A DNA stretch of 64,000 bases. It comes from Candidatus Latescibacterota bacterium (GTDB taxonomy: Bacteria > Latescibacterota > CBDEFO01). The stretch is taken from contig OZ252149.1 of assembly GCA_965248755.1 (NCBI GenBank), positions 672,001 through 736,000 on the forward strand, in the 5' to 3' direction. Positions within the stretch are counted from its first letter, which is position 1, and every line of letters starts with the position of its first letter. The position numbers were made by a program, and so were the translations under genes. The notes under the pieces are model-generated. The model was not told where the DNA came from. It ran no database searches and saw only the letters and a program-made list of their open reading frames with translations. Positions 1 to 64,000 of this stretch are shown piece after piece.

Positions 1-3000
1 CTGGCACATCCATACAGGCTCATTTGCCATAACGGTGAGATTAATACTCTCAGAGGTAATGTCAACTGGATGACTGCACGCGAGCGTATGTTGTCCTCGA
101 GTCTCTTTGGAGAAGATATGGGTAAATTATCTCCAATCATTACGCCAGGTGCTAGCGATACCGCATCTTTTGACAATGCCTTGGAGTTGTTGTTGGCCAC
201 AGGCCGTTCTCTCCCGCATGCTCTCATGATGATGATTCCAGAGGCTACTGGGGAGCGTGTGGAAATATCACAAGAGAAGCGGGATTTTTATGAATACCAC
301 TCGTGCTTGATGGAACCTTGGGATGGCCCGGCTCTTATCGCTGCCACTGATGGTACCAGTATAGGTGTGGTGCTTGACCGGAATGGCCTTAGACCGTTTC
401 GGTATCTGGTGACCAAGGACGATTTGTTAGTTATGGCATCCGAAGTCGGTGTGTTAGAAATCGATCCTGACAACATCAAGTTCAAAGACAGAATTCATCC
501 CGGGAGAATGTTCCTTTTAGATACTAACCAAGCGAGGATTATCGGGGACGAGGAACTGAAATCTGATTTATCCAAGAGACAGCCTTATGGTCTATGGTTG
601 GAAGATAACAAGGTGACTCTGGATCAACTTCCAGAACCCGGCAGCCTTGAGAAAATAGATCCAACAGAACTGCAAAGTCTAAAAAGGGCCTTTGGTTACA
701 CTTTAGAGGATCTACAGATTATTATGGAGCCCATGGCCTTAACTGGATCCGAGCCAATTGGATCTATGGGGAATGACACGCCGTTGGCTGTGCTCTCCGT
801 AAGACCCCAGTTGCTTTATGGCTATTTCAAGCAGCTTTTCGCACAGGTTTCTAATCCACCTTTGGATGCCATCAGGGAGGAATTGGTCACTTCGCTTGAA
901 GCCTTTGTTGGGTCCGAACAGAATTTGTTTGAGGAAACTCCCAAGCACTGTCGTCAACTGAAACTCAAACAGCCTATCCTCACTGATACAGAACTCCAAA
1001 AAATAAGCAATATATCCCAAGAAGGCATTAAGTCCACCACGTGCCATACGTTATTTGACACCCAATTAGGGAATGGATCTTTGGAAATTGCCTTGGATGG
1101 ATTATGCAAACAGGTTTCTGATGCAGTTGATTCCGGGAGCAATATTATCGTTCTCTCAGATAGGGGAGTGGATGCTCGTTACGCTCCGATTCCAATACTT
1201 TTGGCCACTTCTGCAGTACACCACCACCTGATACGCCAAGGCAAACGGACCAAGGTTGGCCTCGTGGTGGAATCGGGTGAGCCGCGTGAGGTAATGCACT
1301 TCGCACTCCTGATTGGTTATGGAGCGGGAGCAGTCAATCCATACCTACCATTTGAGATTCTGAGGGAACAGATACCAAAAGATATGAATTCACATGGTGT
1401 CGATTCCTATGTGGCCGAAAAGAATTTTACAAAAGCAATAGCCAAGGGTGTTTTAAAGGTAATGTCCAAGATGGGTATTTCTACGGTCCAAAGTTACCGA
1501 GGCGCCCAAATATTTGAGGCTATAGGCCTTAGCCAAGAATTCATTGACCGCTATTTCACTTGGACATCTTCACGTATTGAAGGAGTAGGCATAGAAACCA
1601 TAGAAGAGGAATCAAGGAGGCGCCATTCATCAGGATACGGTGTCGGTTTGGTTTCAGGTTCTTTGGATATAGACCACGGAGGACTTTATCAATGGCGCCT
1701 CGATGGTGAGCACCACATGTATAACCCTGAGTCGATCACACTGTTACAACAGTCAACGCGGACGAATAATTATCAGACCTATAAGAGATTCTCGGAGTTG
1801 ATAGATCGACAGGACCGGGAATCTTCCACGCTCCGTGGGCTCTTGGACTTTAAACAACTAGACGAACCTATACCTATAGAAGAAGTAGAGCCTGCATCTG
1901 AGATTGTGAAGAGATTTGCTACTGGTGCTATCTCTCTAGGGGCTATTAGCCGTGAAGCACACGAAACGTTGGCTATTGCAACAAACCGTATTGGAGCCAA
2001 GAGTAACACTGGAGAGGGTGGTGAAGACTATCGTAGGTTTGCTCAAGACAAAAATGGTGACTTCCGCAACAGTTTCATAAAACAAGTTGCCTCGGGACGT
2101 TTTGGTGTTACGACAAACTATCTGGTGAACGCGACAGATCTCCAGATAAAAATGGCACAGGGTTCTAAGCCAGGAGAGGGTGGGCAGCTGCCAGGTCATA
2201 AGGTTGACGAATACATAGGGTGGATTCGTCACACTACACCAGGGGTAGAATTAATATCACCACCCCCTCACCATGATATATATTCTATCGAGGATTTAGC
2301 TCAGTTGATTCATGACCTTAAAAATGTCAATCCAAAGGCTAGAATACATGTCAAGTTGGTTGCAGAAGTCGGAGTTGGAATAATTGCTGCTGGTGTTTCA
2401 AAAGGCCATGGTGATGTGGTGCTAATAAGTGGAGACAGTGGTGGAACCGGGGCTTCCCCTGAATCATCTGTAAAGCATGCAGGCCTTCCTTGGGAACTGG
2501 GACTTGCCGAAACCCAGCAGGTATTGTTAATGAATGATTTACGTGGGCGTATCGTCGTGCAGACTGACGGCCAGCTGAAAACTGGGCGTGACGTGGCTGT
2601 CGCATGTTTGCTGGGAGCAGAAGAGTTTGGCTTTGCAACTGCCCCTTTGGTTACACTAGGGTGCATTATGCTGAGGAAGTGTCATCTCAATACTTGTTCG
2701 GTCGGCATTGCTACTCAAGACCCGGAATTGAGAAAGAAATTTGCAGGGAAGCCGGAATACGTTATTAATTACTTTTTCTTCGTTGCAGAGCATTTGAGAG
2801 AAATAATGTCCCAGCTGGGATTTCGCAGTGTTAACGAAATGGTGGGGCGAATGGACATGCTTGAGCCCTACAAGGCCATTGAGCACTGGAAAGGTAGAGG
2901 ATTAGATCTTTCGCCAATGTTACAGCTCCCAGATGTTCCTAACGGCACTGCCATGTACTGCCAAACGGAACAGGATCATGGACTTACAGATGCCTTGGAC

Positions 3001-3813
3001 CACGAGATTATTGAGAAGGCCAGTGTGGCTTTGGATAAAAAAGAACCGGTTCAAATACAATTACCTATTCGTAACTCTAACAGGGTTGTTGGCACTATGC
3101 TAAGCGGGAAGATAGCTGAGCGTTATGGAGAGGAAGGATTGCCGGATGACACTATAAACTGCTCCTTCAAGGGGTCTGCTGGGCAAAGCTTTGGGGCATT
3201 TCTCGCCAATGGTGTTTCCATGACTGTAGAAGGAGATGCTAACGATTATTTTGCTAAAGGGATGTCCGGTGGACGAATTGTAATCTACCCACCTCGTGAA
3301 TCAACGTTTGTTCCTGAGGACACCACTATAGTAGGTAATGTGGTTTTGTATGGTGCCACCGGTGGGAAGGTATTTATTAGGGGTCTTGCAGGAGAGAGAT
3401 TCGCCGTCCGTAATAGTGGAGCTATTGTAGTAGTCGAGGGAGTGGGAGACCATGGTTGTGAGTACATGACGGGTGGTATAGTGGTAGTTCTTGGTGACAC
3501 AGGGCGCAATTTTGCTGCCGGGATGAGTGGTGGGATATCTTACGTTCTTGATGAAGGTGGCAACTTTGCTAGCCGTTGCAATCTGGATATGGTTGGGTTG
3601 GATTCAGTTTCTGAAGAGGAAGACAAAATCCTTTTACGGAAGTTGATAGAGGAGCATTCGTATTATTCTGAGAGTCTCAGTGCCAAAAGAGTACTTGATT
3701 CTTGGGATGAAATACTACCAAAGTTTGTGAAAGTGATGCCGCATGACTATAGGCGGATACTAGATGAGCGTGCGCAAAACGGTCTGGCTAAGGAAGCTGT
3801 GAATATTGGGTAA
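1..3813 (+). CDS. gltB: Glutamate synthase large subunit (5'-truncated by window edge)
   Basis: Frame is open from base 1 ([20 protein letters not shown]). Motifs [33 protein letters not shown], the 3Fe-4S motif [12 protein letters not shown] and a C-terminal GXGXG domain are present. Confidence 0.98.
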
Positions 3814-5257
3814 ACCTACAGGGTTTATAGAATTTCAAAGGAAGCCACCTGACAGACTCTCAGTCCAGGATCGTCTTAAGGACTCAAGGGAGATCTATCT
3901 AGAGTGGTCGGACCAAGATGCTCAGAGGCAGGGCGCTCGCTGTATGGACTGTGCGGTGCCGTTTTGTCACATGGGATGCCCGTTAGGAAATTTGATCCCG
4001 GAATGGAATCACCTGGTGTACACCGAGCAATGGAGGATGGCTCTAGAAAGATTGCATGCAACGAACAACTTCCCTGAGTTTACCGGGCGTATCTGTCCGG
4101 CCCCTTGTGAGCCGGCGTGTGTGCTATCCATAAACCAAGACCCTGTCACTATTGAATACATAGAGAAGGCCATAGTGGACAAGGGTTTCAAGGAAGGGTG
4201 GATAAAACCAGAACTCCCTGCGTATCGTACTGGTAAACGGGTCGCGGTGATTGGTTCTGGCCCTGCGGGTTTGGCTGCGTCCCAGCAGTTAAATAGAGCG
4301 GGTCATCTAGTAACCCTTTTTGAGCGGAGCGAGTCTATTGGAGGATTGCTTCGCTTGGGCATACCAGACTTCAAACTGGAGAAACAACTCGTACAACGCA
4401 GGGTGGATCTCATGGCGGAAGAAGGGGTAGTATTCAAGACAGGTGTGGAGGTGGGTGTTGGAATTTCTATTGGGGAATTAAGAAAAGAGTTTGACGCCGT
4501 CTGTGTGGCTATAGGTTCATGTGAGGCTCGAGAACTTCCTGTACCTGGACGTGAACTTGAAGGTATACACCTGGCAATGGAGTACCTGACTCAGCAGAAT
4601 CGTCGTATTGCTAGCCATTCTGTGAATTCATCGGAAACTATTACTGCGGAGGGTAAGCGGGTTATTATACTGGGAGGTGGTGATACAGGAGCTGACTGCT
4701 TAGGGACGGCACATCGTCAGGGAGCAGAGGTTATATATCAGATGGAATTATTGCCTCAACCGCCCGGGGATAGGGGGCCTGAGAATCCATGGCCTCAATG
4801 GCCACAGATTTTACGTACATCTCCAGCTCACGAGGAAGGCGGGGTGCGGGATTACAATGTCCTTACGAAGAATTTCTCTGGCAAGAATGGTAGGGTCGAG
4901 GAGCTCAATGCAGTACGTGTAGAATGGGAACAACCAGACGAATCTGGTAGGCCTGTGATGCACGAAGTTCCAGGGAGTGAATTTTCCATTGGTGTAGATT
5001 TAGTCCTGCTCGCCATGGGGTTTGTACATCCAGAGCACCAAGGGCTCGTTACTGATTTGGGGGTTGAGTTGGATAGTCGAGGGAATATAGTGACTAACCC
5101 TGAAAGAGCTACCAGCGTGCCCGGGATATTTGCTGCCGGAGACTCAACCAGAGGTGCTTCATTGGTGGTTTGGGCCATCGCGGAGGGTCGCCAGGTGGCT
5201 TACGGTATAGACAAGTATCTGATGGGGCATTCCAACCTGCCTTCGGTGCCTGTTTAG
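3806..5257 (+). CDS. gltD: Glutamate synthase small subunit
   Basis: MGKPTGF start, [15 protein letters not shown] and GRICPAPCE Fe-S motifs, GSGPAG FAD motif; overlaps the gltB stop. Confidence 0.97.
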
Positions 5258-5393
5258 ATACACAACAGGGCTTGTGTGGAAACTTATCTGATTGGTGATT
5301 GGGTTCTGGTTGACCAATTATTGCTCATGACTGGATTTGGAAAGAAAGTCCTCTTTTCCTGCCGATCCAGAACCCGCCAGACCATAAGATGGC

Positions 5394-5462
5394 AAGCTTA
5401 ACCTTTTCCCCCTGATTCGGAAAGGGGAAGTTTAAGCTTTGCTAGAAGTTTAAGCTTTGCTA
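5394..5462 (+). terminator. Imperfect hairpin plus 18-bp tandem repeat downstream of gltD
   Basis: aagcttaaccttttcccc...ggggaagtttaagctt stem; gaagtttaagctttgcta occurs twice (5427-5444, 5445-5462). Confidence 0.4.
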
Positions 5463-5672
5463 AGACATAACAGTTCGCCCCAGCTTATGTATTGGTGGGG
5501 GCCAGCCACCGTGGGAGATCTGCTGGAGACAGATGCAACAGACCGCGAAGTCCCAGGGTAATTTGAGGCATTTTGAGGGCAGACACACGGGTCTGGACCT
5601 GAAGATGTGCGACCCACGACAAATTCTTGAAAATGCTGCCATTCCGAATCACAGAGCTTTTCCTCTTTTCAT

Positions 5673-5701
5673 TAGACTTTGGGCAAGAAATTTGCTAAAC
5701 T
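5673..5701 (+). promoter_or_regulatory. Candidate sigma70 promoter for the proteasome operon
   Basis: TAGACT, 17-nt spacer, TAAACT with an extended -10 TG, ~110 nt upstream of arc. Confidence 0.4.
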
Positions 5702-5809
5702 ATACCTTCGTTTAGGAAGTCTATAAGCTTAGTGACTTTTCTCTTTCTATTTTGCATCGTCGCTGTCTTCAAAGGCAATGCCTAAGATTTTGCCAAGGAT
5801 TCTTTCGTA

Positions 5810-7588
5810 ATGAACAATCCCAAAGATCCAAGACATCCAGATAGAGGCAAGGGCCAAAAGCCCTCAAGGAGTCGTATTGATAGAGAACCCGGAGAAGAAC
5901 CTGAGGACTTTTTCGCCGGTTATAACGAGGATTACGACGAAATCGCCGCCGATGCTCGGGCTTTGGCGCTAGTCGATAGAATGCTGCTGTCACTGGATGA
6001 GAAGGATAGAAGGAGGCATCTGCTCTATCAATTGAGAAGGCAGATAATTGAGGATGAGATGACGTTCCAGGAAGCGCGGCAGACAATCGTCGAGCTTGAG
6101 GGAGCCCTGGAGAAGGTGACCTCCCCCTCCAACAGAGTGGGGACATACCTGGGGTCTCCAAAGGAGGGCATAGCCTGCATCGTGGTGGGAGGCGCCGACT
6201 ACTACGCCAATGTCGACACCAGACTCGATATTTCGGAGTTGAAAGTAGGCACAAGAGTCCTTGTCAACGAGGCGTATGCAGTCGTAGGGGACCTCGGATA
6301 TAGCCCGTATGGCCCTATAGTCAAGGTTGTGGACGTTATATCTGATGACCGTCTCCAGGTAGGACAGGAACACGGACTTCAAAGTACGATATTATATAGA
6401 TCCTCAGATTTGCTCAATATTAATATAAAGGAGGGTGACCAGGTAAGAGTAGATCCCAGCTTCAGAGTCGCCTTAGAGCATATTGCCACCTCTCAATCTA
6501 AGGAATACTACCTGGAGCAAGTCCCTGAACTTCCATGGAGCAAGGTCGGGGGTCAGGACGAAGCGATAGGAGCGATAAAAGATGCTTTAGAGATGCCACT
6601 GCTCTATCCTGAACTTTTCCAAAAGTTCCAGTACGCCCCCCCCAAAGGCTTCCTTCTGCACGGCCCCCCAGGTTGCGGCAAGACCCTGATAGGAAAGGCT
6701 ACCGCCTATAACCTCGTGCGTCAGTTCAAAGAGGGTGGCGGCGATGGGGTGGAAGAATATTTCATGCACGTCAAGGGACCTGAGATCCTGAACATGTGGC
6801 TCGGTGAATCCGAGAGAATGGTAAGAGAAATATTCTCAATAGCCAGAGAAAAGCACAAAGAAGGCTATCTCCCTTTCATATTCATAGACGAGGCCGAGTC
6901 AGTACTCGGCACAAGGAGGGCTAACAGGACGCACAATATAGCCAATACGTTAGTGCCAATGTTCTGTGCGGAGATGGACGGAATAGAGTCACTTGCCGAG
7001 ATGGTGCTAATCCTTGCCACCAACAGACCAGATCTGATCGACCCTGCCATATTAAGACCCGGCAGGATAGACAGAAAGATTAAGGTCAAAAGACCCAGCC
7101 GAGAGGCGTCAAGGGAGATATTCCAAATCTACCTCACACCCGATCTTCCGATAGATCCCGAACTTTTGGAAAGATCCAATGGCGATGCGAGCGCCTCCCA
7201 AAGCTATCTGATCGATACAGCGATGGTGGAACTCTTTGCAAAAAGAGACGATACCAAACTCCTTGAGGTATCCCTGAGGAGCGGCAGGAGAGATATCCTA
7301 CACAGAGGGGATCTCGCAAGTGGAGCAATAATAGCCTCCATCGTGCAAAGAGCAAAAGAGTCCGCTATAAAAAGATCCATCGCCAACCAAAAGGACGAAG
7401 GCATATCGGAAAAGGACATCTTGACGGCAGTTGAAAGCGAATATAAAGAAAACGACATCTTCCCGCCGACGGATAATACAGAGGATTGGATGAAGTTGCT
7501 GGACTACAACCATGAGAACGTCGTCAAAGTGGTGCCTGTAAAGGATCGTGGCACAGACAAAAAGAAAATTGCAGGCAGAATCATATAG
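5810..7588 (+). CDS. arc: Proteasome-associated AAA+ ATPase (ARC/Mpa family)
   Basis: N-terminal coiled coil, OB-like region, Walker A GPPGCGKT, IKGPE-like VKGPEILNMWLGESE, Walker B FIFIDE, second-region motif LRPGRID; first gene of the Pup-like cluster. Confidence 0.95.
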   Translation: MNNPKDPRHPDRGKGQKPSRSRIDREPGEEPEDFFAGYNEDYDEIAADARALALVDRMLLSLDEKDRRRHLLYQLRRQIIEDEMTFQEARQTIVELEGALEKVTSPSNRVGTYLGSPKEGIACIVVGGADYYANVDTRLDISELKVGTRVLVNEAYAVVGDLGYSPYGPIVKVVDVISDDRLQVGQEHGLQSTILYRSSDLLNINIKEGDQVRVDPSFRVALEHIATSQSKEYYLEQVPELPWSKVGGQDEAIGAIKDALEMPLLYPELFQKFQYAPPKGFLLHGPPGCGKTLIGKATAYNLVRQFKEGGGDGVEEYFMHVKGPEILNMWLGESERMVREIFSIAREKHKEGYLPFIFIDEAESVLGTRRANRTHNIANTLVPMFCAEMDGIESLAEMVLILATNRPDLIDPAILRPGRIDRKIKVKRPSREASREIFQIYLTPDLPIDPELLERSNGDASASQSYLIDTAMVELFAKRDDTKLLEVSLRSGRRDILHRGDLASGAIIASIVQRAKESAIKRSIANQKDEGISEKDILTAVESEYKENDIFPPTDNTEDWMKLLDYNHENVVKVVPVKDRGTDKKKIAGRII

Positions 7589-7635
7589 AATCATATAAAG
7601 AGCGTAAAGAGCATACAGAAAGAGATCTACTAAGT

Positions 7636-7807
7636 GAGATTGCTGCGCATAGGCCTTGAGTCATTGCGAGAGCTGAAGCCCGGAAGCAACTTAATCTTAT
7701 GAGAAGATATAAGATTGCTTCGCCCACATGGTGGCTCTTGCCCCCGACTGAATCTATCGGGGGCTTGTTGCCTCTCCATCAAAGCGCTCACGCCGCCTGG
7801 CAATAAC
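7636..7807. repeat. REP-like GTCATTGCGAG/GAGATTGCTTCG palindromic element with an inserted 23-bp hairpin
   Basis: Similar to copies at 23329, 38233, 52841, 57137 and 61316. Hairpin cccccgactgaatctatcggggg at 7741-7763 is flanked by cttg on both sides. Confidence 0.8.
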
Positions 7808-7824
7808 GTCGCTGTGGTGATTAT

Positions 7825-9351
7825 ATGTTCAGAATGTTCGGAATAGAGACCGAGTACGGGGTCACCATCGATGGAGTTGATGAAATAGACCCTGTAAAAG
7901 AATCCATAGAGATTGTAAAAAGCTACAGACAAAACGACGTAGCAGATGTAAAATGGGATTACAGTATGGAGGACCCTCTAATAGACGTTAGGGGCTTTAG
8001 AGCCAAACAACTTCTGGAGGACCCGGACGAGAAAAAACACCAAAGGAGAGATTCAAAAAGGAATCTTTCTTTTAAGGAGATAAAAAGCGATCTTATACTG
8101 ATAAACGGGGCAAGGCTCTACAACGATCATGCGCACCCTGAGTACTCCACGCCCGAATGCACAGGGCTATTTGAACTTGTAGCCCACGATAAGGCGGGCG
8201 AGAGGATCCTTGAAGCATGCACAAAAAGGAGAAGCGAAAATCTGGACGGCAAAAGGGTAAGCCTCTACAAAAACAACACGGACTTTCACGGCCACAGCTA
8301 CGGATGCCACGACAACTACTTCATGCTTCGTAAAGTTCCGTTCGATTATTTGAAGGAACGCCTGATACCATTTTTCGTCACCCGCCAGATCTTCGCAGGA
8401 GCTGGAAAGGTGGGAACAGAATCGGAGTGCAGATCTGAACCCGGTCCTTTCCAGATAGCTCAAAGATCGGACTTTTTCATGGTAGAGACCAGCGTGGACA
8501 CTATGTACAAAAGGCCGATCATAAATACCAGAGATGAGCCACATGCCGACCCCACGAGGTTCAGGAGACTCCACGGAATCGTAGGCGACGCCAATATGTC
8601 AGAGTATTCGACAGCCCTCAAGATTGGAACAACTGTTTTGGTCCTGGACCTTATAGAGGAGGAACTAATCCAAAACGCTCCATCTTTGAGAAGACCAACC
8701 AAAGCTATTAAAGATATATCCAAAGATCAAAGCTTAAAGTGGATCGTGGAATTAGAAGATAAGAAGACTATATCGGCAGTGGACGTCCAAAGAGAGTACC
8801 TGAGCCTTGCCGAAAGACACCTGAAGGGAAGAGACCCTGAATACGATTGGGTCCTAAGAGAGTGGGAATTCGCCTTGAATACACTCGAGAGCGATCCGAT
8901 GAACCTAAAAGACAGACTCGATTGGCCCGCCAAGAAGTGGCTCCTTCAGACCTTTATACAAGAAGAGGGTCTGTCGTGGGAAGATCCGTGGGTTCAAAGT
9001 TTAGACCTTGAGTACCACAACATAGACAGACAAAGGGGGCTGTACTACGAGCTCTTAAGAGAGGGGATCATCAAGAAGCTCGTGCGGGATGAAGATGTCG
9101 AGAATTCCGTTCATTTCCCTCCTTCAAATACCAGAGCGTACTTCAGAGGCAAGTCACTGGATAAGTTCAGAGATGACATCAAGTCCATACAGTGGAACAG
9201 CATAGTATTCAGCAATGACGGAATGGAAATCTCAGTAAGTATGAACGATCTGATTGACAGTTGCTCGGTCAAGGCTTACAATAGGGCTGTGGACGACTCA
9301 ACGACGTCAACGGAGCTTTTGCACGCTATAAGGAGGCTAAAAAATGAGTAG
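7825..9351 (+). CDS. dop: Depupylase/deamidase Dop
   Basis: GIETEYG, NGARLYNDHAHPEYSTPEC, LYKNNTD..G.SYGCHDNY and RRLHGIVGDAN are Dop-type motifs. Confidence 0.93.
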   Translation: MFRMFGIETEYGVTIDGVDEIDPVKESIEIVKSYRQNDVADVKWDYSMEDPLIDVRGFRAKQLLEDPDEKKHQRRDSKRNLSFKEIKSDLILINGARLYNDHAHPEYSTPECTGLFELVAHDKAGERILEACTKRRSENLDGKRVSLYKNNTDFHGHSYGCHDNYFMLRKVPFDYLKERLIPFFVTRQIFAGAGKVGTESECRSEPGPFQIAQRSDFFMVETSVDTMYKRPIINTRDEPHADPTRFRRLHGIVGDANMSEYSTALKIGTTVLVLDLIEEELIQNAPSLRRPTKAIKDISKDQSLKWIVELEDKKTISAVDVQREYLSLAERHLKGRDPEYDWVLREWEFALNTLESDPMNLKDRLDWPAKKWLLQTFIQEEGLSWEDPWVQSLDLEYHNIDRQRGLYYELLREGIIKKLVRDEDVENSVHFPPSNTRAYFRGKSLDKFRDDIKSIQWNSIVFSNDGMEISVSMNDLIDSCSVKAYNRAVDDSTTSTELLHAIRRLKNE

Positions 9352-9544
9352 ATTTTTCTATAAAAGCACAGAACTCAGGGACAGAATACCCAGACCCGTC
9401 GATCCCTGGGATAAGAAAGAGGGCCAGGATGAAGGCCCATCGAGACCGAAGGTGGACAGACCAGATACAAGAGAGCTGCTCAAAAGGATGAGAAGGGTCG
9501 ATCCTAATCAGTCGAAGAGATACAGACAGAGAACGGGCGAGTAG
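9344..9544 (+). CDS. ubact: Prokaryotic ubiquitin-like protein UBact
   Basis: 66-aa hydrophilic protein between dop and prcB. It ends ELLKRMRRVDP...RYRQRTGE, the R[T/S]G[E/Q] C-terminus of UBact rather than the GG[Q/E] of Pup. AGGAGG RBS present. Confidence 0.92.
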   Translation: MSRFFYKSTELRDRIPRPVDPWDKKEGQDEGPSRPKVDRPDTRELLKRMRRVDPNQSKRYRQRTGE

Positions 9545-9547
9545 TAA

Positions 9548-10369
9548 ATGGATTATAAGGGCGACTTTTTAAGCCTGATAGAAGATCAAGGAAACAAATC
9601 GGAGAGCAAGGAAAGGACTCTGCGCCTTCCTTCAAGAGAGGAGGGGTTATCAGAAGGTTCTCTTCCCTTTTCGACAGAAGGGACCACGATCTTGGCTGTC
9701 AGATACAAAGATGGAGTCGTCGTAGCGGGAGATCGCAGAGCCACATCTGGCACGTCAGTGGTCTACGACCGGGCGGATAAGGTCATAGACATAGATGAGT
9801 ACTCCGTGATGGCGATCTCAGGCTCTCCCGCAATGGCTTTTGAGATAGCAAGGACCCTGGAACACTCGTTTAAGTACTACAGGAGGAGTCAACTTCAGGA
9901 AATGAGTTTAGAAGGTAAACTCAGAACTCTGTCAAGGCTGATAAGGGATAACCTCCCCTTAGCTCTACAGGGCATCGGGGCAGTCATACCGATATTTGCG
10001 GCGTTCGATCTCTATCAAGGGGAAGAGGGCGAAGGTAGGATATACTTCTACGACGGTCTTGGGGCGCAGTTCGAGTGCGCCGATTTTTCCACGTCTGGTT
10101 CAGGTTCTCTTGGGATCAGAGGTGCCCTGTATTATCTTAATAGATGGGGCGAAAAGCCCTTTGTGGATATGACCAGGGACGAATCTATAACCTTAGTTTT
10201 AAGGATGCTCGATTCGGCCTCCGAATACGACACAGCCACGGGCGGATATAACAAAAAATCCAATATCTTTCCTCTTGTTAAATCTATAAGCAAAGACGGA
10301 ATACAGGAAATATCCGCAGGAGACTTGGAGAGGACGTACAGCCAGAATGTGGAGATACAAAACAAGTAG
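9548..10369 (+). CDS. prcB: 20S proteasome beta subunit
   Basis: Propeptide followed by G|TTILAVRYKDGVVVAGDRRAT (catalytic Thr1); GSGS motif. Confidence 0.95.
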   Translation: MDYKGDFLSLIEDQGNKSESKERTLRLPSREEGLSEGSLPFSTEGTTILAVRYKDGVVVAGDRRATSGTSVVYDRADKVIDIDEYSVMAISGSPAMAFEIARTLEHSFKYYRRSQLQEMSLEGKLRTLSRLIRDNLPLALQGIGAVIPIFAAFDLYQGEEGEGRIYFYDGLGAQFECADFSTSGSGSLGIRGALYYLNRWGEKPFVDMTRDESITLVLRMLDSASEYDTATGGYNKKSNIFPLVKSISKDGIQEISAGDLERTYSQNVEIQNK

Positions 10370-10428
10370 GTAGCAAACAGTAGACAGCATACAGGGAGGG
10401 TGAGGTGCCCTGACTACTGTCTACTTTC
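10366..10428. repeat. GTAGACA heptamer-based palindromic repeat
   Basis: agtagacagcatacaggg...ccctgactactgtctact hairpin; related copies at 11237, 18456, 36141, 50467 and 51768. Confidence 0.7.
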
Positions 10429-10444
10429 TTTTGGGAGACGATGG

Positions 10445-11248
10445 ATGTTCGATGAGCCCTACAGATGGGTCGAGGCAATCTCAAATCGCAGAGAATATAT
10501 AGAAGATCAGTTGAGACTTGGCAACCCCGTCGTTGGTCTAGCTTATGACGACGGGGCTTTATTGTTGACAGTAACGACAGGACAGAGAAAACTCTTTGAG
10601 ATACACGATACGATAGCCTTTTCGGCTCTCGGGCATCCTGCTGATATCGAAAGGCTCAGGATCGTGGCTATAGACCAGGCTCACGTTGAAGGATTCACCA
10701 GGTCAGCCGATGATGTATCTTCGCACAGGCTCGTAAACTTCATAATAGCCCCCATAATTAAGCAGGCTTTCGATGAGATATTCAGGTCCCCTTATATAGC
10801 CAAGATATTCATAGCGGAACTTGAATCGATAGACAAAAACGTTCAGTTTTACTCCATAAACTACGACGGTTCTTTCCAAAGCGGAGGTGGCTTTAAGGCC
10901 CTGGCAGGCACAGAGGATGCCGAAAGCGATATGAGCAGATTCCTCTCTGATATCAGCACGGATAAGCTGAGCTTGGGCGATGCGTTGGATGGGGCGTTGA
11001 AGGCATGGGCCCTCGGGAGGATAAAGAGCCTATCCACAGATGAGTCAGCAGAAGATTCAAGCGATTCGAAAGATGTGGACATCGAAGAATTCCTCAGAAA
11101 GGAATTCCAAAACGGCTCTTTGGAAGCAGCCGTGCTGGAAAGATCAACGCAGAGAGAGAGCAAATTTAGGTTCTTATCAAAAGAGGAAGTTGAACCGTTA
11201 GAGTCCAAATACGCCCGAAGTAATCAGACAGCTAAAAGTAGAGAGTAG
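10445..11248 (+). CDS. prcA: 20S proteasome alpha subunit
   Basis: MFDEPYRWVEAI..RREYI start and RKLFEIHDTIAFSALG, actinobacterial/UBact-type alpha subunit; follows prcB. Start trimmed from 10400 because the extension is repeat DNA. Confidence 0.92.
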   Translation: MFDEPYRWVEAISNRREYIEDQLRLGNPVVGLAYDDGALLLTVTTGQRKLFEIHDTIAFSALGHPADIERLRIVAIDQAHVEGFTRSADDVSSHRLVNFIIAPIIKQAFDEIFRSPYIAKIFIAELESIDKNVQFYSINYDGSFQSGGGFKALAGTEDAESDMSRFLSDISTDKLSLGDALDGALKAWALGRIKSLSTDESAEDSSDSKDVDIEEFLRKEFQNGSLEAAVLERSTQRESKFRFLSKEEVEPLESKYARSNQTAKSRE

Positions 11249-11283
11249 ACAGGGGCAAACTGGCTTCCTGTATGCTGACTACC
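11237..11283. repeat. GTAGACA heptamer-based palindromic repeat (possible terminator or stabiliser)
   Basis: agtagagagtagacagggg...cctgtatgctgactacc immediately at the prcA stop. Confidence 0.6.
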
Positions 11284-11330
11284 GGCTAATTATCTAAGTT
11301 GTCTACGCAATTACTCTCTAATTCCATTTT

Positions 11331-11447
11331 AAATCAATGATCAAAAGAATATACGGACTTGAGACCGAATATGGATGTTTAGGCAAGGACGATATGTCCT
11401 TCGGCGCAGTTTCACGGAGTTCGCAGAGGCAGATTAATCTACGTTGA
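11331..11447 (+). pseudogene. pafA: Truncated duplicate of the pafA 5' end
   Basis: 11331-11407 matches 13280-13356 at 72/77 nt, with the first 41 nt identical. It encodes MIKRIYGLETEYGCLGKDDMSFGA, then unrelated sequence and TGA at 11445-11447. Confidence 0.9.
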
Positions 11448-11827
11448 GCAACCCGAGAACGCGAATGGCGTGGCTACGGTCTATGTTAGGGCGTCGGCGA
11501 TGATTACGCGTAGCCGAAATCTGACCGCAGCCAAGTGGCAAGAAGACGGGGACACACTTCCCCCTGACTTCGGTCGGCCACTTCGACCTCCTACGGCTTT
11601 CATCAGATTACCGTCGGATAAGCCCGCAGTTCAAGCGCTTCGAGAGTTTTTGATCCATCATCTGATTTCGTGGCTCCAACGGGTAAACCGCCAGCCAGGG
11701 GCAGGACAGCGTGCGATCACTCAATATGTGGGTCGTGCCGGCAGCGTATATATTGGATTGGCGGTTTTGGCAGCATTAAGTGGACTTTAAAAATAAAATT
11801 AACCGTTAATATTTGAGGAGAAGTATA

Positions 11828-12427
11828 ATGAATCAGAATTTCACGAAGTTAGCGTTCACTGATAGTGTTAAAAACTTTCAGGAACAATACGGCTCGCGTA
11901 AATCATACGCCCGTATGGAAACGTCCGGTGATCAGTATGTTTTAACGAACAGGGAAATTCCTTTCATAAAATCAAGGGACAGTTTTTATATGGCTACAGT
12001 TGGAGAGAACGGCTGGCCGTATGTTCAATACCGCGGTGGTCCGAAAGGATTTTTAAAAGTAATTGATAGTACAACTCTTGGCTTTGCTGACTTTCGCGGC
12101 AACATGCAATATATCAGTGCTGGAAATATGAATGCGAACCGCAAAGCATCTCTGTTTTTGATCGATTATCCTTCCAGGCAGAGATTGAAGATATGGGCAG
12201 CATCCAAAGTGGTTGAAGCGGATGAAGATCCGAAATTGTTCAAGAAGCTCATTGTTCCGGATTATGAAGCAAGAATCGAAAGAATGATAGTTTTCAACAT
12301 ACAGGCATACGATTGGAATTGCTCGCAACACATCACGCCGCGCTACACTAATGAAGAAATTGCCGGAGAAATAGGAAGATCAAATCCGGATATCTTAAAA
12401 TCTTGTTGTCCCGATGATGTTGAGTAA
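11828..12427 (+). CDS. Pyridoxamine 5'-phosphate oxidase-family (split-barrel flavin-binding) protein
   Basis: FYMATVGENGWPYVQYRGGPKGFLKV, GFADFRGNMQY and DWNCSQHITPRY; GAGGAG RBS. Confidence 0.88.
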   Translation: MNQNFTKLAFTDSVKNFQEQYGSRKSYARMETSGDQYVLTNREIPFIKSRDSFYMATVGENGWPYVQYRGGPKGFLKVIDSTTLGFADFRGNMQYISAGNMNANRKASLFLIDYPSRQRLKIWAASKVVEADEDPKLFKKLIVPDYEARIERMIVFNIQAYDWNCSQHITPRYTNEEIAGEIGRSNPDILKSCCPDDVE

Positions 12428-12547
12428 GTGCACAATTGCGAAGCACATACTTAAGGCGTTATAAAAATTAGGTAATGCAGTAGGAAAGTTGCACTTGGTA
12501 CGTTGACATTTTCTTGATCTGTAGCGATATTTGGGACATGAAAAATT

Positions 12548-12606
12548 GCCCTCGCTGCAACCGACGGTCCGCTGACGTGTCCGGCGGCTGAGCTTGGCCG
12601 GTAGGC
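12548..12606 (+). other. Degenerate attC-like (integron cassette) site
   Basis: ccctcgctgcaaccgacgg...gcggctgagcttggccggtaggc resembles the attC 3' end GCTGAGCTTnnnCGTTAGGC with a mutated core. Confidence 0.45.
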
Positions 12607-12638
12607 TTCCAGATACGAGAGCCAACAAAGGAGAGGCT

Positions 12639-13094
12639 ATGACTAATCTAAAAAGAATTTTGGCTGTATTTTTGGTTTTATTATTAACAGGATGTGCAAC
12701 AACTAGAGGAGGTTTATCTAGGAACCAAGAAATCCAGAACCTGATACAGACCTATCAGCGCAGCTTGAACGAAGGTGACCTGGGCTTAGTCAGGAGCGTC
12801 TACGCCACCGACGCGATCTTCATCGGCCAGCCTTTTCCCACAGCTACCGGCGTTGAGGAAATTGTAGCGCTCTATGCAGACTTCTTCTCGAAGGTCGACT
12901 TCGACATTCAGTTCGACGTTCAGGAAATCGAGCTGAGCAGCGACCTGGGCTTCGTTCGCACTCTGTCTCACGGCACCATCGTACCCAAGGGCCAGAATCC
13001 CGAAGGCACTGAAGGCAACCGCGAGATCTTCGTGGTGAAAAAGATCGACGGTGTGTGGAAGTTCTACCGCTACATGTTCAACGCCGAGGTTTGA
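12639..13094 (+). CDS. SnoaL/NTF2-like (DUF4440-type) lipoprotein
   Basis: Lipobox LLTG|C; YQRSLNEGDL..YATDAIF and NREIFVVKKIDGVWKFYRYMFN are typical of NTF2-like proteins. Confidence 0.8.
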   Translation: MTNLKRILAVFLVLLLTGCATTRGGLSRNQEIQNLIQTYQRSLNEGDLGLVRSVYATDAIFIGQPFPTATGVEEIVALYADFFSKVDFDIQFDVQEIELSSDLGFVRTLSHGTIVPKGQNPEGTEGNREIFVVKKIDGVWKFYRYMFNAEV

Positions 13095-13285
13095 CGGCGC
13101 GGGCCATTAAGATCGGAGCGACAGGCGGTTCGAGAAGCATTTCCTGCCCTCCGAGCCGTTGGCTTGAGCAGTCATCAGAACTGGCTCTGCCAGGAGCGCT
13201 GGTAGAGTTTTAGCGCCTAACCTGAAATAATAAGAAGAGCGCAAGCTTGTCGGAAGCCGGAGAGGTTTTGCGCTATGCAAAATCA

Positions 13286-14764
13286 ATGATCAAAAGAATA
13301 TACGGACTTGAGACCGAATACGGGTGTTTAGCCCAGGACGATATGTCCTTCAGCGCGCCCGAAAACATCTCTGTCAAAGTTAAAGATCACATCTTCTACA
13401 AAAATAACCTCGGGGTTATGGACATACACCACAGGGGATGGGATGAGCCACCCGGCAACGGCGGATTCCTCTTCAACTCAGGCAGAGTCTACATAGATAT
13501 GGGACACATAGAATATGCCACGCCAGAATGCACAGGCCTTTTCGATACTGTGACATCGGATAAAGCAGGAGAGAGAATATTACAAAGGGCACTGGCAGAT
13601 TTGGGCCTGAAGGGACAGGCTTCCTTCATCAAAAATAATGTGGACCACTTCACAGGTGCCACGTTCGGATGTCACGAAAACTACCTTCTTCGAAGAGATA
13701 TCCCCTTTTCCAAAGTTGTGATTCCCAAACTCCTCCCATTTTTCGTAACCAGACAGATATTTACGGGAGCCGGAAGAGTTGGAAACCACAACGAGATGTT
13801 CGACTATGGGATTGAGGACGGAAAAGGGATAGAATATCAAATATCTCAAAGAGCCGATTACATAGTTACTGAGATCTATCAGTGGATACAGTTCAGCCGC
13901 TCTATAGTCAACAGCAGAGACGAACCGCTTGCCGACTACACCAAATACAGAAGGCTACATCTTTTGGTCGGCGATTCCAACATGTCCGAGTACGCTATAG
14001 CTTTGAAGATAGGTACAACCGCGGTGATGCTAAGCCTGGTGGAGGGTGGACACATAACCGAGGACATAAGCCTTATGGATCCCGTGCAGGCCTTAAAGGA
14101 CATATCCCGAGATCAGCATTTCATATGGCTGGTGCGCCTTGGTGCCGGAAGAACTATATCGGCCGTAGATATTCAAAGGATATACCTGTCTCTTGCACAG
14201 AAATACCTCAAAGGCAGGGATGAAGAACTCGATTGGGTGATCAGAGAGTGGGAGTCAGTGTTAGACAGTCTGGAAAGAGACCCTATGGAACTGATAGATA
14301 GAGTCGACTGGGTGGCGAAAAGATCTCTCCTGGAGACCTTTGTAGAAGAAGAAGGTGTATCCTGGGATGATCCCTGGATCGTGAGCCTGGACCTTGAATA
14401 TCACAATATAGATCCGGAAAATGGCCTCTATTACGGACTCGAAAGAGGTGGAGGAATGCGCCGCGTAACTACGGACGAACAGATAGAAAAGGCGATCTAC
14501 AACCCTCCACAGAACACCAGAGCAAGGGGCAGAGCGCAGGCTGCAAGGAAGCTTTCAGAGAAAAAACTCCGCCGCCGATACGCTATAGATTGGGATTCTA
14601 TATACCTTGAGGGTGATAAATATTTAGATATGAAAGATCCCTTTAAGACATATCAGAATGAGGTATCCAAACTCTTTAAACTGTCCAAGGTCCCCTTCTT
14701 CCTGAAAGATGAGGACAGATCCCGATTGAAGCAGGAAAGCAAAAGAAGCAGAAGGGCGAGATAA
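13286..14764 (+). CDS. pafA: Pup/UBact-protein ligase PafA
   Basis: IYGLETEYG, FLFNSGRVYIDMGHIEYATPEC, KNNVD..GATFGCHENY, RDEPLAD and RRLHLLVGDSNM; paralogous to dop. Confidence 0.92.
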   Translation: MIKRIYGLETEYGCLAQDDMSFSAPENISVKVKDHIFYKNNLGVMDIHHRGWDEPPGNGGFLFNSGRVYIDMGHIEYATPECTGLFDTVTSDKAGERILQRALADLGLKGQASFIKNNVDHFTGATFGCHENYLLRRDIPFSKVVIPKLLPFFVTRQIFTGAGRVGNHNEMFDYGIEDGKGIEYQISQRADYIVTEIYQWIQFSRSIVNSRDEPLADYTKYRRLHLLVGDSNMSEYAIALKIGTTAVMLSLVEGGHITEDISLMDPVQALKDISRDQHFIWLVRLGAGRTISAVDIQRIYLSLAQKYLKGRDEELDWVIREWESVLDSLERDPMELIDRVDWVAKRSLLETFVEEEGVSWDDPWIVSLDLEYHNIDPENGLYYGLERGGGMRRVTTDEQIEKAIYNPPQNTRARGRAQAARKLSEKKLRRRYAIDWDSIYLEGDKYLDMKDPFKTYQNEVSKLFKLSKVPFFLKDEDRSRLKQESKRSRRAR

Positions 14765-14919
14765 TAGAGATACAATCTCGCGCGGTGGTTGTACTAATCT
14801 GCACCATATGTCTTCTGTTTAACCCTGTGGGAAATCGAGATTCTATGCAATCTACATGCTTAATCTTAAAAACCATACTTAATCTTTAAGGCTTTGAAAG
14901 ATGTCCAAGAACTTTCCCC

Positions 14920-14948
14920 TTGATCTTCTCTAATTTTCTTAGTATTAT
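14920..14948 (+). promoter_or_regulatory. Candidate sigma70 promoter for ctpA
   Basis: TTGATC, 17-nt spacer, TATTAT. Confidence 0.4.
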
Positions 14949-15064
14949 GTATATAGGAAATACCAAAGGCATCCGTCTATCTACCCTTTGACGACGAGAT
15001 TAATTTAAATGGCTTGTGATTGCAATTACCCGGAAGGGGTTCATTATTCTTGGAGTGCTCTTCG

Positions 15065-16708
15065 ATGAAAAAGAGACTCCTACTGACCGCTATAGTTTTG
15101 TCTTTTGCAATTTCGGTGTCAGCTCTGTGGATAGCTATAGAGAGGGCTCAGGCATCCAGAAGTGCCAATATTGCTCAGAGACTTGCGCTTTTGAACGAAA
15201 TTATGGTCAAGGTCCGAGATCACTACGTTGAGGAAGTAGATGTAGTTGATCTGACGGAGGGTATGATAAGAAGCCTCTTGGAAGGCCTCGATCCCCACTC
15301 CAATTATATTCCTCCGGAAGAGACCAAGAGGATGAACGAAAGATTTCAGGGCCACTTCTACGGGATAGGTATAAGCTACTATATAATGCACGACTCCTTA
15401 ACGGTCATGTTTCCTATTGAGGGAACACCGGCTTATAAGGTCGGACTCAAACCCTGGGACAAGATCGTAAAGATAGACGGAGAATCGGCCCTCGGGATAA
15501 CCAGTGATAAGGTTCAAAAAAGACTCAAAGGATCCCGAGGAACCACTGTAAACGTCTCTGTCAAGCGGGAGGGCAAAGACGAGCTTTTGGAGTTCACCAT
15601 CATAAGGAATGAAATACCGCTCAAGAGCATATCTTACTATTTTATGATTCGCCCAGGGACAGGCTATATAAAGTTAAGCAACTTTTCGAACACTACATCT
15701 GATGAATTAGATCAGGCCACAGACGATCTTAGACGGAACAGTATGGAGCGGCTCATACTCGATCTGAGATGGAACGGCGGAGGTCCTCTTGATCAGGCTG
15801 TGCAGGTGGCTGACAAGTTCCTCTGGGACGGCAAGATCGTATATACTAAGGGAAAATACCAGGCCAACAATCGCGAGTACGATGCCCACAAGGGCCAAGA
15901 TGATTGGAGACCTCCACTTATAGTTATGATCAACCACAGCAGTGCCAGTGCGTCTGAGATAGTCTCCGGCGCGATTCAGGACCAAGACAGAGGACTGGTC
16001 GTAGGGCAGTCAAGCTTCGGCAAGGGGCTTGTCCAGCATCAATTCCCCCTTGAAAAAGATGGAGGCGGCACGCTGCTGCTTACAGTGGCAAAATACTACA
16101 CTCCACTGGGACGCCTGATTCAAAGGCCATACAAGGGCAAAGACAGACAGGAGTACATTTACGAAGGGATAGATACAAACGCGGATGCCGACAGTTTAAA
16201 CCTCTCAAATAAAGATGTCTATTACACACCAGGCGGCCGCAAGGTCTACGGAGGAGGAGGCATCACACCGGATATAATACTCCAGCCAGATACTCTGACA
16301 ACCTTTGGATATAAACTGCGTGATCCTAAATATATATTTGAATTTTCTAACAGATACCTCAGAGAAAACAAAGACATAATAACCGTTGAGTTTGAGCAAT
16401 TTCTGGAAGACTCTAATATACCAGAGGATGAGCTGCTATCGCAGTTCAAGGAATTCTTGCTAGATAACAGTCCTAAGTTCAATGAGAAGGTCACTAAGGA
16501 CTTCCAAAAGGACTTCCAAAAGGCCAGAGGTTTTATAGAAAGGAGCATAAAAGCTGAGATCGCCAGGATCGCCTGGGGTCGTACAGAAAGCGGCAGAGTC
16601 TATGTAGAAGGTGATTCAGAGGTGCTGGCCGCGTTGAACCTTTTCAAAGAGGCCCTGGTTATAGTCCAAAACAAAGAAAAAGCTGAGGCCGAAAGACACG
16701 TAAGATAA
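15065..16708 (+). CDS. ctpA: S41 family carboxyl-terminal processing protease
   Basis: N-terminal signal/TM, LDPHS, PDZ domain, DLRWNGGG, SASASEIVSGA, SFGKGLVQ. Confidence 0.93.
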   Translation: MKKRLLLTAIVLSFAISVSALWIAIERAQASRSANIAQRLALLNEIMVKVRDHYVEEVDVVDLTEGMIRSLLEGLDPHSNYIPPEETKRMNERFQGHFYGIGISYYIMHDSLTVMFPIEGTPAYKVGLKPWDKIVKIDGESALGITSDKVQKRLKGSRGTTVNVSVKREGKDELLEFTIIRNEIPLKSISYYFMIRPGTGYIKLSNFSNTTSDELDQATDDLRRNSMERLILDLRWNGGGPLDQAVQVADKFLWDGKIVYTKGKYQANNREYDAHKGQDDWRPPLIVMINHSSASASEIVSGAIQDQDRGLVVGQSSFGKGLVQHQFPLEKDGGGTLLLTVAKYYTPLGRLIQRPYKGKDRQEYIYEGIDTNADADSLNLSNKDVYYTPGGRKVYGGGGITPDIILQPDTLTTFGYKLRDPKYIFEFSNRYLRENKDIITVEFEQFLEDSNIPEDELLSQFKEFLLDNSPKFNEKVTKDFQKDFQKARGFIERSIKAEIARIAWGRTESGRVYVEGDSEVLAALNLFKEALVIVQNKEKAEAERHVR

Positions 16709-16731
16709 GCACTTAATAGGGAGAATCAAAG

Positions 16732-17706
16732 ATGGGCTGGAACGTATATGTAACTCGCAGGCTTCCCCAGTCTGCAATGGACATTGTTGAGGCTAACTGT
16801 GACATAATGGATGTCAATCCCGAAGACAGGATCCTCTCAAGGGAGGAACTCCTTTCCAACGTAAAGGGCAGAGATGGTATTCTGTGCCTTCTGACGGACA
16901 CTATTGACGAAGAATTGCTCTCTGTAGCAGAGGGCGCAAAGATATTCGCAAATTACGCCGTTGGGTTTGATAACATAGACGTGGAGGCTGCTACGAGGCA
17001 GAAGGTAATAGTCACAAACACGCCCGGAGTCCTTACCGAGACGACGTCGGACATGGCGTGGGCCTTGCTGTTCAGCATAGCAAGGAGGATCGTGGAAGCA
17101 GACAGATTCACAAGAGCGGGCAAGTTTTCTGGCTGGGGACCGATGATGTTCCTCGGGAACGATGTGACGGGCAAAACCCTGGGAGTGATCGGATCCGGAA
17201 GGGTCGGAGAGTCCATGGCTCTCAAGTCCAAAGGATTCGGGATGAACGTGCTGTACAACGACATGGTCGGTAACGAGACGTTGGAAAAAGAGCTGGGTGC
17301 AAAGAGAGTCGAACTCGATGAACTCCTTTCCCAATCGGATTTTATCTCGACCCACGTCCTTTTATCTCCCCACACGACACACCTTATCGGAGAGCGTGAA
17401 TTCGGCTTAATGAAAAAGACCGCCTATCTTATCAACACCTCCAGAGGTCCCGTAATAGACGAGGCAGCGCTTGTAAAGGCACTTAAGGACGGCGAAATAG
17501 CCGGAGCCGCTTTGGACGTCTTTGAGAACGAGCCAGAGCTTAAGCCGGGTTTGGCTGACCTGGACAACGTCGTGATAGTCCCGCATATAGCCAGCGCCAC
17601 AGTCGAAACCAGAACAAAGATGGCGGTGATGGCAGCGGAGAACCTTATAGCGGGACTAGAAGGACGGCGTCCTCCCAACATAGTAAATCCGGAAGTTCTT
17701 CATTAG
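16732..17706 (+). CDS. D-2-hydroxyacid dehydrogenase (glyoxylate/glycerate reductase-like)
   Basis: AVGFDNID, GSGRVG, INTSRGPVIDE, LDVFENEP, PHIASA. Confidence 0.92.
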   Translation: MGWNVYVTRRLPQSAMDIVEANCDIMDVNPEDRILSREELLSNVKGRDGILCLLTDTIDEELLSVAEGAKIFANYAVGFDNIDVEAATRQKVIVTNTPGVLTETTSDMAWALLFSIARRIVEADRFTRAGKFSGWGPMMFLGNDVTGKTLGVIGSGRVGESMALKSKGFGMNVLYNDMVGNETLEKELGAKRVELDELLSQSDFISTHVLLSPHTTHLIGEREFGLMKKTAYLINTSRGPVIDEAALVKALKDGEIAGAALDVFENEPELKPGLADLDNVVIVPHIASATVETRTKMAVMAAENLIAGLEGRRPPNIVNPEVLH

Positions 17707-17752
17707 CATTAGACTGACACTTTGCCAAATCTAAACTTGGAGGAAAACACAG

Positions 17753-18448
17753 TTGGCAGCGACTGAAAGGATATCAGACGCCAGCAGAATCACAATTGGA
17801 AAGCAGATCGTTCTGCCGTGGAGCAAAGCGGTCGAAATCAGTGTCAAGGGCATCAAGGTAAGACTTGGGCGTTCACTCATCACCATGAGCGGCATCGTAT
17901 TAGCGATAGCGTTCCTGATGTCTATATGGACGAATAATTCTATAGTAGTGTCCCTCAGAGAGGCAAATGACGCAGACGTAAATCTGCTGCTCCAGCAGAA
18001 AAGGATACAGACAGGCCCTGATGCCGATACGAGCGAGGAGGACTCTAAAAACGCATGGCTTGTGGCCTTATCCCTGCTGGTCTGTCTGGTGGGAATAGCC
18101 AACGCAATGCTGATGTCAGTCACGGAGCGATTCAGAGAGATAGGTACAATGAAGTGTCTGGGGGCCTTGGACTCGTTCATAGTGAAGCTATTTCTCCTGG
18201 AGTCGATGTTTCAGGGGCTGATAGGCACGATAATGGGAGTTATTACGGGATTTTCCTTGAGTCTATTGCTCTCGATGGTCAGTTTCGGGGATTATGTCTT
18301 CGAGTACTTCCCCGAGGCCACAATAATATTGCGATATGCGGGCTGGGCTATTTTGATCGGCTTTGTAGTGTCATTTTTCGGGGCGATCCTGCCCTCCTAC
18401 AGGGCAGCTAAGATGGAACCTGCTGATGCTATGAGAACAGAAGTATAA
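17753..18448 (+). CDS. Minimal FtsX/MacB-type ABC permease
   Basis: IANAMLMSVTERFREIGTMKCLGA and PSYRAAKMEPADAMR; about 4 TM helices and a very short extracytoplasmic loop. Confidence 0.85.
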   Translation: MAATERISDASRITIGKQIVLPWSKAVEISVKGIKVRLGRSLITMSGIVLAIAFLMSIWTNNSIVVSLREANDADVNLLLQQKRIQTGPDADTSEEDSKNAWLVALSLLVCLVGIANAMLMSVTERFREIGTMKCLGALDSFIVKLFLLESMFQGLIGTIMGVITGFSLSLLLSMVSFGDYVFEYFPEATIILRYAGWAILIGFVVSFFGAILPSYRAAKMEPADAMRTEV

Positions 18449-18455
18449 GGCAAAA

Positions 18456-18573
18456 ATAGTAGACAGCTTACAGTAGACATCATACAGGGAAAGGCAAAAG
18501 CACGTAGACGGATACATAAGTAGACGGCAAACAGGGATGGGAAGCCGTGCCCTGTCTGCTACCTGCTGTCCAC
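18456..18573. repeat. GTAGACA heptamer-based repeat cluster
   Basis: Several gtagac units followed by cagggatggg...ccctgtctgctacc. Confidence 0.65.
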
Positions 18574-18597
18574 TTATTTACGGTGTTAGGAGAAGAG

Positions 18598-19374
18598 ATG
18601 GCACAAGAGGAAAAGAAGGAAGACAAAGGGCAAAACCAGATAGAGCAGAGCGTGGTCAGAACCCAAAACGTTAAGAAGATCTATGAAATGGGAGGTATCA
18701 AACTAGAGGCCCTTAAAGGCATAGACATGGAGATTGAACCCGGGGAGTACATCTCGATTATGGGCCCTTCCGGATCTGGTAAAAGCACGCTGTTCAACAT
18801 GATAGGAGGACTTGACAAGCCGACTTCGGGAAAGGTTTACATAGACGAGGTGGACGTGGCTCAACTGGACGCCTATGAGCTCGCGTGGCTCAGGTGCAGG
18901 AAGATCGGCTACATCTTTCAATCGTTCAATCTTATCCCGGTTATGACCGCGCTTGAAAACGTGACTTTGCCGATGGTCTTTGCGGGACTGACAGGCGATG
19001 ACGCCAGAGAAAAAGGAGTGGAACTCTTGGGCAAGGTCGGACTGGGAGACAGAGTATCTCACAAGCCGTCCGAGCTTTCGGGAGGACAACAGCAAAGGGT
19101 GGCTGTGGCAAGGGCTATGGCCAACGATCCGGCGATTATCTTAGCGGACGAACCGACAGGGAATTTAGATCTTAAGACTGGGACAGAGATAATAAACCTA
19201 CTAAGGGAGATGAACGAAGATTCGGATGTCACGATAATAGCGGCTACGCACGATCACAAGATGCTCTCAGTCTCTGACCGCATAGTATGGATCAGAGACG
19301 GCATGGTCGACAGAGTACAAAGCAGAGAAGAGGTAGAAATCGAGGTCGGTACGATAGACGGCCAGACAGAATAG
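18598..19374 (+). CDS. ABC transporter ATP-binding protein (LolD/MacB type)
   Basis: GPSGSGKST, LSGGQQQRV, ILADEPTGNLD, ATHD. Confidence 0.93.
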   Translation: MAQEEKKEDKGQNQIEQSVVRTQNVKKIYEMGGIKLEALKGIDMEIEPGEYISIMGPSGSGKSTLFNMIGGLDKPTSGKVYIDEVDVAQLDAYELAWLRCRKIGYIFQSFNLIPVMTALENVTLPMVFAGLTGDDAREKGVELLGKVGLGDRVSHKPSELSGGQQQRVAVARAMANDPAIILADEPTGNLDLKTGTEIINLLREMNEDSDVTIIAATHDHKMLSVSDRIVWIRDGMVDRVQSREEVEIEVGTIDGQTE

Positions 19375-19480
19375 AACCCTTCCGTAACGACTATACCCCC
19401 AACAGCCTATTAGTATTAGACGGGCCATTTGTACTTTCAGTGTCGAGTCCGTGTTAGCTTATAGAGAAACTTGAAGTGTT

Positions 19481-20659
19481 ATGAAAGTACACGAACATCA
19501 AGCCAAAGAGATATTAAGAAGTTACAACGTAGCCGTTCCCCAGGGAAAGGTGGCATCCTCTCCTGAGGAGGCCCGAAAGATAGCAGAGGAACTGGGCGGC
19601 AAAGTCGTGGTAAAGGCCCAGATTCACGCCGGAGGCAGAGGAAAAGGAGGTGGCGTCAAATTGGCTGATGGGCCCTCTGAGGCCGAAACCTTAGCCTCAG
19701 AGATGATCGGAATGAACTTAGTCACTCATCAGACGGGTCCCGAAGGCAGAACGGTCAAAAAGATACTGGTCGAGGAAGCTACAGAGGTGGAAAAGGAATT
19801 CTATCTAGGGATAGTTCTGGACAGATCCGAGTCGAAATTAGTGGTGATGGCCTCAGCGGAGGGCGGCGTGGAAATAGAAGAAATAGCGGCAAACTCTCCG
19901 CAAAAGATATTAAAAGAGTGGATCGATCCCGCCCTCGGATTACAGCCCTTTCAAGCTCGGAGACTTGCGTTCGGTCTGAAAATGAACGTGGGGCTCGTCC
20001 GGAAAACGGCGGAATTCATAATGTATCTTTATGAGGCCTACGTCGAGACCGACTTCTCTATTGCTGAGATAAACCCGCTTGTGCTTACAAAAAGCGGAGA
20101 TATTATAGCTTTGGACGCCAAGATAAACTTCGATGATAACGCACTCTACCGCCACCCCCAAATACGTAAGATGAGAGATATAGATGAGGAAGACCCTTTG
20201 GAGGTAGAGGCTTCCAAGTATAATTTGAACTACATAAGACTCGCCGGGAAAGTAGGGTGCATGGTCAACGGGGCTGGACTTGCTATGGCTACTATGGACA
20301 TAATAAAGCTTGTAGGGGCCGAGCCTGCCAACTTCCTGGACGTGGGAGGAGGAGCAAGCGTCGAAGCCGTGGAAAATGGATTCAGGACATTGCTTTCGGA
20401 TAAGAACGTCGAGGCAGTAATAATAAATATCTTCGGCGGAATAGTCAGGTGCGATAGAGTGGCAGAGGGAGTCGTGGAGGCTCTGTCCAATATGGATGTT
20501 GCCCTCCCTGTCGTGGTCAGGCTCGAGGGCACCAATGCCCAGGAAGGGGCCAAAATCCTCAAGGATTCCCCGCTTTCTTTTGCCGTGGCGACGGACCTCA
20601 AGGACGCTGCAGAAAAGGTAGTAGCTGCTGTCGGAGGAAAGAATGAGCATTCTGGTTAA
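19481..20659 (+). CDS. sucC: Succinyl-CoA synthetase beta subunit
   Basis: [45 protein letters not shown]. Confidence 0.97.
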
Positions 20660-21509
20660 TGAAGATACTACAGTCTTGGTGCAGGGGATCACTGGGGGGG
20701 AGGGTTCTTTCCACACTGTAAGGATGGTAGAATACGGAACAAAAGTAAAAGCTGGTGTAACTCCGGGAAAAGGAGGAGGGAACTTTGAAGGGATACCGGT
20801 CTTCGACACTGTGGAGATGGCAAAGCGAGAAACTGGAGTCAACGCATCGGCAATCTTTGTGCCCCCTGCTTTTGCGAAGGATGCTATAATGGAGGCGGCT
20901 GATGCAGACTTAGACATTGTGGTGTGCATTACTGAGGGTATCCCGACACTGGATATGATAAGAGTGAAAGAACACCTAAACTGCCGAAACACCCGGCTTG
21001 TCGGTCCCAACTGTCCGGGTGTCATATCTCCGGGCAAGTGTAAGATCGGGATTATGCCTGGTTCTATTCACGAAGCCGGAAGCGTCGGAGTCATATCCAG
21101 GAGCGGTACCTTGACTTATGAGGCAGTCAGTCAGTTAACATCCCTTGGCATCGGTCAATCTACCTGCATAGGTGTAGGGGGAGATCCAGTCATCGGAACT
21201 ACGTTTATAGACTGTCTGGAACTATTTGAGGCCGATCCTGAAACCGACGCGGTCGTCATAATAGGCGAGATAGGAGGATCAGCTGAGGAAGAAGCAGCAA
21301 CTTTTATAAAGAATAACTTTAGCAAACCGGTAATCGGCTTCATCTGCGGTAGAACCGCTCCAGAAGGCAGACGCATGGGACACGCCGGAGCGATCATTTC
21401 AGGTGGCAGTGGAACCGCCGAAGGTAAGATGGATGCCCTCAAAGACGCAGGAGTACGGGTCTCTGATAGCCCAGCTGAAATAGGAAAGGCGGTAAAAGAT
21501 GTATTATAA
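20643..21509 (+). CDS. sucD: Succinyl-CoA synthetase alpha subunit
   Basis: [28 protein letters not shown] (phospho-His). Confidence 0.97.
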
Positions 21510-21629
21510 AACATAATACCGAGTAGGAGAAAGATCCCTGCTTGTCTGTTAGAGTTTAGGTTTACGTGTGACACTGTGCATTTTGGCAGCAACTGCTTGC
21601 CTACTTGAACCTAGGATAGTTCACCATCT

Positions 21630-21664
21630 CCCCGACCCCCGATTGACTCTATCGGGGATCGGGG
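21630..21664. repeat. Self-nested CCCCGAT...ATCGGGG hairpin
   Basis: ccccga-c-ccccgattgactctatcgggg-atcgggg. Confidence 0.75.
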
Positions 21665-21696
21665 ATCAGCTTTCAAATCTCGATCAGGAGTAACCA

Positions 21697-22557
21697 GTGA
21701 ATAGAGCAGCCAGAGATCATCAGTACGAGGCGATGTCACCTTTGGGGCTTTATCTTGAAGATATTTCAGATACGCAGCCCTTGTCCGCTCAGAAGGAGAC
21801 AGACCTGGCCAAGAGGATAAAGGTAGGCGACCAGGATGCCCTTGAGGAGTTGGTCAAAGCCAATTTGAGGTTTGTCGTCAGGATAGCCAAGAAATATCAA
21901 AACCAGGGTCTCCCCCTTGAGGACCTGATCAGCGAAGGGAATTTAGGACTCATCGAGGCGGCAAAGAGGTTCGATGAAACGAAGGGCTTTAAATTTATAT
22001 CCTATGCTGTCTGGTGGATAAGACAGGGGATGTTATCCGCTTTAGCGCAGCAGTCCAGGATGATCAGGCTGCCTATAAATAGAGTCAGCAATCTCCATAA
22101 GATAAGCAAGACGGCCAACATCCTCAGACAATACCTTGGAAGAGACCCCACTATACTTGAAATAGCCGACGAACTCGGAGTGGACACAGAGTACATCACA
22201 AATACACTTCAAATATCCAGGCATCATCTCTCGTTAGACGACTCTCCATCCAGTGACGATGAGGACAACAACCTGCTTTCTGTGCTAAAGGATGAACTTG
22301 CGTCCTCCCCGGATCAGAACCTCATGGACGAATCGTTTGTGAGAGCCTTGGGCAGAGCCTTGGACGCCTTAAAGGACAGAGAGGCTGAGGTGTTGAGGCT
22401 CTACTTCGGAATAGGTAAGGAAAGACCTATGACGCTTGAGGAGATAGGGCAGGTGTTCGGGCTTACCAGAGAGAGGGTCAGACAGATAAAAGAAAAGGCG
22501 ATCTCGAAGCTCAGACATCCCTCCAGAAGCCGTCCGATGAAGACTTATCTGGATTGA
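21697..22557 (+). CDS. RpoD/SigA-family sigma70 factor lacking region 1.1
   Basis: LVKANLRFVV, DLISEGNLGL, GFKFISYAVWWIRQ, TLEEIG..FGLTRERVRQI; 286 aa. Confidence 0.92.
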   Translation: MNRAARDHQYEAMSPLGLYLEDISDTQPLSAQKETDLAKRIKVGDQDALEELVKANLRFVVRIAKKYQNQGLPLEDLISEGNLGLIEAAKRFDETKGFKFISYAVWWIRQGMLSALAQQSRMIRLPINRVSNLHKISKTANILRQYLGRDPTILEIADELGVDTEYITNTLQISRHHLSLDDSPSSDDEDNNLLSVLKDELASSPDQNLMDESFVRALGRALDALKDREAEVLRLYFGIGKERPMTLEEIGQVFGLTRERVRQIKEKAISKLRHPSRSRPMKTYLD

Positions 22558-22593
22558 CATCCTCGGCAATCATTTGAAATTTTCAAATCCCTG

Positions 22594-23130
22594 GTGAACT
22601 CGAGGAGACCCTTGGGAGACATTATATTGCAGAACTTCAGCTGGTTAGTAGAAGGTGTGATAGCTGGCATGGCCTTTCCAGGGAGAAGGGACGCCTCTTC
22701 CTCCTATGATCATCACAAAAGCAACTATGAAAAGCTCAGAGACGATCTGGCGTTTCTGGAGAATAAGGGTATCTCTGCCGTCGTATCTTTGACCGAGGAG
22801 CCGCTTAATCGGGAAAGCCTCCGAAAATTTGGCATGGATTACTTACAGTTGGCCGTCTCTGATATGTCGGCTCCTACGTTCGAAGACGTGGAGAAGTTTG
22901 TAGATTTCGTGGAGGAGAAGGAAAAAGAGGCAAAAGCTGTAGCAGTTCACTGCACAGCCGGCATAGGCAGAACAGGAACTATGTTGGCGTGCTATCTGGT
23001 AAAGAAGGGGAAAAGTTCGATACAAGCTATACAGGAGATCAGACACAAAAGACCAGGGTCAGTCGAGACAGAGGCCCAGGAGCAGTTGGTTATAAACTAC
23101 GGGAGCAGTCTGAAGGATTTAGACGTATAA
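22594..23130 (+). CDS. Dual-specificity/tyrosine protein phosphatase
   Basis: CX5R loop VHCTAGIGRTG and RPGSVET..QE. Confidence 0.9.
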   Translation: MNSRRPLGDIILQNFSWLVEGVIAGMAFPGRRDASSSYDHHKSNYEKLRDDLAFLENKGISAVVSLTEEPLNRESLRKFGMDYLQLAVSDMSAPTFEDVEKFVDFVEEKEKEAKAVAVHCTAGIGRTGTMLACYLVKKGKSSIQAIQEIRHKRPGSVETEAQEQLVINYGSSLKDLDV

Positions 23131-23328
23131 AAAAAAGATAAACTATGACACCACAAGTAAAAGGTCACAAAAAGCCCTGAATCCAATATCTGTATTGAGA
23201 ACCACTATCCCGCTGGAAGTATAGGCTTCAGAAGTACAGCTTCACTGCTCGTCAGGGGCGACAAGGCTCTGTGAAATGTAGACATCTCCACATTTTCAGC
23301 TCGTGCAATGACCGAAAGAAAATAATTA

Positions 23329-23426
23329 CATTGCAAAACCGGTAGCCGCTCTGCTGGGATGGCAGCAAGCCCACCGAACGCCGATAGACTCAATCGGGAG
23401 CAAGCCACGAAGTGCGCGAAGCATTC
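23329..23426. repeat. REP-like element with inserted hairpin
   Basis: ggcag-caag-[c...ccgatagactcaatcgggag]-caag-ccacgaagtgcgcgaagca; the empty version is at 57137. Confidence 0.75.
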
Positions 23427-23463
23427 TTTCGGTATACTGTCTCCTGTTTGCTGTTTAGAAGAA

Positions 23464-24315
23464 TTAGTCTTCCTCTCTTTTTTCCATCCGGGTCAGTATG
23501 CGCTCTTTTATGGTGTGAAACCTGGGGGAGTCCACCACCAAGCCCTCTTTAGGCGGCAGTCTATTTATCTGACTCTTGATGTTTTCTATCCGATCTTCTG
23601 TGGGAGGGTGAGTCGAGAATAGCTTCTCAACTCCGCCCGATTCCCTGTCGTTCAGAACGAGTAATTTCTCAAAGAAGGTGGTTATTCCCAGCGGGTCTAT
23701 GTTCGAGGCATACATCTCGTGAACCGCTAAGATATCTGCCTCTTTTTCAGCGTCCCTTCCGTATTTCAACAGACTTAAAGTCCCTCCTACACCGATCATA
23801 CTGGATGCCAATTGCCTCGTAAGGTCGGGATCGCCGCCTGCTGCCACCTGGACTATGACTGCTAATCCCAACTTCTTGGTAAGCTGCTTGGCCCCGTGTC
23901 TTTCCACAACGTGAGCTATCTCATGACCCATGACTCCCGCGAGCTCCGACTCGCTCTCAGCCGTCGTTATCAAACCCCGATTTACGTACAGATACCCCCC
24001 TGGAAGGGCGAAGGCGTTCACCTCATCTGTATCCACAACCTTGATATAGTAGGGGATATTAGCTCTTTTAGAGTTCTTTGCCATAAGTTGCCCCAGACTA
24101 TCTATGTAAGCCGTTACCACAGGATCGGGATATATCGTGATTTCCTTTTCTAGCTGCTTTGAGAACTGCGCGCCTAATTCGATTTCCTGCCTCGTGGATA
24201 TGAGATTCAACTTCCCAACAGCGGCACACGATAGTACAAAGCCTAAAAAGAACAATATCACCAGATAGTGAGCTTTAAATTCAGACTTTCGGCTAACTCG
24301 ACAATAGTTTCGCAT
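23464..24315 (-). CDS. M48 family zinc metalloprotease (probable lipoprotein)
   Basis: VNAFALPGG, ELAGVMGHEIAH (HExxH), EKEAD, FSTHP. Confidence 0.93.
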   Translation of the reverse strand: MRNYCRVSRKSEFKAHYLVILFFLGFVLSCAAVGKLNLISTRQEIELGAQFSKQLEKEITIYPDPVVTAYIDSLGQLMAKNSKRANIPYYIKVVDTDEVNAFALPGGYLYVNRGLITTAESESELAGVMGHEIAHVVERHGAKQLTKKLGLAVIVQVAAGGDPDLTRQLASSMIGVGGTLSLLKYGRDAEKEADILAVHEMYASNIDPLGITTFFEKLLVLNDRESGGVEKLFSTHPPTEDRIENIKSQINRLPPKEGLVVDSPRFHTIKERILTRMEKREED

Positions 24316-24637
24316 GTCGCATCCTCCACAAATATGCCCCCTCTGGATATTTTCTGTTTTTCACTTGAAGGTAACTCCCCTGGAATCAGAATCTCGTCGA
24401 ATTCCGGCGCTAAAGCGGACTACTTGGCCTAACCTGTTACGTTCTCTATTTCCGCTGTCAAATAGCCTTTACAAACCAAATTTGGAACAGTCTGTACTTA
24501 CAAAAAGATATGAAAAATCCATCCAGATGTAAAGCGAATTTTATTTCTGCTATTTGACGCAGAAATCACTGTCTATTTTTGAACGTCGGAGTTACATTTA
24601 CATTATCCAGGCACCTTACAACAAAGTGTAGATTAGC

Positions 24638-24925
24638 GTGAAATCTTATGAGGTATTAAGCGAGCTTGAAGCTGTAGCCGAAAAGCTGTCTGTCGATGTC
24701 AGATACGAGGAACTCGAAGAGGGAAGGGGCGGGCTGTGCAAATACGGCGGCAAGAGGCGTCTCATCATCCACAAGCGTCTGTCCGCGGAGCAGAAAAGCC
24801 AGATTTTTCTGAGAGAACTATCCAAGCTTCCTCTGGACGACGTGTACATAGTGCCCAGGATCAGAGAATTGATAGACCAGAAGATCAAGGAAGGGGAAAC
24901 ATCCATTGTAGATGGGGATAGCTAA
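24638..24925 (+). CDS. Small hypothetical protein
   Basis: 95-aa ORF with host-like codon use (GGLCKYGGKRRLIIHKRL..LDDVYIVPRIRELI). Confidence 0.65.
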   Translation: MKSYEVLSELEAVAEKLSVDVRYEELEEGRGGLCKYGGKRRLIIHKRLSAEQKSQIFLRELSKLPLDDVYIVPRIRELIDQKIKEGETSIVDGDS

Positions 24926-24946
24926 TAGCAGGCATCATCTTCTTTG

Positions 24947-24975
24947 TTGACTTGAGAAGATGGCATTATTATCTT
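24947..24975 (+). promoter_or_regulatory. Candidate sigma70 promoter for lpxK-nadB-guaA
   Basis: TTGACT, 17-nt spacer, TATCTT. Confidence 0.45.
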
Positions 24976-25043
24976 CAGCGTCCTGATCGTAATTGGGACT
25001 TGTCTCGAAATGCTGATCTTGTTATTTTTATTACTGAAGAGTA

Positions 25044-26123
25044 TTGGCGATAGATTTTCAAAAGATACAGGAAAGCAAGAATGCCGCTGTTAGGGCCGGT
25101 CTGTGGATTCTATCCCTCCTCTACGGCATAGGAGTGAGACTCCGAACATACGCGTATAGTGCTGGCATACTAAGGAGCTCTTCCCTGTCTGATCCTCCAC
25201 TGCGGTCTGTAAAAGTAATCTGCGTGGGCAACATTGCAGCAGGAGGCACAGGCAAGACCCCGACAGTAGAATATATCGTTCGTCGCTTACGGGAGGCAGG
25301 CAAGAGAGTAACGATAATCAGCAGAGGATACAAAAGGCAGGGCAGTGATATATCAGTAGTCTCAGACGGACGTGCTGTAAAGCTGAACGCAGAAGAGGCG
25401 GGCGATGAGCCATATCTCCTTGCACAAAAGCTTCGGGACATTCCCGTCGTAGTCGGGGCTGATAGATACAAGGCAGGCGTCTTCGCAGTGGAAAACTTCT
25501 CCCCTGACTTCATAGTCCTGGACGACGGATTTCAACACTTGAGTCTGAAGAGAGACGTAAATATCGCCGTAGTAGACTCTCTTTATCCGTTGAGCAAGGA
25601 TCATCTCTTGCCCAGAGGGACCTTGAGAGAACCGCTATCCGCCCTAAATCGGGCAGACGTAGTATTCCTGACGCATACTGATTATGCAGACGACAAAGAG
25701 AAGATCAAAAGGGAGATTATGTCTATAAATCCTGCGATACCCGCAGTAGAGACGATACATCGTCCGATCTGTTTACGGTCGCTGGCTGACAATTCGAAGA
25801 TCGGGATAGATCAGCTCAAAGAGAGGAAGGTATTAGCTCTATCCGGAATAGGAAATCCGAAGTCATTCCAGATGACTCTTGAGGGCTTGGGCGCCCGGCT
25901 AACAGGTTTCCTAAACTATCCAGATCATCACTACTATACAGAAAGGGATCTTGAAGAGGTATCGCTTAAAGCGTCCGAATTAGATTCTGAATTTGTAATC
26001 ACAACCCGAAAGGACGCTGTCAAATTCCCCGAATTTAGGTCAAAGATTCCGATATACGCCCTTGAAATAGAGATACAGATCACAGTGGGAGCGGATAAGC
26101 TGGACTCGCTCCTAAAAATTTAG
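25044..26123 (+). CDS. lpxK: Tetraacyldisaccharide 4'-kinase
   Basis: VGNIAAGGTGKTP, SRGY, GDEP, LDDGFQH, LLPRGTLREP, PDHH. Confidence 0.95.
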   Translation: MAIDFQKIQESKNAAVRAGLWILSLLYGIGVRLRTYAYSAGILRSSSLSDPPLRSVKVICVGNIAAGGTGKTPTVEYIVRRLREAGKRVTIISRGYKRQGSDISVVSDGRAVKLNAEEAGDEPYLLAQKLRDIPVVVGADRYKAGVFAVENFSPDFIVLDDGFQHLSLKRDVNIAVVDSLYPLSKDHLLPRGTLREPLSALNRADVVFLTHTDYADDKEKIKREIMSINPAIPAVETIHRPICLRSLADNSKIGIDQLKERKVLALSGIGNPKSFQMTLEGLGARLTGFLNYPDHHYYTERDLEEVSLKASELDSEFVITTRKDAVKFPEFRSKIPIYALEIEIQITVGADKLDSLLKI

Positions 26124-26132
26124 AGATAGATC

Positions 26133-27764
26133 ATGCAATCGGTCACAGATTACCTCGTAATCGGTAGTGGGCTAGCTGGATTTTCGTTCGCGCTCAAAGC
26201 GGCACAACACGGGAATGTCGCCATAATCACCAAGAAAGAGCACAAGGAGTCCAACACTAATTACGCTCAAGGCGGGATAGCAGCCGTGTTCTCGGACGAT
26301 GACAGCTTTGATCTCCACATAGAGGATACTCTAAGAGCCGGCGACGGACTCTGCTGCAGGGAGAGTGTCGAACTCATAGTCAGAGAAGGTCCCCAGATGG
26401 TGCGGGATCTCGTGAAGTGGGGAGCGGAGTTCACAAGGCGGGAAAATAGCGAAGAATTTGAGCTGGGCAGAGAGGGCGGACACTCTAAAAACAGGATCGT
26501 GCACGCCCGAGACCTCACAGGTGCGGAGATTGAGCGGGCTTTGTCAGTCGAGGTGCAGAACAATCCTAAGATTGAGGTCTATGAAAATCACGTGGCTATA
26601 GACCTGATCACAGAGCACCATCTCTTCGGTGTGAAGGAAGTTCAGAAGAATCGCATCACGTGTTGGGGCGCCTACGCCCTCGATACAGATAAGGGGGAGG
26701 TCAAAAAGTTCCTTTCTAAGATAACGCTCCTTGCCACAGGAGGCGCCGGCCATGTCTATCTGCATACCACCAATCCCTCAATAGCCACAGGCGATGGGAT
26801 AGCCATGAGCTACCGAGCGGGCGCCACAGCCGGGAACCTCGAATTTATGCAGTTCCATCCTACAAGCCTCTATCACCCGGAGGATGCTTCGTCCAGATCC
26901 CAATCCTTCTTAATATCAGAGGCAGTCAGAGGCTACGGAGGTATCCTTATAAATGACAAAGGCGAGGGCTTTATGGATAAGTATCATCCCCAAAAATCGT
27001 TAGCTCCAAGAGATACAGTGGCAAGGGCTATCGATGCGGAGATTAAAAAGAGTGGAACTCCTTGTGTATACCTCGACGTGACCCATAAAGACCCGGAGAT
27101 AACAAAGGAGAAATTTCCAAATATCTACGCAAAGTGTTTAGAGGTCGGAGTCGACATGGCTAAAGACCCCATCCCCGTGGTTCCTGCAGCCCATTATATG
27201 TGCGGCGGAGTGAAAACTGATGAGTGGGGAAAAACGGATATTTTCAACCTCTACGCCGCAGGTGAGGTCGCCTTCACAGGGGTCCACGGTGCCAATCGCC
27301 TGGCGAGCAACTCCCTTTTAGAGGCACTGGTCTTTTCGGACAGAGCCTGCCGACATTCCGCAGAGTTCCTCAAGGACAACTATTACACCTTGCCTGACAT
27401 CCCCGAATGGGACGAGGAGAACACCTTCAACGCCGAAGAATGGGTCATCCTCTCTCATGACCGGGAGGAGATAGAGCGGCTTATGTGGGACTACGTGGGC
27501 ATAGTTCGCTCCGACTTTAGGCTCCAGAGAGCCCAAAGGAGAGTCAGGATCATCAAAGAGGAGCTAGAGGAATTCTACAGGAGGACTAAGGTGACGCCCG
27601 AACTGATAGAACTCAGAAATGTCGCTTGTGTGGCCGAACTTATAATCCGTTGTGCCCTTTGGAGGAAAGAAAGCCGTGGACTGCACTACAACACCGACTA
27701 TCCGAGAAGGGACGATTCTGGCTGGCTTAAGAATACAATTTTGATTAATTCAGATATAAGGTAA
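26133..27764 (+). CDS. nadB: L-aspartate oxidase
   Basis: AQGGIAAV, REGGHS, QFHPT, PAAHYMCGG, HGANRLASNSLLE, ESRGLH. Confidence 0.96.
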   Translation: MQSVTDYLVIGSGLAGFSFALKAAQHGNVAIITKKEHKESNTNYAQGGIAAVFSDDDSFDLHIEDTLRAGDGLCCRESVELIVREGPQMVRDLVKWGAEFTRRENSEEFELGREGGHSKNRIVHARDLTGAEIERALSVEVQNNPKIEVYENHVAIDLITEHHLFGVKEVQKNRITCWGAYALDTDKGEVKKFLSKITLLATGGAGHVYLHTTNPSIATGDGIAMSYRAGATAGNLEFMQFHPTSLYHPEDASSRSQSFLISEAVRGYGGILINDKGEGFMDKYHPQKSLAPRDTVARAIDAEIKKSGTPCVYLDVTHKDPEITKEKFPNIYAKCLEVGVDMAKDPIPVVPAAHYMCGGVKTDEWGKTDIFNLYAAGEVAFTGVHGANRLASNSLLEALVFSDRACRHSAEFLKDNYYTLPDIPEWDEENTFNAEEWVILSHDREEIERLMWDYVGIVRSDFRLQRAQRRVRIIKEELEEFYRRTKVTPELIELRNVACVAELIIRCALWRKESRGLHYNTDYPRRDDSGWLKNTILINSDIR

Positions 27765-29581
27765 TGAAAAGAGAAAAGATAATAGTCCTGGACTTCGGGG
27801 GTCAATACGCACACCTTATTGCCAACAGGATAAGGAAACTCAACGTCCACTCCCAGATAAAGTCTCCCGCATCTGCTACCAGAGAGATAGAAGATGCAAA
27901 AGGAATAATCCTTTCAGGGGGTCCAGCAAGCGTCTACGACCCCGACCAGCCCCGATACAATCCCGAAATCTTCAGCCTCGGAAAGCCCATCCTTGGAATT
28001 TGCTACGGTCATCAACTACTGTCGCAACATCTGGGAGGTAAAGTAGAGACCAAAGACAAGAAGGAATATGGCCCAGCCGAGCTTCTGATAACGTCCTGCT
28101 CAACAATCTTTAGGGGGCTTGAAGGCAAGGAAAGGGTCTGGATGAGCCACGGAGACTCTGTTGTGGCACTCCCCCCGGGCTTCAGAACAATCGCTTGCAC
28201 AGCCGACTGTCCACAAGCGGCGATAGAAGACCCTATAAGAAAGATATACGCTATACAGTTTCATCCCGAGGTTACACACACGCCCGGGGGGATGAAGATC
28301 CTGGATAACTTTCTTACACTCTGCGGATGCCGGAGGGACTGGACGCTGTCCAACTATATAGACAGCGCGATCCAGGAGATAAAAGATATGGTGGGGACAA
28401 GGAATGTCTTCCTCTTTGTAAGCGGGGGGGTAGATTCTACCGTAGCGTTCGCGCTTTTAAACAAGGCCCTCGGATCAGACCGCGTGTTGGGGCTCCACAT
28501 AGACAACGGATTTATGAGAAGGGGTGAGACCCGGCTTGTGGAGAAGGCGTTGAAAGAGCAGAAAATGGGCAATTTCAAGGTTATAGACGCCTCAAAGGAG
28601 TTCGTTGATGCTCTTGGGAGAGTTGTGGATCCCGAGGAGAAAAGGAAGATCATAGGAGACAAATTCGTTGAGATAAGAGAAAAGGCTATACGAAAACTTA
28701 ATCTCGATGCCGAAAAATGGATTCTCGGACAGGGCACTTTATATACGGATACTATTGAAGCAGGAGGTACAGCGGACTCTTCAGTCATAAAGACCCATCA
28801 CAATCGCACGGATGCCATACAAAGCCTCATCGTACAGGGACGGGTCATAGAACCCCTGTCGAACCTATACAAAGACGAAGTAAGACAGGTTGGGATAGGC
28901 CTGAACCTCCCTCAAAGCCTCATCTGGAGACATCCTTTTCCCGGACCAGGCCTGGCTGTGCGGACGTTATGCTGGAATGGACGGGAAGAAGATAGAGGAA
29001 ATATCAAAGAGATAGACCAAAGGGTAGAAGTTATAGCAAAAGGATTTAACCTTACGGCCTGTGTGCTTCCCCTCAAGACTGTGGGGGTGCAGGGCGATTT
29101 TAGGACCTACGCGCATCCTGTGGCGCTGGCTCCAAGCAAAGGCCGTGATCCGGACTGGGAAACCCTTGAGAAAATCTCGACGACGATCACAAATAGCATA
29201 AAAGAAATCAATCGCTGTGTATATCTCCTCAAGCCTGATAGACTACATAGAGGACGCCTCAAAGAAACTTACCTTTCCCAGGATCGCCTCGACCTTTTGA
29301 GGGATGCCGACTATATAGCCACAAGAGCGATCGAAAAAGCTGGTCTGGTAAGACAAATATCCCAGATGCCTGTAGTTCTGATACCTCTCAGCTCGGATGG
29401 GGAAAAGGAAAGTGTAGTCGTGCGGCCCGTTCACACAGACGATTTCATGACTGCAGCCTTCAGCAAGATGCCGATGGACATAGCCATCAGGGTAGCTCAA
29501 GACATACTATCTATAGAACAGATAGAGGCTGTCTACTACGACATAACACACAAGCCGCCCGGAACTATCGAATGGGAGTAG
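27764..29581 (+). CDS. guaA: GMP synthase (long form)
   Basis: LDFGGQY, GICYGHQ, QFHPEV, SGGVDS, IKTHHN, HPFPGPGL, KPPGTIEWE. Confidence 0.96.
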   Translation: MKREKIIVLDFGGQYAHLIANRIRKLNVHSQIKSPASATREIEDAKGIILSGGPASVYDPDQPRYNPEIFSLGKPILGICYGHQLLSQHLGGKVETKDKKEYGPAELLITSCSTIFRGLEGKERVWMSHGDSVVALPPGFRTIACTADCPQAAIEDPIRKIYAIQFHPEVTHTPGGMKILDNFLTLCGCRRDWTLSNYIDSAIQEIKDMVGTRNVFLFVSGGVDSTVAFALLNKALGSDRVLGLHIDNGFMRRGETRLVEKALKEQKMGNFKVIDASKEFVDALGRVVDPEEKRKIIGDKFVEIREKAIRKLNLDAEKWILGQGTLYTDTIEAGGTADSSVIKTHHNRTDAIQSLIVQGRVIEPLSNLYKDEVRQVGIGLNLPQSLIWRHPFPGPGLAVRTLCWNGREEDRGNIKEIDQRVEVIAKGFNLTACVLPLKTVGVQGDFRTYAHPVALAPSKGRDPDWETLEKISTTITNSIKEINRCVYLLKPDRLHRGRLKETYLSQDRLDLLRDADYIATRAIEKAGLVRQISQMPVVLIPLSSDGEKESVVVRPVHTDDFMTAAFSKMPMDIAIRVAQDILSIEQIEAVYYDITHKPPGTIEWE

Positions 29582-29602
29582 CCGCCGCCGAAGGGCAAGA
29601 GA

Positions 29603-30250
29603 TCAGGAGGAATTCCCCCGCTCCTTTGTCAGCTGAGCAATCTTATCTCTGATCTTGGCTGCTTCTTCGTATTCCTCATAGGCTACAGCTTCCTTGAGTT
29701 TGGCTCTCAAGGCTGAGATGTCATCATCCTGATCTGTGTCGGGCTGTGCAGGGGATGCCTGTTCTAAGAAGGCATCTACTGTTTCAGCCCCAAATACCTC
29801 CTCAATATCATCGGCTCCTAAAGGTTCATTATCAGGCCCGATTCCAAATTCAGCGCTCTCCTGCCCCGCTTCTTCCAAGACCTCCTCAGATACGTAGATT
29901 GGAGCCTCCATCCTCAGTGCCAATGCAATAGCGTCGCTCGGGCGTGAATCTATCTCCGTGGATGCCCCGTTGTGCTCCAAGGTTATCCGTGCGTAGTAAG
30001 TTCCACCCCTAAGATCGCTCACCAGAATCTTTGAAACATCGGCGCCAAAGCTATCCAGAATGAGCTTTAGAAGGTCGTGAGTTATGGGTCTGGCAGGAAG
30101 CTGTCCCTTGAGATGAGAGTAGATAGCGATCGCTTCAGGCTGACCTATGCTTATGGGGAGCACCCTTTCCCTGGTCTCATCGCTCAGCAAGACCAAAAAA
30201 CTTCTGCTCATCGAATTGAAGCTGATATTAAATACCTCCATTTTTACCAT
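29603..30250 (-). CDS. Bifunctional nuclease (DUF151) family protein with C-terminal UVR domain
   Basis: LPISIGQPEA, RPITHDL, IDSRPSDAIALALR and EEYEEAAKIRD; AGGAGGT RBS before the ATG at 30250. Confidence 0.9.
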   Translation of the reverse strand: MVKMEVFNISFNSMSRSFLVLLSDETRERVLPISIGQPEAIAIYSHLKGQLPARPITHDLLKLILDSFGADVSKILVSDLRGGTYYARITLEHNGASTEIDSRPSDAIALALRMEAPIYVSEEVLEEAGQESAEFGIGPDNEPLGADDIEEVFGAETVDAFLEQASPAQPDTDQDDDISALRAKLKEAVAYEEYEEAAKIRDKIAQLTKERGNSS

Positions 30251-30415
30251 TTGCCTACCTCCTGTCTCTAACCGCACAGGGCGCGAAATCACCCCTGGGC
30301 CTGTCCTCACGCAAAAAAGCAATGCTACTACAATTTAGACGCCCAAACTATCACACAGGATCCTTTCCCACTTTTTTTCTCCCCCAAAACCGATATTCTC
30401 CTTCACATGTCCTCT

Positions 30416-30883
30416 TTATCCCATCACTCCCCCAATAATATCACTAGATCCTAAAGGCTCATCATCAGGTTCGATTCCAAATTCAGCGCTGTCCTGCCCC
30501 GCTTCCTGTAGGACCTCCTCATAAACGTAGATTGTAGCCTCCATCCTCAGTGCCAATGAAATAGCGTCGCTCGGGCGTGAATCTATCTCTCTGGATGTCC
30601 CGTTATGCTCTAAGGTTATCCGTTCGAAGTAAGTTCCATCCTTGAGATCTCTCACCAAAATCTTTGATATCCCGGCGTCAACGCCATCCAGAATGAGCTT
30701 TAGAAGGTCATGAGTTATGGGTCTGGGAGGAAGCTGTCCCTTAAGCTGGGAGTAGATGGCGTTTGCCTCGGCCTGACCTATACTTATACGGAGCACAGTT
30801 TTCCTCATCTCATCGCTCAACAAAACCCAAAACGTTTCTCCCTTGGCATCGGTGTCTATATTAAATACCTGCATTTTCACCAT
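30416..30883 (-). CDS. Bifunctional nuclease (DUF151) paralog lacking the UVR domain
   Basis: Near-identical stretches to the downstream copy, including the RBS region; ends shortly after the DUF151 core. Confidence 0.8.
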   Translation of the reverse strand: MVKMQVFNIDTDAKGETFWVLLSDEMRKTVLRISIGQAEANAIYSQLKGQLPPRPITHDLLKLILDGVDAGISKILVRDLKDGTYFERITLEHNGTSREIDSRPSDAISLALRMEATIYVYEEVLQEAGQDSAEFGIEPDDEPLGSSDIIGGVMG

Positions 30884-31040
30884 ATGCCCACCTCCTGTCT
30901 CCAACACTTCCGATGCGCAGGTCCTATACTCCTTTACGCCCCCCTCTATCTCCTTCAGATCGTCTTTGATGATCTTCGCTTGAGTGTTCAATAAGGCTGT
31001 AAGCCATAGGCACAATATAGTCGTGCTCAAAAGATTATCT

Positions 31041-31433
31041 TTATGTTGCCCTTCTATCCTTCGGTTTATCCACCATAAATCCCACTAATCCCTTTTTTCC
31101 CAATGTCTTGAGATAAGCAAGAAGAGATACCTCAGATTCTTTCCTGTTGAGCTTGTACCTTTGTCCGAGTCCCTCGATTATGTCTTCTACAGTGTTCTGC
31201 CCGTCGGACATTTCCCACACCTGGGAACCTATCTCATCTAATTCAATCTTCTTCTCCTTGGGAACGTGAAAGATCAGGGACAACAGGCGCGCTTTCCATC
31301 CCTTTTGTCTGGGGATGGTGACTACAATATTATCCTGGGAGTCCCTTGCCCACCCCAGCAGGTCGTTCCTGATCGGTCTTGACGACAGCATCGCCTCTCG
31401 GCTGATGCGCCTCTTCCTTCTTATGACAGCCAA
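31041..31433 (-). CDS. PqqD/RRE-like protein
   Basis: IELDEIGSQVWEMSDGQNTVEDII...L..L.KKGLV is a typical PqqD-fold pattern. Confidence 0.75.
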   Translation of the reverse strand: MAVIRRKRRISREAMLSSRPIRNDLLGWARDSQDNIVVTIPRQKGWKARLLSLIFHVPKEKKIELDEIGSQVWEMSDGQNTVEDIIEGLGQRYKLNRKESEVSLLAYLKTLGKKGLVGFMVDKPKDRRAT

Positions 31434-32358
31434 TCTCTATCACCTCTACTTTTGAATCTTCCTCGTTTCTGGTGAAGTTGTGCACCACAAATATCTTATT
31501 GGAGTCCTCACAGTACCAGGTCTTTCCCTTCAAAAATAGGCGTGGTTTCCTTTCCACCCACGGCAGAGGCTTGAAGAGCCTTTTCCACCTGTTTTTGGGC
31601 ACACCCAAAATCTCAATTCCTGGATGTCCCTGAAATTGAATCTCCTTGTACGAACAGTTTAGGTCTCTCAACTTCTTCTTGAAAAAGTCACTATGCCACT
31701 CTATTGTGCTGATTCCCTTCAACAGGATGTTAGCTAAGCTTATACAGTCTATGCTGAAAGAATTTTTTTCCCTTTGAAACTCCAATTGGATGTGACCGGA
31801 TTTCAGGGAATATTCTTCTAACATCAGGTCATCAGGAACCCAGCAGGCAAGATCATAGATGCCCCAGAAATTGCGTCCTCCTTTTGAGTGATCCTCTAAA
31901 GAATATAAGATTTTGGCTGCGACCTTTTCTACATTATCATCTAAGCGCGAAAGTACCCTCAAAACCACAACCCTTCCACATGCTTTGCATTTTATGGCCA
32001 AATTGTAAGCTCGGTAATCAGCCTCCCAGATAAAACATTCGTAGTCAAAGTCTACATCCTTGAACTTTACCAGACCCACCTTTCTATTGACTTTGAAAGT
32101 GGCCCTGACCTTATTTGCCTTTTTCTCCAGATTCTCGAGGTATCTTGACACCAAACGTGAAATGGAGATCCCCTCATGCGACGGTCTCCACTCCACCTCC
32201 ACCCTTGCTATCTGGGAGTCATCGAGTCTCAAATAGCCGGAATCTTTCTTCCTGTTAGGATCAGAAGTAACGCTTCCCAGGTTCCAATCTTTCGGAACGT
32301 CGAAGGTTATGCCCTTCCAGCCGAATTTGTACCATTCTGAATAGGTTTTAGATTTCAT
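31330..32358 (-). CDS. Conserved hypothetical protein (two repeated alpha/beta halves)
   Basis: 342-aa ORF; W.G..F.VP.DW-like motif repeated as WGIYDLACWVPDDL; overlaps the PqqD-like gene by 104 nt. Confidence 0.75.
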   Translation of the reverse strand: MKSKTYSEWYKFGWKGITFDVPKDWNLGSVTSDPNRKKDSGYLRLDDSQIARVEVEWRPSHEGISISRLVSRYLENLEKKANKVRATFKVNRKVGLVKFKDVDFDYECFIWEADYRAYNLAIKCKACGRVVVLRVLSRLDDNVEKVAAKILYSLEDHSKGGRNFWGIYDLACWVPDDLMLEEYSLKSGHIQLEFQREKNSFSIDCISLANILLKGISTIEWHSDFFKKKLRDLNCSYKEIQFQGHPGIEILGVPKNRWKRLFKPLPWVERKPRLFLKGKTWYCEDSNKIFVVHNFTRNEEDSKVEVIEIGCHKKEEAHQPRGDAVVKTDQERPAGVGKGLPG

Positions 32359-32419
32359 ATATCAACTATTTAGAATATGGCCATGCCACAACATTATACA
32401 CCTTGAAAGTGTTGATTCA

Positions 32420-32820
32420 TAACCTGTCTGGATATCTACTACGTCCTGATCTTGGTTGTTGAATTACCATTCTGTCTCTTTGAGGTAGAAATGGAAATAT
32501 TGCGTGGACATCTCAATAAGGCATGAGAAGTGTTTGGAATATGACCAAGAACCTTTGATTCCATTTAGATGGTTTCTACCTTCGGGTTGTCCTTTGTCTT
32601 TGTCAACCATGAAGTGGTTACCACAGATAGATAGAGAAGAGTAGGCGTGCCAGTCATCGGTGTAGTAGAGACAGTCTTTTCGCTCCTGCCTTCCGTCTAC
32701 AGCGGCGATGAGCTTATCGTAATCCAGAAGCACTCTGTGAGTCCTCCCACAAAGCCGCCATACCGATCGGTAGAGCTTTTTGTTAACCTTTTGTCCTACC
32801 TGATAGACCTCATGTTTCAA
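32420..32820 (-). pseudogene. IS1595-family transposase remnant
   Basis: YYTDDWHAYSSL, GRNHLNGIKGSWSYSK, FHFYLKETEW*FN: ISXO2-like DDE motifs, degenerate, with an internal stop. Confidence 0.75.
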
Positions 32821-33707
32821 AGCGAAAAAATAGCCTTATATTCAAGCTGCAGAAGCGAAATTTCTTCCTCTTTCTATGTCTCAATACCGAGCTTTGCGTA
32901 ACCTCGCAGGGAATCTATACCCCATCTTCAATATAAATATATCTCCACAATATAGTCAAGCCTTTTCTTTTTCTGGCTACATACGCGTAGCGGCAGAAAA
33001 CTTGCTAGCAGACACGGTGATTTACATCGCGTATGAACCTTGGTAAGAACGTCTTCATCCTTACACCAATTCTCCTACAAACCAACTGGAATTACGAACC
33101 AGCACCACGCTTGAGAAGCCTTCAATCATCTCCAGAAGCGGTTCAGCATGGGCGATCTCCTCTCCGGGATCCGGCTGCACCAAGCCCACAAAGACCACTA
33201 AGGCCTCCCGAGATTCTTCCCACTGTATGAGGAAAAGATAGTTGCCCCAGAGCCCGGGAAAGATCGGAGCTGGAGCAAGGCGTGCCGCGCATCCCAAGTT
33301 AGGGCGTCGGTCAGAGAACATCCGTATGCGCGCTGAACGCCAGGACTATTGGCACAGGAGGACAGACGATGACACAGATTGTGATAGCAGCAATAGTGTC
33401 AAAGGGAACGGATCGTTGCGGATGCTTCAGGTCTCCGAACAGGGCCTCGCCAGCCGTAATCTCCGGAACCTCCCGAAGGAAGACTGCAAGTACCCTCCAG
33501 AAGAGGGGAGTCTTACCTTGAACGCTTGAACGTGCCACCAAGAATGGGAGTGATGGCCCTATAGCCCTCATAGTAGGTATGTGCAGTTTCAGGGCTATTT
33601 TCGGCTCCTGTGGTGGAGATCGGTGTCAGAGCGGCGATCGTTACTGCAGGCACAATCTGGATGGGCACTTCTGGGCACACGGTCTGGAGCGACTCAGCAA
33701 ACCAGAA

Positions 33708-33790
33708 GGCGTAGAACGTCGCCGACAGCGACTTTGACAGGAAGAGCGGAATACCGATTGCTCCGCTGATCTCTACGCCTTAGGCTACGG
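33708..33790 (-). other. attC-like inverted repeat
   Basis: ggcgtaga...tctacgcc arms enclose an imperfect stem at the 3' end of the small ORF 33780-34022. Confidence 0.3.
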
Positions 33791-34022
33791 AAAATGATAT
33801 ATTAGGCTCCCCAGCAACCCTCCACGCTACGTAGCCAGTACCGATAGCGACAGGGCTGTTATCAGAGTGATTCCGTTGGATAGACATGCGCTTGTCAGAG
33901 TCGGCAGGATCCCCGCGTTTCCGACCACCCAGCCGACGCCGGACATAAACAATTACGCCTAAGATAGTTACCATCAAAGGCGTAAAGACTTCCAACAATG
34001 TTCCCAGTTTAGACAAATTCAT
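33780..34022 (-). CDS. Small single-TM hypothetical protein
   Basis: Hydrophobic N-terminus followed by the basic stretch RRRLGGRKR; coding status uncertain. Confidence 0.35.
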   Translation of the reverse strand: MNLSKLGTLLEVFTPLMVTILGVIVYVRRRLGGRKRGDPADSDKRMSIQRNHSDNSPVAIGTGYVAWRVAGEPNISFSVA

Positions 34023-34283
34023 CTGTTTCTCGGCTTGAGCATAAGGAGTCTAAAGATCGGAAGAAACATACCTGCCGGTATTGGATGTCGCCTTACCTTC
34101 GGCTATCGCAAAGCTGCTGGGGGCGGATAGGCGAAAGCCATATTGAACTCAGCTGGTGCGCGCAGAACCTCCGTTCAAGGGCTCTCGAGGACCTCCCGTG
34201 CTTGCTATTCGTTGTAGATGAGTAGGTTTCGCCGAGACTCCTTTCTCTGACTCTAAAGCGCCGGACACTGTCATCTCGAAGGT

Positions 34284-35015
34284 TTAGTCCTGCACCTTGT
34301 TTGCACGAATAATCATACTCAAAGAATCCCACGAATATTCACCCTCCTTAAAGTCGCCCCAGACATCTGTAGTCCTTAACCCTGCTGAATTCATCAACAT
34401 CTTAAGCTCCGTGAAGCAATAGAGCCTGACAGAATGCCGGTATTTTCTTTCTCGGTTTCCCTCAACAACTGTCACCTCGACATTAGACATCCCCGTTACT
34501 ATATCGAACGATCTCCTCTCCAATACGACCATCTTGCCGTATTTGAACCATTCCACAGGATAGAAATGTTTGACAACGAAGTCCCTATTGGCCGCCTCTA
34601 ACAGCAATGTTCCATCGGGGGTTAAGGCCCTGCCCATCAGCTTGAAGATGTCAAAATCTACTGCCTCATCTTCAAAATACCCGAAAGAAGTGAACATACT
34701 TATTATACCGTCGAACTTTTCCTCAAACCATAAGTTCCTTATATCACCACATATCAGATCAATATCTACGTGCTCAGTTCTGGACCTTCTCCTTGCTACT
34801 TTGAGCAAAATCGGGGAAAGATCGTATCCCGTTACCTTGTAGCCCCTCTTTGCCAGTTCCACCGCGTGCCGACCGTAGCCGCAGCAAAGATCCAGTATCC
34901 TGGCCGATGCGGGAAGATCCAACTTGGCCTCCAGGAAATCTACTTCCCCGCGTGTATCCTCGTGCACATCGAATTTTAGGTAATCTTCGCCGAAGAAAGT
35001 CTTGAACCACTCCAC
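34284..35015 (-). CDS. Class I SAM-dependent methyltransferase
   Basis: ILDLCCGYGRHA, GYDLS, FTSFGYF; GGAGG RBS. Confidence 0.92.
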   Translation of the reverse strand: MEWFKTFFGEDYLKFDVHEDTRGEVDFLEAKLDLPASARILDLCCGYGRHAVELAKRGYKVTGYDLSPILLKVARRRSRTEHVDIDLICGDIRNLWFEEKFDGIISMFTSFGYFEDEAVDFDIFKLMGRALTPDGTLLLEAANRDFVVKHFYPVEWFKYGKMVVLERRSFDIVTGMSNVEVTVVEGNRERKYRHSVRLYCFTELKMLMNSAGLRTTDVWGDFKEGEYSWDSLSMIIRANKVQD

Positions 35016-35170
35016 AGTTTATCCTCCATCAAGAACCGTTGGCAAAACCCGATTTTGAAGCCTTGCCATAAGAAAGCTTACGGGGCCAGTCCTGTTGTGA
35101 CGGTTATTCCATTCGTAATGGCTGAATAGTAGACAACTTACGGGGAAGGGAAGAGGGACCCGGTCTAACT

Positions 35171-35209
35171 CCGATTGAATCCCCGATTGAGTCTGTCAGG
35201 GATCGGGGG
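35171..35209. repeat. Self-nested CCCCGAT...ATCGGGG hairpin
   Basis: ccgattgaat-[ccccgattgagtctgtcaggg]-atcggggg. Confidence 0.65.
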
Positions 35210-35220
35210 CTGCTCTCTAC

Positions 35221-36285
35221 CTATTTAAATTCTCCTGTTAGAGAGAACCTGTGAACTTCTCCCAAGTCCGCAAACGAACTGAAGGCGTAATCGAATCTAT
35301 ACCTGTCTATCACAAAGCCTGCTCCGGCTGATATTCCCGCTCCTTCGCCTGTTTCCAGGCCGTTCGAGACAGAGCTGTATCCCGGACGTATCATAAAGTT
35401 CTGTGAAATTTCAAACTCGCCGCCTATGGAAAAGTAAAGGTCGTTATCGTTAGGTAGATTAGCGTCTACAACGATCATCAGTGGAAGATGTTCAGGCTTG
35501 TGGGTGATACCTATCTTCAAGTTTACGGGCAGACTATCCTTCAAATCTTCGGAAAATCCGCTCCTGACGAAGCCCAGATTTAGAATCGAAACCCCTAAAG
35601 TCGTCCTTTCGCGGGGCCTTATGAATATACCCAGATCCAGGGCGTAAGCGTCCGACGAAAACTCATCTATTCGTGAAAAGATAAACTTCAGATTACCTCC
35701 AACAGATACCTTGTCGGAGGTGAATCTTGAATAAGAAACGCGAGCCGCCAGATCACCCGCTCCGAAATCTCCTATCACGATCCCATTCTCATCCGTCTTG
35801 TCAAACGTCCCATACGATATATAACTTATCCCTATTCCGAACGTGGCCCTATTCTTGAGAGGAAATGCTAGGCCCACAAAGCCTGACTGAGTGTCCACCA
35901 GATAATTCGTAAAGGAGGCCGTAGCCATCTTGTTTTCTATTGTAGCCATAGCCCCGGGATTCCACACTATAGAGTTTATGTCCTCAGCCACAGCCGCAAA
36001 GGCGCTTCCAAACGCCGCCGACCGCGCAGAGTTGTCTATCTTCAGAAAGTTGAATCCTGTGGTTCCGACCTTGTCGTTTACTTCCTGTGCCCAAACTCCC
36101 CTTACAAATAGCGCAGAGATGGACAGGGCTATGCCGAAAAGCAGTAGAAAGTAGGTAGTAGGCCCCGATAGATTCAATCGGGGGAGATAGGGCATTGCCT
36201 CCCATCCCTGTATGCTGTCTACTGTTTGCTGTCTACTTTCTTTTATGTTGTGCTTCAGAATCTCCACTAACCTCTTCATATCCAT
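35221..36285 (-). CDS. PorV/PorQ-like (UPF0164) outer-membrane beta-barrel protein
   Basis: FLKIDNSARSAAFG.A, WNPGAMA, DYAFSSFADLGEVHRFSL C-terminus; GAGGAG RBS before 36285. Confidence 0.85.
   Translation of the reverse strand: MDMKRLVEILKHNIKESRQQTVDSIQGWEAMPYLPRLNLSGPTTYFLLLFGIALSISALFVRGVWAQEVNDKVGTTGFNFLKIDNSARSAAFGSAFAAVAEDINSIVWNPGAMATIENKMATASFTNYLVDTQSGFVGLAFPLKNRATFGIGISYISYGTFDKTDENGIVIGDFGAGDLAARVSYSRFTSDKVSVGGNLKFIFSRIDEFSSDAYALDLGIFIRPRERTTLGVSILNLGFVRSGFSEDLKDSLPVNLKIGITHKPEHLPLMIVVDANLPNDNDLYFSIGGEFEISQNFMIRPGYSSVSNGLETGEGAGISAGAGFVIDRYRFDYAFSSFADLGEVHRFSLTGEFK
36141..36241. repeat. Heptamer palindromic repeat with nested CCCCGAT hairpin inside the PorV-like ORF
   Basis: cagtagaaagtaggtagtagg-ccccgatagattcaatcggggg-...ccctgtatgctgtctactgtttgctgtctact. 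Confidence 0.8.
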
Positions 36286-36322
36286 AGGGATCTCCTCTGT
36301 TCAGGAACACATAGCTACCAGT

Positions 36323-37774
36323 TCATTCTTCTAACTTCTGCTTCAAAAACCGATTCACAAGCTGAGGGTCAGCTTTTCCCTTTGTCTCCCTCATTACCTG
36401 TCCAATGAAGAACGCTAGGAGCTTGGTCTGGCCTTCCCGGTATCGCTGAACCTCATTATCGTTCGCAGCGATTACGTTATCTATAATTCGCCCTATTTGG
36501 GAATCATCCGTAATCTGTGTTAAACCTTTCCGTTTCACAATCTCCTCAGGCCCTTTTCCACTCTCCGCCATTTCCTCGAACACAGCCTTTGCGATCTTTA
36601 AATTTATAGTCCCGACCTCCACCATTTTGATCAGTTCAGATAGACGCTCGGGCTTTACGTTAAATTCATCCGCCTTTATCTTCCTCTCGTTCAAGACCTT
36701 CAGGACATCTCCCATAACCCAATTGCTCGTCTTTTTTGGATCAGCTCCGGTTTTTACCACAAACTCATAATAGTCCCCCAACTCCGGCGTAGACGTTAAA
36801 ACCTCTGCATCGTAGTCTCTTATGCCATACTGGCCTGTGAATCGGTCCATTCTCTCTAAGGGAAGTTCGGGGATTTCTTCTCTTATCTGGTCGACCCACT
36901 CCTTACTTACTTCTACAGGCATCAAATCGGGCTCTGGGAAATATCTGTAATCCTCCGAAATTTCCTTGCTCCTCATAGGGACGGTAACGCCCCTTTGGGC
37001 ATCCCACAACAGAGTCTGGTGCATCACCTTATCGTTCTGCCTGAGTATTTCGGTCTGCCTCAGTGTCTCGGCCTCTAAAGCCCTCTGCAGATTCCTGAAC
37101 GAATTCATGTTCTTGATTTCAGTCTTCGTGCCCAGTTCGGACGATCCCTTGGGACGCAGTGAGATATTGGTATCTATCCTTATATTGCCCTCCTCCATAT
37201 TGCAGTCAGATATATCCAGATACTCAAGTACCTGCTTTAGTCTCGTAAGATAGACGTAAGCCTCCTGTGGAAAAGCCATATCTGGATAGCTCACAATCTC
37301 GATTAAGGGAACACCGCATCGGTTCACGTCAAAAAAGGAAGAGCCCTCCGACACATACTCCTCATCGTGTACTAATTTCCCCGCGTCCTCCTCCATGTGT
37401 ATTCTAACCAACCTTATCACTTTGGACTTCCCGTTAATCTCAATATCTATGTGACCGCCAATCGCAAAGGGCATCTCGCTTTGAGACTGATACTGAGATA
37501 TCTGATAGTTTTTCGGAAGATCCGGATAAAAGTAGCTTTTCCTGAGGAACCTGCTCCTCGGCTGGATCTGGCAGCCTAAAGCTACAGCTAACTTCAGAGC
37601 GCACTCCACAACTTTCCTGTTCAAAACCGGCAGTACCCCCGGCATGCCCAGACACACGGGACAGCCATGAGAGTTGGGATCAGCGCCGAACGTTGTGCTG
37701 CAGCCGCAGAATATCTTGCTCTCAGTAGAAAGCTGAACATGTACCTCTAAGCCTATATTTGCCTCATACTCCAT
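36323..37774 (-). CDS. gatB: Asp/Glu-tRNA amidotransferase subunit B
   Basis: IGLEVHVQL, CPVCLGMPGVLP, YFYPDLPK, HMEEDAGK, DYRYFPEPDL, FFIGQVM. Confidence 0.97.
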   Translation of the reverse strand: MEYEANIGLEVHVQLSTESKIFCGCSTTFGADPNSHGCPVCLGMPGVLPVLNRKVVECALKLAVALGCQIQPRSRFLRKSYFYPDLPKNYQISQYQSQSEMPFAIGGHIDIEINGKSKVIRLVRIHMEEDAGKLVHDEEYVSEGSSFFDVNRCGVPLIEIVSYPDMAFPQEAYVYLTRLKQVLEYLDISDCNMEEGNIRIDTNISLRPKGSSELGTKTEIKNMNSFRNLQRALEAETLRQTEILRQNDKVMHQTLLWDAQRGVTVPMRSKEISEDYRYFPEPDLMPVEVSKEWVDQIREEIPELPLERMDRFTGQYGIRDYDAEVLTSTPELGDYYEFVVKTGADPKKTSNWVMGDVLKVLNERKIKADEFNVKPERLSELIKMVEVGTINLKIAKAVFEEMAESGKGPEEIVKRKGLTQITDDSQIGRIIDNVIAANDNEVQRYREGQTKLLAFFIGQVMRETKGKADPQLVNRFLKQKLEE

Positions 37775-38003
37775 AGTATCTGCTCCATCTTCTGTAATCC
37801 CCCCCGCCGCCGAAGGGGAGCGCTATCACTTCATCAGACGTTTCAATCCTTAAAGTCGTTCCCTTTTAGAGTCATCCCTCTTCCTCACCTTACTGTGCTT
37901 TACGGCCACGTCCACAACACCGTTGCATCTTTTGTCAGGGATCCACGATTACTTCATCTCTGAACAGCAGATCACATTTTATTGATTTCCCTGATTCTAG
38001 GAG

Positions 38004-38045
38004 CGTATGCTCCTTTAACTCTGAAACGTATGCTCCTTTAACTCT
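38004..38045. repeat. 19-bp direct repeat
   Basis: cgtatgctcctttaactct at 38004-38022 and 38027-38045. Confidence 0.7.
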
Positions 38046-38232
38046 ATCTTATCATTATGAGGAAATAATATAAGCCAAAACGTGCTGAAGTCAAGGATGT
38101 TTAGAAATTTTTTGTTCTCCGATTCGGAACGGTTGTATTTTTCAAGCTCGTCTTAGCGAATTATTAGAATTCCCTTGTGGATTGTTTCAGGACATGACAA
38201 CTTCAAAGAATGTTTCCTCCTTGCGACACTTA

Positions 38233-38283
38233 GTCATTGCGAGTCCCTGATTGACTCTATCGGGGGGGGGGCGGGGGGAAGCC
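38233..38283. repeat. GTCATTGCGAG element with hairpin insert
   Basis: gtcattgcgagt-ccctgattgactctatcgggg-ggg...gaagc. Confidence 0.7.
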
Positions 38284-38546
38284 CAGGATCTTTAGCCCAG
38301 AGCTAGGGGAAGGGTCTGCTACGGGTCAGATTAGCAATCTGAATATCAGGCGACCGTAAGGTTCCAGATAAGCAGCGTCATTCTCCTTCAACCATATCTC
38401 ATTTGCAATACCTAGTCCAGATCAACTTATCCTCCCCAATCAGTGAAGATTCTTCATCTTTTCATTCTGATAGTCCACGAAGAACTGGTATTTCAGTACG
38501 AAGGGCAGCTTATTTCACCATAAACCTCAAAAATACATCTATAGGG

Positions 38547-38575
38547 TTGACACGCAAAGCACTATAGCTTATATT
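38547..38575 (+). promoter_or_regulatory. Candidate sigma70 promoter for nuoB-C-I-D
   Basis: TTGACA, 17-nt spacer, TATATT. Confidence 0.55.
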
Positions 38576-38686
38576 ACTAATGTGAAATGTAAGGAGTCAA
38601 TTCGCCTGCCGATATGAAGGCAAAACCATTGACCTATACTCAACGCTCCGATAATACTACAGATACTTGTCAGGAGGAGAACATAG

Positions 38687-39232
38687 ATGCCCCAAGAGGA
38701 GATAATAACGGAGGGCAGGTACGGAAACAACATTATCATAACCTCCGTGGATAAGATATTTAACTGGGCAAGGGAATCATCCCTGTGGCCTATGACGTTC
38801 GGACTTGCCTGCTGCGCCATCGAGATGATGGCCACGGGGGCCTCAAGATACGACCTTGACCGCTTCGGGGCCGGCGTCTTCAGACCTAGCCCCAGACAGT
38901 CCGATCTCATGATCGTAGCCGGAACAGTAACCTTGAAGATGGCAACCAGGATAAAGCGGCTTTACGAGCAGATGCCCGATCCTAAATACGTCATCTCGAT
39001 GGGGAGCTGTGCCACCTGCGGAGGTCCCTACTGGAACTTCGGCTACCATGTCCTAAAGGGTGTAGATCAGGTTATCCCCGTAGATGTCTACGTCCCGGGA
39101 TGTCCTCCCAGACCTGAAGCACTTATGGAAGGACTTATGAAGCTTCAGGAGAAGATCAAAGATGAGTCCCTTTTGGCGGATAAGATCAATAAGCTGACCG
39201 GGAGTGCAAGTGCTGAGGAGGAGGCTGCATGA
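38687..39232 (+). CDS. nuoB: NADH-quinone oxidoreductase subunit B
   Basis: [37 protein letters not shown]. Confidence 0.96.
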
Positions 39233-39807
39233 ACGCCGAGGAGATCCACAATAAACTTAAAGAGAAGTTCGGCGATTCTATCTTGGAATTTAACCCCCAA
39301 GCAGTCCAGCTATACGTGAAACTCTCTCCCAAATCTGTGCTCGACGTAGCCCGCTTTATGAAAGACGACGAGGAACTTGCCTTCGATTGTCTGATGTGCT
39401 TAAGTAGTGTTGACTACCCGGAAAGCATCGAAGTCGTCTATCACTTCTACTCCAACGTAAAGGGACATAAGTGCGTGCTGAAAGTCGAAGTCCCAAGAGA
39501 AAATGGCTCCGTCCCATCGGTGGAATCCGTATGGAGAACGGCTGACTGGCACGAAAGAGAAGCCTACGACCTTGTCGGCGTGGTCTTTGAGGACCATCCC
39601 GATCTCAGAAGGATACTCCTCCCCGAAGATTGGGAGGGATACCCCTTAAGAAAGGACTATCAAGTGCAGGAGTTTTACAGAGGTATGAGAGTTCCCTACG
39701 ACGAAGATCTGGATCCAAACAGAGGGACCTTCATAGAGCCGATGTTTCGTAAAGAAACTGCTCAAAAAGAGACGGAGTCCGAAAAAGAGGAGGAAAGCGA
39801 GTCGTGA
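39229..39807 (+). CDS. nuoC: NADH-quinone oxidoreductase subunit C
   Basis: [36 protein letters not shown]. Confidence 0.95.
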
Positions 39808-40538
39808 GAGGATATTTTTCCGACATATTCTCAGGGGTGTGGACTGTCCTGGTCGGTATGAGACTTACGTTCAGACACCTTTTTACCAGGGCCGTCACAC
39901 TCCAATATCCGGATGAAAAGTGGGAACTGCCACCAGGGGCAAGAGGCCAGCTCTTCAACGACATAGACGACTGCATAGGCTGTGACAAGTGCGCCAGGAT
40001 CTGCCCTGTGGACTGCATCTATATAGAGACAGTCAAAGTTGGCCCCGGTGAAGACCTGAGTGAGACCACTACGGGGCATAAAAAGAGACTGCACGTTGTG
40101 CGCTTTGATATAGACATGTCCAAGTGCTGCTACTGCGCCCTCTGCGTCTATCCCTGTCCCACAGAATGCCTCGTCATGACGCCAGAATATGAGAGCTCCG
40201 TCTATGACAGGGACGATTTCATCTATCGCTACGCCACATACACCCCTGAAGAGGTAGAAAAGATCAAAGAAGAAGGGGCTAAGAGGGATGTTGAAATGGC
40301 CGCAAAAAAAGCGGCGGCGGCCAAAGCCAAGGCAGAAAAAGCCAAAGCCGAGGGCGGTGGAGAGGAGAAGCCTGCCAGAGTCAAAGCATCGGCTACCAAA
40401 GCCGCAGGGAAAACCGAGGGTGGCGATGCTGAAGAAACACCCAAACCTGCGAGAGTAAAACCCAGAGCCGCAGAGGAGGCGATGGTGTCAGGTGAAGCTG
40501 CCCAGAAAGAACCCACATCCTCCGAAGATGAACAGTAG
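39804..40538 (+). CDS. nuoI: NADH-quinone oxidoreductase subunit I with Ala/Lys/Glu-rich tail
   Basis: TLQYPDE; two 4Fe-4S motifs, [12 protein letters not shown] and [12 protein letters not shown]. Confidence 0.92.
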
Positions 40539-40569
40539 ATAGGTTCGATTGCCATAAACGGAGAACATA

Positions 40570-41772
40570 ATGTTAAGGTCTCTGTTCCAGAAAAAAGAGG
40601 AAAAGCCCGAGCTTCCGGTTGGATTTGACAGTCCCCCTCCACACACCATTGGCGTTGAATTTGAAGGCGAGGACATGATCTTAAATATGGGTCCTCAGCA
40701 TCCGAGCACCCATGGGGTTTTGAGATTAGAGCTTGTGACCGACGGCGAAATCGTGGAGAAGGTGACGCCACATATAGGCTACCTCCACAGATGCTTCGAA
40801 AAACACTCGGAAAATATGACATATCCCGAAGTCATGCCCTATACGGACAGGATGGACTACATTGCTTCAATGAACCAGAACTTCGCATATGCACTGACAG
40901 TAGAAAGGCTCATGGACCTTCAGGTCCCGGAGAGAGTCGAATATATAAGGGTCATAGTAGCCGAACTCAACAGGATCGCAAGCCACCTTGTCAGCGTCGG
41001 CACCTACGGACTCGATATAGGGGCGTTCACGCCCTTTCTGTGGGCGTTCAGGGATCGAGAAAAAATATTAGACCTTCTGGAATGGCTCAGCGGGGCAAGG
41101 ATGCTCTATAACTACATCTGGATCGGAGGTGTCGCAAGAGACCTTCCTGACGGCTTTCTCGATAAGACGGAAGAGTTTCTGGATTACTTCGAGCCCAAGA
41201 TTGATGAGCTTAACGGCCTTTTGTCCTTCAACAAGATATTCATCGCAAGGACAGCCGAGGTCGGCATCCTCCCTCCCGAAGTAGCGATAAGCTACGGGGT
41301 CACGGGGCCCAACCTCAGGGGTTCAGGTGTCAGATGGGACCTCAGATTAGACGATCCTTACTCTATCTACGACAGATTTGAATTCGACATCCCCATCGGA
41401 ACCGACCAACACGGACCTGTAGGCTCCTGCTGGAACAGATACATGGTCAGGATATGGGAGATGAAGGAGTCCGTTAAGATCATACACCAAGCCCTGGACC
41501 ATGGCATCCCCGAAGGCGATGTTCACGAAGCCATACCCAAAAGGATCAGACCTCCCGAAGGCGACATATACGTCCGCACAGAGACGCCAAGAGGAGAATT
41601 AGGCTTCTATTTAGTCAGCGACGGATCCGACACACCCTACAGGCTCAAGGCAAGATCTCCCTGCTTTACGGCTATAAGCGTCCTGAATGAAATCGCCCGC
41701 GGCGGGATGGTAGCAGATCTGGTGGCTATCGTCGGAAGCTTGGACGTAGTCATGGGAGAAATAGACAGATAG
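40570..41772 (+). CDS. nuoD: NADH-quinone oxidoreductase subunit D
   Basis: LNMGPQHPSTHGVLRL, GYLHRCFEK, ETPRGELG, DVVMGEIDR; no hydrogenase CxxC motifs. Confidence 0.96.
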   Translation: MLRSLFQKKEEKPELPVGFDSPPPHTIGVEFEGEDMILNMGPQHPSTHGVLRLELVTDGEIVEKVTPHIGYLHRCFEKHSENMTYPEVMPYTDRMDYIASMNQNFAYALTVERLMDLQVPERVEYIRVIVAELNRIASHLVSVGTYGLDIGAFTPFLWAFRDREKILDLLEWLSGARMLYNYIWIGGVARDLPDGFLDKTEEFLDYFEPKIDELNGLLSFNKIFIARTAEVGILPPEVAISYGVTGPNLRGSGVRWDLRLDDPYSIYDRFEFDIPIGTDQHGPVGSCWNRYMVRIWEMKESVKIIHQALDHGIPEGDVHEAIPKRIRPPEGDIYVRTETPRGELGFYLVSDGSDTPYRLKARSPCFTAISVLNEIARGGMVADLVAIVGSLDVVMGEIDR

Positions 41773-41827
41773 AAGATGTGCAAAAGGTCTGTTCTAAGCA
41801 GATTACTCATCTTAAACGCCTTTCTAC

Positions 41828-41880
41828 ATAGGGCTCCTGAATCCCCGGATGACAAGTCCAGACAGGAGCCCTATTATTTT
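41828..41880 (+). terminator. Putative terminator after nuoD
   Basis: atagggctcctg...caggagccctat followed by tatttt. Confidence 0.5.
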
Positions 41881-42275
41881 GGTAAGTGTTGGTCAGCAGG
41901 AAAGACCAGACGGGTATTAGTACGCAGGTAGATGGACGGGTGGCGGAGGTTTCAGTCTCTGTGCACTGAGGGAAGGGCTTTTTGTCAGAGTTAAAGACGC
42001 GGGACTGCTGATGATCAGTTCTGAGTACACCGATGAGCTTCTGGTAGCTGTAGTGGCAACCTGGAGGATTTGAGGCTGAACAATGCTGAAGAAAAGATTA
42101 CGAAATCCTTCCTTGAAGCCATAGTTAAGTGATTTTCCGATGGTAAATCCCTGACCATATACTGTTTTAAGCGGGCAACGGGTCTGAAGATGCCAGAGGA
42201 GGTCAAGGTCAAGCGGATGCCGAAGGAGTTACAAATCCCAAGATATCTTTACACTTTACAAAATGGAGGTCCAGA

Positions 42276-42452
42276 ATGAAAACCTTCACCCCTTATGTTG
42301 AGTGGGACCGTGAGACCAGACTCTATGGGGGTATAGTTCCGGGCATCCCAGGCGCACATACTCAAGAGGCCACCTTGGATGAACTCCGTAAGAATCTCAA
42401 GGAAGTGCTGGAATTGTGCGCAGAGGAGAGCAAGGAGGTTCAAGATGTCTAA
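42276..42452 (+). CDS. hicB: HicB-family antitoxin (short; not in ORF track)
   Basis: MKTFTPYVEWDRETRLYGGIVPGIPGAHTQEATLDELRKNLKEVLELC; GGAGG RBS. Confidence 0.75.
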   Translation: MKTFTPYVEWDRETRLYGGIVPGIPGAHTQEATLDELRKNLKEVLELCAEESKEVQDV

Positions 42453-42666
42453 GAAGTTTACTGCTGTGATCACGAAGGAGGAAAACTGGTATGTGGCCCA
42501 TTGTGTGGAATTGGGAGTAGTCAGCCAGGGAAAGACGATAGAGGAGGCACAAGCGAACCTTAAGGAGGCTGTGGAACTTTACCTGGAGAGTTTTGGGACA
42601 GAAGACTTACCTGAGAGCTTGGGGGAGGTAGTTCTTTATCCTCTTGAGGTAGTAGTCAGTGGCTAA
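42445..42666 (+). CDS. hicB: HicB-family antitoxin
   Basis: WYVAHCVELGVVSQGKTIEEAQANLKEAVELYLE. Confidence 0.88.
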   Translation: MSKKFTAVITKEENWYVAHCVELGVVSQGKTIEEAQANLKEAVELYLESFGTEDLPESLGEVVLYPLEVVVSG

Positions 42667-42884
42667 ACTCCCTGTACTTTCGGGTGATGAGTTGATCAAG
42701 GCTCGTCAGGAAGACAGGTTTCCAAGTCGTGCGTAAAAGAGGGAGCCATGTTACCCTTCGGAAGGGAAGCTACAACACGGTCGTTCCCCTTCATCACGAG
42801 TTGGCAAAAGGTACACTTCTTGGAATCCTTAAACAGTGTGGTCTCAGCCGAGACGACCTTGAAGAATTGCTGGAGAAGATATGA
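42659..42884 (+). pseudogene. hicA: HicA-family toxin with +1 frameshift
   Basis: VAKLPVLSGDELIKA / RKTGFQVVRKRGSHVTLRK..VVPLHHELAKGTLLGILKQ; 226 nt = 75 codons + 1. Confidence 0.85.
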
Positions 42885-43180
42885 ACATCATAAAGGACTT
42901 TGCGCGGGATATGAGCCTCTGTAAACCTCAACGAGAGGGTCTGGAGGTCTTTGATCGAGTTGTGACATCCTCTCCGATTGGTCGGGGTATCACAAAAAGC
43001 AGAACCTTGGTGCTATGATGGTCGGTGAACCTTCAGTCTCCTATGCCGTTGCCCCAGGAGAAAGAGGAATAAAGAAAAAACAGGAAGAATGGGCAGAGAC
43101 AACAAAAATGACGCAAGCAAATATTGCAGCGAGTACAAGCATAGCAATGAAACTCGAAAAGGATAATGGGGAAAGATCAA

Positions 43181-44578
43181 ATGGCAGATGAATTCGATTT
43201 AGCCATCATCGGCAGCGGACCGGGAGGATACACCGCGGCTATCAGGGCGTCGCAATTGGGAATGAATACAGCCCTGATCGAAAGAGACAGGCTCGGAGGC
43301 GTATGCCTAAACTGGGGATGCATCCCCAGCAAAGCCCTCCTGAGGAGCGCGGAGATCTACCAGCTCATCCGTAGAGCAGACGAATTCGGGATAAAACTGG
43401 ACAATCTCGGCTTCGATTTTGAAAAGATTATCAAAAGGAGCAGAAGGACAGCCCAGAGACTCTCAAAAGGCGTAGAATATCTGATGAGTAAAAACAAGAT
43501 CACCGTCTATAAAGGGAGCGGAAGGTTTTCCTCAAAGGGCAATATAGACGTCATAGACGACGATGGGAAGGTTGTTGAATCCCTTACCTATAAAAATGCA
43601 ACAATATCCACAGGTGCAAGACCGAGATCTCTTCCCAATGTGGCGATAGACAGGGCGAAGATCATCACAAGCAGCGAGGCTATGAACCTGGAGACTTTCC
43701 CCGAATCCATGGTAATCATCGGAGGAGGAGCCATAGGAGTGGAGTTTGCCTACTTCTACAACGCCTTCGGATGCGAGGTCACACTGATGGAGATGATGCC
43801 CAGCATCCTCCCCCTGGAAGATAGTGAAATTACAGACGTACTCACCAAATCGCTTTCCAAGAGCAGAATAGAGATATTGACAGATTGCAGAGTGGAAAGT
43901 GTAGATACGACCTCAGAAGATGTTAAGGTGATCGCATCTGCAAAGGGGGATAAGATAGAACGCAGCGGAAATATCGTTCTGATGGCTGTAGGAGTTCAGG
44001 GAAATATAGAGAACATAGGACTGGAAGAATTAGGCATAGAGACAGAAAGAGGATTTATAAAAGTGGATGAAACCCTCCAGACCACCGTCTACGGAATATA
44101 CGCCATAGGGGACGTAGTCGGGCCCCCCTTATTAGCTCACGTCGCATCCTCAGAGGGCGTTTCAGTGGTAGAGACGACGGCAGGTATCGAAAGAGATCGT
44201 ATTGACTATGGCAACATCCCCTCCTGCACATACTGTCAACCCCAGGTAGCAAGCACAGGGCTTACAGAAGAGCAGGCAAAAAAGGAAGGTTACGAGGTCA
44301 AAATAGGAAGATTCCCGTTTCAAGCCAGTGGGAAGTCGATCGCCATCGGAGAAAACGAAGGACTGGTCAAGCTCATCTTCGACGCCGAGTACGGACAGAT
44401 ATTGGGTGGCCACATCGTAGGTGCAGAAGCCACAGAGATGATAGCCGAGCTCTGCACAGCTAAAACCCTTGAATCCACATACCATGAGCTTTTAAAGACC
44501 CCTCATGCTCACCCCACCCTATCAGAAGCCGTAATGGAGGCCGCAGGACAGGCTTACGGTGAGGCGATCAATATTTAG
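43181..44578 (+). CDS. lpdA: Dihydrolipoyl dehydrogenase
   Basis: GSGPGG, GGVCLNWGCIPSK, GGGAIG, HAHPTLSE. Confidence 0.96.
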   Translation: MADEFDLAIIGSGPGGYTAAIRASQLGMNTALIERDRLGGVCLNWGCIPSKALLRSAEIYQLIRRADEFGIKLDNLGFDFEKIIKRSRRTAQRLSKGVEYLMSKNKITVYKGSGRFSSKGNIDVIDDDGKVVESLTYKNATISTGARPRSLPNVAIDRAKIITSSEAMNLETFPESMVIIGGGAIGVEFAYFYNAFGCEVTLMEMMPSILPLEDSEITDVLTKSLSKSRIEILTDCRVESVDTTSEDVKVIASAKGDKIERSGNIVLMAVGVQGNIENIGLEELGIETERGFIKVDETLQTTVYGIYAIGDVVGPPLLAHVASSEGVSVVETTAGIERDRIDYGNIPSCTYCQPQVASTGLTEEQAKKEGYEVKIGRFPFQASGKSIAIGENEGLVKLIFDAEYGQILGGHIVGAEATEMIAELCTAKTLESTYHELLKTPHAHPTLSEAVMEAAGQAYGEAINI

Positions 44579-44700
44579 CAGAGACAAGAGCGTGCGCTTT
44601 ATCTCGTACTAACAATTTATTTACCTGAGTTATCTTTCGATCTGGTGCAAACTTAGGAAATTCTCTCCCATAATCGACCCGAAAATTCTGAAATGGGGGG

Positions 44701-44729
44701 TTGACATTTCGTGTGATATGAATTATGTT
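44701..44729 (+). promoter_or_regulatory. Candidate sigma70 promoter for dnaE
   Basis: TTGACA, 17-nt spacer, TATGTT. Confidence 0.45.
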
Positions 44730-44920
44730 TACTACCACAAAAAGATCCCCTTTCCCCTTTGAATTAAACCTAATCTCCCCGATAAGTTAAACAAGTACAG
44801 GTTCTTATGAATGTAATGTCTTCCCGTACCAGGGAGATGTCATCTTTCCTGAAACTCCCCTTTTGAGCTATACTCTTTCACTCTAACACCTTTATCTTTG
44901 GAGCGATTCGGAGGAGCCTC

Positions 44921-47900
44921 ATGCCATCAGCCGGTTTTGTTCATCTGCACAACCATACCATGTACAGCCTTCTGGACGGTGCCGTCAAGATCGAGGATAT
45001 GGCTCAGCGAGCATCAGACTTGGGAATGCCCGCCATCGCCATCACCGATCACGGAAACATGTTCGGAGCCGTGGAGTTCTACAAGAAAGTTAAGGAAAAA
45101 GGCATAAAACCCATAATCGGCTGCGAAGTCTACGTCGCAATCGAGGGGATGAATAGCAGAAGAGAGGTTATGGGCATAAAGGACGGAGCCAATCACCTCG
45201 TCCTCTTAGCCAAAAACAACAAGGGCTACAAAAACCTTATGAAGATAGTCTCAGCAGCCTATCTGGAAGGTTTCTACTACCACCCGAGAGTCGATAAAGA
45301 GATCCTGAAAGAATACTCCGAAGGACTCATATGTCTTTCGGCCTGTCTCAAAGGTGAACTCCCCTACCTTATCAGCATGAATCGACCGGAAAAAGCTAAA
45401 GAAGCCGCCTCGAAGTACCTGGAAATATTTGGTGAAGGGAACTACTATATAGAACTCCAAAGACACGGGATAAAGGAACAGGGGGAAGCCAATCCCGTCC
45501 TGATAGAAATAAGCAAGGAACTCGGCATACCGCTTGTGGCTACCAACGACGCCCACTATCTCCAGCAGGACCACACAAGCATGCACGACGTTTTGATCTG
45601 CATTCAGACCGGAAAGACCATAGAAGACGAAAAGCGGATGAAGTTCATAACTGACCAGGTCTATCTCAAATCCCCCGAAGAAATGCACAACCTATTCTCA
45701 GACGTCCCCGAAGCTGTGGAAAACACAGTGCAGATAGCCGAGAAGTGCGACGTAGAGATAGAACTTGGTAGACTCCACCTCCCGGCCTATCCCCTCCCCC
45801 AAGGATACGATTTTCCTGAGAAGTATCTGGAAGACCTTGCGCGCGAGGGGCTCCAAAAACGCTACGACGAGATCATGCCCGAAGTAGAAGAACGCTTCAA
45901 CTTTGAGATGGATATCATCAAAAAGACGGACTATGCGGGATACTTTCTCATCGTAGCCGACTACGTAAGATACGCACTGGAAAATGGAATAAGAGTAGGA
46001 TACGGCAGAGGCTCAGGTGCTGCAAGCATTGTAGCTTATGCCCTGGGTATAACGGGAATAGACCCGATCAAATACGACCTGATATTCGAAAGGTTTCTGA
46101 ACCTTGAGCGCATCGAGATGCCCGACTTCGACATAGATTTTTCGGACAAAGATAGGATCATCTCTTACGTGACAGGCAAGTATGGTTCCGACAGCGTATG
46201 TCAGGTCATCACGTTCGGGACGATGGCGGCAAAGGGCGTCGTCAGAGACGTAGGCAGAGCCATGGGAATACCTTACTCAGAGGTGGACAGGATTGCCAAA
46301 CTGATACCCAATGAGTTGGGAATAACTCTTGAGGGAGCCTTAAAGTCAGTCCCCGAACTCAAAGCGATGGAAAAGTCCGACGGTCCACAAGCTGAGCTCA
46401 TACACTACGCCAAATTCTTAGAGGGCTTAGCCAGACATGCGTCCGTACATGCGGCTGCAGTAATCATAGTCCCCGGTAAACTCACAGACTACGTGCCGCT
46501 TTACAAATCCCCAAAAGGAGACAAGATTACAACGCAGTACGACATGGACATCTGCAAGGATCTGGGTCTTTTAAAGATGGATTTTCTGGGTTTGAAAGAG
46601 CTTTCCCTACAAGACAACGTCGTTAAAATGGTAAGCGAGTACACCCCCGACTTCAATATCGAAAAGATACCTCTCGACGACAAGAAGACCTATGAACTGT
46701 TCGGAAGGGGAGACACCTGGGGCGTATTCCAGTTTGAAAGTCAGGGCATGAGAGAGAGTTTAAGGAAGTTGAAACCCGACAACATCGAAGACCTGATAGC
46801 TATGAATGCCCTCTACAGACCCGGTCCTATGGCTTACATACCCGATTACATAGCCCGCAAGCACGGGGTGAGTATAGAATACGATCACCCTCTATTAGAA
46901 CCCGTACTGAAGGATACCTATGGGGTCATAGTCTATCAGGAACAGGTGCTTAGGATAGCAAGAGACTTAGCTGGCTTTACCTTGGGAGAGGCGGACATAT
47001 TAAGAGCTGCTATGAGCAAAAAGAAGATGGAAATTATGGAGAAGCAGAAGGGAAAATTTTTTGAGGGATGTGAAAAAAAAGGCGTCGAGCCCAAGATCGC
47101 CGAAAAGATTTACAACGATATTGCCGTCTTCTCAGGCTATGCTTTCAACAGAGCTCATGCCGCCTGCTACGCTGTGATGGCTTACCAGAACGGCTACCTA
47201 AAAGCCAACTATCCTAAAGAATTTATGGCTGGCAGCCTTACCAACGACATGTCCGACAGCGACAAGATGGCATTGATGATCGAAGAATGCAAAAGGATTG
47301 GTATCGAACTCTTGCCTCCGGACATCAACGAAAGCCAGGCGGACTTTACAGTCACAGAAGAAGGTGTAAGATTTGGCCTTGCCGCCCTCAAGAACGTCGG
47401 AAGAGGAGCAGCAGACGCTATCAGCCAGGCCATAAAGAGAGTCGGAAAGTTCGAGACAATATTCGACTTCTGTGAGACAGTCGATCTGAGAACTGTGAAC
47501 AGAAGGGCCATAGAAAGTCTTATATGTGCAGGAGCTACAGACTCTATAGAGGGACACCGAGCACAACTCATACAAACTCTGAATACCGCTATCGAATCTG
47601 CCCAATTTGCGCAGGACCAAAGGGTGAAGGGCCAAATTTCACTCTTTGACGATAATCAGATAACGTCTGGTCGCACAGGTAAAAGGACCCTTCCTCCAGT
47701 CGAGGAGTGGACTGAGACACAAATGCTCGAAAAGGAAAAGGAGGTCTTGGGATTTTTCATGTCAGGTCATCCGCTCAAAAAATACGAAGATCAGCTAAAC
47801 GCCCTCATTGCCCATCCTTCGGACACCCTCCCTCAGCTTTCAAAGGGGGCCCCAGTCAAAATAGGAGGCATCATAACAGATGTCCGCCGAAACACAGATA

Positions 47901-48340
47901 AGAAAGGCGCACAGATGGCGTTCATCACACTGGAAGATCTCAAAGGCGCTGTGGACGTAGTCGCCTTCTCGGAGACATACGGAAAATACAGCTCTTTGAT
48001 TGAACCGGACAAATTAGTCATCATAAAAGGCAGGATGTCCGCCAACGGAAATAAGAGTGTCCAGGCAGAAGAGTTTGTCGTTCTGGATGAAGCCCTAAAG
48101 GGCAACGTCAAAGCCGTTAACCTTTCTATCCCCTTTGAACTTGTTGAAAGGGGTAAATTGATGGAGCTGAGGAAACTCTGCGAAATGTACAGCGGAGAAT
48201 GTGATATTCTAATCCATCTGGAAGACGAAGGCAACTCTAAATCTGTAATAAGGTCCAGAACCGTGACCGTCTCCCCCTCCAGCGATCTTATATCCGCTCT
48301 CAAATCCAGATTGGGAGAGGACAGGGTATGGATGAAATAA
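44921..48340 (+). CDS. dnaE: DNA polymerase III alpha subunit
   Basis: PHP motifs HLHNHT/TDHG, GRGSGAAS, catalytic MPDFDIDF, KMDFLG, YAFNRAH, QISLF clamp-binding motif. Confidence 0.98.
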   Translation: MPSAGFVHLHNHTMYSLLDGAVKIEDMAQRASDLGMPAIAITDHGNMFGAVEFYKKVKEKGIKPIIGCEVYVAIEGMNSRREVMGIKDGANHLVLLAKNNKGYKNLMKIVSAAYLEGFYYHPRVDKEILKEYSEGLICLSACLKGELPYLISMNRPEKAKEAASKYLEIFGEGNYYIELQRHGIKEQGEANPVLIEISKELGIPLVATNDAHYLQQDHTSMHDVLICIQTGKTIEDEKRMKFITDQVYLKSPEEMHNLFSDVPEAVENTVQIAEKCDVEIELGRLHLPAYPLPQGYDFPEKYLEDLAREGLQKRYDEIMPEVEERFNFEMDIIKKTDYAGYFLIVADYVRYALENGIRVGYGRGSGAASIVAYALGITGIDPIKYDLIFERFLNLERIEMPDFDIDFSDKDRIISYVTGKYGSDSVCQVITFGTMAAKGVVRDVGRAMGIPYSEVDRIAKLIPNELGITLEGALKSVPELKAMEKSDGPQAELIHYAKFLEGLARHASVHAAAVIIVPGKLTDYVPLYKSPKGDKITTQYDMDICKDLGLLKMDFLGLKELSLQDNVVKMVSEYTPDFNIEKIPLDDKKTYELFGRGDTWGVFQFESQGMRESLRKLKPDNIEDLIAMNALYRPGPMAYIPDYIARKHGVSIEYDHPLLEPVLKDTYGVIVYQEQVLRIARDLAGFTLGEADILRAAMSKKKMEIMEKQKGKFFEGCEKKGVEPKIAEKIYNDIAVFSGYAFNRAHAACYAVMAYQNGYLKANYPKEFMAGSLTNDMSDSDKMALMIEECKRIGIELLPPDINESQADFTVTEEGVRFGLAALKNVGRGAADAISQAIKRVGKFETIFDFCETVDLRTVNRRAIESLICAGATDSIEGHRAQLIQTLNTAIESAQFAQDQRVKGQISLFDDNQITSGRTGKRTLPPVEEWTETQMLEKEKEVLGFFMSGHPLKKYEDQLNALIAHPSDTLPQLSKGAPVKIGGIITDVRRNTDKKGAQMAFITLEDLKGAVDVVAFSETYGKYSSLIEPDKLVIIKGRMSANGNKSVQAEEFVVLDEALKGNVKAVNLSIPFELVERGKLMELRKLCEMYSGECDILIHLEDEGNSKSVIRSRTVTVSPSSDLISALKSRLGEDRVWMK

Positions 48341-48351
48341 ATAGAGGGCAG

Positions 48352-48374
48352 CCCCCGATAGATTCAATCGGGGG
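48352..48374. repeat. CCCCGAT hairpin
   Basis: cccccgatagattcaatcggggg between dnaE and dusB. Confidence 0.8.
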
Positions 48375-48429
48375 TGAGCAGGGACATCTCCTCTCTCTAC
48401 CAGCTATCTCAGTGAATGGGAGCTCCTCA

Positions 48430-49422
48430 ATGGTCAAAATAGGAAATTTGCAGATCCAAGAAAAGACCATCTTGGCGCCGATGTGCGGCATATCCGATTC
48501 CCCCTTTAGACGACTCTGTAAAGAGTTTGGAGCAGGACTGGTCTATACAGAGATGATAAGCGTAGATGGAATATTAAAAGGAAACGAAAAGACAAAGCGC
48601 TTGGCAAAATTCACCGAGTCCGAACACCCTATAGGAATACAGGTCGTCAGCAGCGATCCCAGACTCGCTGCAGAAGGAGCTAAGATCGCGGCGGACCTGG
48701 GTCCCGATCTGATAGATATCAACTTCGGATGCCCCGTCCCCAAGATCGTCAACCAGATGGCAGGAGCCGCCGCACTCAAGGACCCACCCTTGATGAGCAG
48801 AATCATAAAATCAGTATCCAGTGCTGTAGATGTTCCAGTCACAATAAAGACCAGGAGTGGGTGGTCACAAGACACAATAAACGCTCAAGAGATAGGGAGA
48901 ATTGCAGAAGAGTCCGGCGCCAGTGCAATAGCACTCCACGCCAGAACCAGGAAGATGAGATTCTCCGGAAGGGCTGACTGGAGCTTAATAAGACAGGTAA
49001 AAGATGCAGTATCCATCCCCGTCATAGGAAACGGGGATATTACGACTCCCGAAGGTGCCCTTGTGATGCTTCAGGAGACCGGGTGCGATTTAGTCATGAT
49101 CGGAAGGGGAGCTGTGGGGAACCCGTGGATATTCAAGAGGATGAAGGGCCTCCTGAAGACTGGCAAACTTACTCCCGAACCGACTCCTGCAGAGAGAATA
49201 GAAATGTGTATTAGACACCTGGATATGCTCATCGAGGAAAAGGGCGAATACGTGGCTGTAAGAGAGATGAGAAAACATATAGGCCCGTACACAAGGGGCA
49301 TGAAAAACGGTGCTATCTTTAGAGATAAGATTGTCAGAAAAGACGAACCGGATGAGATCAAAGGATTGCTGAGACAACTTGCTCAACTACAAGAGGAACT
49401 ACCGGTGACTTTACCCCTGTGA
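48430..49422 (+). CDS. dusB: tRNA-dihydrouridine synthase B
   Basis: LAPMCG, YTEMIS, DINFGCP, LHART, IGNGDI, MIGRGA.GNPWIF. Confidence 0.93.
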   Translation: MVKIGNLQIQEKTILAPMCGISDSPFRRLCKEFGAGLVYTEMISVDGILKGNEKTKRLAKFTESEHPIGIQVVSSDPRLAAEGAKIAADLGPDLIDINFGCPVPKIVNQMAGAAALKDPPLMSRIIKSVSSAVDVPVTIKTRSGWSQDTINAQEIGRIAEESGASAIALHARTRKMRFSGRADWSLIRQVKDAVSIPVIGNGDITTPEGALVMLQETGCDLVMIGRGAVGNPWIFKRMKGLLKTGKLTPEPTPAERIEMCIRHLDMLIEEKGEYVAVREMRKHIGPYTRGMKNGAIFRDKIVRKDEPDEIKGLLRQLAQLQEELPVTLPL

Positions 49423-49465
49423 GGATTACAAAGCAGCAGGACAGACATTCACCTCCCCCAGTGCG

Positions 49466-50233
49466 ATGAATCCAGAGAGAATAAGAGAAATTCTACAGAA
49501 GATAGAAGATGGCACACTCGATGTGGATGAGGCGACAGATCAATTAAGATCGCTGCCCTTTGAGGATCTGGGGTTTGCCAATGTAGATCACCACCGGGCC
49601 TTAAGGCGCGGCTTTCCAGAGGTGGTGCTCTGCCAGGGCAAGACAAAGGAACAGATAGTCCGAATCTCCGAAAGCATACTTGAGGCAGGATCAGTACTCC
49701 TTGCCACAAGAGCCGATCAAGAGGCGGGAGAAGCCGTAAGAAAAGCCATTCCTTACGCCCGGTACAACCCCGTAGGCAGAACCATCATCGCCCGTCCTAA
49801 AGGGTCACAAGAATTACAGGAAGACGGCAAAGGCACAATCTTAATAATCACAGCGGGCACGTCAGACATCCCCGTAGCAGAGGAGGCCTCCGACACGGCC
49901 CAGGTAATGGGCAACAGGGTCGAAACGCTCTTCGACGTAGGAGTTGCAGGCATTCATCGCCTCTTGGAACGAAGAGAACTCATCCACTCTGCGGCCGTCA
50001 TTATCGTGGTCGCCGGGATGGAAGGGGCGCTGGCAAGCGTGGTCGGTGGTCTGGTAGACGTTCCCGTCATCGGCGTTCCGACGAGCGTGGGCTACGGGGC
50101 TAGTTTCGCCGGTCTGGCCGCCTTATTAGGAATGCTCACGTCCTGCGCATCGGGAGTTACGGTCGTTGGCATAGACAACGGCTTTGGAGCGGGCTACGCC
50201 GCAAGTTTGATAAACAGGGTCAGAGAGGATTGA
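49466..50233 (+). CDS. larB: Nickel-pincer cofactor biosynthesis protein LarB (PurE-like)
   Basis: DHHRALRRGFPEV, AGTSDIPVAEE, DVGVAGIHRL, AGMEGAL, VPTSVGYG, IDNGFGA. Confidence 0.93.
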   Translation: MNPERIREILQKIEDGTLDVDEATDQLRSLPFEDLGFANVDHHRALRRGFPEVVLCQGKTKEQIVRISESILEAGSVLLATRADQEAGEAVRKAIPYARYNPVGRTIIARPKGSQELQEDGKGTILIITAGTSDIPVAEEASDTAQVMGNRVETLFDVGVAGIHRLLERRELIHSAAVIIVVAGMEGALASVVGGLVDVPVIGVPTSVGYGASFAGLAALLGMLTSCASGVTVVGIDNGFGAGYAASLINRVRED

Positions 50234-50575
50234 GCACTTCGCCACGTTCAAATCTCAGATTCAAAAGATGAGACTAAACTACTTATCAAGACTTGGCACC
50301 TTAAATGAAACCAATCGAGCCTACCGCCTTCGGCACGTCTCGACATAGGCACTGCGCGGGCGGGGCTTCAGACCTGGCCCTTAGGTGCTGCCCCCTACGA
50401 TGCATGAGATGGCATTCCTCCGCCACTGGTGAGTGATGGTATTCCGTCATATTTTTTATAAAGGAGATAGACAGTAAAATAGTTGGACTATCCCCGCTGG
50501 TCTGCCCTGACAGTAGTCAGGCTATCTCCTGCCCTCCCTGTATGCTTTCTGCTGGAACAAAAGAAACCTAATAAT

Positions 50576-51772
50576 ATGACACTAATAGTATTCTGTGCTG
50601 TCCTGACACTGTTAGTCGCTTTGAACGCTACTGTCTATGCGCAAGACCTTTCCGACACCAAGATCGCCTTTGTGTCATTCCGCGACGGCGACTTTGAGAT
50701 CTACGTGATGGACACAGATGGAACAAACTAAATGCGGCTTACCAACAACTCGGCGATTGACGTAAAGCCTTCTTGGTCGCCTGACGGGATGAAGATTATC
50801 TTTGAGTCAAACCGCGTTGGCAACGCGGAACTCTACACAATAAACGCTGATGGAACAGACCTGACGCGGCTTACTAACAACTCGGCTAATGACTTCAGTC
50901 CTCGTTGGTCTCCTGACGGGACGAACATCGTGCTTATGCGCGATGCCCCGGGCTATGAGATATACACAATAAAGGAGGATGGAACAAACTATACGCGGCT
51001 GACCAACAACAGGGCGCTTGACGTAAGCCCTTCCTGGTCTCCAGATGGGATGAAAATCCTCTTCAATTCAAACCGCGATGGCGATCCGGAAATCTATGTG
51101 ATGAACGCTGACGGGACAGAACCAGTAAATCTGACCAACAACCTGGTGCGTGACTTTGCCCCTTCTTGGTCGCCTGACGGTTCGAAGATTGCCTTTATAT
51201 CATACCGCACTGACGGGCCGCACATTCACGTTATGAACACGGATGGAACAGACGAGATGCAGTTGGCCAATATCCATGTGACGGAATTCGTCCTTTCCTG
51301 GTCACCGGACGGACAGAAGCTCGCCTTTACAACAGCCCGCTTTGGCCGCCGTAATATTTACGCGGTGAACTCCGACGGGACAAATTTACGTAATCTGACC
51401 AACAGCTCGACCCAGGACATGCTTCTTTCTTGGTCTCCGGACGGACGGAAGATCACCTTTACAACTGACCGCGATGGCAACGATGAAATCTATGTGATGG
51501 ACTCCGACGGGACCAACCCAGTCAATTTGACCAATATCTCAACAAATGACGGCGGGTCTGTTTGGTCGCCGTTCCTCTCATCTGCCCCTGCTCCTCTTGC
51601 AGGAGATTTTGACGGGGACAATGAAGTTGATCTATCCGACTTTGTCCTTTTTCTGGATCTGTTCGGGAGGACGGTCGCTTCAGGAAGCAAATTTGATCTG
51701 GACGGCAATGGAGAGATCGGTCTATCCGACTTTGTGGTCTTTCTGGATAACTTTGGAAGGACAAACAAGTAG
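50576..51772 (+). pseudogene. Secreted TolB-like PD40-repeat beta-propeller with EF-hand/dockerin-like tail, interrupted by an in-frame TAA
   Basis: Signal peptide and KIAFVSFRDGDFEIYVMD, then TAA at 50729-50731 in the same frame as the WSPDG repeats; C-terminal GDFDGDNEVDLSDF/FDLDGNGEIGLSDF. Confidence 0.8.
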
Positions 51773-51965
51773 ACAGGGAGTAAGGGGAGGGCACTTCGTG
51801 CTCTGCTCTGCTGCCACCTCAGGTGGGCTTATGTCTTACCGTATCATATCAGGCGGAATGGCGACATATTGCTTACTGGGTTTCCACCTCACCATCCCTA
51901 CCATTTGCTACTGCACATCCATTAGTTCTACTGTCTGTTCTACATCATTTGCTCAAGGATCACCG

Positions 51966-52460
51966 TCAATACTTCTTCTTCTCGGCTGAGATGACGATGT
52001 CTTTCTTCGTGCTTTCCACTATGGCGATTAGTTCCTCTTGCTCCTTTTCGGGGACTTGGAACTTGTCCAGGGTCTTCCGAAAGTCAACTACCATCGCCTG
52101 CCACTCTTTCTCGGTGATGTTCATATGCTGATGTACCACCTTCATCGAACGCCCCGTATATTTCTGAGGTCCACCGGTTACCTGGCAGACCAAGGAGGTG
52201 ACGCGGTACTTGAGCCCTGCCTTGGGCACCCGATCCCTGGCCTTGTTGACCACTGGGTTGGCGTTCAGGACGTCGTTGACCAATAGACGCTCGATGAAGT
52301 CGTCCACCACAGTCGCGATATTGTACACGCCGCCGAGCCGCTCATAGAGCGTCTTTTCCAATTTTTCCTGGGCTACGCCCGGTGTCCCATTCCACAGCAC
52401 GACCAGAACAAAAGCTAAAAGAGGATGGAATATCCTCACGAACAAGCGTTCTATTTGCAT
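51966..52460 (-). CDS. glbN: Group I truncated hemoglobin with N-terminal signal peptide
   Basis: TLYERLGG, VVDDF, VTGGPQKYTGRSMKVVHQHMNI; hydrophobic leader ending GVA|QEK. Confidence 0.88.
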   Translation of the reverse strand: MQIERLFVRIFHPLLAFVLVVLWNGTPGVAQEKLEKTLYERLGGVYNIATVVDDFIERLLVNDVLNANPVVNKARDRVPKAGLKYRVTSLVCQVTGGPQKYTGRSMKVVHQHMNITEKEWQAMVVDFRKTLDKFQVPEKEQEELIAIVESTKKDIVISAEKKKY

Positions 52461-52528
52461 ATTGTTCACTCCTTTCCTTGCCGCTATTCCGCCTATGTGT
52501 TCAGAGTTGCCGAACTGCCTTGTGCAAT

Positions 52529-52549
52529 CCCCGATTGAATCTATCGGAG
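52529..52549. repeat. CCCCGAT hairpin
   Basis: ccccgattgaatctatcggag. Confidence 0.7.
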
Positions 52550-52840
52550 ACAATATCACTAAGCATAGATTCCAATTTTTCTTTCAGTTTCGATTCAACA
52601 GCTTGGTTAACATATAACGTTCTCATTGTTACCTCCCCCCTTCTGCCACCGTTTCGCTTAATTAGTTTGTATCCGAAGTCTAAAATGCGAAGTGCTTCGG
52701 ATTAACAGTGGAGAATATACAAAAGAAGCCTCTTAATGTCAATGGGTTAATGAAAACACTTGGCAGATGACCGATTATACATTACATTCTGGCAGTCTAC
52801 TAATACAGGACTGGGAGACGGTATCATGTGTGCTGTCTAC

Positions 52841-52985
52841 GAGATTGCTTCGCCCACTTCGTGGCTTGCCCCGATTGAATTTATCGTGGGCTTGCTGCCT
52901 CCCGAGCCAGGCGGCCACGCCGCCTGGCAATGACAGCTGCTGAGACCCTTAGTCATTGCGAGGGGCCAAACCCCGAAGCAATCTC
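52841..52985. repeat. REP-like doublet with inserted hairpin
   Basis: gagattgcttcgcccacttcgtgg-cttg-[ccccgattgaatttatcgtggg]-cttg-ctgcc...gcaatgac, then gtcattgcgag...gcaatctc. Confidence 0.85.
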
Positions 52986-53012
52986 AACGTGCTAGACCGT
53001 TATAGAGACCAT

Positions 53013-54209
53013 ATGGAAAAGCGACCTATTTGGATTTTACCTACTATTATAATTTCTCAATTTGCAGGGACCTCTCTTTGGTTTGCAAGCAACGCAGTCA
53101 GTACAGATTTACAAAATCTGTGGAATCTTAGCGCCGATTCTCTGGGCTATATGACATCCGCCGTTCAATTCGGTTTTATCGTGGGGACACTCTGTTTTGC
53201 TTTCTTTAATCTATCGGACAGATTTTCGCCCAGAATTCTATTTTTTATCTGCTCTCTTTTGGGCTCCCTTTCAAACCTGTTTATCTACCTGCTGGCGGAG
53301 GACCTCTCTTCTTTACTGCTTTTCCGCTTTATTACAGGAGTATTTTTGGCGGGCATTTACCCTGTGGGGATGAAAATAGCTACCGGTTGGTACCACAAAG
53401 ATCTGGGGAAGGCGATAGGCTTCCTTGTGGGGGCATTAGTTTTAGGGACTTCTTTTCCGCATCTCCTGAAGAGTCTTGGCCAAGTCGTCGGCTGGGAGAC
53501 AGTCATTTTGTCTGTCTCTGCAAGTTCCACGGTAGGCGGGATACTTATGTTCCTTCTGGTCCCCGACGGACCTCACCTGTCAAAAGGGACGGGATTTAGT
53601 AGCAAAGCCCTGATTGTAATATTCAAATCTAAAGATTTTCGTTCGGCATCGTGCGGGTACTTTGGACACATGTGGGAGCTATATACATTCTGGGCATTTA
53701 CCCCTCTTATCTTATCTGTCTATGCCTCTATGAATGCATTTGCAGATATTAATATCTCCTTTGGGTCGTTTTGCATCATTGCGGCAGGCAGTCTTGGGTG
53801 TGCTGGAGGAGGGCTGATCTCAAGAAAGATAGGCAGTTCAGCGGTCGCTTTTACTCAATTGTCACTATCGGGCCTCTTCTGTCTTATCTCGCCGCTCCTT
53901 TTTCACGCCTCTAAAGAGGTATTTTTGGGGTTTCTAGTCCTCTGGGGAATAGTCGTCGTAGGTGATTCCCCTCAATTTTCGGCTTTAACAGCTCAAACAG
54001 CGCCCAAGGAGCTGATCGGCTCTGCCTTAACAATAGTAAACTGCATCGGATTTTCTATCACTATTGTTAGTATTCAGATCACAAGTTACTTATCCAATAT
54101 TATGAATTCAAGCTGCATCTTCTCTCTCCTTACTATAGGGCCGATATTCGGCTTGGTATCTCTTTGGCCGTTATTTCGATATAGTGAGGAAAAGATTTAT
54201 CAAACGTAG
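53013..54209 (+). CDS. MFS transporter
   Basis: About 12 hydrophobic segments; LSDRFSPR motif A variant; GIYPVGMK; DSPQFS. Confidence 0.9.
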   Translation: MEKRPIWILPTIIISQFAGTSLWFASNAVSTDLQNLWNLSADSLGYMTSAVQFGFIVGTLCFAFFNLSDRFSPRILFFICSLLGSLSNLFIYLLAEDLSSLLLFRFITGVFLAGIYPVGMKIATGWYHKDLGKAIGFLVGALVLGTSFPHLLKSLGQVVGWETVILSVSASSTVGGILMFLLVPDGPHLSKGTGFSSKALIVIFKSKDFRSASCGYFGHMWELYTFWAFTPLILSVYASMNAFADINISFGSFCIIAAGSLGCAGGGLISRKIGSSAVAFTQLSLSGLFCLISPLLFHASKEVFLGFLVLWGIVVVGDSPQFSALTAQTAPKELIGSALTIVNCIGFSITIVSIQITSYLSNIMNSSCIFSLLTIGPIFGLVSLWPLFRYSEEKIYQT

Positions 54210-54240
54210 AAACCCATTAGAGCATAAGAGATCAGTCTCA

Positions 54241-55362
54241 TCAGTGGGATGAATGAGTATCAGGTCCCTTGCAAGTCAATATCTCCCTTAACCTTTTGGC
54301 AATTACCATTTCGTCTCCCTGCATAAGCGTGTTTGTGCTGATCGCTACTCCCATCTCAGTGGTCAAAAGCTCGATGCTTGGCTCGCCGCTCCTCAAGACT
54401 TTGAGCATTTCATCGGGAGTCATCCTCACTGTATTCTCATCAAACTTTATGTATAGCCTCGGGACGTGGTTCATCAGCTGATCAGGCACGCGGCCTGTCT
54501 CCACGTAATCTATGTCCGAAAGGACATCTGCTATATAGTCTATCTGTCCTTCCCACCTTCTCCACTCGGCCTCGTGATCTTTCTGGATGTAGAGTTCCAC
54601 AGCGGTCAAAAGTCCCACTATCTCCTCCTTCCCAGCCTTCATAGGTCTGCCTATGCTGTGGTTTGGAGAGCTATTTGCAAGACATGCAGAGATTATGTCC
54701 TTCCTCCCCAACACTAAACCAGAAGCCTGGGGACCTCTTAGTCCTTTGCCTCCGCTGAACGTCACGAAGTCCGCTCCCATCTTTATGAATCTCGTCAGAT
54801 TCTCGGCGGGAGGCAACTCCCCAGCGGCGTCCACCATCAATGGCACATCGGCAGCTTTGGCGATCTTTATGGCATCCGAAAGAGACACCGCCCCGTCCCG
54901 TTCGTAAACCGCGATGTGAGCTATCGCAGCTGTCTGTTCGGATATAGCGCTCTCCATCTGTTCCTCGGTCTCAACTTCAACTAGCTTGACCCCCACCTGA
55001 CTTATCGCCTGATCGTATCTAGTTCTGTGGGCTTTCTGGATTATGACCTGACTCTTCATACCTGTCGTGTCCGGGAGTCGGGCGATCTTCTCATGATCGC
55101 ATCCCGCTACACACGCGGCTGTGCATTCAACCAGTGCCGCCGCTGCGCCCGTAGCGACATAAGCGGCCTCTGCACCGGTTAGCTCGGCGAGCCTTTGACC
55201 AACTTTCTGCTGAAGCTCGTGTATACCCACATAGTTCTTTGAGGCCTCAGCCATCTCCTCGACCACCTCCGGCGGCATAATTGAGCCGCCTAGTACGGTG
55301 TATGTCCCCTGCCCGTTGATGAGTGTCCTCACGTCCAGCTTATCGTAGACTCTGTTACTCAA
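54241..55362 (-). CDS. SelA-like PLP-dependent enzyme (DgaE-like ammonia-lyase group)
   Basis: INGQGTYTVLGGS, VDAAGE, FSGGKGLRGPQ (PLP Lys), IGRPMKAGKEEI; lacks the N-terminal domain of true SelA. Confidence 0.85.
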   Translation of the reverse strand: MSNRVYDKLDVRTLINGQGTYTVLGGSIMPPEVVEEMAEASKNYVGIHELQQKVGQRLAELTGAEAAYVATGAAAALVECTAACVAGCDHEKIARLPDTTGMKSQVIIQKAHRTRYDQAISQVGVKLVEVETEEQMESAISEQTAAIAHIAVYERDGAVSLSDAIKIAKAADVPLMVDAAGELPPAENLTRFIKMGADFVTFSGGKGLRGPQASGLVLGRKDIISACLANSSPNHSIGRPMKAGKEEIVGLLTAVELYIQKDHEAEWRRWEGQIDYIADVLSDIDYVETGRVPDQLMNHVPRLYIKFDENTVRMTPDEMLKVLRSGEPSIELLTTEMGVAISTNTLMQGDEMVIAKRLREILTCKGPDTHSSH

Positions 55363-56116
55363 AGTTGCAGCCCTTTCTACATGGAAAGTTAGCTATTTTC
55401 CCCAAAGGTTTTCCGATAAGCCTCATTCCCAACGACTCGTCACAGGCACGCCAACGTGTCTCTTCCGAATCTTGTGGAAGTGACGCCAATCAATTACGAG
55501 ATCGTGCGTCAGCTATCGGCTGTGCACCTGGAGATCCTCTTCAGGCGGGCAACAGGCGACCGGCTCGAAGTCAGCAGCGGCACGAATCGTATGGGTGTCC
55601 GGGGTCTGATAAATGGTCGGCAGGGAGGCGTCTAATGAGACTTTGGTCAAATCGTTTTCGTTTCTCCCTCTCAGTCAATATCTAAGTGGCGCTTATTTAA
55701 ATCTGAAATGTCATTCCGGAGCAATTTAGCAACGTTCATCACCTAATCGTACTGGGGACAAGAAGTAGCACAAGTAGGTGCAGAGTTTACCTTCCAAGTT
55801 TTACTTGTCGTTCACTGTGTACCCTGGGAACTATTCGGGAGTGCGTTCGATGATGTTTCCTACCGGTCGTCAGGTAAAATTGATGGTGTCGCGGAGTGTG
55901 GGAACTATGGAGTCAGGGGAGATTTGTTTGGACGTTCGGCACTTGTTGGTTTCTCTGCTCTTCCTCAGGTGGAGAGACGCTTATACTATTGTTGACCCCT
56001 TTTGTAACCTACTATGTACTCGATCTTTCCCTATTCATTTTCTATAGCGCTTCATACTTGAGGTGGATATCCGTCTCTCTAACTTTTTGCGCAAAAGAAC
56101 GCTCGATTTTCACTCA

Positions 56117-57073
56117 TTATCGGACATACGACACTGACACACCTTCTCTCAGGAAATCCGGAATCTGCTCCTCGACAGCAACACCGCTGAGAGGGTTGTT
56201 TCTCAATCTCAGACTTGTCAGTTGCTTCAAATCCGACAGCGGGGATAGATCGGTGATACGGTTGCGCTCCAATTCCAGATGTGTCAGTTGTGTCAGTCCA
56301 GACAACGGGGACAGATCGCTTATCCGGTTGGTGGTCATCCTTAGGTGCACTAGTTGTTTCAGTCCAGACAGTGGGGATAGATCTTCGACGCGGTTATCCC
56401 CCATATACAGCCTTTCCAATTGTGTCAATCCAGCCAACGGTGATACATCAACAGTATCGTTACCCTGAAGATTCAACTCCGCCAATTGTGTCAGTCCCGC
56501 CAGGGGTGATAGATCACTGATACTCCCTCTTTGAATGTTGCAAGACAGGTTCAGAAGTGTCAGCTCTGTCAGTCCAGACAACGGTGATAGATCCGTGAGA
56601 CTGTTGTCCCCCAGATCCAGTTCTTTAAGTCCATTCAGACTGAACAGCGGTGATAGATCGACGATATTGTTAGCCCGCAGATTCAGATTTGTCAGTTGTG
56701 TCAGTCCACTCAAAGGCGAAGCATCCTTAATATGGTTGTTTTCCAAATCCAGATGCGTGAGTGTAGTCAGTTGGGACAGTGGAGACAGATCACTGATCAG
56801 ACTGCCCGCCATGCTCCCACGTTTCAAGTTGCCCGCCAACTGCAACTTTGTCAGTTGAGCCAACTGCTCGATTCCATCCAATTCAGCAATTAACAGTGGT
56901 GGATCTATTGCCCGCAATTCCGTCAGATTCAAGAGATCATCCAGGGTTGGTTTTCTGGGGAGAGTAAAACTAAAATCTAAGAAGCGGATCCGTTTTTTCT
57001 CCTTCACAGTATTACGCACTACCTTTTCCAAACCCGCATCAGCAAACTTGATGATATTGCCTTTCTCCTGCAT
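56117..57073 (-). CDS. Internalin-like leucine-rich repeat protein
   Basis: Tandem 22-aa LSPLSGLTQLxxLxLxxNxIxD repeats; N-cap FADAGLEKVVR. Confidence 0.9.
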   Translation of the reverse strand: MQEKGNIIKFADAGLEKVVRNTVKEKKRIRFLDFSFTLPRKPTLDDLLNLTELRAIDPPLLIAELDGIEQLAQLTKLQLAGNLKRGSMAGSLISDLSPLSQLTTLTHLDLENNHIKDASPLSGLTQLTNLNLRANNIVDLSPLFSLNGLKELDLGDNSLTDLSPLSGLTELTLLNLSCNIQRGSISDLSPLAGLTQLAELNLQGNDTVDVSPLAGLTQLERLYMGDNRVEDLSPLSGLKQLVHLRMTTNRISDLSPLSGLTQLTHLELERNRITDLSPLSDLKQLTSLRLRNNPLSGVAVEEQIPDFLREGVSVSYVR

Positions 57074-57136
57074 CGCATCTACCTCCTGAAGAATAATACT
57101 TTGAACAAAATATTGATTGCTTGTCCAGCCCTTTTT

Positions 57137-57248
57137 TCATTGCGAGGCGGCGTGGCCGCTTTGCTGGAAGTGGCAGCAAGCCACGAAGTGGGCGAAGCAA
57201 TCTCCGTGTTTTGTGATCGCTTATAAGGCTCATGCTCCTTGCAATGAC
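57137..57248. repeat. REP-like element, empty (no hairpin insert)
   Basis: tcattgcgaggcggcgtggccgc...ggcagcaagccacgaagtgggcgaagcaatctc with a single caag; partner arm ends gcaatgac. Confidence 0.8.
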
Positions 57249-57330
57249 ACGGAACTATCCATAGGGCGAAAGTTTTCCAATGATTTTAGCGTGGAGTACA
57301 GTGTACTGCTTCCCAGGAAAGCGACACCAA

Positions 57331-58194
57331 TTAAGCAACCTGGGGTAGTAGATAAAATTGTTTTCTCCACTCTTTTGGGGTCTTATATCCCAGGGATGAA
57401 TGAAGCCTGTTCTTGTTGTAATTATCGATCCACTGAGATATGATCTTCTCAGCCTGTTCAAAGGATTCAAACTTGTGAAGCCAAACACACTCTTGCTTGA
57501 GGGTCCTGAAAAAACGCTCTACAACACCGTTCCAATCGGGTTTACCACTTGGTATGTATTCCTGACGAATTCCCCAATATTCGGTACTGGCCAAATAGGC
57601 CCGAGCCAAAAAGATGGAACCATTGTCAGAGCGCAAAGTGAGACCCTGGGGGACAGCCTCCTTGGAAGTGTATCGAGAGATCACGGCCCGATCCAGGGCA
57701 TCTGTGGCCTCCAGTGCCCTCCCTTTTCGACTAAAACGATACCCAGGAACCTCCCGGCTTCCGTTGTCCACCACCGCAATAAGAGGACACCAACCATCTT
57801 TTCCACAGTAAATCTTTGTCAAGTCACTCGACCACAAACTGTCGGGACTATCCACCACAGAACGCTTCTGGGCAACCTGTGGCCCCTTTCTCCCGGGACG
57901 ATTCCACAGCTTACACTGCCACCCCTTAAGCTTCATTATCCTATGAACCTTCTTAACGTTGACACATTCCCCTTCCTTGAAACGAAGATGCGCCCAAACC
58001 CGCCTGTGACCAAATGCCTCTTCTTGGTCCAGTATCCCTCGAATACGAAAAGCAAGCTCCTCATCTATCACAGGCTCTTTAACAGAAGAACTGACACCTC
58101 TATCCCTAAACCTATACAGAGTCGAACGATGCAAACCCAAAGCCAAAGCTACCACCTTGCGGGAATAGCCTCGACCCAAAAACCGCCCACTCAA
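57331..58194 (-). CDS. IS3-family transposase OrfB (rve DDE)
   Basis: WSSDLT, RSDNG, VERFFRTLKQE, YN..RLHSSLGY.TP. Confidence 0.92.
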   Translation of the reverse strand: MSGRFLGRGYSRKVVALALGLHRSTLYRFRDRGVSSSVKEPVIDEELAFRIRGILDQEEAFGHRRVWAHLRFKEGECVNVKKVHRIMKLKGWQCKLWNRPGRKGPQVAQKRSVVDSPDSLWSSDLTKIYCGKDGWCPLIAVVDNGSREVPGYRFSRKGRALEATDALDRAVISRYTSKEAVPQGLTLRSDNGSIFLARAYLASTEYWGIRQEYIPSGKPDWNGVVERFFRTLKQECVWLHKFESFEQAEKIISQWIDNYNKNRLHSSLGYKTPKEWRKQFYLLPQVA

Positions 58195-58520
58195 GGCAAC
58201 CGCTTCGTTTTTTTTAGACGGGCTACCTCTTCGAGTATCTCCAACTGGAGCGTCAACTGCCCTACCTTGCGCTCCAACCGGCTAACCTCTCGCTCCTTCG
58301 GATCCTTGCGACCACGCCGAGACTTCAGACTCTCCTGGCCCCCTTCTAAGAAACTATCACGCCAAGCATACGCCTGCGACTGGCTAATTCCATTCTTACG
58401 ACACACCTCAGATAGATCTGCTCCTCTCAAAAGAGCCAACACAATCTCTCCCTTACGGGTCGCCGTCCAGCGCTTACCATCTTTCACTTCGGGGCTCGAC
58501 ACCTTGACCTCCCTTCTCAA
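58191..58520 (-). CDS. IS3-family OrfA (HTH)
   Basis: RWTATRKGEIVL..L.G..LSEVCRKNGIS...YAWR HTH; A8 slippery run near the 3' end. Confidence 0.88.
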   Translation of the reverse strand: MRREVKVSSPEVKDGKRWTATRKGEIVLALLRGADLSEVCRKNGISQSQAYAWRDSFLEGGQESLKSRRGRKDPKEREVSRLERKVGQLTLQLEILEEVARLKKTKRLP

Positions 58521-58799
58521 ACCCCAATTTGCGAAATATTTGTCGCTCTGTCAAGGGGAGCGGTATGACAGGCTGCACTTTAACATGTATATCGGCAATA
58601 ATATGGTGCTTCTTACGTAACGTTCCTTACCTGTCCTTAGAGCAAAAATTAGGACGTCGCTGAGTTTAAGTACAATGGGGTTGAGGGAGATGGCATCTGT
58701 GTATGGATTTTTTCTCATCGATCTTTCGAACGGTCTGCTCAAAGGGAATCGTTATCATCAGGCTCTCTCGTAGGCTATTTAGACCCTATTTTTTAGTTC

Positions 58800-59541
58800 T
58801 CAAAACAATTCTTTCTCTATCAACTTTAGGTACTTATTGACATAGAACATATCAGGTTCATGTTTGATTGGTCAGACCCTGATTTCAAATTGAGGGTTTT
58901 CTGCATTGCCATTGACGAATAGAACTAATCCCATGCCGAAAATCAGACATAGAGAGTCTAGCCTTGAGATGTCACCCTGAGATGAGTTTTTGGGAATCAC
59001 TATATGGCACTTATGACTGAACAACTTATATGAACAAGTTTGCCCAAATGCTGTAATTAAATCTCTTGTAGCCGCTTTTATCTCCGCTGAAATAACTTCA
59101 GTAGGAAACTGTATAATATCGCTCGGAAGTGGATTTTTTATTACTATAATATCGGGAGTTCCCCATTGGTCCTTAAATATATTTCCTCCCAGAGATATTG
59201 CTTTCGTACATTCCTCCAAATCGTCAACAAGCCAGTCTGCCATAGGTTCATAAAAATCCTCTTCTCTTATCTTCTCAATTTCTGAAGGAATTATTCGCTC
59301 CTCTTGACTAATTTCTTTTTCCCGAAAAGAAATATGGCGAAAAATTCCTCGTTCAGGCCTATAGACTTCATCAAGACTTGCGTAAATCTAAGTCCCAAAC
59401 AGCACCACGGATAGTATTTAAGTTAATGTTTGGTAATTCTTCTTGTATTGTTTCCAAAAGGATCGAGTGACGAACACCATCAGGCTCCGATTCAAGTTTC
59501 TCTATCGCCTTGGACGTGATCGTGTCCTTTCTTGTTGCCAT
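58800..59541 (-). pseudogene. Restriction endonuclease-like (PD-(D/E)xK) protein, disrupted
   Basis: Frameshift near 59375 and in-frame TGA at 58872; WGTPD...SAEIK...AFGQ motif; continues PIKHEPDMFYVNKYLK after the stop. Confidence 0.6.
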
Positions 59542-59589
59542 ATTGCTACCTCATTTTTAACTCATTCTCTGTCACACCTTTTTCCCGAA

Positions 59590-60783
59590 CTATCCCAAGG
59601 GCGAAAATGTACGTACGATCTTATCGTGCATCAGGGGTTTTACATCTTTTCGAATCGAGGCAATACGGTCTTCGATCTCTTTCACAGCTTCCGCGCTGTC
59701 GCACACTCCTATGGTAAGAGAGGTCAAATAGCTCTCCCGGGGGGAGATGGAGACTACTCTGCCCTGTTCCCTTTCAAATTTCCTCTCGTTGGGATAGTCT
59801 GTACCCGGCTCCAGTCCTGTCACATATCCGTCCTCTAAAGCGGCTGTATTTTTCCATACAGTAAAGCATGGCAAGTCAGCCGTAGAGTAGCAAAGATAAC
59901 TGCCCTTGTCACCCTCGGCGTTTTTCAAAAGAACGCATGTCTCTTGATTCTCGTCGCTCAAAAGATCGAAGTAATAGACCCGTTGTACGTACCCGGATTC
60001 AGGTCCCCCGTAAACATCGTAAGAATCTAGGTCCGCCAGTGCCCTCCTGTCCCTTGGGCTCATCTCCTTGACAGGGACGACCAATCTTGAGCCTTCTTCA
60101 AGGAGGGGTGTGCCGTAGTTGCAGTGATAGAGAAGCTCCAACTCAGCAGGGATAGTCTTCAGATTCTCAACCTCATCTTGGATAGTAAGCTCATTCGATC
60201 CCAACTCTGTGGAAATAGTTGTGTGAAGCCTCAACGCCGGGCCGAACAGCATCGTCTCGTCCACGATCCCCGATACGCTTAAAGTGTGGGGTTCATCCAA
60301 ATCTACTGTAACCTCCACGTGCCACGCCGGGATATTGGCTATCTTCCCATGGAGTGTAAGCTGAGTTTTCATCTCTTCACCGTCGTGGTCGATCACGACA
60401 TCCTCGCACGGTATGCCGTTGCTGTCCAGCCCACACCTTACTACCCACTCGTCAAATCCTGATAGCCATCCCAATCCTGCTCTGTCCCCTAAATCCACGA
60501 ACGAGGGATGCACAGGCCCCGTGACGGGAGATTCCCAGCCCAGAGCAAAGTCATTATACAGGCCAGTCCATATTCCCATTCCCCTTGTAGGAACTATCGA
60601 AAAGGACATGGCCCCGTTATCCACGACAATTATATCCACGCCGTCCTGGAGCCCGCCCTTCAAGGTCATCTTGGTCACGCTCCATTCGAGATCTGTGCCT
60701 AAATCCAGTACCTCATGGTCTACATGCCACAGGTCAAGCCAGATGTTCTGCTCAGTATCGGTAAGAACCCGATTGTAGGTCAT
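59590..60783 (-). CDS. Aldose 1-epimerase-like (DUF4432) protein
   Basis: PTRGMGIW, GWESPV, TLHGKIAN, LLYHCNYG, YVTGLEPGT. Confidence 0.88.
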   Translation of the reverse strand: MTYNRVLTDTEQNIWLDLWHVDHEVLDLGTDLEWSVTKMTLKGGLQDGVDIIVVDNGAMSFSIVPTRGMGIWTGLYNDFALGWESPVTGPVHPSFVDLGDRAGLGWLSGFDEWVVRCGLDSNGIPCEDVVIDHDGEEMKTQLTLHGKIANIPAWHVEVTVDLDEPHTLSVSGIVDETMLFGPALRLHTTISTELGSNELTIQDEVENLKTIPAELELLYHCNYGTPLLEEGSRLVVPVKEMSPRDRRALADLDSYDVYGGPESGYVQRVYYFDLLSDENQETCVLLKNAEGDKGSYLCYSTADLPCFTVWKNTAALEDGYVTGLEPGTDYPNERKFEREQGRVVSISPRESYLTSLTIGVCDSAEAVKEIEDRIASIRKDVKPLMHDKIVRTFSPLG

Positions 60784-61221
60784 AGTCTTTCTCCTTCTAA
60801 TGTTCTTGGGCCTGCCAGGTTGATATATCGTACGTAATGTTACGGTCCTGCCATGTGGTCGCCCACTCCGTTTCTAAATATGCTTCTGAGCTCTTTTGTT
60901 GATTACATATTTTTTCGCCTCACCTACGTTGTTGTAGGACAATCAGTTAGAAGGAACAAGTGTGCCATTTTTGTACATGTTTCTTACCTTTTGGTACACT
61001 TCTGTAATGTACCTTTCTAGCAGACTTCCTAGTAGACTTCATCTCCCTCGGTGCTGACAGTTCCGAAAACCATTACAGTCAGAATTAAGGTTTCGTTTAA
61101 TATCCAAAAGATAAAGTTACTTAGATTTAACCGATGTGTCAAGGGAAAGATCAAGGTTTTTATTGGTTTGAATTGATGAAAACCTTTGATTTTTGTCAAG
61201 AATGTCGTTATATTTGCAGCA

Positions 61222-61266
61222 ATGGCTAAGGTCAAAACGAAATACGTGTGCCAATCGTTTGGCGCA
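61222..61266 (+). pseudogene. radA: radA/sms 5' fragment
   Basis: MAKVKTKYVCQSFG resembles the RadA N-terminus MAKxKTxYVCQxCG; nothing RadA-like follows. Confidence 0.5.
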
Positions 61267-61315
61267 GGAGACGGTGCTGGGATTAGGTTCCCTAACCGGT
61301 ATCTACTGAAGTTAA

Positions 61316-61383
61316 GGATCGCCTCACCCACGTGCTGTCTTGCGGCCTATCCAGAAAAGCGGCCACGCGCCTCGCTAATGACA
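61316..61383. repeat. Degenerate empty REP-like copy
   Basis: ggatcgcctcacccac...cttgcggcc...aaagcggccacgcgcctcgctaatgaca. Confidence 0.55.
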
Positions 61384-61407
61384 GGTCTATTAATGCTGAG
61401 GTAAACT

Positions 61408-63291
61408 ATGAATTTGTTGTTCCGCACGCTTGCCAGAATCAAGAAATACTGGCGCCACATGATAGTCTCTATTATCCTCACGGTGGCCTATGCCCTTCTG
61501 AGCGGTTTTAGCATTTGGATGCTCATACCCTTTATCGGCAATATATTTGACGCCGATAAGAAGCAAGAGATCATCCAATTCGAAAAGAAGGTTAAGGTAG
61601 GCACACTTGCCGACTTTAAGGCTAAGATAAAAAACCAGGTGGATGAGCTAGTAGCAGGAAAGACTAAACGGGATACGCTCAAGCGACTCTGTATATTAAT
61701 CGTGGTCGTCTACTTTCTGAAAAACCTCATCGGCTACGCCCAATCATATACGATGTACTTCATAGAGCAGAGCGTCGCAAGGGATTTCAGAGATTCTCTG
61801 TACCGGCACCTCCACAGACTCTCGCTTATGTACTTCCACCAGCATAAGACAGGGGAGCTCATCTCCACAATCATAAACGACATAAGAATTGTCAATGAGA
61901 CCATCGGGATGAGTCTTATTTACTTTATACGAGATCCTGTACTGCTTCTGTCGTATCTGGCAATTATGATACTTCTGAGCTGGAAGCTCACGCTGATGGT
62001 GCTCTTAGTAACCCCTTTAAGCCTGTTTATAATTGTAAAGATCGGAGCTAAACTCAAGAGGTACAGCGCGAGGTCGCAGGAAGGAATGGCCGAGATGATC
62101 TCTATCCTTCAGGAGACCATATCCGGTATCAGAATCGTTAAGGCCTTTGCAATGGAGAGGTTCGAGATAGAAAAATTTAAAAAGGAGCTGAACAAGTTCC
62201 TCAAGACCATGCTCAAGATGGCCCGGGTCGGCAGGGCTGCATCGCCTATCAACGAGTTCTTAGGAGTCTTATTCGGGATGATCATCCTGTGGGTAGGCGG
62301 AAATCAGGTCCTCTCTGGGGCTCCGGATGCGCTTCGACCTGAAGAATTTATCGTCTTTTTGGTGGCGCTATTTATGCTGATGCAGCCTGTAAGGAACCTC
62401 AGCCGCGCCAACAATAAGATACAGGTTGGGCTCGCCGCCGCCGAAAGGGTGTTCAGGATGCTGGATACAAAACCCAGGGTAGCTGACCGTCCTGGTGCAA
62501 TAAGGGTCAATTATATAAGAGATTCAATACGCTTCGAGGACATTTCTTTCAGATACGACGACAACGACGCTGTGCTTTCAGACGTAAATCTGGACGTTAC
62601 AGCAGGAGAGATGGTCGCCATAGTCGGTCCCTCGGGAGCGGGGAAATCCACGCTTGTGGACCTTATCCCACGTTTCTACGATCCCTCAAAAGGACGCATC
62701 ACCATAGATGGAGTAGACCTGAGAGACATCCAGATAGATTCGTTAAAAGGGATGATGGGAATAGTCACTCAGGAGACCGTCCTCTTCAACGATACACTCT
62801 GGAACAACATCGCTTACGGGTTATCTGATATTGCAGAGGAACGCGTCATAGAGGCCGCCAAAGCTGCCAACGCTCACGACTTTATAGTGGAGTTTTCCGG
62901 TGGATATGAAACTATTATCGGAGACAGAGGGGTCAAACTTTCTGGCGGACAAAGACAGCGCATCGCTATTGCCAGGGCAATACTCAAAGACCCTCCCATA
63001 CTTATACTCGACGAAGCCACGTCGTCTTTGGATACTGAATCTGAGGCGTTGGTACAAGAGGCTATAGAGCGTTTGATGGAAAACAGGACATCCATAGTCA
63101 TCGCTCACCGTCTTTCTACTATACGGAAGGCCCACAGAATAATCGTTATAGATGAGGGAAGGATAGTCCAACACGGGACGCATCGGGATCTTATAGCGGG
63201 CGATGGAGTCTATAAGAAGCTCTACGGTTTGCAGTTTTCGCATTTCCAATTCGATGACACCCTCTATTTGAAGCGCGCAGAAGAAAAATAG
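61408..63291 (+). CDS. MsbA-like ABC exporter (TMD plus NBD)
   Basis: GPSGAGKST, RFYDP, LSGGQRQR, LILDEATS, IAHRLST; six-TM domain. Confidence 0.92.
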   Translation: MNLLFRTLARIKKYWRHMIVSIILTVAYALLSGFSIWMLIPFIGNIFDADKKQEIIQFEKKVKVGTLADFKAKIKNQVDELVAGKTKRDTLKRLCILIVVVYFLKNLIGYAQSYTMYFIEQSVARDFRDSLYRHLHRLSLMYFHQHKTGELISTIINDIRIVNETIGMSLIYFIRDPVLLLSYLAIMILLSWKLTLMVLLVTPLSLFIIVKIGAKLKRYSARSQEGMAEMISILQETISGIRIVKAFAMERFEIEKFKKELNKFLKTMLKMARVGRAASPINEFLGVLFGMIILWVGGNQVLSGAPDALRPEEFIVFLVALFMLMQPVRNLSRANNKIQVGLAAAERVFRMLDTKPRVADRPGAIRVNYIRDSIRFEDISFRYDDNDAVLSDVNLDVTAGEMVAIVGPSGAGKSTLVDLIPRFYDPSKGRITIDGVDLRDIQIDSLKGMMGIVTQETVLFNDTLWNNIAYGLSDIAEERVIEAAKAANAHDFIVEFSGGYETIIGDRGVKLSGGQRQRIAIARAILKDPPILILDEATSSLDTESEALVQEAIERLMENRTSIVIAHRLSTIRKAHRIIVIDEGRIVQHGTHRDLIAGDGVYKKLYGLQFSHFQFDDTLYLKRAEEK

Positions 63292-63361
63292 ATCCGGACT
63301 CACTGTGCGGGAAAACATAAGATATGGGAAGCCATTAAGATGGAAAGGAATGATAATAATT

Positions 63362-64000
63362 ATGCGCTTGCCAAAGTCTCAGATCTCATCCTTCTATGAG
63401 AACGGCTACCTGCTCTTATGAGGAAGTGCTGAACGAGGACGACATAAGCCCGGTGATGGAGGAATATTCCTCCATCACCGACAAATGTGCACAGCAGTTG
63501 TATAAAGAGGGAAAACTCAGCGAGCTTTTCGCAGATGAACCCTTTGAAAGGCGACTGGTGTCCTTAGCCAGGGAAACCCCACAAATCGCCGGAGGGCTTG
63601 CCATTATGCAGGAGCGCAGGGTGGCGACCTTCAACTTTTTGAAGATTCCCAAGATTCTGGACCTGGCTGAATCGCTTGTCGGCTCTGAGATTGTGTGCAA
63701 TCCCATCCAGCACATAAGGGCAGTCCTTCCGCACCAACAGACCGGCACACGGCCGAGCGCCTGGCATCAAGACGCCGGCGTGTAGCTGGCCCGACGCTGA
63801 CCCCTACTTTATGCTCACAATCTGGGTACCCCTTGTGGACGCAACGCTGGAGAACGGCTGCTTAGAGGTGATGCCCAGAAGCCACACAGACGGTCTTAGG
63901 CGGCATACTCAGAACTCTTACGGGCTGGGCATAATTCCCGAAGATCTCCCATCCATCGAACCACAGCCCCTGCCTCTGCAGAGAGGCGGAGTCATCCTGT
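63362..64000 (+). pseudogene. Phytanoyl-CoA dioxygenase (PhyH) family, two frameshifts, runs off the window
   Basis: FYENGYLL / ...WHQDAGV / WPDAD..LTIWVPLVDATLENGCLEVMPRSH, with frame changes near 63415 and 63784. Confidence 0.8.

Follow-up and report, generated by a model that had tools for sequence, protein, structure and literature searches.

Conjugation and proteasome loci of the UBact type were reportedly described in Gram-negative bacteria by Lehmann, Udasin, Livneh and Ciechanover in 2017; we take the C-terminus R[TS]G[EQ] to be the definition of the tag. A literature search found no bench study of UBact, in agreement with the preliminary description of this DNA, which had called its chemistry and substrates poorly characterised; no solved structure of UBact was found. 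UBact loci share with the actinobacterial Pup-proteasome system (Mpa/ARC, Dop, Pup, PrcB, PrcA, PafA) the gene order (locus L092), the folds, a G[EQ] tag end, the catalytic Asp and a Thr1 protease. In contrast, the UBact tag is opposite in charge to Pup, the UBact ARC lacks GQYL, R26 of the alpha subunit is mostly lost, and the UBact ligase candidate differs in its alpha-loop and carries DEPLAD. The Pup-type loci of Nitrospirota and Poribacteria (L124, L125, L165-L168), which passages of two reports present as horizontal copies (PMC2588565, PMC3511204), likewise lie in Gram-negative hosts and comprise arc, dop, prcBA and pafA. Their Pup has remained acidic and their ARC tails read G[QH]YL; they occur beside UBact within the same genomes.

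The following features were identified in the window, i.e. the whole 64,000-nucleotide stretch of DNA that was analysed:

5810..7588, + strand: arc, ARC/Mpa-type AAA+ unfoldase, 592 aa (Pfam OB_N, OB_C, AAA)
7740..7764, no strand assigned: REP-like hairpin in the arc-dop spacer, repeated genome-wide and outside the system
7825..9351, + strand: dop, depupylase/deamidase type, 508 aa (TIGR03688, motifs)
9344..9544, + strand: ubact, 66-aa tag (PF20513, NF033388)
9548..10369, + strand: prcB, 20S beta subunit (PF00227; TIGR03690 168.6, below 191.9)
10445..11248, + strand: prcA, 20S alpha subunit, 267 aa (TIGR03691 78.5, below 139; alignment to solved PrcA)
11331..11407, + strand: repeat copy 1, 77 nt, pafA 5'-end stub (36-codon ORF 11337-11447)
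11408..13279, + strand: strain-level insert flanked by the two repeat copies, lacking in sister locus L012
11828..12427, + strand: pyridoxamine-phosphate-oxidase-like flavoprotein, insert cargo (PF01243, 39.8 bits)
12639..13094, + strand: SnoaL/DUF4440-fold protein with lipoprotein-like signal (LLLTGC), insert cargo (Pfam SnoaL_4, DUF4440)
13280..13356, + strand: repeat copy 2, 77 nt, start of the intact pafA
13286..14764, + strand: pafA, loop-less Dop/PafA paralogue, 492 aa, predicted UBact ligase (PF03136, 468 bits)
25044..26123, + strand: lpxK, host marker outside the operon (TIGR00682, 240.6 vs cut-off 92)

The tag gene is neighboured by arc, dop, prcB, prcA and pafA, which places it in a UBact system. 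The six genes lie where they had previously been placed, in the order arc-dop-ubact-prcB-prcA-pafA, all on the + strand and in intact frames without internal stops. The same order was found in 73 of 73 loci with all six genes; it is the standard of the family, and the locus is a further member of the catalogued UBact kind, ordinary for its family. Genes and order are also those of the loci titled Nitrospirota, Verrucomicrobiia and Poribacteria, the sole difference from other UBact loci being a strain-level insert of 1,949 bp ahead of pafA. The earlier claim of a complete UBact/20S system was upheld, as none of the six components is missing and the main catalytic residues are retained. The HMM search proposed along with it had a divided outcome: the tag (both UBact models) and Dop (TIGR03688) passed, whereas ARC, PrcB, PrcA and PafA matched the actinobacterial models below cut-off. 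An Rfam search of positions 5200-15100 gave 0 matches, and promoter and terminator scans remained at chance level (13 vs 11.7 and 7 vs 9.1, respectively).

The host is a diderm of the Latescibacterota type. Of the two genes previously cited for an LPS-diderm host, lpxK passes its cut-off, while the MsbA-like gene falls short of its own (541.5 vs 602); the diderm assignment itself was confirmed genome-wide by LpxC, LpxB and 8 Omp85 matches elsewhere. Dop/PafA genes mark the system in 115 of the 140 genomes of the host phylum, and the named sources of close PafA homologues are Latescibacterota and Handelsmanbacteria; no PafA relatives were found among viral contigs. The genome holds one UBact operon and no pup gene (0 matches to PF05639, with a positive C. 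glutamicum control).

Judged from sequence, the six intact genes probably constitute a tag-and-degrade pathway resembling that of Pup: PafA would ligate the tag, Dop would remove it, and ARC and the 20S core would degrade the tagged protein, an acidic segment reading the tag and a tyrosine-free tail docking the ATPase. By homology, the loop-less paralogue is the candidate ligase and the paralogue with a Dop-loop the candidate remover. The reaction predicted for PafA links the C-terminal Glu of UBact to lysines of the substrate by ATP-dependent gamma-glutamyl-phosphate chemistry; since the tag already ends in Glu, deamidation would be unnecessary here. ARC would unfold the tagged protein for degradation by the 20S core. 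We infer in this sense that the host may be "running" the full pathway, as previously stated, although its ATPase lacks GQYL and its ligase candidate some of the residues conserved in Pup ligases.

The ubact ORF overlaps the dop stop codon by 8 nt. Its product scored above cut-off in both curated models (Pfam PF20513, 77.4 bits vs 27.8; NCBIfam NF033388, 82.4 bits vs 35), which establishes the tag as UBact, and the C-terminus RYRQRTGE was read as before. The final RTGE fits what we take to define the family; among 120 related loci the tag ends in RTGE in 79 and in RTGQ in 41. The N-terminal half is Pro-rich and the C-terminal 30 residues are basic (net +5). Across the family this stretch has a charge of +4.4 (61 distinct tags), as against -7.4 in Pup (44 distinct), and comparison of the tag with Pup gave no significant similarity (probability 0.2%).

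ARC consists of a short coiled coil, two OB domains and an AAA module, with Walker A at 285, Walker B at 358 and an aromatic pore loop; it matches TIGR03689 with 442.7 bits (cut-off 504.75) and solved Mpa with 323 bits. Against the proposed pathway, its coiled coil is not reversed in charge (+0.85 vs -0.5), the flanking stretch being just mildly more acidic. PrcB has a 45-aa propeptide, with Thr46 corresponding to Thr1, Asp17 and Lys33 present, and mature solved beta chains aligning from residue 46; PrcA retains Lys49 (K52 of the solved mycobacterial chain) and has Leu25 in place of R26. The beta Thr1/Asp17/Lys33 and alpha pocket Lys expected of a 20S core are all in place.

The C-terminus of ARC (...AGRII) is devoid of GQYL/HbYX. 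This is a trait of the family: a tail [IV][IV] was found in 102 of 103 UBact-type ORFs, as opposed to G[QH]YL in 25 of 25 of the Pup type. In the parts of two reports that deal with mycobacteria, GQYL is described as necessary for gate opening (PMC8142254, PMC12288473), and its absence counts against docking. ARC might unfold or disassemble UBact conjugates without opening the 20S gate, the core being ungated or otherwise activated. Such a role would be in keeping with the lack of a penultimate Tyr (0 of 103 UBact-type ARC ORFs), with the N-terminus of UBact-type alpha subunits, which is unlike that of the Pup type and carries a near-invariant EPYRW motif, and with the non-degradative pupylation that a section of PMC12288473 reports in Corynebacterium. 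We nevertheless regard it as unlikely, as all 73 full loci have prcB and prcA placed between ubact and pafA, and the final two ARC residues are conserved while the preceding ones vary, as expected of a docking tail. Moreover, alpha Lys49 is invariant (82 of 82 UBact-type subunits) and the Arg was lost along with the Tyr (position 25 is Arg in 5 of 82, compared with 39 of 48 of the Pup type). This pattern matches the docking contacts given in the part of bioRxiv 10.1101/249060 that treats them, i.e. Tyr with R26 and the carboxylate with K52. A search for PAC2 found none; that for Bpa, run without a positive control, was likewise empty. Sequence comparisons favour docking of ARC by a tyrosine-free hydrophobic tail, whose carboxylate would bind alpha Lys49.

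Dop passes TIGR03688 (498.5 vs 492.3), is closer to solved Dop (406 bits) than to solved PafA (253), and carries the Dop-loop, DHAHPEY, the alpha-loop Thr and DEPHAD, with the DEPH His retained. PafA keeps catalytic Asp71, the substrate Arg211 and the C-terminal D-W...DPF; it has no Dop-loop, and DEPLAD replaces DEPHAD. Retention of the substrate-binding Arg (R207 in PMC10465538) is a ligase-like trait. So, by our motif tallies, is the lack in UBact-type PafA of the alpha-loop Thr and the His of Dop, two residues (T217 and H241) that an excerpt of PMC8599861 describes as holding the tag's end and the catalytic phosphate. The Dop-loop motif occurs in 0 of 73 UBact-type PafA and in 87 of 104 UBact-type Dop, and the C-terminal [DN]PF in 73 of 73 UBact-type PafA and 82 of 84 Pup ligases, compared with 1 of 104 and 6 of 26 Dops.

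Scores and signature residues argue against the ligase reading. PafA stays below the TIGR03686 cut-off (358.7 < 551.3) and scores higher on Dop than on PafA, with both models (370 vs 359 bits) and solved proteins (298 vs 247). It also lacks the Pup-ligase signature (Val insertion, TT-R-S-R loop, DEPH): UBact-type PafA have neither the Val insertion nor both alpha-loop threonines (TTx[ST]R in 0 of 73 vs 83 of 84). The predicted model (pLDDT 84) resembles solved Dop and PafA alike (TM 0.79-0.81), and a fold search cannot separate the two; the alpha-loop region, compared with the helical region of solved PafA, contains a helix at 197-201 with pLDDT of about 50-57. The loop-less paralogue could be no classical ligase, having arisen by a separate duplication of Dop for another role, such as tag transfer or use of a non-protein amine. 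The His-to-Leu change in DEPLAD (73 of 73), the distinct W-x-Q-x-x-R alpha-loop, the lowest mean identity falling between the two ligase groups (34.7%) and whole-length trees without outgroup in which the UBact pair of enzymes separates from the Pup pair (SH-aLRT 99) would fit this. Its probability is nonetheless small: the whole alignment does not reject a monophyletic ligase group (p-AU 0.168 and 0.24), the genome has no Dop/PafA gene besides dop and pafA, and loss of the Dop-loop together with an alpha-loop change converts Dop to a ligase, according to the portion of PMC7947786 concerned. An independent origin of the ligase from Dop, at which the whole-length trees hint, was not adopted, since the AU test left ligase monophyly standing and the signal lies in residues 235-394.

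In trees without outgroup, the descent signal for PafA and the Pup ligases varies along the protein. For residues 235-394, a tree grouped by function is rejected (p-AU 7e-4 and 7e-6; 8e-7 without the actinobacterial rows), whereas outside them grouping by function is the best tree, significantly better than grouping by tag under the mixture model alone (p-AU 0.046). The segment 305-394 (PafA numbering), presumably the tag groove, has a net charge of -9.7 in UBact-type Dop and -8.3 in UBact-type PafA, as opposed to -2.4 and +1.5 in the Pup type, and E371 is invariant (104 of 104 and 73 of 73 UBact-type enzymes, respectively). Part of this acidity is explained by the whole proteins (-4.9 and -4.4 vs -2.8 and +1.0 per 100 aa). 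Position 339 runs opposite (R/K vs E) and counts against the charge reading; genome G149 shows a modest contrast (-7 vs -2 and -5). The acidic segment groups by tag, while the catalytic parts lean towards grouping by function. There was no sign of recent dop-pafA gene conversion: same-locus identity is no higher than cross-locus identity; synonymous identity is 33/81 in the segment and 33/77 in the core.

None of the tail, charge and mosaic features is peculiar to this locus; they characterise the UBact family as a whole. Sequence comparisons suggest that the basic tag helix would be read by the acidic helical segment (PafA ~305-394) common to Dop and PafA. We tentatively propose, with somewhat less than even confidence, that UBact represents a second pupylation pathway, orthogonal to the first and inverted in charge, with a basic tag, a shared acidic module in mosaic enzymes whose catalytic parts were inherited by function, and a tyrosine-free tail on an alpha ring without the Tyr-binding Arg. 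Of 28 Nitrospirota genomes positive for UBact, 27 also contain Pup, an indication of two separate pathways; the differences in charge and tail would keep them apart where both occur. If so, Nitrospira-like cells would run two tag-and-degrade circuits without cross-talk, PafA/UBact would offer a second proximity-tagging channel beside Pup with a tag-ligase pair independent of it, and 20S gating rules would widen to a docking tail without the Tyr of known ATPase activators. The predictions are that lysines would carry a TGE remnant (+287.11 Da, by standard residue masses) and that the acidic residues would select the tag. With one UBact operon, no Pup and a tag ending in Glu, PafA, UBact and ATP should suffice for a test of the chemistry, and the locus is a complete single-system test case for a chemistry assumed since 2017.

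The 1,949-bp insert that parts pafA from prcA has at its border a second copy of the pafA 5' end (77 nt, 94% identity), and repeat copy 1 occupies the pafA start position of the sister genome. No integrase was seen in the insert. An assembly artefact was not supported, since contigs of run X1, which may be the source sample, tile the insert. The insert, the IS and repeat elements of this genome and the transposase insertions in arc and the prcB 3' end of the sister genome could mean that the operon is decaying in this lineage, with pafA cut off and the pathway little used. We regard this as very unlikely: the six frames are intact, with proteins 91-98% identical to those of the sister, the duplication restores the pafA 5' end, the cargo lies in the same orientation, and the terminator scan called no site on the + strand of the insert. 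In addition, contigs of runs X5 and X6, from two other studies, skip the insert, prcA and pafA being contiguous in these strains. A 4-codon ORF (13275-13289) with a GGAGAGG site overlaps the pafA ATG, and the REP-like hairpin noted between arc and dop recurs at 7 sites within the window and 91 across the genome.

Analysis of the region at 5810-14764 (+ strand) revealed six intact genes: arc, dop, a 66-aa ORF ending in RYRQRTGE, prcB, prcA and, starting 2 kb beyond prcA, a second gene of the Dop/PafA family (pafA). The complete set proposed in the preliminary description was therefore confirmed, as was its identification of the small ORF as UBact, since the cut-offs of both models of this tag were exceeded (PF20513, 77.4 bits, cut-off 27.8; NF033388, 82.4, cut-off 35). 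Dop scored above the TIGR03688 cut-off, while the arc, prcB, prcA and pafA products matched the corresponding actinobacterial models with scores below the cut-offs. PrcB has a 45-residue propeptide followed by Thr1, with Asp17 and Lys33 present, and ARC contains both Walker motifs (A and B) as well as an aromatic pore loop. Each gene is present as a single copy in the one-contig genome (4.54 Mb), in which no pup gene was found and one further Ntn-protease gene, of HslV size, is located elsewhere. The operon is real, complete and ordinary for the already known UBact kind.

The diderm nature of the host, previously deduced from lpxK and an MsbA-like gene, is confirmed by LpxC, LpxB and eight Omp85 matches; LpxK scored above its cut-off and the MsbA-like gene below. 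A PorV/PorQ family protein (35221-36285, - strand; above cut-off) is in line with an FCB-group host.

Within the host phylum, PF03136 was detected in 115 of 140 genomes, being near-universal in five families and found in no genome of eight others; in a smaller sample, UBact was present in 11 of 41 genomes. A PrcB scan yielded 341 genome loci, of which 80, with titles chiefly of Nitrospirota and Verrucomicrobiia, were retained. L015, a locus titled Gemmatimonas, was not counted as an extra phylum because its match coordinates are the same as those of a host-phylum genome (G044). Gene order was identical in all 73 loci containing all six genes, in a comparison set from which five duplicate loci were removed, but where some genomes remain twice and kin are not independent. 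Locus type was assigned by best BLAST hit, the Pup-type loci being those of Nonomuraea, one unannotated record, Nitrospirota and Poribacteria genomes, and 80 metagenome loci near Nonomuraea.

The dop product has the Dop-loop, the alpha-loop Thr and the DEPH His. The second enzyme scored higher on Dop than on PafA, and its structural model (pLDDT 84), unsure at the alpha-loop, fits solved Dop and PafA equally. However, none of the 73 UBact-type second enzymes carries a Dop-loop, and both alpha-loop Thr and DEPH His are also missing; DEPLA occurs in all 73 (and in 119 of the 120 homologue matches listed). The catalytic Asp and the Arg equivalent to R207 are kept, and the C-terminal [DN]PF is common to these enzymes and Pup ligases. 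In the parts of the papers available, the alpha-loop Thr and His are tied to depupylation (PMC8599861), Dop becomes a ligase through loop loss plus an alpha-loop change (PMC7947786), and R207 is a substrate contact (PMC10465538). Because of these losses and retentions, the second gene likely encodes the ligase, although several Pup-ligase residues are missing from it.

Trees were built from 42 rows, left from 60 representatives of 287 sequences after 18 had been removed by hand for run time. The two UBact enzymes were joined (SH-aLRT 99), likewise after omission of two long rows, but ligase monophyly was not rejected (AU test, p 0.168), because, by site likelihoods, PafA residues 235-394 group by tag and the remainder leans to function. 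With segment borders picked after the site values were known, grouping by function was rejected for residues 235-304 (p-AU 7e-4) and 305-394 (7e-6), whereas for 1-234 and 395-end it gave the best tree, though without significance. None of 20,000 shuffles reached the value of the best 90-column window, and omitting actinobacterial rows left the pattern in place. No sign of recent dop-pafA gene conversion was seen, so that either old exchange or co-evolution may lie behind the pattern.

The last 30 residues of UBact have a mean charge of +4.4 (61 distinct sequences; +3 to +6), versus -7.4 for Pup (44 distinct; -11 to -3), and no significant similarity between the tags was detected. Residues 305-394, which we take to belong to the Pup-binding groove, carry charges of -9.7 and -8.3 in the two UBact enzymes versus -2.4 and +1.5 in the Pup enzymes. 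E/D314, W317, E356 and E371 are near-invariant in both UBact enzymes, and R/K364 is typical of both Pup enzymes. Against a segment-specific reading, whole-protein charge shows the same direction of difference, position 339 goes the opposite way, and the contrast within G149, a genome with both enzyme sets, is modest. A conserved groove on both enzymes binds Pup (PMC8599861, in the part available). No matching charge change was found in the ARC coil.

Of 103 UBact-type ARC ORFs, 102 have [IV][IV] as their last two residues, the exception being a frameshifted fragment (L040), and none has a penultimate Tyr; all 25 Pup-type ARCs end in G[QH]YL. In mycobacteria, the tail Tyr touches alpha R26 and the carboxylate touches K52 (bioRxiv 10.1101/249060, in the part available); Leu25 and Lys49 of the window alpha subunit align to these residues. 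The pocket Lys is present in all UBact-type (82/82) and Pup-type (48/48) alpha subunits, whereas Arg at position 25 occurs in 5 of 82 versus 39 of 48. The joint alteration of tail and pocket is consistent, at the sequence level, with docking of UBact-type ARC by a tyrosine-free tail.

Alpha subunits of the UBact type, unlike those of the Pup type, begin with a near-invariant E-P-Y-R-W in the gate region (window 10445-10480), which may reflect a different gate.

Among 121 Nitrospirota genomes, 46 contain Pup and 28 UBact; comparison of the two lists placed Pup in 27 of the 28 UBact-positive genomes, and both enzyme sets are present in G149 and G151. The opposite tag charge and differing tails would keep the two systems apart. 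In 16 of 20 Nitrospirota regions around pup (L169-L184), no other pathway gene was found within ~10 kb, and locus L124 has Pup-type enzymes and no pup.

The open-access article texts searched contained no bench work on UBact or on pupylation with these phyla. In the parts available, PMC11354881 mentions UBact in passing, no mention was found in PMC7203096, and PMC2588565 describes Pup-like loci outside Actinobacteria. The family features (predicted tyrosine-free docking, reversed charge, mosaic enzymes and Pup coexistence) should ease testing of the proposed pathway.

The pafA 5' end is present twice, as a 77-nt direct repeat (94%) at 11331 and 13280, and the copies enclose one PNPOx-like gene and one gene for a SnoaL-fold lipoprotein. 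In the sister (same-genus) locus L012, prcA directly continues into pafA without the insert; contigs from two runs of other studies omit exactly 1,949 bases, and the insert is tiled by those of run X1, which may be the source sample. The insertion is recent, and it restored the start of pafA. The new pafA ATG lies within the overlap with a 4-codon ORF that has a ribosome-binding site and may couple translation.

A non-coding stretch of 90-100 nt in the insert (~12470-12560) has three copies elsewhere in the genome (79-91%), one directly after tRNA-Phe; it gave no Rfam match and is possibly a mobile-element end. In L012, transposase genes, recognized by sequence reading and not by family search, break arc (L012:4076-5378) and the prcB 3' end (L012:8736-10253), making this locus a naturally disrupted form of the system.

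Two further features were identified in the window:
29603-31030, - strand, a tandem pair of bifunctional-nuclease (PF02577) paralogues, of which one contains a UvrB/C motif
57331-58620, - strand, IS3-family transposase

A 406-codon + strand ORF overlapping the transposase is probably a shadow frame. The 342-aa ORF at 31330-32358 (- strand) had no match in Pfam or NCBIfam. With up to 3 mismatches allowed, a palindromic REP-like repeat of ~25 nt (7740-7764) has 7 occurrences in the window and 91 genome-wide.
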